A stretch of 55,933 nt of DNA, from positions 1 through 55,933 of IMG/VR virus record IMGVR_UViG_3300032331_000244; one strand, given 5' to 3'. The notes below the pieces were generated by a model that saw nothing but the letters and a program-made list of their open reading frames with translations, did no database searches and was not told the DNA's origin. The translations under genes were made by a program, and so were the position numbers. Numbering within the stretch: position 1 is the first letter of the stretch; each line of letters begins with the position of its first letter. Shown here piece by piece: positions 1 through 55,933 of the stretch. The DNA comes from a virus. Lineage: Duplodnaviria > Caudoviricetes.

Positions 1-207
1 TATGCTAATAGTGCTACTCAAACAGTTCAAAGTCTTTCTGACCATACTGGTGAGTTGTTTACTGCTACTTCAGGTCCAATCGCTACAGGTAATATAGTGT
101 TCCAAAATGCTGCTCCAGTATTTACAACATTCAATACAGCAATTGCTGCTGATGCAAATGTTGCTAATGCTCAACCTTACGCAATCGTAACAATTGCAAG
201 TGCATAA
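1..207 (+). CDS. 3' end of a probable virion structural protein (partial, runs in from outside the window)
   Basis: Frame 1 is open from base 1 to TAA at 205-207 (YANSATQTVQSLSDHTGELF...AIVTIASA*); Ala/Thr/Asn-rich like the other structural genes; next ATG 2 nt later. Confidence 0.7.
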   Translation, partial: YANSATQTVQSLSDHTGELFTATSGPIATGNIVFQNAAPVFTTFNTAIAADANVANAQPYAIVTIASA

Positions 208-209
208 TC

Positions 210-524
210 ATGGCAACAGCAGCAAGTAAGGCACCTAAAATGCAACCTGAAACTGAGATAGCTATACTTCAGTTCCAAGTTAAGAGCCTCGAAGAAAAAA
301 TTGGGGAACTTAAAGTGGATCTGAAGGCACTACATGATGCGATTGAAGCCAATGCAGAAGAAACTAGAAAAATGCTAAAATCTATGCGTGAGCAAGATGT
401 TAAAGAACATGGGGAATTAGCAAACAAAATTTCAGTATTAGAAAAATGGCGATGGATGATGATGGGAGCCGGTATAATAATTGGTTCAATGGGATTCCCT
501 ACAGTGTCAGCACTGTTAAAATAA
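210..524 (+). CDS. Coiled-coil protein with C-terminal transmembrane helix (XhlA/holin-like architecture)
   Basis: Heptad-rich N-terminus, then LEKWRWMMMGAGIIIGSMGF hydrophobic segment; followed by a terminator. Confidence 0.55.
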   Translation: MATAASKAPKMQPETEIAILQFQVKSLEEKIGELKVDLKALHDAIEANAEETRKMLKSMREQDVKEHGELANKISVLEKWRWMMMGAGIIIGSMGFPTVSALLK

Positions 525-549
525 AAAAAGAGACTTAGGTCTCTTTTTT
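524..549. terminator. Bidirectional intrinsic terminator
   Basis: AAAAAAGAGAC-TTAG-GTCTCTTTTTT between convergent genes. Confidence 0.85.
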
Positions 550-951
550 TGTAAGTGTCTTTAGTTTCTCTTGCACAACATCAAAGTTTACCGTGCTAAA
601 CAATCCGGGATGTAATGGTTTAGGATATTGATTATCTCCTACCCATGCATACCCGCAATGTTCTTCATTTAATATGGGAACAAACTCATCAATTACTTCA
701 CAAAAGAATGTATGATATGTGAAAGTATGATTGATGAATTTCTGTATAGGTACTAGTTTTGCGTTAGGAGGAAACAAACCAATCTCTTCCGTACATTCTC
801 TAGCAATACCCTCAAAGAGAGTTTCATCATCTTCTATTTTACCACCGGGTATACCCCAATTGCCCGGATTCTTATTGTCAGTACGCAATAGATATAGGTA
901 ACGATTTGTTTTATTGCTATAAAAGAAAACGCCTGCGGATGTATTGCTCAT
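535..951 (-). CDS. NUDIX hydrolase
   Basis: NUDIX box GGKIEDDETLFEGIARECTEEIG; start placed at ATG 951 (MSNTSAGVFF) rather than GTG 966 because a late-promoter-like GATAAATC lies just upstream. Confidence 0.9.
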   Translation of the reverse strand: MSNTSAGVFFYSNKTNRYLYLLRTDNKNPGNWGIPGGKIEDDETLFEGIARECTEEIGLFPPNAKLVPIQKFINHTFTYHTFFCEVIDEFVPILNEEHCGYAWVGDNQYPKPLHPGLFSTVNFDVVQEKLKTLTKKET

Positions 952-970
952 ACTATGATTTATCACAGTA

Positions 971-2347
971 TTAGATTACTATAGAAAAATCCCCTGAGCC
1001 ATACCAACCTTCATAACTCTTCATCCAAGTACCGTCAACGTAACGATATTGAACATTGGTAGTCAAATTGGTTACATACTCTATTGTAGTGGGTGTGGTC
1101 TCAGTACTATCAAAACTCACAAACCATGCATCATCACTAGTACTATATTCAATAATATCATTTGCATTTGCAACTAAACTTCCCCATGCTACAGTAGTAC
1201 TACCCACCGATCCAATATAGTCGGTTAAAAGATATCTACATCCATTAACTGGTCCCGGTAAACCTGCATTTGGTCCAGTCAATTGCGGATTGATTACCCC
1301 ATCTACTGGACTTAATGTATTCTGTGGTAATGTGTCTGGATCAATATTGTATATCAACAATCTATCATCATTGGGATTAGGAACAATTGTACCTACAATG
1401 TCAGTTACCATATATGGATTTTGTAACCATATCTGACTTATTCCCGGTTTTATTGTACCTGCTACATTCAATACACTAGCCCAGTATATATCTGAGTTAG
1501 GGTTAGATGGTAAATCTAAATTATTATTTCCAGGATAAAATGCAGTAGCTTCGGGTAATATTTGTAATGTATTACCTAATAATAATACTTTATATCCATA
1601 CGGTGTAGTTTTTCCTCTCGTACCTAATAATAAATCTTCATCTTGTATATCATCAACCGCTTTAGTTGCAAAAATACTATTGATAATTTTTGCAGTAACA
1701 CTAAACTTCTTAAGTTTAGCAGGAGTGCTAATCCATATAGGCATGTAAAATTTCCATGTCAGTACATCAATTGGATTACCTGTTCCTTGCGGAATTTGCC
1801 TACTGCTAAATGTTAGTCCATCTTGATATACCACAGATAATGAAGTCCAATCAATAAAGTTATCAGTGCTTTGAATTTCCATTGCAGGATTAAATAATGT
1901 GCCTAATTGCTCTATCAATTCTAATTTTTGATTATAATTCGTAGTCCACAAATCTACATTCATACGCAACGTATAAGGAACTGGCATTAATCTTTCAACA
2001 TTAAATGCTTGCCCTTGTACTGTTTCATATGTTTGAGTTTCATTGTTGTATGAACGTTGGCGAACACTGATTACTTCAGTGTAAGTAGGATCCTGTGTTC
2101 TTTTTTGATCATATTCTAAAGCACTAATATAATAAGTTATTAGAGGAGCACTAGGTAAATTACTAGCACTGTTATTAGCTAGAATGGTTGCCGCTTGTCT
2201 GCTACTGTCACCGTACATTACAGGAACTCTTACTAGTATTAAATTACCTGCCGGATCTTTACCTTTAGTAACTTGCCAATTACTAAAAATTTTAGCAAAT
2301 TGTATTAAAAATCTGCGTATCTGATTATCATAAAAAAATTGTGCCAT
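971..2347 (-). CDS. Tail sheath stabiliser / tail terminator (T4 gp15-like) with C-terminal extension
   Basis: N-terminal FYDNQIRRFLIQFAKIFSN...VRVPVMYG and MPVPYTLRMNVDLWTTNYNQKLELIEQL motifs typical of gp15; next to a gp14-like gene. Confidence 0.75.
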   Translation of the reverse strand: MAQFFYDNQIRRFLIQFAKIFSNWQVTKGKDPAGNLILVRVPVMYGDSSRQAATILANNSASNLPSAPLITYYISALEYDQKRTQDPTYTEVISVRQRSYNNETQTYETVQGQAFNVERLMPVPYTLRMNVDLWTTNYNQKLELIEQLGTLFNPAMEIQSTDNFIDWTSLSVVYQDGLTFSSRQIPQGTGNPIDVLTWKFYMPIWISTPAKLKKFSVTAKIINSIFATKAVDDIQDEDLLLGTRGKTTPYGYKVLLLGNTLQILPEATAFYPGNNNLDLPSNPNSDIYWASVLNVAGTIKPGISQIWLQNPYMVTDIVGTIVPNPNDDRLLIYNIDPDTLPQNTLSPVDGVINPQLTGPNAGLPGPVNGCRYLLTDYIGSVGSTTVAWGSLVANANDIIEYSTSDDAWFVSFDSTETTPTTIEYVTNLTTNVQYRYVDGTWMKSYEGWYGSGDFSIVI

Positions 2348-2355
2348 TTAAATCC

Positions 2356-4068
2356 TTAAGGTTTAGGTGGTAATGGGTCGGGAGTTAGTGCTAAAATTGT
2401 AGATAATCCTTGACGTTGTGGAACGTAAACGCCATCTGTCAATTTAGTTTCTGCTGTGTTATTAATAAAGCCGGACAATTGTGATTGATTTGCTTGATTG
2501 AATCCTGTTTCGGTTCTTACTTTTTCTGATATTCTAACCCATCTTCTACCGTCCCAACGATATAGAACTTGCGGGAAATAATCAATACGTAAAAAGTAAT
2601 CTCCTACTTGAGGATTTTGAGGGAAACTTATACCAGCACCAGTTGGGAATCCATTAGGAGCTTGTCCGTCACCATCTAAGTATCCAGTAGTATATCCAAA
2701 AGAACGAGGACTACTACGTGCAATAAACTGGAATGCAGGATCACAGTCTGCACGCCAATCCATTTGAGTATTAATTACCCCAGTAAAATTAGGTGCTTCT
2801 GGGTTAGCGTCAGCAGTTGCATATGTATTATCAGCCGTACCATATGGACCGATTACTAATCCTATAGAATAAACTGATAATATTTTGTTACCACTTATTT
2901 GTCCTGAACCAGTACTTGTTCGTTCTGGTGCTAGTGAAAGAGTTTCTAAATGAGCAGTATTAAAAACATCTAGTTTTTCATAACCCATGTCAGATGTCAT
3001 ATCCCAAATACTTTTAATAGATTTCTTAGAAATTTTAATTACTGCACTTGGGTTTTTGTATTGTTTATTGCGTATCATCATAACTGTTCCAGTTGCAGTT
3101 GTAATTGGCGCACCTGTTGAATCGGTGTTAACTCCAACTGGAGGGGCAGGATTATTAATAGCGTTAGACAGAACACCGTCACTTGAATACTCCCCGTATG
3201 TAGGTACAATATATAAATTGCTATTATCATATCCTGATTTAGGTAATAATCTAGCTGCTTCTTCAAGCGCAGCATTATTAATTTCAATATTCTTATTGTA
3301 AGTAGAAAGAATATCCTTAAGATTATCTGCTGTATCTAATTGCCAGTATGCTGGGTCAGGTGGAGTAATTCCAATCGGTACATCAACTAATGATTTATAA
3401 TTTTTATCGCCAAATGTAATTACATACCCAGCTGGATAAGTTTTGTCTTTGTCCCACAATCCAAGATAGTTGTCTTGGTTAATTGGTTCTGTTAGTATTT
3501 GACTAAATTCTTCACTATCAACTAATGGCTCGCATTTGATACGCCACAAGTGCGGGAACCAAGTTGGGCTGAATCCTTCACTTGCATAGTTAGCATCGGT
3601 AATCTGCATGAATCGTTTCAACGCAGTCGGGATAGTTTCTTTTAATGGATTGTAATCAAGCAAGTGAGGCAATTCAATTACGTCACCTACCATTAATTTT
3701 CTTCCTATCAATTCAATCATGTCGTTATAATGAACAGTAATGAATATGATATCATTATCGAGGAACAAACCAAACTGACTTAAATTAAAGTCTAAATTTT
3801 GTACATTGTAATGTCCGCGTAACCGATAGATATTTGGATCATATGTTCTGTCACGGTTTTCTAAAAATAATAAATCTTGTATATTAGTCGGGGCTAATAT
3901 ATCATATTCAGGTTGAGTAGCATCAATTGACGGGCCTTGATTTGTTGGACCCATATACTTATGTACATACAAATCCGTGGCACCTGCGGTAAACTGTTCT
4001 GATATTGTTCTATCAAAAAAGTTGTAATCGTTTGTTTTATTGGGACGCCAAAGCGAGAGTCTAGGCAT
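2356..4068 (-). CDS. Neck protein (T4 gp14-like) with inserted domains
   Basis: LSQFGLFLDNDIIFITVH...GRKLMVGDVIELPHL...LWRIKCEP resembles gp14; WDKDKTYPAGYVITFGDKNY resembles a small carbohydrate-binding insert; late promoter upstream. Confidence 0.65.
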   Translation of the reverse strand: MPRLSLWRPNKTNDYNFFDRTISEQFTAGATDLYVHKYMGPTNQGPSIDATQPEYDILAPTNIQDLLFLENRDRTYDPNIYRLRGHYNVQNLDFNLSQFGLFLDNDIIFITVHYNDMIELIGRKLMVGDVIELPHLLDYNPLKETIPTALKRFMQITDANYASEGFSPTWFPHLWRIKCEPLVDSEEFSQILTEPINQDNYLGLWDKDKTYPAGYVITFGDKNYKSLVDVPIGITPPDPAYWQLDTADNLKDILSTYNKNIEINNAALEEAARLLPKSGYDNSNLYIVPTYGEYSSDGVLSNAINNPAPPVGVNTDSTGAPITTATGTVMMIRNKQYKNPSAVIKISKKSIKSIWDMTSDMGYEKLDVFNTAHLETLSLAPERTSTGSGQISGNKILSVYSIGLVIGPYGTADNTYATADANPEAPNFTGVINTQMDWRADCDPAFQFIARSSPRSFGYTTGYLDGDGQAPNGFPTGAGISFPQNPQVGDYFLRIDYFPQVLYRWDGRRWVRISEKVRTETGFNQANQSQLSGFINNTAETKLTDGVYVPQRQGLSTILALTPDPLPPKP

Positions 4069-4088
4069 ATTTATTTCACTTTATTACT

Positions 4089-4096
4089 TATTTATC
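4089..4096 (-). promoter_or_regulatory. T4-like late promoter GATAAATA for the gp14/gp15-like operon
   Basis: TATTTATC on the + strand, 20 nt upstream of ATG 4068; same motif precedes most structural genes. Confidence 0.7.
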
Positions 4097-4129
4097 GTAA
4101 ATACAGACGACCGCGTATTACCCAAACAG

Positions 4130-4158
4130 TTGACATTAAATGGTTCCTGTGTTATAAT
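4130..4158 (+). promoter_or_regulatory. Consensus sigma70 (early) promoter
   Basis: TTGACA (4130-4135), 17 nt spacer, TATAAT (4153-4158); GGAG RBS before ATG 4189. Confidence 0.9.
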
Positions 4159-4188
4159 ACGTATTCAATTGAAACTTTGGAGTAATAT

Positions 4189-5352
4189 ATGGCTAGAAAA
4201 CCGACAGAAGATCAGTTTGTAAAAGCACTCAACCCCCGGGATGCTGATACAAAATACATGGGTGAAGAACCCTTCTTCCCAATTCAGCCCGATACTGAAC
4301 AACGATTCTCGGCACTCGCCCGTAGTTTCACGTGGTACACTCGGTTCTACACTAAAAAAGATGCAAAAGAACTATTGTGCCAATATCTAGATTATAACAA
4401 ACGCACTGATGAGGCTAAGCTACTTAGAAAAGTACATGAAAGCGAATTCATTTTGACATTGTGCTGGGTATCACGCATGACAATGCGCGGCCTAGAATTG
4501 ACCGAGCATGAAGAACTCACCCTTCAAAATGAAATCAAGCGATTGGTTAAGACACTAACCGAAACGGAAGTAAAAACTAGTCAAACTAGTATTGTAAAAG
4601 AAGAAACTGTATCCACTCGCCCCAACATTCAGGAAATTTTGAAAGAAAAAGCACGAGATGCCGCAGGTGAAATGGAAGGGATGATTGACGATTTTGTTAC
4701 TAAAGGCAAAGCGTCAGAAAAGACAGTTGATATTGTAGCAAAATACAATGTCATGCCGCAACATATCCCAATCATTGTTGAAATCTGGAAACGCAAGCAA
4801 GATGAATTCCAGCGTCTAAGTGATGGTGACGAGTCGTTGAAAGAGGGTTATGCGTTTCTAGGTAAGATTCAGATTCGTAACATTCTGAAATTCATTGACG
4901 GTGTGCTAGGTGACCTGAACAGTTACATTAGCATTAAGAAAGCAAGCAAGGCTCCGCGTAAACGCAAAGCAGTCCCTGTAGAAAAGATTGTTGCTAAACT
5001 TAAGTACTTGAAATTGTTTAAGGATGTAGCAAGTAAGCTAGATTTGGTAAGTGTGCATCCCACAAAACTTCACGGTGCAAGTGAGGCGTGGGTTTACGAT
5101 ACAGGTAAGCGTAAACTGCATCACTATATTGCTGACGAGTATAGCAAAGTGTTCAGTATCAAGGGAAACACCCTGTTAGGATTTGATGCGAATACTAGCG
5201 AAATGAAAACATTGCGTAAGCCCGGTGAGCAAATTAAGGAAGTGATGGGTAGCAAGCCTGCGGCACGTAAGTATTTCAAAGATATCAAAGCAGTAGGTGC
5301 AGTTCCGAATGGAAGATTTAACGAGAATATGATTATTTTGAAAGCGTTTTAA
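4189..5352 (+). CDS. Hypothetical early protein (387 aa, basic C-terminal domain)
   Basis: Long ORF with RBS behind a perfect sigma70 promoter; no family recognised. Confidence 0.8.
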   Translation: MARKPTEDQFVKALNPRDADTKYMGEEPFFPIQPDTEQRFSALARSFTWYTRFYTKKDAKELLCQYLDYNKRTDEAKLLRKVHESEFILTLCWVSRMTMRGLELTEHEELTLQNEIKRLVKTLTETEVKTSQTSIVKEETVSTRPNIQEILKEKARDAAGEMEGMIDDFVTKGKASEKTVDIVAKYNVMPQHIPIIVEIWKRKQDEFQRLSDGDESLKEGYAFLGKIQIRNILKFIDGVLGDLNSYISIKKASKAPRKRKAVPVEKIVAKLKYLKLFKDVASKLDLVSVHPTKLHGASEAWVYDTGKRKLHHYIADEYSKVFSIKGNTLLGFDANTSEMKTLRKPGEQIKEVMGSKPAARKYFKDIKAVGAVPNGRFNENMIILKAF

Positions 5353-5353
5353 A

Positions 5354-5542
5354 ATGCAAAAGAAAGAAGTAAGAGATCGTATGTCTGAAATAATGGTCTT
5401 GATCGACAAGTCAATTGAATTGACTGATGATAGGAATGAAATGCTAATGTTAGCCTGTTGTATGCTACAGCGTACAAATGAAATTTTTAACAGCACATTA
5501 GGTGTTGAAGGTAGAAAACAAATGTTTAAGGATTATGTATGA
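5354..5542 (+). CDS. Hypothetical protein
   Basis: Tightly packed in the operon; ATGA overlap with the next gene. Confidence 0.7.
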   Translation: MQKKEVRDRMSEIMVLIDKSIELTDDRNEMLMLACCMLQRTNEIFNSTLGVEGRKQMFKDYV

Positions 5543-5985
5543 AGATTGATTTAAATAAATACCAAGAGTTTGTCGCGGCAGTTACTAGTGAGACTAGTAC
5601 TAACTTGACTGCATTCATGGATACATGCGATAGGATTGATGCTAACTACGAACTAGATGCATCAGACAATCAAATGAAGTATGGCCCTGATATCAATGTG
5701 CCACTGTTAATCACTGCATGTTTCGGTTTAGCCGCAGAAAGTGGTGAGTTTATTGAAGTGCCCAAGAAGATACTTTTTCAAGGAAAAGCACTTACCGATG
5801 ATGCTGTTTATCATATGAAACGAGAATTAGGCGATGTTATGTGGTATTGGATTAATGCTTGTCGTGCATTGAACCTAGACCCTAACGAAGTGATTGCCGA
5901 GAATATTCGCAAGCTAGAATCACGCTATCCCGGTGGACAGTTTGATGCACACTACAGCGAGAATCGCAAAGACGGCGACTTGTAA
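5539..5985 (+). CDS. mazG: MazG-like nucleotide pyrophosphohydrolase
   Basis: GLAAESGEFIEVPKK...KRELGDVMWY...NIRKLESRYP, the typical phage MazG signature. Confidence 0.9.
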   Translation: MKIDLNKYQEFVAAVTSETSTNLTAFMDTCDRIDANYELDASDNQMKYGPDINVPLLITACFGLAAESGEFIEVPKKILFQGKALTDDAVYHMKRELGDVMWYWINACRALNLDPNEVIAENIRKLESRYPGGQFDAHYSENRKDGDL

Positions 5986-5998
5986 TACTAGGACAAGT

Positions 5999-6032
5999 GT
6001 GTTACCTGATAAATAGTATTATTAGGTAACAC
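5999..6032 (+). promoter_or_regulatory. Late promoter GATAAATA (6008-6015) inside an RBS-sequestering hairpin
   Basis: GTGTTACCT (5999-6007) is the exact reverse complement of AGGTAACAC (6024-6032), which contains the RBS of the gene at 6035. Confidence 0.75.
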
Positions 6033-6034
6033 TT

Positions 6035-6832
6035 ATGTCAACATATCCAACCGCTAGTCCTCTTTCTACCCCAACTGGTTTAACCTTATCAGAGTTAAAA
6101 GAGTTACTATTTACCAATCTTAGATATCGTCTTGGTGACGGAATCATTGATATTGAATTGGATCCTCAGCATTATGAGGCAGCGTACAATTACGCTATTA
6201 AGGTCTATCGTCAACGGGCACAAGCGGCAACGGAAGAATCTTATATTCTAATGACCATTGAGAAGAATGTAGATACTTACACTCTCCCTGCTGAGTTTAT
6301 TAATGTAAGAAGTATTTTCCGTAGAACAATCGGGTTAGAAACAGGTCCATCAAGCAGCAGTTTTGACCCGTTCAGTAGTGCTATTTTGAACACATATCTT
6401 CTCAACTATAACTATGCAGGTGGTATGGCAACATATGACTTTTATGCTGGTTATGTTGAGTTAGCAGCACGTATGTTCGGTGGTTATGTAACATACACAT
6501 TCAATCCAGTGTCTAAAGTATTGCGTATTGTTCGTGATCCAAAAGGATCCGGTGAGCGTGTATTGATATGGGCCGATGTACAAAAGACAGAAGAAATACT
6601 ATTACAGGACCCAGGTGCTGGTGTATGGATTGGTGACTTCATTCTAGCTAATCTTAAATTGATTATAGGTGAAGCCCGTGAGAAGTTTGGAACTATCGCA
6701 GGTCCAGGTGGTGGTACAACATTGAATGGTACTGCTATGAAAGCAGAAGGCAAAGCTGCAATGGAATTATTGATTGAAGAATTGAAGAAATATGTAGATT
6801 ACAGTCAACCATTGACATGGGTACAAGGCTAA
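6035..6832 (+). CDS. Neck protein (T4 gp13-like head-tail adaptor)
   Basis: YRLGDGIIDIELDPQHY...REKFGTIAGPGGGTTLNGTAMKAEG resembles gp13 (LG..I.IE / KF....PGG.TLNG). Confidence 0.8.
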   Translation: MSTYPTASPLSTPTGLTLSELKELLFTNLRYRLGDGIIDIELDPQHYEAAYNYAIKVYRQRAQAATEESYILMTIEKNVDTYTLPAEFINVRSIFRRTIGLETGPSSSSFDPFSSAILNTYLLNYNYAGGMATYDFYAGYVELAARMFGGYVTYTFNPVSKVLRIVRDPKGSGERVLIWADVQKTEEILLQDPGAGVWIGDFILANLKLIIGEAREKFGTIAGPGGGTTLNGTAMKAEGKAAMELLIEELKKYVDYSQPLTWVQG

Positions 6833-6891
6833 CCTAAATGCTTTATATTGTCATGTCCCTGTAATATAATAAGTACTTATAGGAGCATTAC

Positions 6892-7551
6892 ATGATTATA
6901 GGTATCACTGGTTTAATTGGTTCAGGCAAAGACACAATTGCTGATTATCTGACAACTTACCAGGGATTCAAACGAGTTAGTTTTGCTGCTAGTCTTAAAG
7001 ATGCAGTAGCAGCAGTCTTTGGTTGGGACCGAGAATACTTAGAAGGTACAACAAAAGCTAGCCGAGTGTGGCGTGAACAAAAAGACGAGTGGTGGAGTAA
7101 TCGTTTAGGAATGGACATTACACCTAGATGGATACTACAGTATTGGGGCACAGATGTATGCCGCAATCATTTTCACAATGATATTTGGGTAGCAAGTGTA
7201 GAACACAAATTAATAAATACCAAAGAAGATATTGTAATTACAGACTGTAGATTTAGTAATGAAGTCGCTGCTATCAAAAATGCAGGTGGCGTGGCACTTA
7301 GGGTAAAGCGTGGTCCTGACCCAAAATGGTATGATGCTGCGGTAGCATATAATAGAGGACCAGATGGGAATAGTAGTTGGTCAGTAAGCAAAACTAAACT
7401 AGATAGATTAAAAATTCATGCTAGCGAGTATAGTAGTATAGGATTAAAATACGATTACATTGTTGAGAATAATGGTACAATTGACGAGTTACACAATCAG
7501 ATTTACGAGATTGTTAATAGTCAATCTCTAAATCTCCCCGACGCCATGTAA
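6892..7551 (+). CDS. Deoxynucleoside monophosphate kinase (T4 gp1-like)
   Basis: IIGITGLIGSGKDT P-loop, FAASLKD, TPRWILQYWGTD, ITDCRFSNE, HASE motifs. Confidence 0.9.
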   Translation: MIIGITGLIGSGKDTIADYLTTYQGFKRVSFAASLKDAVAAVFGWDREYLEGTTKASRVWREQKDEWWSNRLGMDITPRWILQYWGTDVCRNHFHNDIWVASVEHKLINTKEDIVITDCRFSNEVAAIKNAGGVALRVKRGPDPKWYDAAVAYNRGPDGNSSWSVSKTKLDRLKIHASEYSSIGLKYDYIVENNGTIDELHNQIYEIVNSQSLNLPDAM

Positions 7552-7867
7552 CATCTTTTTTCTTAACTACTTCCACGCAGTTTAGACAAATACTGCGTAG
7601 ATTGGTTTGCTCGGTGTTTTCTAAATTCCCGTCAATGTGAAACACAGTTATCTGTGTCGTAAACATACTCTTAAAACCACATAAATCACATGTGGTTTTT
7701 TTCTTGTATCCACTCTTAGTCCAATTGGCTTTGCGTGGCTTTAACTTGTTCTTTTTCCTACCACACTCATCACATATGCTTCTATAGTGAGTAATCCCCT
7801 CACGTTTGTAATTTACTGCGGTTAAATTTTTGTTACATTTTTTGCAGATAGGGCGTTGTAATAACAT
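7514..7867 (-). CDS. Zn-finger / HNH-like protein
   Basis: Four CxxC pairs and HIDGNLENTEQTNLRSICLNC; the final HNH His is absent. Confidence 0.7.
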   Translation of the reverse strand: MLLQRPICKKCNKNLTAVNYKREGITHYRSICDECGRKKNKLKPRKANWTKSGYKKKTTCDLCGFKSMFTTQITVFHIDGNLENTEQTNLRSICLNCVEVVKKKDVTWRRGDLEIDY

Positions 7868-7871
7868 AATG

Positions 7872-7879
7872 TATTTATA
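7872..7879 (-). promoter_or_regulatory. Late promoter TATAAATA, 4 nt from the ATG of the HNH-like gene
   Basis: TATTTATA on the + strand; exact T4 late consensus. Confidence 0.6.
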
Positions 7880-7925
7880 GTGGAACCTTCGAAGGTACGG
7901 TTATACCGACTTTTTTGATTTTATT

Positions 7926-7933
7926 CATAAATA
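7926..7933 (+). promoter_or_regulatory. Late promoter CATAAATA for the tail sheath gene
   Basis: Motif about 50 nt upstream of ATG 7986; AAGGA RBS follows. Confidence 0.65.
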
Positions 7934-7985
7934 ATAGTATGCAATTAGGTTGTAAACCTCAAAATTTTACTAAAGGAAAAATAAA

Positions 7986-10900
7986 ATGGCATTAACATCA
8001 CCAGGCGTAGAAGTCACAATCATTGATCAAAGTCAATACTTACCAGCAGCCGGCGGCGGCGTACCACTTGTAGTATTTGCTACAGCACAAAACAAATCTA
8101 ATCCTTCGAAAACAGGTGTAGCACCGGGTACCACTGCTGCAAATGCAGGTAAATTGTATCAAATGACAAGTCAAAAAGATTTGGTAGACTTTTATGGTAC
8201 ACCTTTCTTCTATTCAACAACAAACGGAACACCTATTCAAGGTTACGAATTAAACGAATATGGCTTATTAGCTGCATATTCAGCATTAGGTATTACTAAT
8301 CGTATATATTGCTTACGTGCAGATATAGATTTATCTGCATATGTTGGTGCTGTTGGAAGACCAACTGGTGCTCCAGCAGATGGTTTATACTGGTTAGATA
8401 GTACTACAAGTACCTGGGGTATATTTCAATTTAGTGCTACTAGAAATAATGGTCGTGGAGGGTTTGTTGAAGTATCTCCTATTCTAATTAGTGATGAGAC
8501 TCAAACTATAGCAGGTGTGCCATTAGACAGTATTGGTAATATAGGCGACTATGCTGTAGTTACTATAGAACCATTAATATATCCGGCAAAACAACAGTAT
8601 TACTTCAAAGGATTTGATAATAGTTGGCATGGTCTTGGTACTCCAGGTTGGTCAGGGCAATGGCCTACTATACAAGGTACTGCATCTAATCCTACATTAA
8701 ATGTAGGTGATGTTTTTAGAATTAATATAAATGGTCAAACTACTTTCAACGTACAAGTTCCGGCTTCACCAAATAATACTGTATTCGGTGTTGCAAATGC
8801 AATTAATGACTTAGCTGCTGCATATGTTAGTGCTGATGTAGTAAGCGGAAAATTAGTTATATATTCTAAAACACCTAATCCAGGTAATACATATTTAGGA
8901 GTAGCAAATATTACAGGTACTCCATTAACTGCGTTGGGTATACCTCTAAGAAATTACTTTGCTCCATTAGTATCATACGGTACTTCAGCGCAACAACCAT
9001 TGTGGACTAGCACTGCAACAGCTCCTCACCCAACTGGTTCAGTATGGATTAAAATGGGCAGTTCTGGAAACGGTCAAGTACCAGTGATGTCACAATACAA
9101 CGCTACCTCAGGCGCTTGGATAACAAAAAATGTAACTTTAGCATTAAATGATTGGACAGCAACTAGTAGATTAGATGCAACTGGTGGTAGTCTAATACCA
9201 GTAGGAACAATCTATGGTCAATATAATTTTAACAATGGTTATAATAATGTTGCAACTCCTACTTTTTATAGAGTAAGATCAGCAGTTGGCCCAACTATAG
9301 TAACAGGTAATACTACCCCTACTACGTTTGTTCCAGCTTTTAGTTTAGCGGCAGCTAGTATATTTGTTCAAGTAAGTGTCCCTAGCAGTTCTACTTTATC
9401 TAGTACATATACAGTTAGTGTTAACACTGGTGCTACTGTCAGTCAATTTATAACAGCTTGGACTGCTGCAGGTATACCTTACACTAGCATAGGTACAAAT
9501 GACAATGGAGAAATCGTACTATCTCACACTGAAGGTGGAGAAATTATGATGAATGACTTTATTAGAACAGCAGGAGCAAATCAAGGATTTAGTAGCGGAT
9601 TGATAGAACAAGCTGGATTTGTTGCGGGTGAGAATTGCAGATATAGTTCACCAATATCACAGTCATTCTTGAGTCTAGCAACTACTAACATAACTGATCC
9701 AGCAAGTGCTGGGACTGGTGCTACAGTTAATGTAACCATTAACGACGGTATCTATATGCTAACTGGTACTGGTGTTGGTAATAGTGCAGGCACAGGGTAT
9801 GTGGTTGGTGATTTAGTACTAGTAGACGGCGCATTATTAGGCGGTGTTTCGGGTACTAATGATTTGACATATGTTGTAACAACAGTAAATGGTTCAGGTG
9901 GAGTAACAGGTTTTAGTTACTACGATGGATTTGGTAGTGGTGACTTCGGTGTTCTTTTAAGTAACTGGGCAACACTAACTAATTATCGTGTTAACGAAGG
10001 TGCACCAGTAGCACTTCCTCCAAACAACACCCCATGGTATTGGAGTGTTGCTGACCAAGTTGACATCATGGTTCAAGCTAACGGTCAATGGAATGGTTAC
10101 AGAAATATCAATTACGATAGTTCTGGACAACCCCAACCAAGCGGAACTAATGCAACTGATCCAAATGGCCCTATCATTAGCGCAAGTGAACCAACTACTC
10201 AAAGTGACGATACGGCTTTAGTATACGGTGATTTGTGGATAGATACTAGTAATTTAGAACTGTTCCCATTAATTAGTCGTTGGGAAAGTGTAGATGACAA
10301 AGACATGTGGGTATTGATTGATAATAGTAATCAAACTAGTCCAACTGGTGTATTGTTTGCAGACGCACGTTGGGCTGGCAACGGAACAACAAACGTAGCA
10401 GATGATCCTATCCCAACAATCAAGAGTTTATTAACTAGTGATTACTTAGATTTGGATGCTCCGAATCCAGACTTATACCCAGAAGGTATGTTGTTATTCA
10501 ACACACGCCGTTCGGGATATAATGTTAAGGAATTTAAAGCAGATTATTTCAATAGTTTTAATTTCCCTGATCAATCTCTACCATTAGAGAAAGCAACATG
10601 GTTAACCGTAAGTGGACTACAATCAAATGGTAGTCCATATATGGGGCGTAAAGCACAACGTCAAATGGTTGTAAAAGCATTGCGTTCAGTTATTGATACT
10701 AATACTGAGATTCGTGATGAAGATAACTTCTTTACTTTGATGGCTACACCAGCTTATCCTGAAACACAACCTAACATGGTTGTATTGAATGCAGATCGTG
10801 GAGAAACATGCTATATCTTAGGTGATACACCAATGAGATTGCCTGCTAATGCAACTGCAATTCAAGCATGGGCTACTAATGCCGCAGGTGCTACAAGCAC

Positions 10901-11585
10901 AGGTGAAGAAGGATGTGTAACACGTAATACATACTTAGGATTGTTCTATCCAAGTGGAATTGCCCCTGACTTATCAGGTAATTTAGTTGCAGTACCTCCA
11001 AGTCACATGATGTTACGTACATTCTTACGTAATGATCAAATTGCTTATCCTTGGTTTGCAGCAGCAGGTACACGTAGAGGTAATATTGACAATGCTACAA
11101 ATATTGGTTATATTGATTTAACAACCGGCGAATTCATAACTATTAAAAATAGAATTGGATTACGTGATGTATTGTATATCAACTTTATCAATCCATTAAC
11201 ATTCTTTACTGGCATTGGCTTACTAAATTACGGCAACAAGACAAGTTACAATAGTTCTAGTGCATTAGATAGAACTAACGTAGCACGATTAATTGCGTAT
11301 GTACGTAGACAATTAACTTTAGCAACAAGACCGTTTGTATTTGAACCTAATGATGCATTAACTCGCAATCAAATTCAAGGTGTTGTTCAAACATTAATGG
11401 TTGATTTAGTTGCAAAACGTGGTATATATGACTATCTAGTTATATGTGATGCAAGTAATAATACACCTGCAAGAATAGATAGGAATGAACTTTGGGTAGA
11501 CGTAGCAATTGAGCCAGTAAAAGCGGCTGAATTTATTTACATTCCGGTTCGTGTGTTAAACACAGGTGAGATAGCATCATTATAA
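7986..11585 (+). CDS. Contractile tail sheath protein (gp18-like), enlarged
   Basis: MALTSPGVEVTIIDQS N-terminus; C-terminal PWFAAAGTRRG, LDRTNVARL, FVFEPND, CDASNNTPARIDRNELWVDVAIEPVKAAEFI. Confidence 0.95.
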   Translation: MALTSPGVEVTIIDQSQYLPAAGGGVPLVVFATAQNKSNPSKTGVAPGTTAANAGKLYQMTSQKDLVDFYGTPFFYSTTNGTPIQGYELNEYGLLAAYSALGITNRIYCLRADIDLSAYVGAVGRPTGAPADGLYWLDSTTSTWGIFQFSATRNNGRGGFVEVSPILISDETQTIAGVPLDSIGNIGDYAVVTIEPLIYPAKQQYYFKGFDNSWHGLGTPGWSGQWPTIQGTASNPTLNVGDVFRININGQTTFNVQVPASPNNTVFGVANAINDLAAAYVSADVVSGKLVIYSKTPNPGNTYLGVANITGTPLTALGIPLRNYFAPLVSYGTSAQQPLWTSTATAPHPTGSVWIKMGSSGNGQVPVMSQYNATSGAWITKNVTLALNDWTATSRLDATGGSLIPVGTIYGQYNFNNGYNNVATPTFYRVRSAVGPTIVTGNTTPTTFVPAFSLAAASIFVQVSVPSSSTLSSTYTVSVNTGATVSQFITAWTAAGIPYTSIGTNDNGEIVLSHTEGGEIMMNDFIRTAGANQGFSSGLIEQAGFVAGENCRYSSPISQSFLSLATTNITDPASAGTGATVNVTINDGIYMLTGTGVGNSAGTGYVVGDLVLVDGALLGGVSGTNDLTYVVTTVNGSGGVTGFSYYDGFGSGDFGVLLSNWATLTNYRVNEGAPVALPPNNTPWYWSVADQVDIMVQANGQWNGYRNINYDSSGQPQPSGTNATDPNGPIISASEPTTQSDDTALVYGDLWIDTSNLELFPLISRWESVDDKDMWVLIDNSNQTSPTGVLFADARWAGNGTTNVADDPIPTIKSLLTSDYLDLDAPNPDLYPEGMLLFNTRRSGYNVKEFKADYFNSFNFPDQSLPLEKATWLTVSGLQSNGSPYMGRKAQRQMVVKALRSVIDTNTEIRDEDNFFTLMATPAYPETQPNMVVLNADRGETCYILGDTPMRLPANATAIQAWATNAAGATSTGEEGCVTRNTYLGLFYPSGIAPDLSGNLVAVPPSHMMLRTFLRNDQIAYPWFAAAGTRRGNIDNATNIGYIDLTTGEFITIKNRIGLRDVLYINFINPLTFFTGIGLLNYGNKTSYNSSSALDRTNVARLIAYVRRQLTLATRPFVFEPNDALTRNQIQGVVQTLMVDLVAKRGIYDYLVICDASNNTPARIDRNELWVDVAIEPVKAAEFIYIPVRVLNTGEIASL

Positions 11586-11592
11586 TAAAATA

Positions 11593-11620
11593 AGATAACC
11601 CCTTAGGGGGTTATCTGTTT
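11593..11620 (+). terminator. Stem-loop / intrinsic terminator after the sheath gene
   Basis: AGATAACCCC-TTAG-GGGGTTATCT followed by GTTT. Confidence 0.75.
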
Positions 11621-11626
11621 ATTTAA

Positions 11627-11634
11627 GATAAATA
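11627..11634 (+). promoter_or_regulatory. Late promoter GATAAATA for the tail tube gene
   Basis: Motif followed by AGGAG RBS and ATG 11657. Confidence 0.75.
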
Positions 11635-11656
11635 AGATTAACAGGAGAAACATAAA

Positions 11657-12289
11657 ATGGCAACAGCCTCACAATCATTGTTCAACATGACAGTAGCATC
11701 TGATAATGCCGGTGGCAATCAGGGCTTACTAATGCCAAAACTACAGTTCAGATTCAGAGTTAACTTTTTGAATTTTGGAACAAACACAAGTTCAGTTGAA
11801 TTAACTAAACAAGTTATTGACTGCGCTAGACCAAACGTACAGTTTCAAGAAATTACATTACCAATTTACAACTCAACAATGTATTTGGCTGGTAAAGCCA
11901 CATGGCAAACATTGCCTATCAACATTCGTGATGATGCTTCAAATACTGTAGCTAAACTAGTTGGTCAACAATTGCAGAAGCAAATGGACTTTGTTGAACA
12001 AGCAAGTGCAGCTACTGGTCAAGACTATAAGTTCCAAACTAATATTGAAATACTAGACGGTGGCAATGGTGCTGCTGCTCCTATTGTATTAGAAACTTGG
12101 GAATTATATGGTTGTTTCTTGCAAACAGTAAACTATAACACTTTGAACTATGCTACCAGTGACGCAGTAACAATTGCATTGACATTACGTTTTGATAACG
12201 CAATTCAATCTCCAATTGGAGCTGGTGTTGGTGCTAGTATCGGTAGAACAATTGGTTCAATTGCTACTGGTATTGGTGGTTCACTATAA
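11657..12289 (+). CDS. Tail tube protein (gp19-like)
   Basis: Follows the sheath; LLMPKLQFRFRVNF, YLAGKATWQ, ETWELYGCF, LNYATSDAVTIALTLRFDNA. Confidence 0.9.
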   Translation: MATASQSLFNMTVASDNAGGNQGLLMPKLQFRFRVNFLNFGTNTSSVELTKQVIDCARPNVQFQEITLPIYNSTMYLAGKATWQTLPINIRDDASNTVAKLVGQQLQKQMDFVEQASAATGQDYKFQTNIEILDGGNGAAAPIVLETWELYGCFLQTVNYNTLNYATSDAVTIALTLRFDNAIQSPIGAGVGASIGRTIGSIATGIGGSL

Positions 12290-12317
12290 GAACTACACTA
12301 CTATAAAAATCTAGTAT

Positions 12318-13589
12318 ATGGCTGGATTTATTCAGAACTTACTACAGGACGCTGCCGGAACATTTTTCGGTGGCGATTTCCTTCGTGATTACATACATGC
12401 TGCTAAAACTTTTAGACCTAATGCATATCAAAATGCACCTAAATTTAAATATCTATTTCATACGTATTTTGATATAAATGCTGAAGCATTCCCTGAAGCG
12501 GTCAACAATAATTATGGAATAATGGTAAAAACTGTCAAATTACCTAGCTTTACATTTGACACTGTTACATTGAATCAATATAATCGTAAAAGAATTATAC
12601 AAACAAAAATAAAATATGACCCTATTGATATTACTTTCCATGATGATAATGGAAGTGGATTAAACTCACCAAATCAAGGTGGAACTATTCGTGCTATGTG
12701 GAAAGCATATTATAATTACTATTATGCTGACGGCAGAAAACCACAAGTAATATTTCAAGGTACTAGAGGTGGAGCCGGAACTCCACAGCAAGTTGGTGGA
12801 GGTGTGATAGCTACTGCAACTGATGCTAATTATAATTCAAGAACACAGTATCAACCTTCTATAACAGGCAGTGATGATTGGGGTTATATAGGAGATACAA
12901 CAAATGCCGCTGGACAAAAAATACCTTTCTTTAAAAATATAACTGTGTTTGGTTTTAACCAACATAATTTTGTAGCGTACACATTAATTAATCCTATCAT
13001 AACTAGATTTGGTCATGATACGTATGATTATGCACAGGGCAATGGTACTATGCAACATAACATGACATTAGATTATGAGACTGTAGCATACAATGAAGGT
13101 GCAATAGATGGACAAAATCCAAATAACATAGTTACTGGATTTGGTTCTAATGAAAACTATGATAGATATGTAAGTCCTATTGCAAGACCTGGATCAAATG
13201 CAACCATATTAGGACCCAATGGTCTAACTGATGGTGTAGGAGGTGCTATGAGTAGATTTGCACAAGGTGATATATTAGGTGGAATTCAAGCAGCAGGTAC
13301 TACATACAATACTTTTAAAAATACTAACGTATTAAACATTGCAAAGTCAGAAGCAGTGAGCGGATTGTTAGGTGCAATTCAAGGAACACCCAACAGAAAT
13401 GTAAATGTAGCAACTCCTATATTTGGTGCTACATCTCAACTAATAGGAACGGCTGGTTCATCACTCAATGGAATAGCACAATCTGCAATACAATTAGGCC
13501 GGCGTGTTGCTGGAACACAAGTTCCTGGTGCCCCTACAACAAGTAATACAGTTACTGGTGGAAGAAATAGTAATCTAACTATTGATTGA
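12318..13589 (+). CDS. Tail tube-like protein (tube initiator/baseplate, gp48/gp54-like)
   Basis: VKTVKLPSFTFDTVTLNQYNRKRIIQTKIKYDPIDITFHDD and LINPIITRFGHDTYDY...MTLDYE, a tube-fold pattern; position after the tube gene. Confidence 0.65.
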   Translation: MAGFIQNLLQDAAGTFFGGDFLRDYIHAAKTFRPNAYQNAPKFKYLFHTYFDINAEAFPEAVNNNYGIMVKTVKLPSFTFDTVTLNQYNRKRIIQTKIKYDPIDITFHDDNGSGLNSPNQGGTIRAMWKAYYNYYYADGRKPQVIFQGTRGGAGTPQQVGGGVIATATDANYNSRTQYQPSITGSDDWGYIGDTTNAAGQKIPFFKNITVFGFNQHNFVAYTLINPIITRFGHDTYDYAQGNGTMQHNMTLDYETVAYNEGAIDGQNPNNIVTGFGSNENYDRYVSPIARPGSNATILGPNGLTDGVGGAMSRFAQGDILGGIQAAGTTYNTFKNTNVLNIAKSEAVSGLLGAIQGTPNRNVNVATPIFGATSQLIGTAGSSLNGIAQSAIQLGRRVAGTQVPGAPTTSNTVTGGRNSNLTID

Positions 13590-13599
13590 TAAATAAAAT

Positions 13600-13959
13600 A
13601 TGGCACAAATAATAGATAACAAAACATCAACCGATAGAACAATACAAATTTTTGATTCGTTTTATTCATTTAACACAATTGTTAATGCTAACGAATATGA
13701 TATTGTTCATTCTTATTTTATATCAAAATGTGACACTGTTAAAATAGCAGATAATTTTACTGCGGCATTATTTAGAATAGCACAAGAAACACAAATATAC
13801 ATCCTTGATTTGCTAGGTCAAATTAAAGGAAAAACTACAATGGAATTAAATCAAATACTTGCATATTATTTGAATAGTTTCAAAAGTAAAACAACATTGT
13901 ATGGTGTTAGTATAGCACCTAGACCAAATCAACCTATTGCACGGAACATAGTTCAATAA
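13600..13959 (+). CDS. Hypothetical late protein
   Basis: ORF preceded by GATAAATA (13588-13595). Confidence 0.75.
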   Translation: MAQIIDNKTSTDRTIQIFDSFYSFNTIVNANEYDIVHSYFISKCDTVKIADNFTAALFRIAQETQIYILDLLGQIKGKTTMELNQILAYYLNSFKSKTTLYGVSIAPRPNQPIARNIVQ

Positions 13960-13961
13960 TC

Positions 13962-14399
13962 ATGGGTAACTGGGCACAAGGTATATTTATTCCTAAAAAC
14001 CCACAAAAGTATGTAGGTAAGCATAAACCTAAATATCGTTCAGGGTGGGAACTAACATTCATGACCTTCTGTGATAGCCATAAAAATGTTACACATTGGG
14101 CAAGTGAATCTATGTCAATCCCCTATCGTAGCCCATTAGATGGCAAAATGCATATGTACATACCAGACTTCTTTGTTGTATATCAAAACAAGTACGGTAA
14201 ACAACTAGCAGAAGTAGTAGAAATTAAACCTAAAAAACAAAGTCTAATTGAAAGCAGAGTAGCAAGTGCAAGAGACCGTGCTGTAGTAGCGGTTAATCAT
14301 GCTAAATGGCAATCAGCAATGGCATATTGTAAAATGCAAGGCTTTACATTTAGAGTAATCACAGAGGATGACCTTTTTAGAAACGGTACACGAAAGTAA
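13962..14399 (+). CDS. Head completion nuclease (T4 gp4-like, TnsA-type PD-(D/E)xK)
   Basis: PKNPQKYVG...YRSGWE...WASE...IPY...YIPDF...EIKP...N.AKW..A...F.VITE. Confidence 0.9.
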   Translation: MGNWAQGIFIPKNPQKYVGKHKPKYRSGWELTFMTFCDSHKNVTHWASESMSIPYRSPLDGKMHMYIPDFFVVYQNKYGKQLAEVVEIKPKKQSLIESRVASARDRAVVAVNHAKWQSAMAYCKMQGFTFRVITEDDLFRNGTRK

Positions 14400-14411
14400 C
14401 TAAATACTTTT

Positions 14412-14888
14412 ATGACCAAAAAACTAGAAGAACTTTTTGAACTTCCCCAAGACGATATAGACAGCTTGGCAAAACCAACCCCAGACAATGCACAGGAAAT
14501 CACCACTGAAGCATTAGATAGTCTATCAAAAATAGAACAAGCATTGCCCCAAGTACGTGGCTTAGAAGCTGCGGATGACGAGATGGATAGTCTTGCTACA
14601 TTGGCACAAGATAGCTACAAAGACTTGATGGATTTAGGGATGCAAGTTGATAGCAGATATGCTAGTGAAATATTTAATGTTGCCGGAACAATGCTCGGAC
14701 ATGCTATTACAGCAAAGACTGCTAAATTAAATAAGAAGTTAAAGATGATTGATTTGCAATTGAAAAAAGCACAATTAGATCAAAAAGAAGCAAATAGAGA
14801 AAAAGAAATAGAAGCTACCCCAATGGGTGAAGGTAGGGAACTTGATAGAAACGAGTTGCTTAAGATGTTGGCAGCAAAATCCGACTAA
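14412..14888 (+). CDS. Probable terminase small subunit (gp16-like)
   Basis: Helical pattern DLMDLGMQVDSRYASEIFNVAGTML...MIDLQLKK...RNELLKML resembles T4-like gp16 (PRAYEVAGQL...DLQKK...ELQKLL); similarity judged by eye. Confidence 0.5.
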   Translation: MTKKLEELFELPQDDIDSLAKPTPDNAQEITTEALDSLSKIEQALPQVRGLEAADDEMDSLATLAQDSYKDLMDLGMQVDSRYASEIFNVAGTMLGHAITAKTAKLNKKLKMIDLQLKKAQLDQKEANREKEIEATPMGEGRELDRNELLKMLAAKSD

Positions 14889-14918
14889 AAAGATAAATAA
14901 GATATACAGGAATAAAAC

Positions 14919-15548
14919 ATGCGAAGCCTCAAACAATACATCATGGAAAGTGTACATACTTACAACTACACTATCAAAATTGCCGGCACCATTGACAAGA
15001 ATTTTTTAGATATGTTTAAGTACAATCTAAACAAGTTTGACCCGGTGGAAATCAGTGAACCAAAAAGTACCCCAATACAGAAATCACCATATGGTTTCCC
15101 TAATTTAGAGAATGAAAGTGTAACATTGATTAAAGCTGAATTTAGATATCCAGCTACAGAACCAATGATACAACAGATTGCTCAATTGTGCGGTTACAAT
15201 GTTAATATGGTTCGCATGGTATCTACTGACTATGACGATAGCGTTGATAGTGAGATGGCTGGATATGAGAACGAAATGAGTAATAGCCCATTGCTTGACC
15301 AAGAAAAAATGGGTGAGCAACCAGATGCTAAAGCAGCAAGCAAAGCATATGGGGATTCATATCTACAATCAATCAAAGAACAAACCAAAGACAGTATGAT
15401 TGATATTCCTTACGCAGGAAAAGAAACACCGGATTCGTTTGACCCGTTCAAGCCATATTTAGATGATAAGAAGTTGGGCGATAAGAGTCCGATGAGTACT
15501 ATAAAGATGCCACCAAAGCCAAAGACTGGCGCAGCATATAACCGTTAA
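14919..15548 (+). CDS. Hypothetical virion/head protein
   Basis: Late promoter GATAAATA 14892-14899, AGGA RBS; N-terminus MRSLKQYIMES resembles the T4 capsid-targeting leader. Confidence 0.75.
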   Translation: MRSLKQYIMESVHTYNYTIKIAGTIDKNFLDMFKYNLNKFDPVEISEPKSTPIQKSPYGFPNLENESVTLIKAEFRYPATEPMIQQIAQLCGYNVNMVRMVSTDYDDSVDSEMAGYENEMSNSPLLDQEKMGEQPDAKAASKAYGDSYLQSIKEQTKDSMIDIPYAGKETPDSFDPFKPYLDDKKLGDKSPMSTIKMPPKPKTGAAYNR

Positions 15549-15558
15549 GGAAAAGAAA

Positions 15559-18228
15559 ATGGATATTAGAGATATATTAAAATCATTCGACCAATTAACT
15601 GAAGGCGAAAAAACTGTTTCTGATAAAGGTACAGTTCATAAAGCAGGCCCAGGTGGTTACGGAAATAAACATGGATCAGAAGATGTAAAAGATCAGTATG
15701 GTCAACGCATTGGCAAAGCAAGTCTAGCCAAGATGGGAAAAGATGATGCTCCTGCTGCTGTTAAACGTGGCAAAGGTCGTCCCCCAAAGAATGCAGACTC
15801 ATCAGGTGAAGTTAAAAAGTATGATAGTTCAGAATTGAGCAAAGCAATGGGTATGGGTAAAGCACCTAAAGCAACTGGCAAGCCAAGTGTTAAGCATAGC
15901 TTGAAAGAATATTTTGAACAACTGGATTATGCATTGAATGAAGCAGGGTTAGCAGTACAACCAATGCCTGCTACACCGCAACAAAAGCAACAACAAGCAG
16001 TAGCAACAAAGCCATCTTTTATGATTAAAGACCCGGCTAATCCTAATATGCCAGCTATCACTACACAAGACCCAGCAGTAGTTCAAGCAGCTAAGAATGG
16101 TACAATGTCAATGCAAAAGCCAGGCGCTGCTCCAACTGGTCAACCAGCTCCGGGTGCTGCACCCGCTGCAGGGGCAGGATCACAAGTTGCACCAATGAAA
16201 GAAACAGGCGATAATTGGATCAAAGATGCTACAAAAAATAAAGGTGCATTCACTGCTAAAGCAAAATCACATGATATGACTCCTGCTCAGTTTAGAGCAA
16301 AGGTGTTAGCACATAAAGAAGATTATCCTGCTAAGACAGAAAAGCAAGCACAACTTGCTAAGACATTAAGCAAGATGCACGAAGCTGATGCACCACAACA
16401 CTTTGCTCAATCAAGTCCACTAAGCACAGCTAACCGTGATGTATTAGAAAGCAAGAAGGGTGTTAATCCTTTTGCTAAGAAAGATGACAAGACAGCAAAG
16501 AAAGATGACAAGGCTGAAAAGATTGGTAAGAAAGTTACTAAAGATATAGAAAAGGTAGAAGAAGCTGCTAAACCAGACTTCTTAGACATGGACAAAGACG
16601 GTGACAAGAAAGAGCCAATGAAGAAAGCCGTTAAAGATAAAAAGAAAGTGAAAGAAGGTATGGAACATCATTTACAAGCAGCGAGACTTGAAGGTAAGAG
16701 TCATGCACTAAGAAAAATGCCATATAATTGCACACACGATGATATGGAAGAAGCACGTTGCTATCATGACGGATTTAAAGAAGGGCTAGATGAATGCTAT
16801 GGTCAAATGCCTATACTAGGTCGTACAGCAGTTGATGAAAATCCAGTAACTAATAAAATGGCTAGCTATGGTGCTGATGACATGGGTATGGACGAAGGCA
16901 ATGCTTTCACTGCTGGTCTTGCTAAAACACCACATGGTAGTAAATTTAAAGTAGGTGGAAATACATTTACTGACAGAACACGCTATGATTCAAACTTAGA
17001 TGAATTTGCTTTTGAATCATTAGACAAGCAATTGAATTCATTGCTTGAAAGCGAAGAAAAAGTATCAGAAGGCATGACTGTTTCAATCAGTAAAGGTCAA
17101 CAAGGATCTCCTGATTCAGTAAGTGTATCAGCACAAGACGGTGAAGCAGATCAGTTACTATCTATCATCAAATCAGCAGGCATGGGATTGTTTGGCGGTG
17201 ATGAACAAAATGGTTATGGCGCACCACAAGGCTCAACACAAGCTCCTGGTGGCATTGAAGTAGTTGATGATCATGATGGTATGATGGCATTGATGAAGAA
17301 GTTATCTGGTGGTGAGATGCAAAGTGGTGGCGACTACGCAGATGAAGAAGGTTACGGAGAAGAAGGTCATTCACACGAAGGTGAAGAGCCTTGCAATGAA
17401 TGCGGAATGATGGAATGTGGATGTGAGCAACCAGCTGACCAGAGTCATGACGAACAGGGACAACCAGTTATGGGCGAACAAGAATCAGAAGATCAAATGG
17501 CTTACGAAGTAGCTGAAACAAATGCTCCAGATTCCGGTGCTGATAATACTAATGCTGATGTTGCAGGTAATGCAGCAGCTAATAGTGCATTAGCAACAGC
17601 GGACGCAGGTGAAGATGAAGAAGAAGGCGAAGTATATTCAAAACCAGTATCTGAAGATGGCGATGATGAAGCTGAAGCTGAGACAGAAGTAGATGATGCT
17701 GAAAACGTAGCAGAAGGTAATGCAAATGACTCTTGCAAAAAATGTGATTGCAGTCCTTGCAAGTGTGAAACAGTGGCAGAATCATTTTCTAATCTTTACA
17801 AGAAATTAGCATTGTTATCAGAAGAATCAACTAGTGAGAAAGATGACAAAGCAGAAAAAGCCGCCAAGAAAGTCGCTAAAGATATTGAATATGACGAGGG
17901 TCATAAAGGCAAAGATGATGACAAGGCAGAAGAAGCTGGCAAAAAAGTAAAAAAAGACATTGAGTATGATGACAAGAAAGACAAGAAAAAAATAGATGAA
18001 TGGGCTAATGAAGCCGGTAAAAACGGTACAGACGCATCATTTGAAGCCGATATTGATTTTATGACTAAAGTTATCAGTGGTGGATTGAATAAACAAAAAT
18101 CTACCGGTCAAACAACTATCCCAGTTGTTGCGGGTCAAAAATCTCGCATGGGAGTTGATGGTTTAGGTAGTCCAATGAAAGAGTCTACAGATTTGTTAAA
18201 AGACTATTTAAAATTAAGCGGGCTATAA
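15559..18228 (+). CDS. Large low-complexity, highly charged protein; probable internal head/scaffold-like polyprotein
   Basis: 889 aa, many hydrophobic-x-E motifs, KPDFLDMDKDGDKKEPMKKA motif, Cys clusters, KDDKAE...KDIE repeats, ends LKLSGL. Confidence 0.7.
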   Translation: MDIRDILKSFDQLTEGEKTVSDKGTVHKAGPGGYGNKHGSEDVKDQYGQRIGKASLAKMGKDDAPAAVKRGKGRPPKNADSSGEVKKYDSSELSKAMGMGKAPKATGKPSVKHSLKEYFEQLDYALNEAGLAVQPMPATPQQKQQQAVATKPSFMIKDPANPNMPAITTQDPAVVQAAKNGTMSMQKPGAAPTGQPAPGAAPAAGAGSQVAPMKETGDNWIKDATKNKGAFTAKAKSHDMTPAQFRAKVLAHKEDYPAKTEKQAQLAKTLSKMHEADAPQHFAQSSPLSTANRDVLESKKGVNPFAKKDDKTAKKDDKAEKIGKKVTKDIEKVEEAAKPDFLDMDKDGDKKEPMKKAVKDKKKVKEGMEHHLQAARLEGKSHALRKMPYNCTHDDMEEARCYHDGFKEGLDECYGQMPILGRTAVDENPVTNKMASYGADDMGMDEGNAFTAGLAKTPHGSKFKVGGNTFTDRTRYDSNLDEFAFESLDKQLNSLLESEEKVSEGMTVSISKGQQGSPDSVSVSAQDGEADQLLSIIKSAGMGLFGGDEQNGYGAPQGSTQAPGGIEVVDDHDGMMALMKKLSGGEMQSGGDYADEEGYGEEGHSHEGEEPCNECGMMECGCEQPADQSHDEQGQPVMGEQESEDQMAYEVAETNAPDSGADNTNADVAGNAAANSALATADAGEDEEEGEVYSKPVSEDGDDEAEAETEVDDAENVAEGNANDSCKKCDCSPCKCETVAESFSNLYKKLALLSEESTSEKDDKAEKAAKKVAKDIEYDEGHKGKDDDKAEEAGKKVKKDIEYDDKKDKKKIDEWANEAGKNGTDASFEADIDFMTKVISGGLNKQKSTGQTTIPVVAGQKSRMGVDGLGSPMKESTDLLKDYLKLSGL

Positions 18229-18244
18229 TAACACCGTACTTTAG

Positions 18245-18272
18245 ATACCCGGCTTAGGTCGGGTATTTTTTT
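18245..18272 (+). terminator. Intrinsic terminator
   Basis: ATACCCGGC-TTAG-GTCGGGTAT followed by a T run. Confidence 0.9.
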
Positions 18273-18294
18273 GGGTCACTGTTTCTTTTAAAAC

Positions 18295-18313
18295 GATAAA
18301 TACATTATAAATA
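18295..18313 (+). promoter_or_regulatory. Tandem late promoters GATAAATA / TATAAATA
   Basis: Two copies (18295-18302, 18306-18313) before ATG 18326. Confidence 0.7.
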
Positions 18314-18325
18314 GGTAACATTAAC

Positions 18326-21300
18326 ATGTCTCAACAAAATATAGATTTTGGAACATTCCCAGATGATCCAGCAGCAGATGCCATACGAACAGCTTTTAAC
18401 AAAGTACAGAATAACTTTGACCAACTATTTGGTGCGAACGCAAACGCAACTGTAACATCTATTAACAGAACTCCGGGTGCTGGTATAACTGTTAATTATC
18501 CTACGGGTAACGTTGTTGTTTCTGCAAATATTGCATGTGTACAAGTTTCTACTAGTTCTTTAAGTATTGGTCGTGGTAGTAATGGTAGTAGCAGTGCAGT
18601 AATTACTAGTTCTACACAAACATTAATAGTTGATATAGATCCTGATCATGTATATTCTAATACTTTTGCAGACATTAATAACGGTTTAGCTAATTTTAAT
18701 GGTACACTTACAGTAGCTTCAAATGCACAACCAAACGTAACTAGTTTAGGTAATTTGGTACAACTAAATGTAGTTGGTAATGCAAGTTTCACTGGTTCTA
18801 ATGTTTATGTAAGTAATATAGGAAATCTTAAAATAATGGGAGGTTCAGCAGGTAACACTATTGTTACTGACGGACTAGGAAATCTTACTTGGGCAGCAGG
18901 CGGAGGTGGTAGCGGTGGTGCAGGTGGATTAGATACTCAAGTACAGTTTAATAATAATTACGCTTTATATGGTAGTAACAGCTTTTTATGGGATAACTTA
19001 GCTAATGTACTTACTGTAAGCCCGGGCAACATTGTTACAGATAATATAAATGCTAATTACTTCTTTGGTACATTAGCTAACGGTGATAGTAATATATTTG
19101 TAGATATTGATAGCAACATTAGTTTCACTGCTAATAATGTTACTACCATGATTATCACTAAAAATGGTTCTAATATTGCTGGATATGCTAATGTAACTGG
19201 TAATGCTAACGTTGGTAATATAGGTGCGACTCAAGCAATTATTGATACTAGTGCCAACATACCTATAATTCAACAAGGTAATAGTAATGTAACTATTACA
19301 AGTAATTCAAATGTTACTACATATATTACTGGTAATTCAACTGCTAGATTTACTATACATGATAGTGGAATAGTAGCTAACGGAACTGCAAATATTAGTG
19401 GCGCAGTTACAGCGGGCGGTAATATATCAACATACGGCGGTAATGGAACAGTACAAGCAAATAATCATACTGTAACAGGTGCAGCTACAGGTAATGCTAA
19501 TGTTTCTACTGTTACAGGTAATTTAGGTATTCGTGCAATTGCAAGTACTTACACAGATAACTCAGCTGCCGCAAGTGCAACAATAGCTAATTCTGCAATA
19601 CATGCTATTGCACAACCAACACTAGCGGCAGCAAATACTTCAGTAACCTTTACTAATGCATCAACATTATATATTGCAAATAGTCCGGCAGCAGGTACTA
19701 ACTCAACTATTACTAATCCATATTCATTGTATATTGCAAATGGTAGCACTTACTTTGGTGGTGCTAATAATTTCATTTTAGGTAATTTAACAGTACAAGG
19801 TAATGCAACATATTATAACATAGAATCATTCAACGTTGAGGATCCTATTATTTCGTTAGGCGGCGGACCAAACGGCAATGCATTGGTATCTAATGACGGC
19901 AAAGATAGAGGAACTGCATTACAATATTATACAACAGCACCAGTGACTGCGTTTATGGGTTGGGACAACAGTAACGGAGAGTTTGCGTTTGGTAGTAACG
20001 TGGTTCTTGTAAGTGAAGTAGTGTCGTATAATAGTTTAGGTAATGTTCGTGGGTCAGCGTGGATTGGTAATGTAGAGGGGGTAACTGCTAACTTCAGTGG
20101 TAATGTAACATCATTAAATGCTAATTTAGGTAACACTGCAAGTGCTAACTATTTTGTTGGAAGATTTTATGGTACTGCAAATGCAGCTATCATAGCTAAT
20201 ACAGTAGTTGATAATGCTCAACCAAACATCACGAGTGTAGGTACACTAACTAGTTTAGTTGTAACAGGCAACACTACATCAAATAATTTCATTGGTAGGT
20301 TAGCTAATGGTAATAGTAATATCAGCTTAATTGCAGACGGTAATATTAATTTTAATCCTATAGGTAACGCTAACTTACTAGTAGTGACTGGTACTGGAAT
20401 AAATGTTGCAGGTACTGGTAACTTCACTGGCAACCTGTCAGCAGCAGCACATTACGGTCCTTTAGCAAACGGTAATAGTAATGTTCAAATAGCAAGTGCA
20501 AATGGCGATATAACACTAACTGCGGTTGGCAACACAACTATGACAGTTACTGGCACTGGTGCTAATGTAAGTGGAACAGCAAACGTAACTGGTAATGCAA
20601 ATGTAGGTAACTTAGGAACTGATACTGCTGTCATCACTACAGGTAACATAACTACTATCAACAGTGGATTAATGCAAAACGGTAATAGTAATGTTGCTAT
20701 TACAGCTAACGCTAACGTTGCAATTGCAGTAACAGGTGCAAACAGATTAGTTGTAACATCAACTGGTGCAAACATATCAGGAACAGCAAATGTATCCGGT
20801 AATGCTAACACCGGTAACTTGGGTACAACAACACTAGTCGCTACTACTGGTAACATTACTACTATCAACAGTGGATTGATGCAAAATGGTAACAGTAACG
20901 TTACTATTACTGCTAATGCTAATATCTCTCACTTTGTTACTGGTAATGCGACTAGTCAATTAACCGTAACTGCTACTGGTGCTAATATCCCCGGATATGC
21001 TAATATAGTTGGTAATGCTAACACTGGTAACTTGGGTACAACTACACTAGTCGCTACTACTGGTAATATAACTACTATCAATAGCGGTTTAATGCAAAGT
21101 GGTAACAGTAACATTAACCTTACTGCAAATGCAAATATCGCTATTGCAGTTACTGGTGCAAACAGATTGGTTGTCACTTCAACTGGTGCAAACATATCCG
21201 GAACTGCTAACGTTTCTGGTAATGCTAATGTTGGTAATTTGGGAGCAGCACAAGTATTAGCAACTGCTAATATTACCGCACCACAATTAATATCTAATGT

Positions 21301-24300
21301 TGCAATAGGTACTGCCCCGTTAAGCGTACAAAGTACCACCCGTGTTGCTAATTTAAGTGTCGATTACGCTAACGTAAGTGATTTTGGTGTTGTAACTACT
21401 CAAACAACTGGAACTTTCTATCCAATATTTGTTAATGCAAATACAACCGGTAATCTTGCACAAGGAAGTAATGCAAACTTATCATTCAATGCAGCAACTG
21501 GTAATTTGTCTACTACATTGTTAAATGTAACAAGCAATGCTAACGTAGGTAACTTAGGAACTGCTACTGCTATTATTACTACAGGTAATATTACTACTAT
21601 CAACAGCGAGTTATTACAAAGCGGTAATAGTAATGTGTCAATTACTGCTAATGCAAATGTTGCAATTGCAGTAACAGGTGCAAACAGATTAGTTATCACT
21701 TCAACTGGTGCAAACATATCAGGTACTGCTAATGTTTCTGGTAATGCAAACGTAGGTAATATAGGTGCTACCAATGGTGTATTAACTAATTTAACAGTTT
21801 CTGGCAATATTGATAGCACAGGTAATATAAATGCTAATTATATTGTAGGGAATGATGCTTACCAAGGTGGACTAAATATAGTAGGAACGATAGGGGCTGC
21901 GGGTAATGGTCAACCAGGTGGATCAATTGGCATACAAGGTGGTAATGGCAATTCAACAGGGACAACCCTCGGCGGAGTAGTTACTATTTCTGGTGGGTCC
22001 GCTTCTGCAAATGGATCTGGGGGCTATGTAGGCTTAGTAGGTGGCTCGGGCGGAGGCACCGGAGCGTTAATTCAAGCAAACGGCGGATCCTCTATTTATG
22101 CTTTGAACGGTGGAGGTGACTTGTTATTAAGAGGCGGTGCAGGAAGAGGCACTAACACAAACGGCGGTATCATTACTATTACAGGTGGAATAGGAACTGG
22201 TACGGGAACTCCAGGCAATGTTGCAATTCGAGTATCTACTCCAATTGCATCTGGTTCTGCAAATCAAACAGTAGCTAATGTTGCAGTGTTTACTGGTACG
22301 GGTGCAAATATTACTGGTACTGCAAACATAAGTGGCAATGCTAACACAGGTAATTTAGGTACAACAACACTAGTCGCTACTACTATCAATAGTGGATTGA
22401 TGCAAAATGGTAATAGTAATATTACTATTACTGCTAATGCAAATATCTCTCACTTTGTTACTGGTAATGCAACTGCTCAATTTGTAGTTACTGCTACTGG
22501 TGCTAATATTGCAGGTACTGCTAACGTAGTTGGTAATGCTAACGTAGGTAATTTAGGTGCTACACAGGGTATATTCACTACAAGTGCTAACATCCCATTA
22601 ATCAATAGTGGCAATAGTAACATTACATTAACTGCTAACGGAAATGTTTCAACATTCATCACTGGTAATGCAACTGCTCAATTTGTAGTTACTGCTACTG
22701 GTGCTAATATACCGGGTACTGCCAATGTAGTTGGTAATGCTAACGTCGGTAACTTAGGCACTGCTACAGCAATCATCACTACAGGTAATATAACTACTAT
22801 CAATAGCGGGTTATTACAAAATGGTAATAGTAATGTGTCAATTACTGCTAATGCAAATGTTGCAATTGCAGTAACAGGTGCAAACAGATTAGTTTTAACA
22901 TCAACTGGTGCAAATATCACTGGTACTGCTAACGTTTCTGGTAATGCTAACGTAGGTAATATAGGTGCTACCAATGGTGTATTAACTAATTTAACAGTTT
23001 CTGGCAATATCGATAGCACAGGTAATATAAATGCTAATACTATTACAGGCAATAATTCAGCCGGTGGACTGGCTATTACAGGAAAAATAGGAATTGCAGG
23101 TGATTTTGAAATAGGCGGAAATATTGAAGTTTTAGGTGGTAATGGTAACGCAACTGGAAATACAATTGGAGGACCAGTACGAATTGCAGGTGGTTTTGCT
23201 TCTGCTAATGGCATTGGAGGATATGCGGAACTAATAGGAGGTACAAGCGGTGGTCTTGGTGCATCTGTCAGAGCAAGCGGCGGCGGTGGAAATTCCGGTG
23301 GAGGTGAAGGCGGTAACTTAGTAATGAATGCAGGAACAGGAGTTGGAACTGATAAAGCAGGTGGAACTACTGTTATTGCAGGTGGTAAAGGAAGTGGTGC
23401 AGGTGCGCCCGGCAATATAGCTATTCAAGTTTCTACTGCACTAACTACAGGCACAACTACTCAAACTTTATCTAATATTGCAGTGTTTACTAGCACAGGC
23501 GCAAACATAACTGGAACTGCAAACATAAGTGGCAATGCTAACACTGGTAATTTAGGTACAACTACATTAGTTGCTACCACCGGTAATATAACTACTATCA
23601 ATAGCGGGTTATTACAAAATGGTAACAGTAATGTATCAATTACTGCCAATGCTAATATCGCTATTGCAGTAACAGGTGCAAACAGATTAGTTATCACTTC
23701 AACTGGTGCAAACATATCAGGTACTGCTAATGTTTCTGGTAATGCTAATACAGGTAACATTGGTGCAACTCAGGGTATATTTACAACAAGTGCTAACATC
23801 CCATTAATCAATAGTGGCAATAGTAACATTACATTAACTGCTAACGGAAATGTTTCTACATTCATTACAGGTAATGCAACTGCTCAATTAGTTGTTACCG
23901 CTACTGGTGCCAACATACCGGGTACTGCTAATGTAGTTGGTAATGCTAATGTAGGTAATTTAGGTACAAACACTGCTATCATAACAACTGGCAATATAAC
24001 TACTATCAATAGTGGGTTAATGCAAAATGGCAATAGTAACATAAGTATCACAGCTAATGCAAATATTTCACACTTTGTTACTGGAAATACAACAAGTCAA
24101 TTGACTGTGACATCGACTGGTGCTAACATACCGGGAACTGCTAACGTAGTAGGTAATGCTAACGTCGGTAACTTAGGTACGGCAACTGCTGTTATTACTA
24201 CTGGTAATATAACTACAATCAATAGCGGGTTATTACAAAATGGTAATAGTAATGTGTCAATTATTGCAAATGCAAATGTTGCAATTGCAGTAACAGGTGC

Positions 24301-27300
24301 AAATAGACTAGTTGTTACTTCGACTGGTGCAAATATATCCGGATATGCTAATATATCCGGTAATGTTAACGCTGGAAATATTGAAGTTAGTGGAAATTTT
24401 GCTGTTGGTGTTGCTGCAACCGGATACGGAACAAACTTTGCGGTAAATACAGCAGGCGGAAATACTCCAACTATTGGTGATTTCAACAACATTGCCAACA
24501 ATACAGGACTGTACTTTAGAACTTCTGGAATAGCTAATATTCAAATTACAGGAGGTGGTTCTTTTGGATTAATTGATAACACCGGCAGTAATACATTCTT
24601 CACTGCAAATGCTGCTAGAGTTACAATACCTTCAGGCACTGCTGCAACTAGCACCACATCAGGTGCATTACAAGTAACCGGTGGCGCTGGTATAAGCGGT
24701 AACTTATATGCAGGTGGAAATATAACAACTACTGGTGCTAATGGTACCGTCACAGCAAATAATCACACTGCCACTGGTGCAGCAACTGGTAATGCTAACG
24801 TATCGACTGTAACAGGTAACTTAGGTATTCGTGCAATATCAAGTACATACACAGATAACTCAGCAGCAGCAAGTGCAACTATAGCTAATTCTGCAATACA
24901 CGCTATTGCACAGCCAACATTAGCAGCAGCAAATACAGCCGCTACATATACTAATGCAGCAACATTCTTTATTGCTGGTGCACCTTTACGTGGTACAAAT
25001 GCTACAATAACTAATCCATATTCGTTATACGTAGGGAATGGAACAAGTTTCTTTAGCGGTTCTATAAAAACGTATGGTTTGCAATCTACTGGACTTGGAA
25101 CTCCTGTTCTAGCTACTCTTGCACCTTCCACTACAGGTGGATCGTTGGCTACAAATATTTACTATTTCCGAATAGTTGCAACTGATGGAATAGGCGGGTT
25201 CTCATTACCAACCGGTGAACAAAGCGCATCGGTAACCGGCCCAACAGGTTCAGTTAGTGTTAATATTCAACCACTAGCTGGTGCAGTTTCATATCAAATA
25301 TGGTTCTCAACAACGTCAGGTGTACAAACAACGTATTTCACGATGACTGATTATGCAACCCAGGGAGGGGGACAGTGGTCATATAATTTCACCACAACTA
25401 CTGGTGCAACAGTAGGTACTTTACCCGATATCAATACAACTGGCAAAATAACTACACCTATTTTAACAGCTAGTACCGGTGTATTGTCCAACACATCCGT
25501 CCCGGCGTTAAATATAACTCAACAATGGGTAAACACATCTACCACATTCACTGCTATATTAGCAAATATAACTGACTCTACATCTGCTGCAAGTTCATTA
25601 TTAATGGATTTACAAGTTGGCGGTACAAGTAAATTTAAAGTTGATAAAACTGGTTCTGCTACATTTGGTAATGTATTGACAGGTAATGGTTCAGGATTAA
25701 GTGCAATAGCAGGTGCAAATGTAACTGGTACTGTACCTAATGCAACCAGCGCAACAAATGCGTCAGCATTATTACAGAATACATCTACTGCTACTACAGT
25801 ATATCCAACATTTACTACTTCAAGTGCAAATGGCAATGCATCTGCGGTAATTAATACAAGTATTAGTGCTAATTTATCAAATGGAGCAATAATAGCTACT
25901 ACATTTGTTGGTAATATCTCAGGTAATCTTACTGGTGGTATATTAGCTAATGGAAATAGTAATGTAAGTATTCCTGCTGCTAATGGAAACGTTAACATAT
26001 CAGCAATAGGTGTTGCTAATGTATTGATTGTCACTGGTACTGGAGCTAATATAACTGGCACAGCAAATGTTAGTGGTAATGCTAACACTGGTAACTTAGG
26101 CACAACAACATTAGTGGCTACTACTGGTAACATCACTACTATCAATAGTGGATTGATGCAAAATGGTAATAGTAATATTACTATAACAGCCAATGCAAAT
26201 ATTTCACACTTTGTTACTGGAAATACAACAAGTCAATTGACTGTGACAGCGACTGGAGCTAACATACCGGGTACAGCGAACGTTGTTGGTAATGCTAATG
26301 TAGGTAATTTAGGTACAGCACAAGTATTAGCAAGTGCTAATGTAACTAGTCCTCAGTTCATATCTAACATAGCAACTGCAACTGGTGCTCCGTTTAGTGT
26401 ACAAAGTACAAATCGTGTAGCAAATCTAAATGTTGCGTATGCAAATGTTGCAGATTTTGGTGTAGTAACAACACAAAATACTGGTACTTATTATCCAGTA
26501 TTTGTAAATGCAAATACTACTGGAAATTATGCTCACGCAAGTAATACATTGATTAGTGCTAACTTAGCGAATGGTGCTATTACCGCAACAACATTTGTTG
26601 GAGCACTATCAGGTGCAGCAACAAGTGCAACTACAGCAGGTAGTGCAACTACAGCAGGTACTGTAACAACAAATGCTCAACCAAATATCACAAGTACAGG
26701 TACACTAACAAGTGTTACAACTAGTGGCAACTTAGCTTTCATTTCAACTGGACAACGTATATTTGGTGAATTTAGTACTGCTACCCACACAAGTAGAACC
26801 TTATTTCAAACTATCACAGCCAATAGTAGTACTATTGTTGGCGTAATTCCACAAGGAACAGGAACAGTAGGACAGTTAAATCTCTATAACAACTCTGACG
26901 CCGGGAATGCTAGCATACTATCAACACTTACAGTAGCTACTGAAACATCAATTCGTTCTGGCAATGTTGGCACTGGTACATATTTGCCAATGACCTTCTA
27001 CACAAGTGGTAGCGAACGTATGCGTATTGACACTGGTGGTAATGTAGGTATTGGTGGCACTATACCCGCAAGCAATCCAAAATTGAGTATGTATGGTGGC
27101 ATTCGTTTCTTGTCGCAAGAAGCAGCAGCGAATACTTATACAGGTATTGGAAGTATTGTAGCAGACACGGTAAGTATCAGCACTTCGGGTAGCGAACGTA
27201 TGCGTGTTGATACCGGCGGCAACGTGGGGATTGGTACTTCGTCGCCAAGCTCCAAGCTAAATGTTAACAATGGGTTCTTGCAAATAGACATTGCAGGTGT

Positions 27301-27856
27301 TCAAGCCGTTAGATTGGGCTCATCTGATTCTATTGTTAGCGGTGCGGATAACAATGCCGTAATTCAAGCTGGAGCCAGCAAAGCGTTACTCATGCTGGCT
27401 GGCGCAACAGAACGGATGCGTATTGACTCTAACGGCAACGTGGGGATTGGCAATACTGCACCAACTAATACACTAAGTGTCACTGGTACTGCAAACGTAT
27501 CAGGTAACATCACTGGTGCTAATGTAATAGCAACGTCATACCACATTCGTTCAGTTGGTACTAGTATATCAGCGGCAGGCACAGTTCAAGCAAATGCTAC
27601 TGCGATTACTAAAGAAATAAATGTTGTATCTACAGTAGCAACTGGTGCAGGGGTAGTACTACCAACAGCAGTAGCAGGTATGGTAATTACTATCACTAAC
27701 ACAAGCGCAAACAGTTTATTAGTATATCCAGCAGCGAGTGGTATAATCAATTCATTAGCAGCTAACGCAGCATTTACTCACCCTACATTGGCTACACTAC
27801 AATATATTGCACCTACAACAACACAATGGTATACAGTTGGTGCTACATACGCATAA
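18326..27856 (+). CDS. Giant repetitive tail fibre/adhesin-like protein (3176 aa)
   Basis: IDFGTFPDDPAADAIRTAFNKVQNNF virion-attachment-type N-terminus; many GANI.GTANV.GNANVGNLG repeats, AQPNITSVGTL motifs, ERMRID.GNVGIG repeats. Confidence 0.85.
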   Translation: MSQQNIDFGTFPDDPAADAIRTAFNKVQNNFDQLFGANANATVTSINRTPGAGITVNYPTGNVVVSANIACVQVSTSSLSIGRGSNGSSSAVITSSTQTLIVDIDPDHVYSNTFADINNGLANFNGTLTVASNAQPNVTSLGNLVQLNVVGNASFTGSNVYVSNIGNLKIMGGSAGNTIVTDGLGNLTWAAGGGGSGGAGGLDTQVQFNNNYALYGSNSFLWDNLANVLTVSPGNIVTDNINANYFFGTLANGDSNIFVDIDSNISFTANNVTTMIITKNGSNIAGYANVTGNANVGNIGATQAIIDTSANIPIIQQGNSNVTITSNSNVTTYITGNSTARFTIHDSGIVANGTANISGAVTAGGNISTYGGNGTVQANNHTVTGAATGNANVSTVTGNLGIRAIASTYTDNSAAASATIANSAIHAIAQPTLAAANTSVTFTNASTLYIANSPAAGTNSTITNPYSLYIANGSTYFGGANNFILGNLTVQGNATYYNIESFNVEDPIISLGGGPNGNALVSNDGKDRGTALQYYTTAPVTAFMGWDNSNGEFAFGSNVVLVSEVVSYNSLGNVRGSAWIGNVEGVTANFSGNVTSLNANLGNTASANYFVGRFYGTANAAIIANTVVDNAQPNITSVGTLTSLVVTGNTTSNNFIGRLANGNSNISLIADGNINFNPIGNANLLVVTGTGINVAGTGNFTGNLSAAAHYGPLANGNSNVQIASANGDITLTAVGNTTMTVTGTGANVSGTANVTGNANVGNLGTDTAVITTGNITTINSGLMQNGNSNVAITANANVAIAVTGANRLVVTSTGANISGTANVSGNANTGNLGTTTLVATTGNITTINSGLMQNGNSNVTITANANISHFVTGNATSQLTVTATGANIPGYANIVGNANTGNLGTTTLVATTGNITTINSGLMQSGNSNINLTANANIAIAVTGANRLVVTSTGANISGTANVSGNANVGNLGAAQVLATANITAPQLISNVAIGTAPLSVQSTTRVANLSVDYANVSDFGVVTTQTTGTFYPIFVNANTTGNLAQGSNANLSFNAATGNLSTTLLNVTSNANVGNLGTATAIITTGNITTINSELLQSGNSNVSITANANVAIAVTGANRLVITSTGANISGTANVSGNANVGNIGATNGVLTNLTVSGNIDSTGNINANYIVGNDAYQGGLNIVGTIGAAGNGQPGGSIGIQGGNGNSTGTTLGGVVTISGGSASANGSGGYVGLVGGSGGGTGALIQANGGSSIYALNGGGDLLLRGGAGRGTNTNGGIITITGGIGTGTGTPGNVAIRVSTPIASGSANQTVANVAVFTGTGANITGTANISGNANTGNLGTTTLVATTINSGLMQNGNSNITITANANISHFVTGNATAQFVVTATGANIAGTANVVGNANVGNLGATQGIFTTSANIPLINSGNSNITLTANGNVSTFITGNATAQFVVTATGANIPGTANVVGNANVGNLGTATAIITTGNITTINSGLLQNGNSNVSITANANVAIAVTGANRLVLTSTGANITGTANVSGNANVGNIGATNGVLTNLTVSGNIDSTGNINANTITGNNSAGGLAITGKIGIAGDFEIGGNIEVLGGNGNATGNTIGGPVRIAGGFASANGIGGYAELIGGTSGGLGASVRASGGGGNSGGGEGGNLVMNAGTGVGTDKAGGTTVIAGGKGSGAGAPGNIAIQVSTALTTGTTTQTLSNIAVFTSTGANITGTANISGNANTGNLGTTTLVATTGNITTINSGLLQNGNSNVSITANANIAIAVTGANRLVITSTGANISGTANVSGNANTGNIGATQGIFTTSANIPLINSGNSNITLTANGNVSTFITGNATAQLVVTATGANIPGTANVVGNANVGNLGTNTAIITTGNITTINSGLMQNGNSNISITANANISHFVTGNTTSQLTVTSTGANIPGTANVVGNANVGNLGTATAVITTGNITTINSGLLQNGNSNVSIIANANVAIAVTGANRLVVTSTGANISGYANISGNVNAGNIEVSGNFAVGVAATGYGTNFAVNTAGGNTPTIGDFNNIANNTGLYFRTSGIANIQITGGGSFGLIDNTGSNTFFTANAARVTIPSGTAATSTTSGALQVTGGAGISGNLYAGGNITTTGANGTVTANNHTATGAATGNANVSTVTGNLGIRAISSTYTDNSAAASATIANSAIHAIAQPTLAAANTAATYTNAATFFIAGAPLRGTNATITNPYSLYVGNGTSFFSGSIKTYGLQSTGLGTPVLATLAPSTTGGSLATNIYYFRIVATDGIGGFSLPTGEQSASVTGPTGSVSVNIQPLAGAVSYQIWFSTTSGVQTTYFTMTDYATQGGGQWSYNFTTTTGATVGTLPDINTTGKITTPILTASTGVLSNTSVPALNITQQWVNTSTTFTAILANITDSTSAASSLLMDLQVGGTSKFKVDKTGSATFGNVLTGNGSGLSAIAGANVTGTVPNATSATNASALLQNTSTATTVYPTFTTSSANGNASAVINTSISANLSNGAIIATTFVGNISGNLTGGILANGNSNVSIPAANGNVNISAIGVANVLIVTGTGANITGTANVSGNANTGNLGTTTLVATTGNITTINSGLMQNGNSNITITANANISHFVTGNTTSQLTVTATGANIPGTANVVGNANVGNLGTAQVLASANVTSPQFISNIATATGAPFSVQSTNRVANLNVAYANVADFGVVTTQNTGTYYPVFVNANTTGNYAHASNTLISANLANGAITATTFVGALSGAATSATTAGSATTAGTVTTNAQPNITSTGTLTSVTTSGNLAFISTGQRIFGEFSTATHTSRTLFQTITANSSTIVGVIPQGTGTVGQLNLYNNSDAGNASILSTLTVATETSIRSGNVGTGTYLPMTFYTSGSERMRIDTGGNVGIGGTIPASNPKLSMYGGIRFLSQEAAANTYTGIGSIVADTVSISTSGSERMRVDTGGNVGIGTSSPSSKLNVNNGFLQIDIAGVQAVRLGSSDSIVSGADNNAVIQAGASKALLMLAGATERMRIDSNGNVGIGNTAPTNTLSVTGTANVSGNITGANVIATSYHIRSVGTSISAAGTVQANATAITKEINVVSTVATGAGVVLPTAVAGMVITITNTSANSLLVYPAASGIINSLAANAAFTHPTLATLQYIAPTTTQWYTVGATYA
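21541..23040 (+). repeat. Near-identical ~300 bp duplication (21541-21840 and 22741-23040), period 1200 bp
   Basis: Shared DNA such as AATATAGGTGCTACCAATGGTGTATTAACTAATTTAACAGTTTCTGGCAATAT; each copy is followed by a diverged Gly-rich module. Confidence 0.85.
27008..27450 (+). repeat. Three ERMR(I/V)D-x-GNVGIG units with identical DNA direct repeats
   Basis: GGTAGCGAACGTATGCGT at 27008 and 27188; GGCAACGTGGGGATTGG at 27218 and 27434. Confidence 0.85.
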
Positions 27857-27867
27857 TAGGAAATAAT

Positions 27868-28488
27868 ATGGTAACATTAGATTTATTAACACACATGTGT
27901 CCCAAAACAAAAGTAAGTATTCTTGAAGGATACATTGAGCCTTTGAACACTGTAGCAGAATATTATGAAATGAACGACAATCCAGCACGATTAGCAGGCT
28001 TCTTAGCACAAACTGCACATGAGAGTGGTGGTTATACTGCTATCAAAGAAAATCTAAACTATAGTGCTAAAGGACTGATGGGGACATTTAAGAAGTATTT
28101 TCCAAATGAAGATATTGCTAATCAGTATGCGAAAAAGCCAGAACGTATTGCTAATCGTGTATATGCTAACCGCATGAAGAATGGTGATGAAAATAGTGGT
28201 GATGGATATCGTTTCTGTGGTCGCGGATTGATTCAATTGACCGGGCGTGATAATTATACTAAGTTTGCAAATGATTTAGGAATGAGTTTAGAAGAAACTG
28301 TTGCATATTTAGAAACACCCAACGGTGCTGTATCAAGTGCAGGATGGTTTTGGGATAACAACAAACTAAATCAATACTGTGATAGCGGTGATTTCGTAAC
28401 ATTGACTAAACGTATCAACGGCGGTACTATTGGATTAGAAGATAGAAAGCATCATTACGAAATAGCGATGCATTATTTAACAACATAA
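27868..28488 (+). CDS. Glycoside hydrolase family 19 endolysin / peptidoglycan hydrolase
   Basis: FLAQTAHESGG, ENLNYS, GDGYRFCGRGLIQLTGRDNY, SAGWFW, TKRINGGTIGLEDR; start at ATG 27868 after an AGGA RBS. Confidence 0.93.
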   Translation: MVTLDLLTHMCPKTKVSILEGYIEPLNTVAEYYEMNDNPARLAGFLAQTAHESGGYTAIKENLNYSAKGLMGTFKKYFPNEDIANQYAKKPERIANRVYANRMKNGDENSGDGYRFCGRGLIQLTGRDNYTKFANDLGMSLEETVAYLETPNGAVSSAGWFWDNNKLNQYCDSGDFVTLTKRINGGTIGLEDRKHHYEIAMHYLTT

Positions 28489-28489
28489 T

Positions 28490-31000
28490 ATGGCACAACC
28501 AACTTGGATTACAGCAGCAGGTTCTATAGGGAGTTTTCCTTACGGACGTTCAATGAGATTTGTTTTAAAAGCTACACCAGTACGACCTGCCACTAGCTTA
28601 ACTTATCAAATTTTATCAGGCAGCTTGCCTACAAATTTAGTATTGAATACTACGAATGGTGCGATAACAGGAATTCCCACTTTAGTATCTAACGATACTA
28701 CAACCACATTTACTATTCGTACTACTGACAATTTAAATAACATACGTGATAGAACATTTAGTATCATCGTGACAGGTACTGCTATACCTAGCTTTACTAC
28801 GCCAAGTGGAAAATTACTAACTACAAATGATAGTGTTTGGACTCAAATTCAAATAAATTATTCTAATCCAGATCCTAACAATAGAATAGATGTTGAATTG
28901 CAAAGTGGTTTACTACCACCAGGGCTTGAAGTAAGTACTAGTGGATTGATACAAGGGTATCCAAAACCACCATTATTATTAGAAACATTTAATCAAGTAA
29001 TAACAGTTGGATTAAGCACCAAAGCAAACACAGATTATATATATTGCTTAAACGTGTTGGGAATGACTATTGGAAGACAAGTTGTTTTTGGTGGTAACAC
29101 ATTGGGCGGAATTGAAGAAGGACAGACTTATTTTATAAAAAATATTGATTTTGTTAATAATGCAATATCAATATCTAGTACACAAAATGGTAGTGTATTA
29201 CCATTAACAGACGAGACTGGTTCAATGACTGTTACGTTACCGGAGACTACCCAAGGAACTCCAACTATAAGGACGTATAATTTTGTATTAAGAATACTAA
29301 GTTTATTAGGCACTGCTACTCAATCATATTCAATTACAGTTATAAATCAAAATTTATCTAGAGGAAAAGGCGGCCCGGGTATCAATACTAGAGCACCTAC
29401 CATACTGAATACTCGTCCATTAACAATAGCACCTAATGATAGTGATCCATACTATGGATATTATATATTACCGTCAGTACCTACTACAACTAATGCATCA
29501 ATAGGAACATTTGAAAGTAATAACTATTTTGCGTTTAAATTGATTGGATATGATTTTGACGGAGATGAACTAAAATACATATGTTCAGGATTACCCAATG
29601 GAATAACATTTAACGCTAATACAGGATGGATAACAGGTACAATAACTAGAACTACTCCTGGTATTAATATCTATAAATTTACTGCACAAGTAGTTAAACA
29701 AGATAGCACTGCAATACATTCACCTGTGTTTAATTTTCAATTCAAAATGATGTACGGTGGATTGACTGACACTGTAATATGGACTACCAGTGATGATTTG
29801 GGTACGGTGTATAATTCAACCGCTAGTACTTTAAAAGTTGCAGCAGTAGCTGATGTTGATTTATCATATAGATTAGTATCTGGCGCATTACCACCCAACT
29901 TAACATTGTTATCAAACGGGGAAATTACAGGTGTTGTAGCTAGTCAGCCAACAAAAAAATTCTTGCAAATAGATTCATCTACTGATTTCACGTTTACTAT
30001 TCAAGCATATTCAATCAAATATAATACAATAAGGTCAAATAAAACATTTAAAGTTACTGTATATCAAAAATACAATCAACCAACCGATGTTTTATATATT
30101 GAAGCAGCACCAAGTATCAGTGATAGGCAATTGTTAGAAACATTACTCACTGATGAAAGTTTAATTCCAACTGAATTGTTGTACAGGGCAGACGATGTTT
30201 ATTTTGGTAAAGCATCAAGTGTTATATATGACCATGCATATGGAATATATGCAAGTGACGTACAAGATTATATTGCAGCGGTTACAAAAAATCACTATTG
30301 GAGAAACATAACATTAGGTGAATTAAAGACTGCTATTGCAAGAAATGATGCGGGTGAAATAATATATGAAGTAGTATATAGTTCAATCATAGATAATTTA
30401 GTAAATCCTCAAGGGGTTAGTGTAGAAAATGAAATACTTTGGCCAAGACTTATAGATTTGCAGTTAGGACCGTGGTATACTAGCGTAACCAATATATTTA
30501 CAAGCTACATAGAACTACTGAATCAAAAATTTTATACTAGTTTATCACCGGGTTATGCTAATATACTATACCCTAATAGTCTATACAACATGCGTAATAG
30601 AGTAGCTGAAGTTGTAGGACAGGTCTATGATAGTACACTATTGCCAAAATGGATGACTAGTCAACAAGAAAACGGTAGTACATTGGGTTACACTCAAGCA
30701 TGGGTGATATGCTATACTAAACCAGGATTTGCAAAGACTATTAAAGAAAATATTGAAAATAATTGGGGATATGTCAATCCTCAGGGCAATTTCACTCATT
30801 ATACCTTAAATCAAATTAACTTCAATATAGATAGATTTACTGTAAACAAGACTATAACATACAATTGGGACAATAATTTAAATCCGCCTGCGTGGACCGG
30901 TCTACCTAGTGCTAGCCCAGTGCCATCTCCATTGAATAGTAAAGATTTTTATGTGTTATTTCCAAGAGAAACTATTTTACCGGATAAAACGCAATACTAA
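28490..31000 (+). CDS. Virion structural protein with Ig-like (He_PIG-type) repeats, possibly baseplate-associated
   Basis: Repeated SGSLP..L.L...G.ITG.P motifs (YQILSGSLPTNL, SGLLPPGL, SGLPNGI, SGALPPNL). Confidence 0.7.
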   Translation: MAQPTWITAAGSIGSFPYGRSMRFVLKATPVRPATSLTYQILSGSLPTNLVLNTTNGAITGIPTLVSNDTTTTFTIRTTDNLNNIRDRTFSIIVTGTAIPSFTTPSGKLLTTNDSVWTQIQINYSNPDPNNRIDVELQSGLLPPGLEVSTSGLIQGYPKPPLLLETFNQVITVGLSTKANTDYIYCLNVLGMTIGRQVVFGGNTLGGIEEGQTYFIKNIDFVNNAISISSTQNGSVLPLTDETGSMTVTLPETTQGTPTIRTYNFVLRILSLLGTATQSYSITVINQNLSRGKGGPGINTRAPTILNTRPLTIAPNDSDPYYGYYILPSVPTTTNASIGTFESNNYFAFKLIGYDFDGDELKYICSGLPNGITFNANTGWITGTITRTTPGINIYKFTAQVVKQDSTAIHSPVFNFQFKMMYGGLTDTVIWTTSDDLGTVYNSTASTLKVAAVADVDLSYRLVSGALPPNLTLLSNGEITGVVASQPTKKFLQIDSSTDFTFTIQAYSIKYNTIRSNKTFKVTVYQKYNQPTDVLYIEAAPSISDRQLLETLLTDESLIPTELLYRADDVYFGKASSVIYDHAYGIYASDVQDYIAAVTKNHYWRNITLGELKTAIARNDAGEIIYEVVYSSIIDNLVNPQGVSVENEILWPRLIDLQLGPWYTSVTNIFTSYIELLNQKFYTSLSPGYANILYPNSLYNMRNRVAEVVGQVYDSTLLPKWMTSQQENGSTLGYTQAWVICYTKPGFAKTIKENIENNWGYVNPQGNFTHYTLNQINFNIDRFTVNKTITYNWDNNLNPPAWTGLPSASPVPSPLNSKDFYVLFPRETILPDKTQY

Positions 31001-31003
31001 ATA
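30997..31003 (+). promoter_or_regulatory. Late promoter CTAAATA for the second fibre gene
   Basis: Motif overlaps the upstream stop, about 20 nt before ATG 31023. Confidence 0.55.
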
Positions 31004-31022
31004 TATATAACGGAATAAAAAA

Positions 31023-34000
31023 ATGAGTACAATCAACACAAACCCAATTAATGTAAATTATCCAGTCCCTGGCGTTAACAACAACAGTCAAGGATTTAGA
31101 GATAATTTTGCATCTATTGTAACCAACCTTAATACGGCTGGTGCAGAACTTACTGACTTGCAAAATAAAGTAGTAGTTAAACAAGCATTAATAGGAACTA
31201 CTGTTAATAATGACATGGCTAATACACTTATTAGCAATGCAAGTACTAGAAGTTTTAGGGCTACTACGTATAATTTAGGCGGGGCATTATCAGGAACAGT
31301 ATTAGTTAATACATCATTAGCCGATGTTCACTATGGAACCGTAGCAGAAAACACTCAATTCAATTTTGGTAGTTGGGCACCTGCAGGAACACAAGCTAAC
31401 GTACAATTGAACTTAACAGTATCAAATTCACTGGCAACTATTGCTTTTTCGGGCAACGTTGTAGTAGATAATGCTAATAATAACGGAACAAGCACACTTG
31501 AGAATTTTGTTAATATAGATGGATTAGTTACAGTTACTGTACCTTACGGTGTAACACAACTTAATTACTTAATAACTACAACAGACTGCGGTTCTACACT
31601 ATATGTAAGTCCTATCAATAGACCTAGAGTAGCTACAGCCGTTCAACAACGAACACCTACCCCAACCGGAATGCAAGGAGATGTGGCCGGTGATGTAGCA
31701 GTAGATAATACTTATTTGTATATCTGCTCTGATTCTTTTAATTCGGGTGGAGGAAATACCGTAGTTAAAACTGCAACCGCTACTGTTTCTAGTGGTAATT
31801 TAATAAACGTTGGTTCAACCACTAATCTAGTTGTATCGTCTCCTATCGTATTCACTGGAACAACATTTGGTGGAATAGTTGCAAATACTACTTATTATAT
31901 CAAATCTCTTGATGGCGGCGGAACTAGTATTACAGTATCAGAAATAGGATATGAAGGCGTCCCTGGTTCAGCATTTGCAGTATCTACTGCATCTGGTACA
32001 ATGACTGCTACAAGTTATAACGGAGATATAATTTGGAGACGAATGGGAGTTGATTCTCCTGCTGGCAATATTACTATCGACGGTAATTTAACAGTAACAT
32101 ATGCTGCTAATATTGGTACAACATTAAATGTAGTAGGAAATTCTAATGTAGGTAATTTAGGCACCGGTGGATTAATAGTTGCGACTGGTAATGTAACTGG
32201 TGGAAATTTAGTTACCGGTGGAAGATTAACTGTTACAGGCAATGCTAACACAGGTAACTTAGGTACTACACGAATATTAGCAAGCGGTAATATAACTGCT
32301 ACTCAATTAATATCTAACGTAGCAACTGGAACTGCACCATTGGTAGTAACTAGTACAACTTTAGTACCTAACTTATACGTGGCACGTGCTAATGTAGCAT
32401 CTTATGCAAATATAACTGCATTATCATCAAGCGGAACATATTACCCAGTGTTTGTTAATAGTAGTGGTGCTAGCGGAAATTATGCATTAGGCACAGACAA
32501 TGGATTAGTATTTAATGCAACAACTAATACAGTAACTACTAGTTTTTACACAGGTACACTAACAACAGCAGCACAACCAAATATTACCAGTGTCGGTACA
32601 CTAACATCATTGGGTGTAAATGGTACGGTAACCGCGGTAGCATTTACTGCGAACACCGGTGTATTTACTGGTAACGGTAATGGACTACGTTCAATTGTTG
32701 GTGCTAATGTTACTGGTAATGTAGGTAATGCATTGTATGCATATTCAGTTGCAGTAGCTAACGTAGTTGGCATAGGTAACATTGCTACTGTAAATTTAAC
32801 CGGTAGCACTAGTACTGTATTATACGGTAACGGTGTGTTTGCAACACCAACTACCACAACAAGTATCTCTAATGGTAACAGTAATGTAAGTATTCCAGCA
32901 GCAAATGGAAACGTCAATATATCAGCAGTTGGTAATGCAAACATATTAGTTGTCACTGGAACAGGTGTTAATGTAGCAGGTACATTGAATACAGGTAGTG
33001 GTAACATTACCGGTGGCAACTTAATTGGACCTTTAGCAAATGGTAATAGTAATGTTAATATACCTGCAGCTAACGGAAACGTTAATATTAGTGCTGTGGG
33101 TAATGCTAACATATTAGTTGTAACTGGTACAGGTGCTAACATCACAGGTACTGCTAATATTTCTGGAAATGCTAACGTAGGTAATTTAGGTACAGCACAA
33201 GTATTAGCAACTGCTAATATTACCGCGCCGCAATTAATATCTAATGTTGCAATAGGTACTGCACCATTAGTAGTTACAAGTACAACACAAGTAGCTAATC
33301 TAGCAGTAGCAACAGCAGGAAATGTAGCTGCTACATTGACTTCCACTGGAACTGCATATTTACCATTCATATCAGCTACTACTACAGGTAATTATCCTTT
33401 ACAATCAAATGCTAATTTCTCTGCTAATTTAGCAAATGGATATATTACTGCTACTGGATTTGTTGGAAATGGTGCTGCATTGACTGATGTTAGTGCGACA
33501 GTATCAAATGGAACAAGCAACGTAAGTATTCCATCAATTAATGGTAATGTAAACATAGTTTCTGCTGGTAACACTACATTAGCAGTTACTGGCACAGGTG
33601 CAAATATAACTGGTACAGGTAACTTTAGTGGTAATGTTAATGCTGCTAATTTAATTGGAACTGGTTTATATACTAACGGTACTACAGGAAACGCACAGAT
33701 ATTCTATGATAGTTCAAACAATTCAGTAGGTGCGTTTCAAGGAAATATTGCTAACTACATTCAAACTTACCTATGGAATTCAAACGTCAACGCAAATGCG
33801 TCAGCATCTTTTGCTGTGTATGACACAGTTGGTCCTACTGGAAGTAATTTCGTAGATATTGGTATATTAAGTAACACATGGAGCAATGCTTCTTGGACAA
33901 TAAGTGGTGCATCAGACGCTTACATGTATTCAGGTAATAGTAATTTAGCTATTGGTACTGCTAGCAGTTCTAATATTATATTCTTTACTGGTGGAACATT

Positions 34001-37000
34001 AGCTGCCAATGAAAGAATGCGTATTACTACTACTGGTGCTAACATCACAGGTACAGGTAATTTTTCTGGTAATTTATCTGCTGCTAATTTAATTGGACCA
34101 CATGCAAATGGAAATAGTAATGTTAATATACCGGCAGCAAATGGAAATGTTAATATTAGTGCTGTGGGTAATGCCAACATATTAGTAATCACAGGCACTG
34201 GTGTTAATGTAGCCGGCACTGGTAACTTCACTGGTAATTTGTCAGCAGCAGCACATTATGGCCCATTAGCAAATGGTAATAGTAACGTCAACATACCAGC
34301 AGCAAATGGTAATGTAAACATATCAGCAGTTGGTAACGCTAACATATTAGTAGTTACAGGCACAGGTGTTAATGTAGCTGGTACATTGAACACAGGTAGC
34401 GGAAATATCAATACTACCGGTAACGTTAGTGGTGCATTCTTCATAGGTAACGGTAGTCAATTGACAGGGTTAACAATCAGTGCCGGTACTGCTATTACAA
34501 ATGGTAATAGTAATGTGTCTGTAGTTGCTAACGCAAACGTGAACTTTAGTATAACTGGTACACCAAACGTAGTGTCAGTTACCTCTGGTGGTATTATAAC
34601 TAGTGCTACTAATGCAACTATTACAGCTAATAATCATACTGCATCTGGTGCTGCATCAGGTAATGCTAACGTTTCAACAGTAACTGGTAATTTAGGTATC
34701 AGAGCATTAGCAGCTACATATACAGATAGTGTTGTAGCAGCATCAACTACTGTAGCAAATGCAGCAATACATGCGATTGATAGACCAACATTAACTGCAA
34801 CTAATGCGTCAGTTACTTTTACAAATGCAGCAACTTTCTATATAGCAAATAGTCCTGCAAATTCAGGAACTACATTAATTACTAATCCATATTCGTTATT
34901 TGTAGCAGGCGGTAATAGTTTCTTTGGTGGTAACATAATTGGTGTATTAGCTAATGGTAATAGTAACGTTAACATACCGGCCGCAAATGGTAACGTAAAC
35001 ATATCATCAGCTGGTAATGCTAACGTACTAACAGTTACAGGTACTGGGGCAAACATTACTGGTACTGCTAACGTTTCTGGTTTAATTACAGGTGGTAATA
35101 TATCAACTACTTCTACAGATGGTACTGTTACAGCGAATAATCACACTATTACCGGTGCAGCAAATGGTAATAGTAATGTTTCAACAATCACTGGTAACTT
35201 AGGACTTAGATCACTAGTAACAACATATAATGAAGGTAATGCAACAGCGAGTGAAGTAATAGCAAATGCGGCTATACATGCAATCGCTACACCAACTGTT
35301 ACTGCAACTAATACCAACGTAACAGCAACTAATATGGCAACTTTCTATATTCAAAGTGCGCCAGTGCAAAGTACAAACATGATTATAACTAATCCGTATG
35401 CATTATATGTTGCAGCGGGTAATAGCTTCTTTGGTGGCAACATAATTGGTGTAGTAGCTAACGGTACAAGTAATATTACTATGGCCACTAGTGGAAATGT
35501 CTCAACATTTGTAGGTGGCAATACAACTGCTCAATTAGTTATCACTTCAATTGGTGCAAACATTCCGGGTACAGCTACTATTGGAACTGCTAATATTACT
35601 ACGGTCAACAGTAGTGTAATTCAAAATGGTAACAGTAACGTATCAATAGTTGCTAATGCAAACGTTAACTTTGGTGTCACTGGTACTGCCAACGTTGCAT
35701 CTATAACAGCAGCAGGTATCATAACTACCGCAGCAAATGCCGCAGTAACATCTAATGGTTTTACTGCTTCGGGCGTAGCAACTGGTAATAGTAACGTATC
35801 AACAATTACAGGTAACTTAGGTATTCGTGCATTATTCTCTACTTACACAGATAACTCAGCAATATCTGGTGCGACAATTGCCAACGCAGCAATACATGCA
35901 TTTGCTGCACCTAACTTAGCTGCTGCTAATACATTAGTTACATTTACAAATGCAGCAACAATGTATATTGGTGGTGCTCCTGTAGCTAACACAAATGCTA
36001 CTATTACTAACCCATATGCATTGTTTGTAGCAGGTGGAAATAGCTTCTTTGGTGGTAGTGTTATCGGAACGATAGCGAATGGTACTAGTAACCTACGTAT
36101 GACACTCAATGGAAACGTTACTATAAGTGCAGCCGGTGCTAGTAACGTATTCACAGTTACTGGAACTGGTGCAAACGTCACTGGTACAGCTAACATTTCT
36201 GGTAACGCTAATGTTGGTAACATTGGTGCAGTTAATGCAATCATAACAACCGCAGCAAACATCCCATTGATAAGAAGCGGTACAAGTAATATAACACTTG
36301 CGTCAGGTGGTAACGTATCTACCTTTATTGGTGGTAATGCAACTGCTCAACTGGTTGTTACTTCAATTGGTGCAAATATTCCAGGTACAGCTACTATAGG
36401 AACTGCTAATATCACTACTGTTAACAGTAGCGTAATACAAAATGGTAACAGTAACGTATCTATTACTGCTAACGCAAATATTAACTTTAACGTTACTAGT
36501 ACTAACATTGCGTCAATTACAACAGCAGGTATATTAACCAATTCTGCTAACGCAGCAATTAGTGCTAACAACTTTACTGCAACTGGTGCAGCAACAGGTA
36601 ACTTAAATGTCGGTACAGTTACTGGTAATTTGGGTATTAGGTCAATATCAGCAGTTTATTCAGATCCAACCGCTACTGGTGCAGTAGCATATATAGCAGC
36701 ACATGCTATCGCTACTCCAACATATTCAACAACAAGTTCAGTTACTGCAGGTAATGCTGCAAGTTTCTATATCCAAGCAGCACCTGCAAACGCCGGTGCA
36801 TTGCAACTATCAACTGCTAATTCTTATGCATTGTTTGTTGCAGCAGGTAACAGTTTCTTTGGTGGTAATATTATCGGTGGTCCTTACGCTAATGGTAATA
36901 GTAATGTCAACATTCCAGCAGCAAATGGAAACGTTAACATATCGGCAGTGGGTATCGCTAACGTATTAGTTGTCACCGGTACTGGTGCAAATATAACAGG

Positions 37001-39548
37001 TACTGCTAACATCACTGGTAATGCTAACGTTGGTAACATAGGTGCTACTCAAGGTATATTCAGTACAAGTGCTAACATTCCATTAATCATTAGCGGTACA
37101 AGTAATATTACACTTACATCAGGTGCTAATGTTTCAACATTCATTGGTGGAAATGCAACTGCTCAATTCGTAGTTACAGCAACCGGCGCAAACATTCCGG
37201 GTACCGCAAACATAACTGGCTTAATCACAGGTGGTAATATATCTACTACTGGTGCCAACGGAACTGTTACTGCAAATAATCACACTGTAACTGGTGCCGC
37301 AACTGGTAACATGAACGTTACTACGGTTACAGGTAATTTAGGTTTAAGATCAATATCAACAACATATACTGATAACGTAGTAGCAGCACTTGGTACATTA
37401 CCTATTGCAGCAGCACATGCTATTGCTACGCCAACGTATTCAACAACAGCTGCCGGTATCGTAACAGCAAACAACGCAGCAACATTCTATATACAAGCGG
37501 CACCAATTCCTACAGCAAATTTTGTATTTGGTAGTTCTAATGCTAATGCTTGGTCATTATATGTTGGTGGTGGTAACAGTTTCTTTGGTGGAAATATTGT
37601 CGGTACACTAGCAAACGGTAATAGTAATATTAGTATCGCAGCAGCAAATGCAAACGTTAACATATCAGCAGTTGGTGTTGCTAACGTACTAGTTGTTACT
37701 GGTACTGGCGCTAACATTGCGGGTACTGGTAACTTTACAGGTAATTTAACAGCAGCGGCACATTATGGCCCATTAGCAAACACTACAAGTAACGTTAGCA
37801 TACCGGCAGCAGCAGGAAACGTTAATATATCAGTCGGTGGTACGGCAAACGTACTAGTCTTGACTGCTACCGGTGCTAATATTCCGGGCACTGCTAACGT
37901 GGTTGGTTTAATCACCGGTGGGAATATTTCAACTACTGGTGCAAATGGCACAGTTACTGCAAATAATCATACAATAACTGGCGCAGCAACTGGTAACGTT
38001 AACGTTGGTACAATAGCAGGTAATGTAGGATTAAGGGCAGTATCCGCAACTTATACTGATAATCAAGCAGCAGCAACCGTAGCTAACGCAGCAATACATG
38101 CAATTGCAACTCCAACAATAGTTGGTTCAAATGCAATGATTTATACGAATATGGCAACATTCTATATTCAATCGGATGTAACGGCAAGCGGTGCCAATGC
38201 TACTATAACTAACAACTATGCATTGTTTGTTGCTCAAGGTAACAGTTTCTTTGGTGGCAACATCATTGGTACATTAGCAAATGGTAATAGTAATGTAAGA
38301 ATTGCTACTCCAAATGCAAACGTTGTTATCTCAGCAGTTGGTGTTGCCAACGTACTAGTTGTTACTGGTACTGGCGCTAACATTGCGGGTACTGGTAACT
38401 TTACAGGTAATTTAACAGCAGCAGCATATTATGGTCCATTAGCAAACACTACGAGTAATGTTAACATACCTGCAGCAGCAGGAAACGTTAACATATCAGT
38501 CGGTGGTACGGCTAACGTATTAGTTGTCACCGGTACTGGTGCAAATATAACAGGTACTGCTAACATCACTGGTAATGCAAATGCAGCTAATTTTGGTACT
38601 GGTACTGCTGTTATCACTACTGGTAACATCACTACAATCAATAGTGGTTTAATGCAAAATGGTACTGCTAATATTACTATTACCAGTAATGGTAATATTT
38701 CTATATTTGCTAATGCTAACGCAACTGCTGCATTGGTAATTGCTAATAGTGGTATAAATGTACCTGGGTATTCTAACGTAGTTGGTTCAATCACCGGTGG
38801 TAATATCTCAACGACTGGTGCTAATGGTACTGTACAAGCAAATAACTTTACTGTGACTGGTGCAGCGACTGGTAATATGAACGTTGGAACAGTTACAGGT
38901 AATTTAGGTTTTAGATCAATATCTACTACTTATACAGATAACATAGCAATTTCATCAGGTACAATACCTGTTGCAGCAGCACATGCTATTGCTACTCCTA
39001 CATATGCGGCAACAAACTCTGTAGTAACAGCAACCAACGCAGCAACATTCTATATTCAAGCAGCACCAATTCCTACAGCATCAATGGTATTTGGTAGTGC
39101 TAATGCTAATGCTTGGGCAATGTATGTAGGTGGAGGTAACAGTTACTTTGGTGGTAACGTTCGTGTAACAGCAGGCGGTATTACTTCTAACAACAGTACT
39201 GCAGGTGTTGGATACGCTGCGGGTGCCGGTAGTACAGGTACTCAGGGAACTAACCGTAATACTGCTGTTGCAATGACTGCTCCATGCGTATCTGGTTCAA
39301 TAACATTGTTCAGTACCACAACTCTTGCTAATACATGGAATAACTTTGCTGTATCTAACGTAGTATGTACAACATCAGATATAGTTATATTGAATATGCG
39401 TTCTGGCGGAAGTTTGAACAGTTATACGTTTGATATTGTATCAGTGGGTGCTAACACATTTACTATACAGGTATACAATGCAGTTGCTGTTGTGTCAGGT
39501 GAAGCCCCAGTACTTGGATTTGCAATTATTAAGGGTGCAGTATCATAA
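31023..39548 (+). CDS. Second giant repetitive tail fibre/adhesin-like protein (2841 aa)
   Basis: YPVPGVNNNSQGFRDNF N-terminus; LANGNSNVNIPAANGNVNISAVG repeats; seven copies of a ~110-aa TGNLG(I/L)R...AHAIA.PT...NAATFYI...GNSFFGG module. Confidence 0.85.
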   Translation: MSTINTNPINVNYPVPGVNNNSQGFRDNFASIVTNLNTAGAELTDLQNKVVVKQALIGTTVNNDMANTLISNASTRSFRATTYNLGGALSGTVLVNTSLADVHYGTVAENTQFNFGSWAPAGTQANVQLNLTVSNSLATIAFSGNVVVDNANNNGTSTLENFVNIDGLVTVTVPYGVTQLNYLITTTDCGSTLYVSPINRPRVATAVQQRTPTPTGMQGDVAGDVAVDNTYLYICSDSFNSGGGNTVVKTATATVSSGNLINVGSTTNLVVSSPIVFTGTTFGGIVANTTYYIKSLDGGGTSITVSEIGYEGVPGSAFAVSTASGTMTATSYNGDIIWRRMGVDSPAGNITIDGNLTVTYAANIGTTLNVVGNSNVGNLGTGGLIVATGNVTGGNLVTGGRLTVTGNANTGNLGTTRILASGNITATQLISNVATGTAPLVVTSTTLVPNLYVARANVASYANITALSSSGTYYPVFVNSSGASGNYALGTDNGLVFNATTNTVTTSFYTGTLTTAAQPNITSVGTLTSLGVNGTVTAVAFTANTGVFTGNGNGLRSIVGANVTGNVGNALYAYSVAVANVVGIGNIATVNLTGSTSTVLYGNGVFATPTTTTSISNGNSNVSIPAANGNVNISAVGNANILVVTGTGVNVAGTLNTGSGNITGGNLIGPLANGNSNVNIPAANGNVNISAVGNANILVVTGTGANITGTANISGNANVGNLGTAQVLATANITAPQLISNVAIGTAPLVVTSTTQVANLAVATAGNVAATLTSTGTAYLPFISATTTGNYPLQSNANFSANLANGYITATGFVGNGAALTDVSATVSNGTSNVSIPSINGNVNIVSAGNTTLAVTGTGANITGTGNFSGNVNAANLIGTGLYTNGTTGNAQIFYDSSNNSVGAFQGNIANYIQTYLWNSNVNANASASFAVYDTVGPTGSNFVDIGILSNTWSNASWTISGASDAYMYSGNSNLAIGTASSSNIIFFTGGTLAANERMRITTTGANITGTGNFSGNLSAANLIGPHANGNSNVNIPAANGNVNISAVGNANILVITGTGVNVAGTGNFTGNLSAAAHYGPLANGNSNVNIPAANGNVNISAVGNANILVVTGTGVNVAGTLNTGSGNINTTGNVSGAFFIGNGSQLTGLTISAGTAITNGNSNVSVVANANVNFSITGTPNVVSVTSGGIITSATNATITANNHTASGAASGNANVSTVTGNLGIRALAATYTDSVVAASTTVANAAIHAIDRPTLTATNASVTFTNAATFYIANSPANSGTTLITNPYSLFVAGGNSFFGGNIIGVLANGNSNVNIPAANGNVNISSAGNANVLTVTGTGANITGTANVSGLITGGNISTTSTDGTVTANNHTITGAANGNSNVSTITGNLGLRSLVTTYNEGNATASEVIANAAIHAIATPTVTATNTNVTATNMATFYIQSAPVQSTNMIITNPYALYVAAGNSFFGGNIIGVVANGTSNITMATSGNVSTFVGGNTTAQLVITSIGANIPGTATIGTANITTVNSSVIQNGNSNVSIVANANVNFGVTGTANVASITAAGIITTAANAAVTSNGFTASGVATGNSNVSTITGNLGIRALFSTYTDNSAISGATIANAAIHAFAAPNLAAANTLVTFTNAATMYIGGAPVANTNATITNPYALFVAGGNSFFGGSVIGTIANGTSNLRMTLNGNVTISAAGASNVFTVTGTGANVTGTANISGNANVGNIGAVNAIITTAANIPLIRSGTSNITLASGGNVSTFIGGNATAQLVVTSIGANIPGTATIGTANITTVNSSVIQNGNSNVSITANANINFNVTSTNIASITTAGILTNSANAAISANNFTATGAATGNLNVGTVTGNLGIRSISAVYSDPTATGAVAYIAAHAIATPTYSTTSSVTAGNAASFYIQAAPANAGALQLSTANSYALFVAAGNSFFGGNIIGGPYANGNSNVNIPAANGNVNISAVGIANVLVVTGTGANITGTANITGNANVGNIGATQGIFSTSANIPLIISGTSNITLTSGANVSTFIGGNATAQFVVTATGANIPGTANITGLITGGNISTTGANGTVTANNHTVTGAATGNMNVTTVTGNLGLRSISTTYTDNVVAALGTLPIAAAHAIATPTYSTTAAGIVTANNAATFYIQAAPIPTANFVFGSSNANAWSLYVGGGNSFFGGNIVGTLANGNSNISIAAANANVNISAVGVANVLVVTGTGANIAGTGNFTGNLTAAAHYGPLANTTSNVSIPAAAGNVNISVGGTANVLVLTATGANIPGTANVVGLITGGNISTTGANGTVTANNHTITGAATGNVNVGTIAGNVGLRAVSATYTDNQAAATVANAAIHAIATPTIVGSNAMIYTNMATFYIQSDVTASGANATITNNYALFVAQGNSFFGGNIIGTLANGNSNVRIATPNANVVISAVGVANVLVVTGTGANIAGTGNFTGNLTAAAYYGPLANTTSNVNIPAAAGNVNISVGGTANVLVVTGTGANITGTANITGNANAANFGTGTAVITTGNITTINSGLMQNGTANITITSNGNISIFANANATAALVIANSGINVPGYSNVVGSITGGNISTTGANGTVQANNFTVTGAATGNMNVGTVTGNLGFRSISTTYTDNIAISSGTIPVAAAHAIATPTYAATNSVVTATNAATFYIQAAPIPTASMVFGSANANAWAMYVGGGNSYFGGNVRVTAGGITSNNSTAGVGYAAGAGSTGTQGTNRNTAVAMTAPCVSGSITLFSTTTLANTWNNFAVSNVVCTTSDIVILNMRSGGSLNSYTFDIVSVGANTFTIQVYNAVAVVSGEAPVLGFAIIKGAVS
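37665..38530 (+). repeat. Near-identical ~190 bp duplication, period 666 bp
   Basis: TCAGCAGTTGGTGTTGC.AACGTACTAGTTGTTACTGGTACTGGCGCTAACATTGCGGGTACTGGTAACTTTACAGG at 37665 and 38331. Confidence 0.85.
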
Positions 39549-39585
39549 AATATAATGGTTAGCTAAAACCTAACTAAATATTTGA

Positions 39586-39849
39586 ATGGAACATCCATTC
39601 TTAGACAGAGCAAAGTTGTCTGAAAAGACACTAGAAGAAATTCAAACCGATCTAACCGGTTTAATGAATAAGTTAAACTTTGCCTACAGAATGGGTAATC
39701 GTCCACTAATCAATCAGCTTACTATGGTAATCGAAAGCTATCGCAGAGAAGCTGGCGAGAAACTTGATCAGGTTATGGAAAAACAAAACCTCAAGAATCA
39801 AGTCTACATACAAAAAGAGGGTGAAATTGGCAACAAAAATAGAACGTGA
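39586..39849 (+). CDS. Hypothetical protein
   Basis: ORF with ACTAAATA 5 nt upstream of the ATG. Confidence 0.75.
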   Translation: MEHPFLDRAKLSEKTLEEIQTDLTGLMNKLNFAYRMGNRPLINQLTMVIESYRREAGEKLDQVMEKQNLKNQVYIQKEGEIGNKNRT

Positions 39850-40423
39850 ATTCGCATTCCAAGCTGCGGTACACTTTGAAGGAAACTTCTTAATGACCGT
39901 ATACGAACTTTCATTGGGCATGGAAGTTGATACAGCATCTATCAAAGAACAAAATATAGCAATGGATAGAATAACTTTTTTCTTAAACGAATGTTTGGAA
40001 AATAGTGTATTCGTAGAACATGCTGATAAAAAAGCTATAGAAAAATATCTGCAAGCAGACATTAAAGTATGTACCCTTCCAGAAGAACCATACGATCAAA
40101 TTATAACCATTCTGTTACTACTTAAACTAAATGCTATTACTGAAGGTAAACTTCATATAAACAGTATCTCACTACGTTCTGGGTTAAGTGATGATGTTAA
40201 ATTTATCTATGATATAGATACTGCTAGTAATCATCCGTTTGGTAATAAATCATGGTGGACAGATGGTAGCACTACAATATCTGACTTAACCAAAACTAAC
40301 AAAAAAGACAAGATAGTTAAACTAATAAAGCAACAACATTGCGATTGGGCTAGTGTTGGATTAGATTGGGAGCAAAAAGAACACATTGCTACAGAAATTA
40401 TTTTTCACGATAAACAACCATAA
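39827..40423 (+). CDS. Hypothetical protein, possibly a degenerate QueD/PTPS-like T-fold
   Basis: Start probably TTG 39827 (or GTG 39821) after GAGGG; KIEREFAFQAA...YELSL...LENSVF...PEEP pattern recalls QueD without its catalytic residues. Confidence 0.6.
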   Translation: MATKIEREFAFQAAVHFEGNFLMTVYELSLGMEVDTASIKEQNIAMDRITFFLNECLENSVFVEHADKKAIEKYLQADIKVCTLPEEPYDQIITILLLLKLNAITEGKLHINSISLRSGLSDDVKFIYDIDTASNHPFGNKSWWTDGSTTISDLTKTNKKDKIVKLIKQQHCDWASVGLDWEQKEHIATEIIFHDKQP

Positions 40424-40426
40424 CTG

Positions 40427-40455
40427 TTGATTTACTCAACACTACATGCTACAAT
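40427..40455 (+). promoter_or_regulatory. sigma70-type promoter with extended -10
   Basis: TTGATT, 17 nt spacer, TG-C-TACAAT; ATG 40462 follows after 6 nt. Confidence 0.7.
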
Positions 40456-40461
40456 ACGTAG

Positions 40462-40971
40462 ATGAAAACAGATATGTATGGGCAAATTATTCTCACAGAA
40501 AATGACCTCTGTGATTTATACATGCGTGATCCAATACGAACTATCAAAGGATGTTTCGTAGATAAACAAATAAAGTTAGATGATATTTTTCTATCCAATG
40601 AAAATCTACCTATACTAGTAGAGTATGTTGATAGTAAATTATCATTGGAAGAATTTGACAGTAACAATCAATCACAGTGGCAAATGCCTGTAGAATATCA
40701 AGAAATGGATATTGCTAAATGGGTATTGGACCAATGTAAAAACGAAGAAGAACTGCAACGGGCAGGGGATGAACTATTAAAGTTCCATGACAGGAACATG
40801 TTCCCATTACTACAGTATTTAAAGTATCTTGTTGATACAATGCGTAGAAATAATATTGTATGGGGAGTTGGTCGAGGAAGTAGCGTGGCAAGCTATGTAT
40901 TGTATTTGATAGGAATTCACAGAATAAATAGTTTGTACTATCAATTATCGATAGACGAATTTTTAAAATAA
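40462..40971 (+). CDS. DNA polymerase III alpha (family C) fragment of a split polymerase
   Basis: LQYLKYLVDTMRRNNIVWGVGRGSSVASYVLYLIGIHRINSL...EFLK matches the DnaE GRGS...LVAY.LGIT..DP...FERFL segment; only 169 aa. Confidence 0.85.
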   Translation: MKTDMYGQIILTENDLCDLYMRDPIRTIKGCFVDKQIKLDDIFLSNENLPILVEYVDSKLSLEEFDSNNQSQWQMPVEYQEMDIAKWVLDQCKNEEELQRAGDELLKFHDRNMFPLLQYLKYLVDTMRRNNIVWGVGRGSSVASYVLYLIGIHRINSLYYQLSIDEFLK

Positions 40972-40980
40972 GGAGAAATT

Positions 40981-41352
40981 ATGAGTAATTATAGAACTGC
41001 AATGGGTAAATCTGTTGATATGGGAACATTGATTGCTAGAAATGAAAAGACTAGGGCAGTGGGTAATATGAAAGTTAATGCACGTGGAGACACAATTGAT
41101 GCACACGGAAGAATTATCAAACCCGTAACAGACAAAGTTAGTGATAACTATGCTAAGACTGTAGGTAACCGTTCTGCTAACGTTGTGAAAAAACCTAATA
41201 CATTACAACCAGACGCACCCAAACCAGCAGAGATTGAGTTACCTGACTTAAGTCCAATGGAACGTGAACTTGAAGAATCTTTCGCAGAAGAAGATGTTGA
41301 AATTGAAAAAATAAAAGCAGAAGAAGTGAAGAAAGCAACCAAGAAGAAATAA
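40981..41352 (+). CDS. Hypothetical protein
   Basis: Strong AGGAG RBS; AVGNMKVNARGDTID core, charged tail. Confidence 0.8.
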   Translation: MSNYRTAMGKSVDMGTLIARNEKTRAVGNMKVNARGDTIDAHGRIIKPVTDKVSDNYAKTVGNRSANVVKKPNTLQPDAPKPAEIELPDLSPMERELEESFAEEDVEIEKIKAEEVKKATKKK

Positions 41353-41353
41353 T

Positions 41354-41764
41354 ATGGAAGAAATTACACTAGACTTTGAAAACACTGACGAAAAGAAACT
41401 AGCATTCGACCCGCATAGATTCAAAAAAAGTCAATTCAAACCAATCGGCGCACATATCATTGTTTATGATATGAGTTTTGATGTTCGTATTACAACTAGT
41501 GGTATACTATTACCCAATGATGATATGAAAAGTGCTGGCATCAGACCTCGCTGGGGAAAGATATACAAGATTGGTGCAGAGAATAAAGACCCTGATTTGT
41601 ATGAAGAACTATGGGTCATGGTAAGTCATGGTCGCTGGACACGTGGAATCGATATCGAAGATGAAACGGGTAAGAAAACATTGCGTAGAGTTGATCCTAG
41701 TGATATACTGTTAGCGTCAGACGAACAAGTATATGACGAAACATTTAGCGACAAGGTGTATTAA
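41354..41764 (+). CDS. groES: GroES/Cpn10-like co-chaperonin
   Basis: FKPIGAHIIV...TTSGILLP...WGKIYKIG...DILL, the Cpn10 pattern. Confidence 0.75.
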   Translation: MEEITLDFENTDEKKLAFDPHRFKKSQFKPIGAHIIVYDMSFDVRITTSGILLPNDDMKSAGIRPRWGKIYKIGAENKDPDLYEELWVMVSHGRWTRGIDIEDETGKKTLRRVDPSDILLASDEQVYDETFSDKVY

Positions 41765-42072
41765 TGATAAATTGGTTTAAGCAAAAAGTTATTGGCTGGG
41801 TTAGAGAAGATTGGGATAACGCACGTTCTGACAGGGATGTAAACGTGGCTACAAATAGTATTGGTATTAGTCCTATCAGTAAAGGTCGTAGACTAGATCA
41901 TAATGGTATGAACTTTACTATACATTCAGCTAACGGTGGATATGTAATGGAGTATAATACATATGATCCTAGAACAGATGAACGCAATACTGCACTACAT
42001 CTCATTACTAGTGACCAAGATTTGGGTCAATGTATAGCACACATTATAACTTTTGAAATGCTTAGAAAATGA
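41764..42072 (+). CDS. Hypothetical protein
   Basis: Overlapping stop/start with both neighbours. Confidence 0.75.
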   Translation: MINWFKQKVIGWVREDWDNARSDRDVNVATNSIGISPISKGRRLDHNGMNFTIHSANGGYVMEYNTYDPRTDERNTALHLITSDQDLGQCIAHIITFEMLRK

Positions 42073-42995
42073 AAAATAAATTATGGGTTGAGTTGTACCG
42101 GCCGAAATCTGTATCAGATTATGTATTCGTAGACGAACGACAAAAACAACAAGTAGAAGGTTGGATACAGAATCAATCTATCCCGCATCTATTGTTGAGT
42201 GGTGACCCGGGTACAGGTAAGACTACACTAGCAAAAGTATTGATACATGAACTTGGTGTAGAAGATTATGACGTATTAGAAATCAATGCTAGTCGTGAGA
42301 ACGGTGTAGCAATTGTGCGTGACAAGATTAATGGTTTCGCACAAACTATGCCTTTCGGTAAGTTTAAAGTGATATTGCTTGACGAGGCTGACTATACTAG
42401 TCCAGAGTTTCAAGCAGCATTGCGTAATGACATGGAAGCATATGCTGATACAGTAAGATTCATTCTTACTTGCAACTATGAACACAAAATCATTCCAGCA
42501 TTGCGTGAGAGTCGTTGCCACAAGTTTCATATTGCTAAACCCGATCGTACAGAATATACCGCAAGGGCAGCAACTGTTCTTGTAACTGAGGGCATTGAGT
42601 TTGATTTAGATACATTGGATAGCTATGTTCGTGTAGCATATCCAGACTTACGTAAATGTCTGAATCAATTACAAGTTAACAGTAGCACAGGTAAACTATT
42701 GCCCCCACAAGCAGAAGGTAACAGTGAACATGAACTATTACTAGAAGCAACTACATTGTTCAAAGCTGGTAAGATTCTTGAAGGGCGGCAGCAACTGATG
42801 CAGTATATTGCATTGTATCCAACACGTATTGAAGATACTTATAAATGGATGTACGATAACTTAGACTTGTGGGGAACACAACAAGAAAAGCGTGATGCAA
42901 GTATTATCTTTATTCGTAATGGTCTTGCACAACTGCCGTTAGTAGGAATACCTGAGATTAGTTTAGCAGCGACATTAGTGGAGTTAACATCGTGA
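42069..42995 (+). CDS. Sliding-clamp loader AAA+ subunit (T4 gp44 / RFC-like)
   Basis: LWVELYRPK, GDPGTGKTT, EINAS, LLDEAD, FILTCNY, SRC, DLRKCLNQLQ. Confidence 0.93.
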   Translation: MKNKLWVELYRPKSVSDYVFVDERQKQQVEGWIQNQSIPHLLLSGDPGTGKTTLAKVLIHELGVEDYDVLEINASRENGVAIVRDKINGFAQTMPFGKFKVILLDEADYTSPEFQAALRNDMEAYADTVRFILTCNYEHKIIPALRESRCHKFHIAKPDRTEYTARAATVLVTEGIEFDLDTLDSYVRVAYPDLRKCLNQLQVNSSTGKLLPPQAEGNSEHELLLEATTLFKAGKILEGRQQLMQYIALYPTRIEDTYKWMYDNLDLWGTQQEKRDASIIFIRNGLAQLPLVGIPEISLAATLVELTS

Positions 42996-43261
42996 GATAT
43001 CTATTGATTGTATTTGTTCGCAAACCAAACGGGCAGATTGATGAACAAGTTTCTATTGCCAAAAGAGTAAGAACATCTGACCTTCAGATGTGCAATGTTA
43101 TCATGGATTATGGTAAAAAGAAAGTTGACAAGTGTGTAGTAGAAGGTAAAGTCGTAGATACCGACTGGAATAAATTAAATGATTACTATAAAAGAATCTA
43201 TCCTACACTAATTGACCAACTAGAAAAAAGCAATACTGAAAGTGAAACATTGAAGAAGTAA
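42992..43261 (+). CDS. Hypothetical protein
   Basis: GTGA overlap start with GGAG RBS. Confidence 0.75.
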   Translation: MRYLLIVFVRKPNGQIDEQVSIAKRVRTSDLQMCNVIMDYGKKKVDKCVVEGKVVDTDWNKLNDYYKRIYPTLIDQLEKSNTESETLKK

Positions 43262-43286
43262 AAGAGGGGCAATTGCCCCTCTTTTT
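43260..43286. terminator. Bidirectional intrinsic terminator
   Basis: AAAAGAGGGGC-AATT-GCCCCTCTTTT between convergent genes. Confidence 0.9.
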
Positions 43287-44067
43287 AACTGTACAAGTTT
43301 AGTACATGTTCAATGATGCGGTGCCTTTGAACATCTTTAATGTCAAAAGTACATAATTGCAACCCTGGTATCACCCCCTTCCTCAATCGATTTTGTAAGT
43401 CTAGTAGCCCATTGTCGGCTGATTTTCTATCGGCTTGTTCAATATCACCAGTAATTACAATCTTACTGCCGACGCCGATTCTAGTCATAATCATTTTGAG
43501 TTGACCAGGTGTTGCATTTTGCGCTTCATCTAACACTACCCAACTATGTTTGAAGTTACGACCACGACAGAATGCCAATGGGGCAATCTCTATGATTTGT
43601 TCTTCTAACATGTGGGTTATTTCTGCCTGTGTGTAATACTCACGTAATACATCCATTAATGGTCTTGTCCATGGTTCCATCTTTTGATTGATATCTCCGG
43701 GCAAGAACCCGTGTTTTTCATCGTCTACCCCTACTGCCGGTCTGGATAATATGATTCTATCACATTCACCATCACGCATTGCTTTAATAGCTGCCTGCAT
43801 CGCCAAATAAGTTTTACCTGTTCCCGCAGGACCAGTGACAACAACGATATCCGTGTTCTCATCTAGTAATGCGATAATGTAGTTTTCTTGATTCAGTGAT
43901 TTGGGAACTAACTGTACTGGTCTTTTATTGATGCGTACAGATTTCTGAGCCTGTGAAAAGTCTATTGTTTTTGATTCTTTCATGTAAAAAGTTTGATTTG
44001 TTTTTTTGCTTGTAAAGCGAGGATCTTGCTGGGTAGTGCGTAAAGCACTGGTTTTCCGTTTGCTCAA
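43285..44067 (-). CDS. phoH: PhoH-like ATPase
   Basis: GPAGTGKTYLA, LSRPAV, GFLPGD, PLAFCRGR, LDEAQN, TRIG, TGDIEQAD, DVQRH; TTG start with AGGAG RBS. Confidence 0.95.
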   Translation of the reverse strand: MSKRKTSALRTTQQDPRFTSKKTNQTFYMKESKTIDFSQAQKSVRINKRPVQLVPKSLNQENYIIALLDENTDIVVVTGPAGTGKTYLAMQAAIKAMRDGECDRIILSRPAVGVDDEKHGFLPGDINQKMEPWTRPLMDVLREYYTQAEITHMLEEQIIEIAPLAFCRGRNFKHSWVVLDEAQNATPGQLKMIMTRIGVGSKIVITGDIEQADRKSADNGLLDLQNRLRKGVIPGLQLCTFDIKDVQRHRIIEHVLNLYS

Positions 44068-44237
44068 TGTATTTTCTCCTTCATAAGAGCGTGAGTACTC
44101 ATAATACTCATTATTATTTAAAGCAATTTAGATGATGCAAAGTAACAGACTTTTAACACAATTTTGTAGACTAAATATAAGGCTACGGTCAAGTATTTCT
44201 TATTCGTGCTAATAATCAATAAAAGATAAATATATTA

Positions 44238-44837
44238 ATGAAGCACGAAACAGCCGACAATTTCTTTGACAATGTTGATTTTACCAGCATTATTGATACC
44301 GTAAAGGGTATATTTACCAGTGATGGTTCAATGAATACCCTCCTAGACTTTGAAAGAGTACTAGACGAATCCGATTTATATGCATACAGAAACTGGGAAC
44401 TAGGAGAATTAGTTCAAGGTCCAATAGTAAAACGCTATTCTGTTAACTGCATTTTCATGTGGCCATATGATTTAATGCCAAACCCAAAAGGTGCTAGGCG
44501 ATTGGTAGCGATTGGGTGTAAGGTTAAGTTTGCTAAAAGCGAGATAGAAGTTCCAGTAGAAGTTAAAGATTACGAAGATTATGTACCTGGTAGTAGATAT
44601 CCAAAAATGAAACCAAAGAAAGTTTGGTTTGTCTACATTGAAATCCCTAAAGAATTACTAGATGATATCAAAGAAGGTTCTATTGACTTAGCTGGCCAGA
44701 CAATTGATTTGGAAGAATTAGATAATTCATACGATGAAGATTTGGATAAAGACGATGGGCAAGACACGGAAGAAAACCAAGCAGCTACTGATGCTATGGC
44801 AGAACCTCAAGCCTCAACTGCTGCCCCCGCAATGTAA
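44238..44837 (+). CDS. Hypothetical late protein (acidic tail)
   Basis: GATAAATA (44225-44232) 5 nt before the ATG; LLDFERVLDE...NW.LGELV.GP core. Confidence 0.8.
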   Translation: MKHETADNFFDNVDFTSIIDTVKGIFTSDGSMNTLLDFERVLDESDLYAYRNWELGELVQGPIVKRYSVNCIFMWPYDLMPNPKGARRLVAIGCKVKFAKSEIEVPVEVKDYEDYVPGSRYPKMKPKKVWFVYIEIPKELLDDIKEGSIDLAGQTIDLEELDNSYDEDLDKDDGQDTEENQAATDAMAEPQASTAAPAM

Positions 44838-44845
44838 GGTGTAAC

Positions 44846-45394
44846 ATGACAAAAAGAATCATTAATGAAGGCTTAGATTATTTGGATATGGTAGATCAAA
44901 TAGAACCTACCGTATCTGTAGATGAATATGCTGCTAAAATGGGCAAAGATAGTGATATAGTAACATTGGCATTTATTGTTAAAAGCGAAGCTGCTGGAAA
45001 TGATTTAGTTGATTGGTTTGAGCGTGGATACGATTGGATACTAGATTCTAGCATTAGCGATGGTGAATTAAGCCCTGGAAGATATCTTGTTTTTGTTGAA
45101 ATGAAGCGTAGAACAAAAGTACCAGAACGCATTGTAGAACTGATTGATGACTTAGAAACACTCACTGAGTTAACACCAAATGATTGGACTATTTCTATTA
45201 ATGATGAAGATTATGATGCTGACCCAGAAGTATTAAAGCAAGTGATTACTATTAGTCCACATGAATACCGTGAAGAAAACGAGGACGAAGAAGAATTAAA
45301 CGAAATGCGTAGACGTGCCGGACTAGAAACAGTAAACTTATACGGTAAACCAGATAGCGAGATACAAGCATATATAGCAATGGCAGGATTATAA
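44846..45394 (+). CDS. Hypothetical probable head protein
   Basis: MTKRIINEG leader; SVDEYAAKMG...FERGYDWILD core; two xxAGL motifs at the C-terminus. Confidence 0.8.
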   Translation: MTKRIINEGLDYLDMVDQIEPTVSVDEYAAKMGKDSDIVTLAFIVKSEAAGNDLVDWFERGYDWILDSSISDGELSPGRYLVFVEMKRRTKVPERIVELIDDLETLTELTPNDWTISINDEDYDADPEVLKQVITISPHEYREENEDEEELNEMRRRAGLETVNLYGKPDSEIQAYIAMAGL

Positions 45395-45395
45395 A

Positions 45396-45992
45396 ATGGC
45401 AACGATATTAGCACAGAAAGCAACAGCAGATGTAGCAGTAGCAAAAAGTGATGATCACCATGATTTGCTAGCAGCGGATCCAACGATTCCGCAATTTCCA
45501 CAAGGAAGTAGCTATGGAACAAATACTACAACAGGCTTTGGTAGTAGTTCAGCGTTTGGAACAGGAGCGTCTGGGTTCAACCAAAACAGTTTCAACTCCC
45601 CCGGATTCAACCAACAATCAAGTTCAGGATTTGGAAGTACTCAAAACATCAATCAATCAAGTGGACAACAACCAGTATTAACTGGTGCTGCACCCACTAA
45701 CGCAGCAAGTGGTGCTGATGTATTGGTTGCACATGACAAAGAAAGTGAACACTGGGTAAATTCAAAATGGCGTCCTGCAATGGGATGGTTATACATGTCC
45801 ACATGTTTTGCTGATTTCATTTTATTTCCGGTTCTTTGGAGTCTATTACAAGCATTAAATCATGGGCAAGTTACTAGTCAATGGCAACCGTTAACATTAC
45901 AAGGTGCAGGACTATATCATATCGCAATGGGTGCTGTTTTGGGTATTGCAGCATATGGCCGTACTAAAGAAAAGGTTGCCGGCGCTAACTAA
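45396..45992 (+). CDS. Holin-like membrane protein (GTA 3TM holin type) with low-complexity N-terminus
   Basis: WVNSKWRPAMGWLY...DFILFP...WQPLTLQGAGLYHIAMGAVLGIAAYGRTKEK. Confidence 0.75.
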   Translation: MATILAQKATADVAVAKSDDHHDLLAADPTIPQFPQGSSYGTNTTTGFGSSSAFGTGASGFNQNSFNSPGFNQQSSSGFGSTQNINQSSGQQPVLTGAAPTNAASGADVLVAHDKESEHWVNSKWRPAMGWLYMSTCFADFILFPVLWSLLQALNHGQVTSQWQPLTLQGAGLYHIAMGAVLGIAAYGRTKEKVAGAN

Positions 45993-45996
45993 ACTG

Positions 45997-46025
45997 TTGA
46001 CAATAGCATCATAGTATGCTATACT
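45997..46025 (+). promoter_or_regulatory. sigma70 promoter with extended -10 for dnaJ-clpA
   Basis: TTGACA, 17 nt spacer, TG-C-TATACT; ATG 46032 follows after 6 nt. Confidence 0.85.
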
Positions 46026-46031
46026 TACTGA

Positions 46032-46835
46032 ATGGATCATTATACTACCTTGGGTGTAGCCAAAAACGCAGCACCTGATGAAATCAAAAAAGCATATCGA
46101 AAACTAGCTAGTCAGCATCATCCTGACAAGGGTGGCGACAAGGCTAAATTCCAAGAGATACAAGCGGCCTACGATACATTAAGTAACCCAGACAAACGAC
46201 AACAATACGACAATCCTGCACCGCAAGGATTCCATCAGCAAGGTGGCGTACCGCCTGGATTTGAACATATCTTTAGTCAGATGTTTGGTGGAGGTAACCC
46301 TTTTAATCCGTTCGGTCAGCAAAGACAACAGCCGCAGGCATTCAGAACTACAGTGGGAGTCACACTTGAACAAGCATATCATGGTAGTGAACAAATACTA
46401 AAACTACAAACACCCGCTAATACTCATGCAGTAACTATTAAAATTCCTAAAGGAATAAACAATGGCAATCAAATGCGTATTGATAATGTTTTAGATGGCG
46501 CTAGTTTAATGGTAGACTTTAGAGTTGAACCACATCTCAAATACGATAGACAGGGTAATGATTTATTATGTAATCATCAAATATCAGTACTAGATTTGAT
46601 TGTAGGTACTAGTTTTGAATTCACAACATTGTCTGGAAAGACATTAGAAGTTACAGTCAAACCAAAAACACAGCCATATATGCAATTAAAATTAGCAGGT
46701 CATGGCATGCCCATTTACAACACTAGTCAATACGGAGACCAAATTATATTGTTTAAACCATTCATACCTGATATAATAGACGAACAGATAGTAAATAGTA
46801 TTGCAGCCTATCAACAACAAAGGAATCAAAAATGA
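46032..46835 (+). CDS. dnaJ: DnaJ-class co-chaperone lacking the Zn finger (CbpA-like)
   Basis: J domain DHYTTLGV...[20 protein letters not shown] linker, C-terminal DnaJ domain. Confidence 0.93.
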
Positions 46836-49093
46836 ACCACTCACCCGAAATAGATAGTATTATTGAAAGTGCTATTGAATACTCAAAAGAAAGAAAACAC
46901 CAATATGTAACTGTGGAACATTTACTACTTGGATTGATAAATCACACTTCATTTAAAAAATGTTTGCAAAGTTTTGGGGCAGACATTGACACTATGAATC
47001 AGGAAATAAGTTGTTATTTGGACAGTTTACATGCTATTGTAAGCAAAGATGATGAAGTAGTCCCGCGTAAAACTAATAGCTTAGAACGTGTAATGAATCG
47101 TTGCGTCACGCAAGTATTGTTTAGCGGGCGCAGACAAGTTACAACTATAGATTTGTACTTGAGTATTGCCGCAGAAGGTAATAGTCATGCACATTATTTC
47201 TTGTTGAAATATGGAATTAACAAAAATGAGTTTGTCTCACATTGGCAAAAACATTATAAGCATAACGAAACTGGTAATCTAACTGATAACCAAGCAGATG
47301 AAATACTAGAAGAATATACAATCAATTTGACACAACTGGCAGCACAAGGTAAACTTGAGCCATTGATTGGTCGTAGTAAAGAACTGGATGATATCATTAA
47401 CGTACTTGCTAAAAGGTTCAAGAGTAATGTATTGATGGTTGGTGATCCCGGTGTTGGTAAAACGGCAATCGCTGAAGGACTAGCACAGATGATGATTAAC
47501 AAAGAAGTGCCAGAATTCTTGCAAGACCATCAATTATATAGTTTAGAGATTGGATCATTGCTTGCAGGGTCTAAATATCGAGGTGACTTTGAAGAAAAAG
47601 TAAAGCAGGTGCTAGACGCATTGAACACAAAGAAAAAGACTATTTTGTTCATTGATGAAGCGCATACTATGCAGGGTGCAGGTGGTGCCAACAATGGAAG
47701 TGTTGACTTCAGTAACATGATTAAGCCAGCAATTACTAAAGGAACACTTAAAGTTATTGCTAGCACAACATGGGAAGAATACTACGATAGCTTTGAGAAG
47801 GATCGTGCATTGATGCGTAGGTTCTATCGTATATCAGTTGATGAACCTAACCACGATACAACAATTCGCATTCTTAATGGATTGAGTCTCAGACTAAACG
47901 ACTTCCACAATGTTGAAATTAGTGATGAGGCTATTAAGGCAGCAGTTGAAAGTGCTGACCGTTATATTCATGACCGCAAAAACCCAGATAAATCTATTGA
48001 TTTACTTGATGCCGCTTGTGCTAAACAGCGTGTAGCAGAGAACAAGGGTGCAATTATTACTAAAGAACTAGTGTTCGACCAAGTTGAACGATTCACTGGT
48101 GTACCTGCTGATAAGATGAAGGGCGATAACTTTGACTTGATCCATAGCTTAGAATCAAACATTAAAGATAAACTGTATGGACAAGATGAAACTGTGCAAC
48201 AGGTACTTGAACGCATCTATGTTAACTTTGCTGGCATTGGTAACGACACTAAACCAACTGGTAGTTTCTTGTTCTTGGGACCAACTGGTACTGGTAAGAC
48301 TGAACTTGCTAAACTATTGAGCAAGAACTTAGATATGCCATTGCTTAAGTATGATATGAGCGAATACTCAGAGAAACATAGCGTTAGTAGTTTGATTGGA
48401 CCTCCCCCAGGTTATGTTGGGTTTGGTGACAGCCAAGTGAGTGGTGGACGATTGATTAACGACTTGAGCAAGAACCCACATTCAATTATGTTGTTTGATG
48501 AGGTTGAGAAAGCACATCCAGATATCTTTAACATCTTCTTACAGATGTTGGACGAAGGTCATATCACTGGCAGCAACGGGAAGCAAGTTAATTGCAAGAA
48601 CAGCATCATTATCATGACCAGTAATTTGGGTAGTAGTGATAGTGAACGCAACAACATTGGATTTGGTAGTCAAGAGAAGACCGGTGAAGATGATAAAGCA
48701 TTGAAAGAATTCTTCAAGCCCGAATTTAGAAATCGTGTTGACTTGATTTGCAAGTTTAACAAGTTAGATACACTTGCTATTAAGAAGATTGTTATCAAAT
48801 TTACCGATGACTTGAAAAAGAGTTTGGTTGACAAACATGATATCACATTGAACTTGACCGAGCCAGTAGTTGAATACTTGGCAGAGCAAGGGTATGATAA
48901 GAAGATGGGCGCACGACCACTAGCACGTAAGATTGATGAGTTGATTCGGGTACCTCTAAGTAAAAAAGTCTTGTTTGAACGCATTAAATCTGCTACAATC
49001 AATGTAGTGATGAACGAAGGTGCAATTGATTTTGCAGTAACACATAAACTAACAGCTAAGGTGAACGAAGATGGGATTATTGAGGTCAGTTAA
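46832..49093 (+). CDS. clpA: ClpA-like AAA+ unfoldase
   Basis: Clp N domain, two Walker A motifs ([16 protein letters not shown]), IGF loop (NNIGFGS), GARPL; no ClpB middle domain. Confidence 0.92.
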
Positions 49094-49793
49094 AGACGTT
49101 CCTAATATTGATTACTATGAATATAAGGAAAATAACTATTACGGCAAACATAGATACCGTGCAAAATTTAGTATCGACGGATTATCATTTACTAATTATG
49201 CTAAAACTCCAGATGATTTAATCAACCGATTAAATGAAGGTGGGTATCGTAAAATACGGCCAGATAGGAAAGCCTTAGTAATGGAAAAGATTACTGAACT
49301 TAGTAACTTCATTGATTGGCGTAACAGTAACAAAAAGTCCGTAACTTTCAGACTTGAGATGGATACCATGTCAGTGTATAGCAACAATTTAGAGTTGTTG
49401 CTTACATTGAAGGAACTTGGACTAGTTACCGTAAAAATCACAGAAGTGCAATTGGAGCAATTTGCTGGTACAAAGTACTATGTCAACGAACCAAAGCACA
49501 AGTATAGAATTTATTTAAAATCTAAGTATATTGAAGAAAGAAATTTTATTAAAGATTTGCATGATACCATCAAGAAAAGTAAAGAATTGGTTCCAAGTAA
49601 TGCATTAAAAATATGGTTAAATGAGTATATCAGACGCCCAATTGCTTCACTTAATAGTTGGAGTTATCGCTATACTAGCGGAACTCATTCTATTGACTAT
49701 GATAATGAAAGCACATTAAGCTATTTGATGCTAATGTATGGCCATATGCTTGGAAAACGCTATAAATTAGAAAAGCGACCCGTACCTGTCTGA
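49071..49793 (+). CDS. Hypothetical protein
   Basis: 240-aa ORF overlapping the end of clpA; internal YY...K(H)RYR/KYR duplication. Confidence 0.7.
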   Translation: MGLLRSVKDVPNIDYYEYKENNYYGKHRYRAKFSIDGLSFTNYAKTPDDLINRLNEGGYRKIRPDRKALVMEKITELSNFIDWRNSNKKSVTFRLEMDTMSVYSNNLELLLTLKELGLVTVKITEVQLEQFAGTKYYVNEPKHKYRIYLKSKYIEERNFIKDLHDTIKKSKELVPSNALKIWLNEYIRRPIASLNSWSYRYTSGTHSIDYDNESTLSYLMLMYGHMLGKRYKLEKRPVPV

Positions 49794-49796
49794 AAT

Positions 49797-49827
49797 GATA
49801 AATACTCTATTAATAATGGAGTATTTA
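49797..49827 (+). promoter_or_regulatory. Late promoter GATAAATA forming the 5' arm of an RBS-sequestering hairpin
   Basis: TAAATACTC (49799-49807) is the exact reverse complement of GAGTATTTA (49819-49827), covering the GGAG RBS. Confidence 0.8.
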
Positions 49828-49829
49828 CC

Positions 49830-49997
49830 ATGGCAAAGATTGTAGAAGATGTAGTAGTCATCAAATTTAGTAAAATCGTTAAAGATTCAGACACCGACAA
49901 TGGTGGACTTGTAGGTGCAGATGTTCAAGTTGCACTAGAGCAAGTTGCACAAGAATTAGTCGGTGAAAGTATTGTAGTAGAAGTGGTACGAGCATAA
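49830..49997 (+). CDS. Small hypothetical protein (55 aa, absent from the ORF track)
   Basis: MAKIVEDVVVIKFSKIVKDSDTDNGGLVGADVQVALEQVAQELVGESIVVEVVRA*; GGAG RBS, late promoter, TAATG coupling to the next gene. Confidence 0.85.
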   Translation: MAKIVEDVVVIKFSKIVKDSDTDNGGLVGADVQVALEQVAQELVGESIVVEVVRA

Positions 49998-50356
49998 TGA
50001 GCCAATCTACTACACTTATTCTGTTCCCGCAGACAGCTTATGTTAATCCGGGTAACGCATCGCCCTACACCGTTGTAGGGAATGCTCAACCTGCTGCTGC
50101 CTATTACTTAGGAAATAGAGATTTACAGACAGTTAACCTTAGTGTGTCAAACATTATAGGTAATATCGTCATCCAAGCTACACTAGCAAATCCAGCAACA
50201 GTAGATAATCAATGGTTTGATGTTTACGAATTCAATGGAAGCGATAATCCAAACGCAAGTCAATATACAAATATCACTGGAAACTTTGTGTATATGAGAG
50301 CAAAGATTGTAGATTTCCAACAAGGTGTAGTTAACTACGTGAAGTTGAGTTATTAA
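49997..50356 (+). CDS. Hypothetical beta-rich protein, probably structural
   Basis: GNIVIQATLA...WFDV...NITGNFVYMRAKI; in a late operon. Confidence 0.75.
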   Translation: MSQSTTLILFPQTAYVNPGNASPYTVVGNAQPAAAYYLGNRDLQTVNLSVSNIIGNIVIQATLANPATVDNQWFDVYEFNGSDNPNASQYTNITGNFVYMRAKIVDFQQGVVNYVKLSY

Positions 50357-50357
50357 A

Positions 50358-50801
50358 ATGAGTACAGAACTTTTCAGAAAGTATATTGACATGCTAAACG
50401 AAAGCATGGACATAGGCCAATTAGCACAAATTAGTGATAAGGCACTAGATGATGCATATCATTATGGTCGCAGTAGTCCTGGCAATACATTTGGATGGAA
50501 AGCTAATATGAAATCAGCCGAATTTGCATTGAAAGCAATTACGGCAGGTGAAAGAGATATTGAAAAGATTAGTGACGCAATACATCAAGGATGGAATGTA
50601 ACTGCTAAAGCATTTGTAGCACACCCAGAACAATTTGATGATACAGAAAAATTAAAAGCAGCAGGTAAGTTAGAAGCAAAACTTCAGCAGCGTGAAAAGT
50701 TGATGAACATTCCATATGCTCAACTATCAGATGAAGAACAAGAAAAAGACCGTGTAGTAGCCAGAGCGTTATTACAGGCAATAACAGGCAATCAACAATG
50801 A
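50358..50801 (+). CDS. RyR-domain-like protein with internal-protein leader
   Basis: SDAIHQGW...LMNIPYAQLSDEEQEKDRVVA matches the RyR repeat (H..W...LVPY..L.E.EK.KDR). Confidence 0.65.
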   Translation: MSTELFRKYIDMLNESMDIGQLAQISDKALDDAYHYGRSSPGNTFGWKANMKSAEFALKAITAGERDIEKISDAIHQGWNVTAKAFVAHPEQFDDTEKLKAAGKLEAKLQQREKLMNIPYAQLSDEEQEKDRVVARALLQAITGNQQ

Positions 50802-51697
50802 GTACAATAGTAATAATGCCCGGAGGCTTTCACCCGTTTCATGCAGGGCATGCCTCACTATATCAATCAGCATTGAAAGCATTTCCTGGTGCTGATGTAT
50901 ATGTGGCTGCTACTGACAGCCAAGAAGAAAGACCTTTCCCTTTTGCAATTAAAGAAAAACTTGCTAAGGTAGCAGGTGTAAAGAAAGGACATTTTGTTCA
51001 AGTTAAAAGTCCTTTCAAAGCAGAAGAAATAACAAGAAATTATGACCCTAATGGTGATGTATTAATATTTGTGCGTAGTGAGAAGGATCGTAACGAAAGT
51101 CCTAAACCAGGTGGGACAAAGAAAGATGGTAGTCCTGCATATTTTCAACCATATGATAGTAAAAATTTACAACCATTTAGCAAACATGCTTACATAGCTT
51201 ATTTACCAACGGTAGAGTTTGGGCCTGGTATTACTAGTGCTAGTGAGATTCGTTCAATGTGGCCTAAACTAAACGAGAAACGCAAGACTGCAATGGTAAT
51301 GAGTTTGTATCCAGCTACACAAAGTAACCCTGCATTAGCAGCAAATGTTGTTAAGTTATTAGATGCTGGTATGGGCGTAGAAAGTGTGAATGAAAAGATG
51401 AAGATGGGTGCTACGATTGAACCCGTAGAAGAAGGAGCAAAAGGTGCAATTGCTGGTGGAATAGCAGGTGCATATCTTACTAAAAACCCAAGAGGTACTA
51501 TAGCCGGTGCTGAATTAGGTAGCACCTTGCAGAACAAGTATAATGATGTTATGGCACATGTAGCAAAAGACTTGACCGGTACCGGTTCACCCGTCGCTAA
51601 ACTAAGAGTCGCAAGAGACACCGAACAAATGAAAAAGCGTGAGCGTAGCGATGGATTACCAGTCGAACCTAAATTTGATTACCTAGACGAAAAATAA
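50798..51697 (+). CDS. HxGH (cytidylyltransferase-like) nucleotidyltransferase with C-terminal appendages
   Basis: IVIMPGGFHPFHAGH and TSASEIR; after VEE a glycine-zipper segment GAIAGGIAGA...TIAGAELG. Confidence 0.8.
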   Translation: MSTIVIMPGGFHPFHAGHASLYQSALKAFPGADVYVAATDSQEERPFPFAIKEKLAKVAGVKKGHFVQVKSPFKAEEITRNYDPNGDVLIFVRSEKDRNESPKPGGTKKDGSPAYFQPYDSKNLQPFSKHAYIAYLPTVEFGPGITSASEIRSMWPKLNEKRKTAMVMSLYPATQSNPALAANVVKLLDAGMGVESVNEKMKMGATIEPVEEGAKGAIAGGIAGAYLTKNPRGTIAGAELGSTLQNKYNDVMAHVAKDLTGTGSPVAKLRVARDTEQMKKRERSDGLPVEPKFDYLDEK

Positions 51698-51711
51698 AAA
51701 TATTTCATACC

Positions 51712-51749
51712 CCTCTTCCTGATGTAAATAATTATATCTTAACAAGAGG
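51712..51749 (+). promoter_or_regulatory. Late promoter GTAAATA within an RBS-sequestering hairpin
   Basis: CCTCTT pairs with AAGAGG (RBS); GATGTAA pairs with TTATATC around the promoter. Confidence 0.6.
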
Positions 51750-51754
51750 ACCAT

Positions 51755-52684
51755 ATGGCAACAAGAAAACCCAAAGTAACTAAAGAAGAAAAAACAGTAC
51801 CAGTAGAAATGGTACAAGAAATCGCTGCAAATGCGGCAGCAGAGCAAGCTGCAAAAACAGATGCTCCAGCAGACCAAGCACCACAAGCTGGTCAAGTACA
51901 AGTAAATGTAGATTTCTTGCGTACAACCAAAGTGCATATCGCTATGCCATGTTATGGTGGTATGTTGACTGAATCCACATTTATGAGTTTCATTAAATGG
52001 GCTAACACAGCCCGTCAATTAAACATTGACTGGACATTGGAAACAATGGTCAACGAAAGTCTTATCAGTCGTGCCCGTAACACACTAACTGCTAAGTTCT
52101 TAGACATGCCAGATGCAACACACTTATTCTTTGTTGACGCTGACATTGGCTGGGAGCCATGGCATCTATTAGTATTATTGAACCGTGATGTTGATGTTAT
52201 CGGTGGATTGTATCCAATGAAGACTATGCCAATCAAATGGGTAGTTAACGGATTTGAAGGTGCTGAAGAAGGTCCAGACGGATTACAAGAAGTATCTAAA
52301 GCAGGCACAGGTTTCTTGTTAATGAAGAAGCATGTATTTGAAAAATTAAATTCACATCCTGCTGTTAAACAATACAAGAATGATATTGGACTTGATCCAA
52401 AATATGACCAACACTTGAAAACATATTTTGACACAGCAGTGCGTCAGAATCGCTACTACAGCGAAGATTGGACATTCTGTGAAAACTGGCGTGACTTAGG
52501 TGGACGCATCTGGATGGACAAGCGTGTATTATTGCGTCACAGTGGTAGTTATGTTTTCTGTATGGAAAATCAAGAACATCTGCTTAAGACAGTTGGACCA
52601 ATGTTCTTAGAACAACAACAAAGTCTGGGAATGAAATTAGTTGACAAAGATGGCAACGAAATCAAGTCAGTAAAAGCAGCGTAA
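51755..52684 (+). CDS. GT-A fold glycosyltransferase-like protein
   Basis: IAMPCYGG, ESLISRARN, LFFVDADI (DxD), GGLYPMK, GTGFLL, SEDWTFC, LRHSG. Confidence 0.8.
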   Translation: MATRKPKVTKEEKTVPVEMVQEIAANAAAEQAAKTDAPADQAPQAGQVQVNVDFLRTTKVHIAMPCYGGMLTESTFMSFIKWANTARQLNIDWTLETMVNESLISRARNTLTAKFLDMPDATHLFFVDADIGWEPWHLLVLLNRDVDVIGGLYPMKTMPIKWVVNGFEGAEEGPDGLQEVSKAGTGFLLMKKHVFEKLNSHPAVKQYKNDIGLDPKYDQHLKTYFDTAVRQNRYYSEDWTFCENWRDLGGRIWMDKRVLLRHSGSYVFCMENQEHLLKTVGPMFLEQQQSLGMKLVDKDGNEIKSVKAA

Positions 52685-52685
52685 A

Positions 52686-52707
52686 AAAAGCCCCGAAAGG
52701 GGCTTTT
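52686..52707 (+). terminator. Intrinsic terminator
   Basis: AAAAGCCCC-GAAA-GGGGCTTTT. Confidence 0.85.
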
Positions 52708-52724
52708 CTAATGATAAATAAACA

Positions 52725-54584
52725 ATGAATCTAAAAGAACTTAATAGCTTTAAACTAAGTGATGCAGTTACATTCCACGACAAACTTAACCCTAAGTTAT
52801 GGAATGGTACTAAGTTGCGCCCAGATGTTAGAGAACAGCTTATGCTGATTGCACAAGACTTTTTAGAAGAATTAGGTGTACATGATTTAGATGTAAAAGA
52901 CATAACAATATCAGGCAGTAATGCCGCATATAGCTATACAAAGCACAGTGATTTAGATTTACATATATTAGTAGACATGGGTAATTTGCCTGTTGATGAG
53001 GTATATAAAGAGTTGTTTACTGCTAAGAAAACAATATATAACGATACACATGATATAAAGATTCATACTATTCCAGTAGAATTATATGTACAAGACAGTA
53101 GACAACCTGTAGTAAGTTTAGGTGAATATAGTGTGTTAAATGACCAATGGATAAAAATACCCACTAAGCGTAGAAGTGATTTTGACCAAACCGCTACCAA
53201 AAGCAAGTATGAAAAATTATTAGGTTTGATAGAGATAGCCCTCAAATCAAGAAAATATATCAAAGTAAAACATATAATAGACACAATCAAAAGATATAGA
53301 CAAGCAGGACTAGATAAAGGCGGTGAATTTGGTCCTGAGAATTTAGCATATAAGATGTTGCGTAGTCAGGGATATATTACAAAACTATATGATTTAAGAG
53401 ACAAGTTACATAGTGAGAAGTTATCATTTGAAACTATGTATCAGAACATTGATGAAGAATCAAATCATTGGTATGATGCTGGCCTAAAGGATGCTCAACG
53501 TGATGCTAAACTATATCCTGACAGAGTTGTTAAAAAACTTAACCCACGCACACGTTTGAAAACCATGCAAGACAAGCGGGCACGACACCCAGAAGAAGTA
53601 GAACAATACTCACTTGGTTATAGAAGTCTTAAGCAAGGTGTAGCGGAAAACAAAGCCGATGGCATCAACAAAATGTTCAACAACCTAGGTGATCCTGTGT
53701 TTGCCAATTTGCAACGTGTGGCATTGTTAGCCATGCAGGGTAGACAAAGTGAAGCCGCTGGTCGTTTGCAAACTGTGATCAAAGGTGCCGATCCAGCTGT
53801 GCAAAAGAAAATTATTGATGCTGTAAACAACATCAAACCTGTGACAATAAATGGTCGTGTGGCAGATTCTAGCACACTGGACAAAAGCAAACAGCACAAT
53901 GACTGGATCATTAACACTTTTATTCCGTGGGTACAATCTTTACTAGGGCAGCAAGGTGTGGCGGAAGAATACAACACCATGCAATTTGCAGCAGAAAAAA
54001 CTCCTGCAATAAATCCATACGGCGGGCGTAAAGATAACCAATTTCGTGGTGGCATAAGTGAAGCCGCAGATAAAAAAATCAGTTTTAAAATACAAAAAGG
54101 CAATGGTAAATTCTCTACAACTTTGACTGTTAATAATTCTCCAGCTGGTATATATCAATATGATAGTAACACAGGGCGTAGCATTGCTGAAGTTTATCCA
54201 GAATTCAAAGGCAAAGGATTAGGTAAATTATTAGTTTTACATGCTATCTACACAGCAGCACAGTTAGGATTAGATTTCCAAGAAGATGAATCAAGAACCA
54301 GTGCTTATGATAATGTATTAGATAGTTTAAGTAGCAACGGTTATATTGTAGATGACGATGGATATTGGTACGTTACGGGAGAGGGAGAACAATATCTAAA
54401 ACGATCATTGAATGAAGCCTCAGGATATATCCCAAGCGAAAAACAAAAGAATGACCCACGATTCAAGACAGCACTAACCGTAGATGTACACCCTGACAGT
54501 ATAAAAAAGAACGCAAAAGCATTCTACTGGAACACCAGTCGTGCTGGAATACCCCCAACAGCTAAAGCAAACGGCAAAATCTAA
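52725..54584 (+). CDS. Multi-module protein: Pol-beta-superfamily nucleotidyltransferase, variable modules and a GNAT-like domain
   Basis: ISGSNAAYSYTKHSDLDLH...VELYVQD (GS, DxD, E); AEVYPEFKGKGLGKLL acetyl-CoA motif A; modules separated by IDE/GVAE/GVAE/ISE/LNE; GATAAATA 4 nt upstream. Confidence 0.8.
   Translation: MNLKELNSFKLSDAVTFHDKLNPKLWNGTKLRPDVREQLMLIAQDFLEELGVHDLDVKDITISGSNAAYSYTKHSDLDLHILVDMGNLPVDEVYKELFTAKKTIYNDTHDIKIHTIPVELYVQDSRQPVVSLGEYSVLNDQWIKIPTKRRSDFDQTATKSKYEKLLGLIEIALKSRKYIKVKHIIDTIKRYRQAGLDKGGEFGPENLAYKMLRSQGYITKLYDLRDKLHSEKLSFETMYQNIDEESNHWYDAGLKDAQRDAKLYPDRVVKKLNPRTRLKTMQDKRARHPEEVEQYSLGYRSLKQGVAENKADGINKMFNNLGDPVFANLQRVALLAMQGRQSEAAGRLQTVIKGADPAVQKKIIDAVNNIKPVTINGRVADSSTLDKSKQHNDWIINTFIPWVQSLLGQQGVAEEYNTMQFAAEKTPAINPYGGRKDNQFRGGISEAADKKISFKIQKGNGKFSTTLTVNNSPAGIYQYDSNTGRSIAEVYPEFKGKGLGKLLVLHAIYTAAQLGLDFQEDESRTSAYDNVLDSLSSNGYIVDDDGYWYVTGEGEQYLKRSLNEASGYIPSEKQKNDPRFKTALTVDVHPDSIKKNAKAFYWNTSRAGIPPTAKANGKI
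53632..53648 (+). repeat. QGVAE repeat, copy 1 (AGCAAGGTGTAGCGGAA)
   Basis: 16/17 identical to copies 2 and 3; in frame. Confidence 0.85.
53950..53967 (+). repeat. QGVAE repeat, copy 2 (AGCAAGGTGTGGCGGAAG)
   Basis: 18/18 identical to copy 3; 318 bp (106 codons) after copy 1. Confidence 0.9.
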
Positions 54585-54606
54585 AGTTTCCATATTACGG
54601 TATTTT

Positions 54607-54614
54607 GATAAATA
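54607..54614 (+). promoter_or_regulatory. Late promoter GATAAATA
   Basis: GATAAATACTCTAT is identical over 14 nt to the promoter at 49797; lies in an imperfect hairpin (GTTTCC...GGAAAC). Confidence 0.75.
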
Positions 54615-54637
54615 CTCTATAACTTTGGGAAACCATC

Positions 54638-55933
54638 ATGAGATTTAAGCAAATAATAGAAACAACCACAGCAGGATCAGTCGCAACCGTAGCAAAGCCT
54701 ATGATGACTCAAACCCGTGAAAATGTCAATGTTCCAGGACTAAAACCCGTAAAACAATTAATGAAAGGGAAGCCTAACAAGAAAGGTCCTTACGCTAATA
54801 GCATTACAGAAAGCAAAGTCAAAGAACTAACAATAGATTTAAAAGAGTTAACTACTGCTGAATTTCAAAAGAAATATGGAAAAACAAAAGCTGAAATCAA
54901 AGCAAGCATGACGGCAGTTAACGAAGATGATTTAGCAGAACAAGATTTAATCGTTATTCCAGGTCAAGGCAGATTAAGAAGAACCGGATTCGTTAAGCAT
55001 GATATGGATCAAGGTGAACATGAAGGACACACATTAAAGAACAGTCTACACACTATTGCCCGTGCTGCTAGTGAATTAGATGAGAGATTATCTGTTCAAT
55101 CTGAATTCCCTGAGTGGGTATCAGAGAAGATTGGCGCAGCAAAAAATATGATGGTTACTGTAATGGATTATCTAGTCAGCAGCCAAGAGATGCAACATGA
55201 TAGTGATGCCATGAATGAAGGCTCACAAAGAGTTGATTCACTTGTTACTGACGCATTGAAAGTAATGAAGGGTCCAGAAATAAGTGATGCTGTATTAGCG
55301 TTAAAGAGAGTATTAGGCGACAGAGCATATAATGAACGCCGCGGCTTTTATAGTTTCTATGTTGACCAAATACATGATATGTATAATCAGCAAAATATTA
55401 ATGAACTTAGTTCTGGTCTCTTGGGAAGAGCCGCAGAATTGGCTAAAAACAAAAGAGATCAAGCAATGGAGCCTGAGTTACATAATGCATTAGGTGGCGG
55501 TTATATGAATCCATTAGCAACACATTATGATGATGTATCACAAAAAATAAACAATAGGGCAGGACAAGTAAGAAAAAAAGAAACAATACAAAAAATCGCT
55601 TCTAAAATTGCTTCTCCGGCGGTGATGCGTAAGATGGGTATTACTGAAGGCGAAGTAAGCACTAGCAACTTACGCACAATGTATGACTTAGCTAGAATGG
55701 CTAAAAATTACTGTAGCCCTGAAGGACAAGAAGCACTTACTGAATTGTTAAAAATTCTTAAATGGTATATGGATCAAGCAGAGCAAGGTGTGGCGGAAGG
55801 TGACATGTACGGTGATGCAGAAGTAAGTTGGGAAAAAGGCGGTCGTAGAGCGCCAACTGGCGCATTCAGAAATCCAAACTTTGGTAACGTACTTCAAAAA
55901 AGTGTAAACAAACACAATAAAGCTATAGTTAAA
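54638..55933 (+). CDS. Modular probable internal virion polyprotein (partial, runs off the window)
   Basis: Open for 432 codons from ATG 54638: MRFKQIIETTTAGSVA...FPEWVSEKI...QGVAEGD...; modules separated by ITE/VNE/MNE/INE/ITE/VAE. Confidence 0.8.
   Translation, partial: MRFKQIIETTTAGSVATVAKPMMTQTRENVNVPGLKPVKQLMKGKPNKKGPYANSITESKVKELTIDLKELTTAEFQKKYGKTKAEIKASMTAVNEDDLAEQDLIVIPGQGRLRRTGFVKHDMDQGEHEGHTLKNSLHTIARAASELDERLSVQSEFPEWVSEKIGAAKNMMVTVMDYLVSSQEMQHDSDAMNEGSQRVDSLVTDALKVMKGPEISDAVLALKRVLGDRAYNERRGFYSFYVDQIHDMYNQQNINELSSGLLGRAAELAKNKRDQAMEPELHNALGGGYMNPLATHYDDVSQKINNRAGQVRKKETIQKIASKIASPAVMRKMGITEGEVSTSNLRTMYDLARMAKNYCSPEGQEALTELLKILKWYMDQAEQGVAEGDMYGDAEVSWEKGGRRAPTGAFRNPNFGNVLQKSVNKHNKAIVK
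55782..55799 (+). repeat. QGVAE repeat, copy 3 (AGCAAGGTGTGGCGGAAG)
   Basis: Identical to copy 2, in frame, in a different gene. Confidence 0.9.

Follow-up and report, generated by a model that had tools for sequence, protein, structure and literature searches.

A short DNA word fixed at silent sites joins exchangeable in-frame modules in proteins of uncultured T4-like jumbo phages and may double as a protease site

Introduction

Why should unrelated protein modules, lying in two neighbouring phage genes, be joined by the same few nucleotides, always in one frame, and what does such a joint do? An earlier note on this DNA had read the joint, a short GC-rich word encoding QGVAE, in two ways at once: as an integron-like recombination site for the in-frame gain or loss of domain cassettes, and as the site at which a T4-type prohead protease would free each cassette in the capsid.

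The window (the whole stretch of DNA analyzed, 55,933 nt) is a 16%-complete fragment of an uncultured T4-like jumbo phage. The larger comparison set comprised about 2.2 Mb of related viral contigs, in which loci were collected either through similarity to the window genes or through presence of the word and thus form a non-random sample. Megablast of the region and tblastn of the second gene (54638-55933) gave no match among GenBank phages, and these searches found no cultured relative of the polyproteins. Logan contigs of four public runs, from three studies, cover the region, as do RNA-library contigs of run X18, whose coverage is no proof of transcription. A scan of genome contigs for the word returned 72 stretches. 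The majority are either chance occurrences in genomes rich in GC or belong to a single conserved gene of Microcoleus; a few contigs of low GC content from metagenome bins resemble the phage system but provide no reliable host.

Results

The word in the window, AGCAAGGTGT(G/A)GCGGAA(G/A), occurs in three in-frame copies (Table 1). Searching the window for CAAGGTGTGGCGGAAG at up to 3 mismatches returned exactly three matches, all on the + strand, at 53634 (2 mismatches), 53952 (0), and 55784 (0); none of 100 shuffles reached three (mean 0.16), and no further GVAE is present in any of the six frames. All copies read (K/Q/E)-Q-G-V-A-E in the frame of ORFs 52725-54584 and 54638-55933, and copy 1 differs from the other two at 2 of 18 positions (GTA for GTG; final A). 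With 12 of its 18 bases G or C, the word is GC-rich for genomes of about 37% GC, and its Val and Ala codons are rare, GTG accounting for 9% of 1176 Val codons and GCG for 6% of 1667 Ala codons in the window genes. The number and positions of the copies, and the identity of copies 2 and 3 despite a preference for A/T-ending codons, are therefore as the earlier note had described. The three copies share no hairpin (z-scores 0.62, -1.49, and 1.94), and no Rfam match was found in 49000-55933.

Table 1. Positions of the linker word, the genes that carry it, and neighbouring features in the window
Feature	Position	Strand	Details
Free-standing one-module gene	50358..50801	+	leader MSTELFRKYIDMLNE at 50358-50402 (…DMLNE)
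Cytidylyltransferase-like gene	50798..51697	+	
Decayed junction GMGVESVNE	51368-51394	+	in the 50798..51697 gene, ahead of the KMKMGATIEP module
Hairpin GCCCC GAAA GGGGC, then TTTTCT	52690..52709	+	after the stop of gene 51755-52684; looks like a terminator
GATAAATA	52713..52720	+	12 nt upstream of the 52725 start; resembles T4-type late promoter
Three-module gene	52725..54584	+	ORF, 619 aa
Module 0, nucleotidyltransferase-like	52725..53648	+	308 aa, ends in QGVAE
Word copy 1	53632..53649	+	AGCAAGGTGTAGCGGAAA, K-Q-G-V-A-E; joins NTase module to 106-codon module
Module 1, 106-codon cassette	53649..53966	+	includes 3' linker
Word copy 2	53950..53967	+	AGCAAGGTGTGGCGGAAG, Q-Q-G-V-A-E; joins 106-codon module to C-terminal 205-aa part
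Module 2, C-terminal part	53967..54581	+	205 aa; GNAT-like core and 55-aa tail
Decayed junction G-G-I-S-E	54048..54062	+	relatives have QGVAE there, before GNAT-like module
Junction R-S-L-N-E without word	54402..54416	+	ahead of ASGYIPSEKQ tail
GATAAATA	54607..54614	+	31 nt upstream of the 54638 start
Second linker-bearing gene	54638..55933	+	3' open; starts MRFKQIIE
Junction Q-Q-N-I-N-E	55388..55405	+	relatives have ...MYNQQ-GVAE at the same place
Word copy 3	55782..55799	+	same as copy 2; E-Q-G-V-A-E; neighbouring gene

The description of both genes as late genes is supported by one feature, the promoter-like motif GATAAATA ahead of each; the motif occurs 9 times on the + strand, 8 of them 12-31 nt before listed gene starts, structural genes included. 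A sigma-70 promoter scan gave no excess over shuffles (22 vs 23.0). The terminator-like hairpin was read directly from the sequence and is not listed by the terminator consensus scan.

To characterize the modules of the 619-aa protein, we compared each with related loci. Residues 15-232 match phrog_36119 (E 6e-42), and GenBank phage homologues, which are stand-alone genes annotated as nucleotidyltransferase, cover only residues 1-250; no Pfam family matched either linker-bearing gene above cut-off. Module 0 is 86-96% identical to the first modules of loci L005, L006, L007, and L008, where other modules follow, and the L005, L006, and L007 proteins end in C-terminal parts that match module 2 at 92-96% identity. 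Between them, the end of copy 1 (53648) and the end of copy 2 (53966) bracket a module of 318 nt, or exactly 106 codons. Its content of G/C-ending codons (GC3 0.426, vs 0.251 in the NTase module and 0.259 in the next) lies at the 98.9th percentile of 1276 windows of 106 codons, and it gave neither a Pfam hit nor a usable ESM Atlas hit. It recurs, 87-96% identical, in 7 other loci with different neighbours before and after it. Relatives of the module 2 core match the GNAT families Acetyltransf_1 and Acetyltransf_7, and the module 2 tail comes after QGVAE in L019 and L034 (as KKQGVAE before the same ASGYIPSEKQ in L019). The G-G-I-S-E junction at 54048 has lost the DNA word and retained hydrophobic-x-Glu. 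An AlphaFold2 model of the whole protein, built without an alignment, was unusable for domain borders (mean pLDDT 37.3), and a MAFFT alignment of module fragments against the whole protein was set aside (23-57% identity where BLAST gives 86-96%).

The neighbouring genes repeat this pattern. The second gene has homologues with varying modules in 9 loci; in run X2, the word follows behind 55393 in a contig, and a contig has different sequence ahead of 55784 (copy 3); a contig of run X1 departs from the window sequence right behind 53968 (copy 2). The KMKMGATIEP module of the cytidylyltransferase-like gene comes after QGVAE in L012, L014, and L017, and the orthologue of that gene in relative G002 is a 714-aa polyprotein with QGLAE, QGVKE, and QGVAE. 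Fused into the same polyprotein is the module that stands free in the window at 50358, which from residue 14 is 59% identical to a module behind QGVAE in L058 (E 5e-46). The claim that the copies lie at junctions between unrelated modules, made from the window, is thus borne out through the module contexts of relatives, as is the occurrence of module 1 in other gene contexts; its exact bracketing and its codon composition hold within the window.

Across the comparison set, the exact 18-mer is present in at least 119 stretches of independent viral contigs. GVAE in 88 related loci falls 194 times on the coding strand and once on the other; the word at up to 3 mismatches has 197 unique copies on the + strand vs 1 on the - strand, and 191 of 198 copies are open in frame 0. 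We counted codons at 118 de-duplicated junctions and compared them with the flanks: Gly of the word is GGT in 114 (51% in flanks), Val is GTG in 98 (19%), and Ala is GCG in 104 (8%). This bias reaches beyond the peptide, with AAG at 38 and AAA at 5 junctions for the codon two before GGT, and GGC at 48 and GGT at 13 for a Gly codon after the word, giving for the joint (K/E/Q)-Q-G-V-A-E-(G) the consensus AG CAA GGT GTG GCG GAA GGC. As a control from the same loci, the leader M[KR]xx[DE][FIL][ILVF]xE at 133 gene starts varies normally at silent sites. Orthologous junctions yielded 8 pairs, too few for a synonymous-rate test. These data reveal that the nucleotides of the joint are fixed beyond what the peptide needs; relatives keep the same codons at silent sites, on one strand and in one frame, rather than varied synonyms, as conservation at the DNA level had implied.

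The word joins hundreds of unrelated modules: 224 unique ORFs contain 667 modules, which fall into 453 clusters, and a single ORF has as many as 8 joints; NTase, GNAT, deaminase, ParB_N, and GIY-YIG domains are identifiable among the modules. Pairwise comparison of 412 junctions gave 117 pairs with at least 85% identity upstream and at most 45% downstream, and 87 pairs with the opposite pattern; only 7 pairs reached 85% identity on both flanks. The sequences start to diverge between nt +11 and +17 in 110 of the 117 upstream-sharing pairs; for the 87 downstream-sharing pairs, the start of divergence lies between nt -7 and +2 in 74; homology among aligned relatives breaks at the edges of the word, where indel breakpoints had been predicted. 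Many homology boundaries lie away from an intact motif as well (821 of 1392 HSP starts and 1009 of 1467 HSP ends are more than 30 residues from any GVAE), which counts against exchange at the word. Collinear, non-identical junctions, of which the set holds only 20, have the word intact in 8, with 2-3 mismatches in 5, and decayed or absent in 7; the decayed junctions of the window read GISE, SLNE, and NINE.

Contigs of the four runs, which can reveal neither absence nor rare variants, include none joining 53648 to 53967 as in a genome without the 318-nt unit. A joint 53648>55780 in run X6, one side of which has only 21 letters, was set aside and is not evidence because those letters are the word itself. 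Five records, two of them rated 100% complete, contain no match to PF00589 (Tyr recombinase; 14 of 14 control genomes respond) or to PF00239 (Ser recombinase; control genomes respond), and 4 of the 5 have a RecA/UvsX-like match.

Based on these comparisons, the joint is a point where relatives gain, lose, and exchange modules, and cassette shuffling as proposed in the earlier note is well supported: the word bounds hundreds of modules, its silent sites are frozen, and breakpoints fall on it. We consider it rather likely that exchange occurs by recombination across the 15-20 nt GC-rich word, performed by the general phage recombination machinery. The integron-like part of the proposal holds as an analogy; as a mechanism it is at odds with the lack of Tyr or Ser recombinases in the five records, the lack of a shared hairpin, and copies that are direct and in frame, and short-homology recombination offers a simpler mechanism. 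In this reading, uncultured T4-like jumbo phages of one clade use the joint to chain unrelated small modules into long proteins at one hypervariable locus; new junctions would constantly be made from intact words, which would keep the word uniform, and in junctions that stay in place the word would decay.

The protease half of the proposal is consistent with the variation of the peptide, in which QGVAE appears as a putative cut site. Among 538 in-frame word variants, Glu occupies P1 in 527 and V/I/L/M occupies P3 in 533, whereas Ala at P2 (462), Gly at P4 (479), and Gln at P5 (408) are less constant. The T4 capsid-targeting sequence MKTYQEFIAE, which ends ...FIAE, is cleaved once, next to it, according to PMC8442874, and PMC5694885 gives ITE-6 and LTE-619 as the sites at which gp21 cleaves Alt. 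Many linker-locus genes start with a leader of the form M[KR]xxEF[IL]xE that resembles this T4 sequence. A leader ending in hydrophobic-x-Glu is present at the starts of the 54638 gene, which resembles the leader family, the 50358 gene, and 133 genes of relatives; cytidylyltransferase-led genes have no clear leader, and that of the 52725 gene is doubtful because its start, MNLKE, belongs to the NTase domain conserved in stand-alone homologues. Leader-bearing genes adjoin polyprotein genes in G002, and the same module occurs behind a leader or behind QGVAE, with only 7 of 315 post-word module probes having a homologue behind a leader. Just upstream of places homologous to a post-word module start, hydrophobic-x-Glu is missing in 441 of 1362 cases, and it is itself a loose rule, found in the first 15 residues of 346 of 1007 control ORFs.

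Matches above cut-off to PF03420 (gp21-family prohead protease, E 1e-27 to 1e-29) and to PF07068 (Gp23 capsid protein, E about 1e-99) are present in all 4 larger relatives; neither family matches in the window, as the window is so partial a fragment. On balance, we lean slightly toward a cut by a gp21-type prohead protease between V-A-E and G. Each module would thereby become a separate internal (ejected) protein, much as the T4 internal proteins are freed from their capsid-targeting leader.

Discussion

Taken as a whole, the system is probably one of short-homology cassette exchange at a dual-use linker that probably also serves as a protease site. It is conceivable, if doubtful, that the word is a recombination joint only and QGVAE an uncleaved flexible spacer of multi-domain cytoplasmic enzymes. 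Frozen DNA alone would fix the peptide, the modules that can be recognised are enzyme domains of ordinary kinds, proteins led by an NTase or a cytidylyltransferase carry no leader, and the locus adjoins a clamp loader and a ClpA/B-like ATPase rather than lying in the head gene block. A spacer, however, needs neither the retention of P1 Glu and hydrophobic P3 in mutated words whose P2, P4, and P5 drift, nor hydrophobic-x-Glu in decayed junctions, nor modules that also follow T4-like targeting leaders with the same ending. An integron- or shufflon-like system, in which a dedicated site-specific recombinase or homing-type nuclease recognises the word and moves the cassettes, is improbable: a uniform, GC-rich word in low-GC genomes, breakpoints confined to it, and one module in 150 with a GIY-YIG nuclease domain could be so explained, but the two recombinase families are absent from the five records, the copies are all direct (197 to 1) with no shared hairpin or Rfam match in the window, and the word decays in junctions that are stable, which is expected if no function protects it.

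We give very little credence to an action of the word in mRNA, as a translational pause at domain borders or a binding site, with module exchange secondary. GTG and GCG are rare codons here, and AAGGTG in the word resembles a Shine-Dalgarno sequence; GGT, GAA, and CAA are nevertheless common codons, so that the conserved element is one particular word, not a stretch of rare codons. Moreover, no structure is conserved, the word is lost or damaged in 12 of the 20 collinear junctions, and homology would not be expected to break at the edges of a pause signal. An origin of the pattern by chance or through faulty assembly, finally, is refuted by the shuffles, by the recurrence of the 18-mer in independent viral contigs, and by the public-run contigs that cover the region.

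The linker system shares features with several known systems and differs from each. Like it, the T-even internal proteins (IPI, IPII, IPIII, Alt) come from T4-type phages with a gp21-family protease and Gp23 and form a hypervariable accessory set sharing only a short signal that ends in hydrophobic-x-Glu; unlike them, the modules here are chained in frame by a second, internal signal of frozen DNA, distinct from the leader, whose DNA is not frozen, and packaging and cleavage are predicted. The CdiA VENN and Rhs core-tip motifs are likewise short peptides that mark a constant/variable border, with homology stopping at the motif-encoding DNA, as found here in the junction pairs; the Rhs motif is also a self-cleavage site. 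Polymorphic toxins, however, are bacterial; each protein has a single variable tip and is accompanied by a cognate immunity gene, by orphan modules, and by a secretion system, whereas the phage ORFs carry several cassettes in series. No immunity gene lies between the modules, which form one open frame, and no secretion component was seen; we do not file the finding under polymorphic toxins. De Chateau and Bjorck (1996, PNAS 93:8490) reportedly described a conserved in-frame interdomain DNA, 'Recer', in Gram-positive surface proteins, and are said to have proposed it as a shuffling aid and spacer; organisms and sequences differ from those here, and no protease role is known to have been proposed for Recer.

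Within the T4 superfamily itself, short conserved sequences lie beside hypervariable segments and have been proposed as mediators of exchange (PMC3157838; see also PMC2839356 and PMC4122927) in two other settings: the glycine-rich motifs of T4-type gp38 and the PeSL promoter-terminator cassettes of T4-type genomes. The former are structural parts of one domain and the latter intergenic regulatory cassettes; unlike the word, neither is an in-frame universal linker between unrelated domains. Integrons (attC x attI, IntI) resemble the locus in having serial, exchangeable cassettes delimited by a recurring site, but no IntI or other integrase was found in the five records (PF00589), the site is unfolded, and the cassettes are in-frame modules, not whole genes. 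Shufflons use inverted repeats and an Rci-type recombinase, in contrast to the coding-strand bias of the word and the lack of a tyrosine recombinase. The architecture, the site pattern, and the protease gene of relatives would fit a viral polyprotein, in which a consensus site for a virus-encoded protease separates several mature products of one ORF; mature products are a prediction here. Our literature search found no description of the system; the papers listed for QGVAE concern alpha-synuclein or unrelated topics.

If the dual-use reading is true, a widespread clade of lake jumbo phages combines domains inside genes, diversifying injected or accessory proteins, by a joint that doubles as recombination site and processing site. 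The joint would further be one of few clear examples of nucleotide-level conservation in a coding linker, with an internal control in the leader. Used jointly, word and leader offer a simple way to pick out candidate capsid cargo in uncultured T4-like phages; over 450 module clusters were recovered, the majority of which belong to no known family, and the idea that short homologies organise modular phage evolution becomes testable. More tentatively, the word could be an evolved universal joint, kept identical across hundreds of unrelated modules because it lets co-infecting jumbo phages recombine in frame a common library of capsid-delivered effector modules, possibly aided by a nuclease that targets the word, with the same five residues guiding the head protease. 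If real, such a universal joint would give phages an equivalent of integrons and polymorphic toxins, operating within coding sequence.

Copies of the Word in the Window

The GC-rich repeat on which the earlier note was built recurs at three sites in the window, each read in frame as (K/Q/E)-Q-G-V-A-E, in two neighboring ORFs, the first of 619 aa and the second open at its 3′ end (Table); the observation is right in all details checked. Scanning for the 16-mer core of this word at ≤3 mismatches returned exactly these three matches, all on the same strand, against a shuffle mean of 0.16, and 0 of 100 shuffles reached three; the six frames of the window hold no GVAE outside them. The GTG and GCG codons, said to run against the genome's preference, account for 9% of Val and 6% of Ala codons in the window's own genes. 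Copies 1 and 2 bracket a module of exactly 106 codons, whose reported richness in G/C-ending codons is seen in a GC3 of 0.426, vs. 0.251 in the NTase-like module upstream and 0.259 in the module downstream (98.9th percentile of 1,276 equal-size windows).

GATAAATA stands ahead of both linker genes, at −12 for the first and −31 for the second. Of its nine + strand sites, eight lie 12 to 31 nt before a listed gene start, and some of these genes are structural; of the one or two sites on the − strand, one stands 28 nt ahead of a virion-protein gene (2356-4068). The T4 late-promoter consensus is TATAAATA, which occurs once in the window. The phage's late promoter is probably GATAAATA.

Table. Linker copies, modules, decayed junctions, and promoter-like sites in the window
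Feature	Position	Strand	Gene or detail
Linker copy 1	18-mer start 53632; 16-mer core 53634, 2 mismatches	+	ORF 52725-54584
Linker copy 2	18-mer start 53950; core 53952, exact	+	ORF 52725-54584
Linker copy 3	18-mer start 55782; core 55784, exact	+	ORF 54638-55933
Module 0	52725-53648		NTase-like
Module 1	53649-53966		106-codon cassette
Module 2	53967-54581		205-aa C-terminal part
Decayed junction GGISE	54048		
Decayed junction SLNE	54402		
Decayed junction QQNINE	55388		
Decayed junction GMGVESVNE			gene 50798
GATAAATA	6008, 11627, 13588, 14892, 18295, 44225, 49797, 52713, 54607	+	52713 and 54607 ahead of the linker genes
GATAAATA	4096	−	ahead of gene 2356-4068
TATAAATA	18306		

The Window and Its Relatives

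The window, which is the entire IMG/VR record, has a CheckV completeness of 16% and a G+C content of 37.7%, and encodes a tail sheath, a tail tube, a T4 gp15-like protein, a clamp loader, and a ClpA/B-like ATPase. The sheath gene (7986-11585, 1,199 aa) is unusually long, and two giant ORFs are present (18326-27856, 3,176 aa; 31023-39548, 2,841 aa). The ATPase, a ClpA/ClpB-like double AAA+ protein with a Clp_N domain (46832-49093; phrog_4871, E 1.7e-236), is encoded just upstream of the linker locus, as it does in G002, a related record rated complete. The gene order around the finding in G002 is kept: ClpA-like, two small genes, a cytidylyltransferase-led polyprotein, a 301-aa gene, an NTase-led protein, a polyprotein led by MKISQIIQE, and a 1,004-aa polyprotein. 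Above Pfam cut-offs, four larger relatives (264-525 kb; two of these records are rated complete) have a Gp23 capsid protein (E about 1e-99) and a prohead protease of the gp21 family (E about 1e-28), the latter at 5674-6309 in G002; the same four also have a RecA/UvsX-like gene. In the 524,565-bp record G001, word sites at 176506 and 176887 are repeated at 524059 and 524440 with equal spacing and an offset of about 347.5 kb; the sequence is possibly a ~348 kb genome concatenated 1.5-fold. Among GenBank phages, homologues of the NTase domain (residues 1-250) are only stand-alone and the second linker-bearing gene has no homologue; the clade therefore has no cultured member among them.

Recurrence and Silent-Site Conservation of the Word

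Homology searches with the two window proteins gathered 88 loci (about 0.97 Mb), in which GVAE is encoded 194 times on the coding strand and once on the other, in 124 distinct contexts. Viral contigs contain the exact 18-mer in at least 119 stretches. In a wider set of 217 viral loci (2.18 Mb), GVAE occurs in 224 unique ORFs, with 1 to 8 joints per ORF, and their 667 modules fall into 453 clusters (70% mutual cover); internal modules span 34 to 440 residues, two 4-residue pieces excepted. In complete genomes the word is limited to one to three small clusters, all nine sites of G002 lying within 183.8-192.9 kb.

The bacterial and archaeal genome collection yielded 72 stretches with the 18-mer, mostly chance occurrences in GC-rich genomes or one conserved Microcoleus gene, and only a few low-GC contigs in metagenome bins resemble the phage system. 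In about 30 Microcoleus genomes (L238-L304) the 18-mer sits inside that same gene (…LIGVTPKQGVAEADIFDH…), which appears unrelated to the phage system. One to three in-frame words are found on low-GC binned contigs, namely L296 (8.9 kb, Bacteroidetes metagenome bin), L294, and L267 (Haliscomenobacter bin), which probably belong to phages and were binned together with bacterial sequence, so that any hint of a host from them is weak.

Codons were counted at 118 de-duplicated junctions, with their own flanks for comparison. Gly is GGT at 114 junctions (51% in the flanks), Val is GTG at 98 (19%), Ala is GCG at 104 (8%), and Glu is GAA at 107 (80%). Ahead of the Gly, Gln is CAA in 92 cases and CAG in 1, and the codon before it is AAG in 38 vs. 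AAA in 5, with GAG (19) and CAG (15) also in use; a Gly behind the word is GGC in 48 vs. GGT in 13 (GGC 25% in flanks). The conserved object is therefore a nucleotide word of ~20 nt, beyond the peptide, as the earlier note had suspected from two identical copies. The leader peptide M[KR]xx[DE][FIL][ILVF]xE, present at 133 distinct gene starts of the same loci, serves as a control and varies freely at silent sites (GCA/GCC/GCT, GAA/GAG, TTT/TTC, ATT/ATA/ATC). Judged by this control, selection on a peptide alone leaves silent sites unfrozen in these genomes.

Module Exchange at the Word

We compared 412 unique junctions with full flanks, scoring identity over the 87 nt upstream and in the downstream flank. 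Similarity upstream (≥85%) with divergence downstream (≤45%) was seen in 117 pairs and the reverse in 87, while only 7 pairs reached ≥85% on both sides. With numbering from the first G of GGTGTGGCGGAA, divergence sets in at nt +11 to +17 in 110 of the 117 upstream-sharing pairs, and its edge lies at nt −7 to +2 in 74 of the 87 downstream-sharing pairs; homology breakpoints fall on the word. The window protein illustrates the pattern: it shares its NTase module with the related loci L005-L008 (86-96% identity) and its C-terminal 205 residues with the ends of L005-L007 (92-96%), and between these shared ends the window has one 106-residue module, L007 has 123 + 282 residues, and L006 has 292 + 155. 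Module 1, which the earlier note proposed to look for in other gene contexts, is found in seven of them at 87-96% identity. Contigs (not reads) of three public sequencing runs end or change at word edges, behind 53968 (X1), behind 53648 (X18), and before 55784 (X2). Protein HSPs start within 10 residues of an intact GVAE in 391 of 1,392 cases and end there in 379 of 1,467, compared with 82 and 71 for random positions; as a counterweight, most internal HSP boundaries lie away from intact GVAE. The word is shown to be a DNA-frozen, in-frame joint at which modules exchange. At L027 10809, a 15-nt linker is present that is exactly missing in L030, L026, and L007, with otherwise collinear flanks (…KTNE, then EQHSCPHC…).

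Collinear junctions between diverged loci are rare (8 pairs with both flanks ≥60% identical). Probing with tblastn yielded 20 non-identical collinear junctions: the word is intact in 8, carries 2-3 mismatches in 5, and is decayed or absent in 7; with the decayed junctions of the window (Table), this small sample indicates that the word is not strongly protected at stable junctions. Almost every junction with an intact word, in turn, is unique. The pattern, small sample as it is, argues against a static signal in RNA or DNA and fits a continuous supply of new junctions from intact words that recombine with each other. The word has no shared hairpin and no match to an Rfam family. Tyrosine and serine recombinases were not matched in five records, while control genomes gave matches; the integron-like part of the original proposal survives as an analogy, and in-frame exchange at the word stands. 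We consider it rather likely that modules are exchanged by homologous or short-homology recombination across the word, whose uniformity would be kept by the turnover of junctions.

The Linker as a Putative Protease Site

The T4 cleavage consensus is usually given as Leu/Ile-x-Glu. Among 538 unique in-frame copies (≤3 mismatches to the word), the residue ahead of the supposed cut (P1) is Glu in 527 and P3 is Val, Met, Leu, or Ile in 533, with Ala at P2 in 462, Gly at P4 in 479, and Gln at P5 in 408; hydrophobic-x-Glu is also kept at decayed junctions. This matches the described cutting by T4-type head proteases, all reported to cleave C-terminal to glutamic acid, as in the processing of Alt by gp21 at ITE-6 and LTE-619 (PMC5694885). 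The T4 capsid-targeting sequence, MKTYQEFIAE, is likewise described as removed by one cut (PMC8442874).

Leaders stand at the start of many linker-bearing ORFs and their neighbors (MRAKEFITE, MKINEFLIE, MKPSDFLTE, MRFKQIIE), and in G002 (L101, L228) six leader genes in a row (194866-201220) lie right behind the polyprotein genes. The leader family, large across the loci, resembles the T4 capsid-targeting sequence. Some modules occur both after a leader and after QGVAE: window gene 50358 (147 aa) is, from residue 14 on, 59% identical to a post-QGVAE module of L058, and for 7 of the 315 post-word modules used as probes a homologue sits behind a leader. The capsid protein of the four relatives reads KKQLLAE, then SS, just ahead of its Gp23-family-matching part. 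Against a protease site, hydrophobic-x-Glu is loose, being found near the start in 346 of 1,007 control ORFs; homologous module starts lack such a site upstream in 441 of 1,362 cases; and two leading module types have no leader. Of the 453 clusters, 150 module representatives were scanned; Pfam assigns most of them to no family and none to a peptidase. The kept hydrophobic-x-Glu pattern and the gp21-family protease of the relatives agree with the protease-site claim, and we lean slightly toward it: a prohead protease would cut the linker after its Glu, and the modules would become separate head-internal proteins.

Relation to Known Systems

Literature searches on the linker peptide and on polyproteins of jumbo phages turned up no account of this system. 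The "recer" interdomain sequences are among the closest known systems. Close to it as well are the T-even internal proteins with a targeting sequence (PMC3012670), the VENN-type demarcation motifs of polymorphic toxins, for which recombination between motif-encoding sequences was proposed (PMC3150448), and the conserved motifs proposed to mediate shuffling in T4-type genomes (PMC3157838, PMC2839356). The phage system unites serial in-frame cassettes, one universal word frozen at its silent sites, and a likely protease site, a combination held by none of those four.
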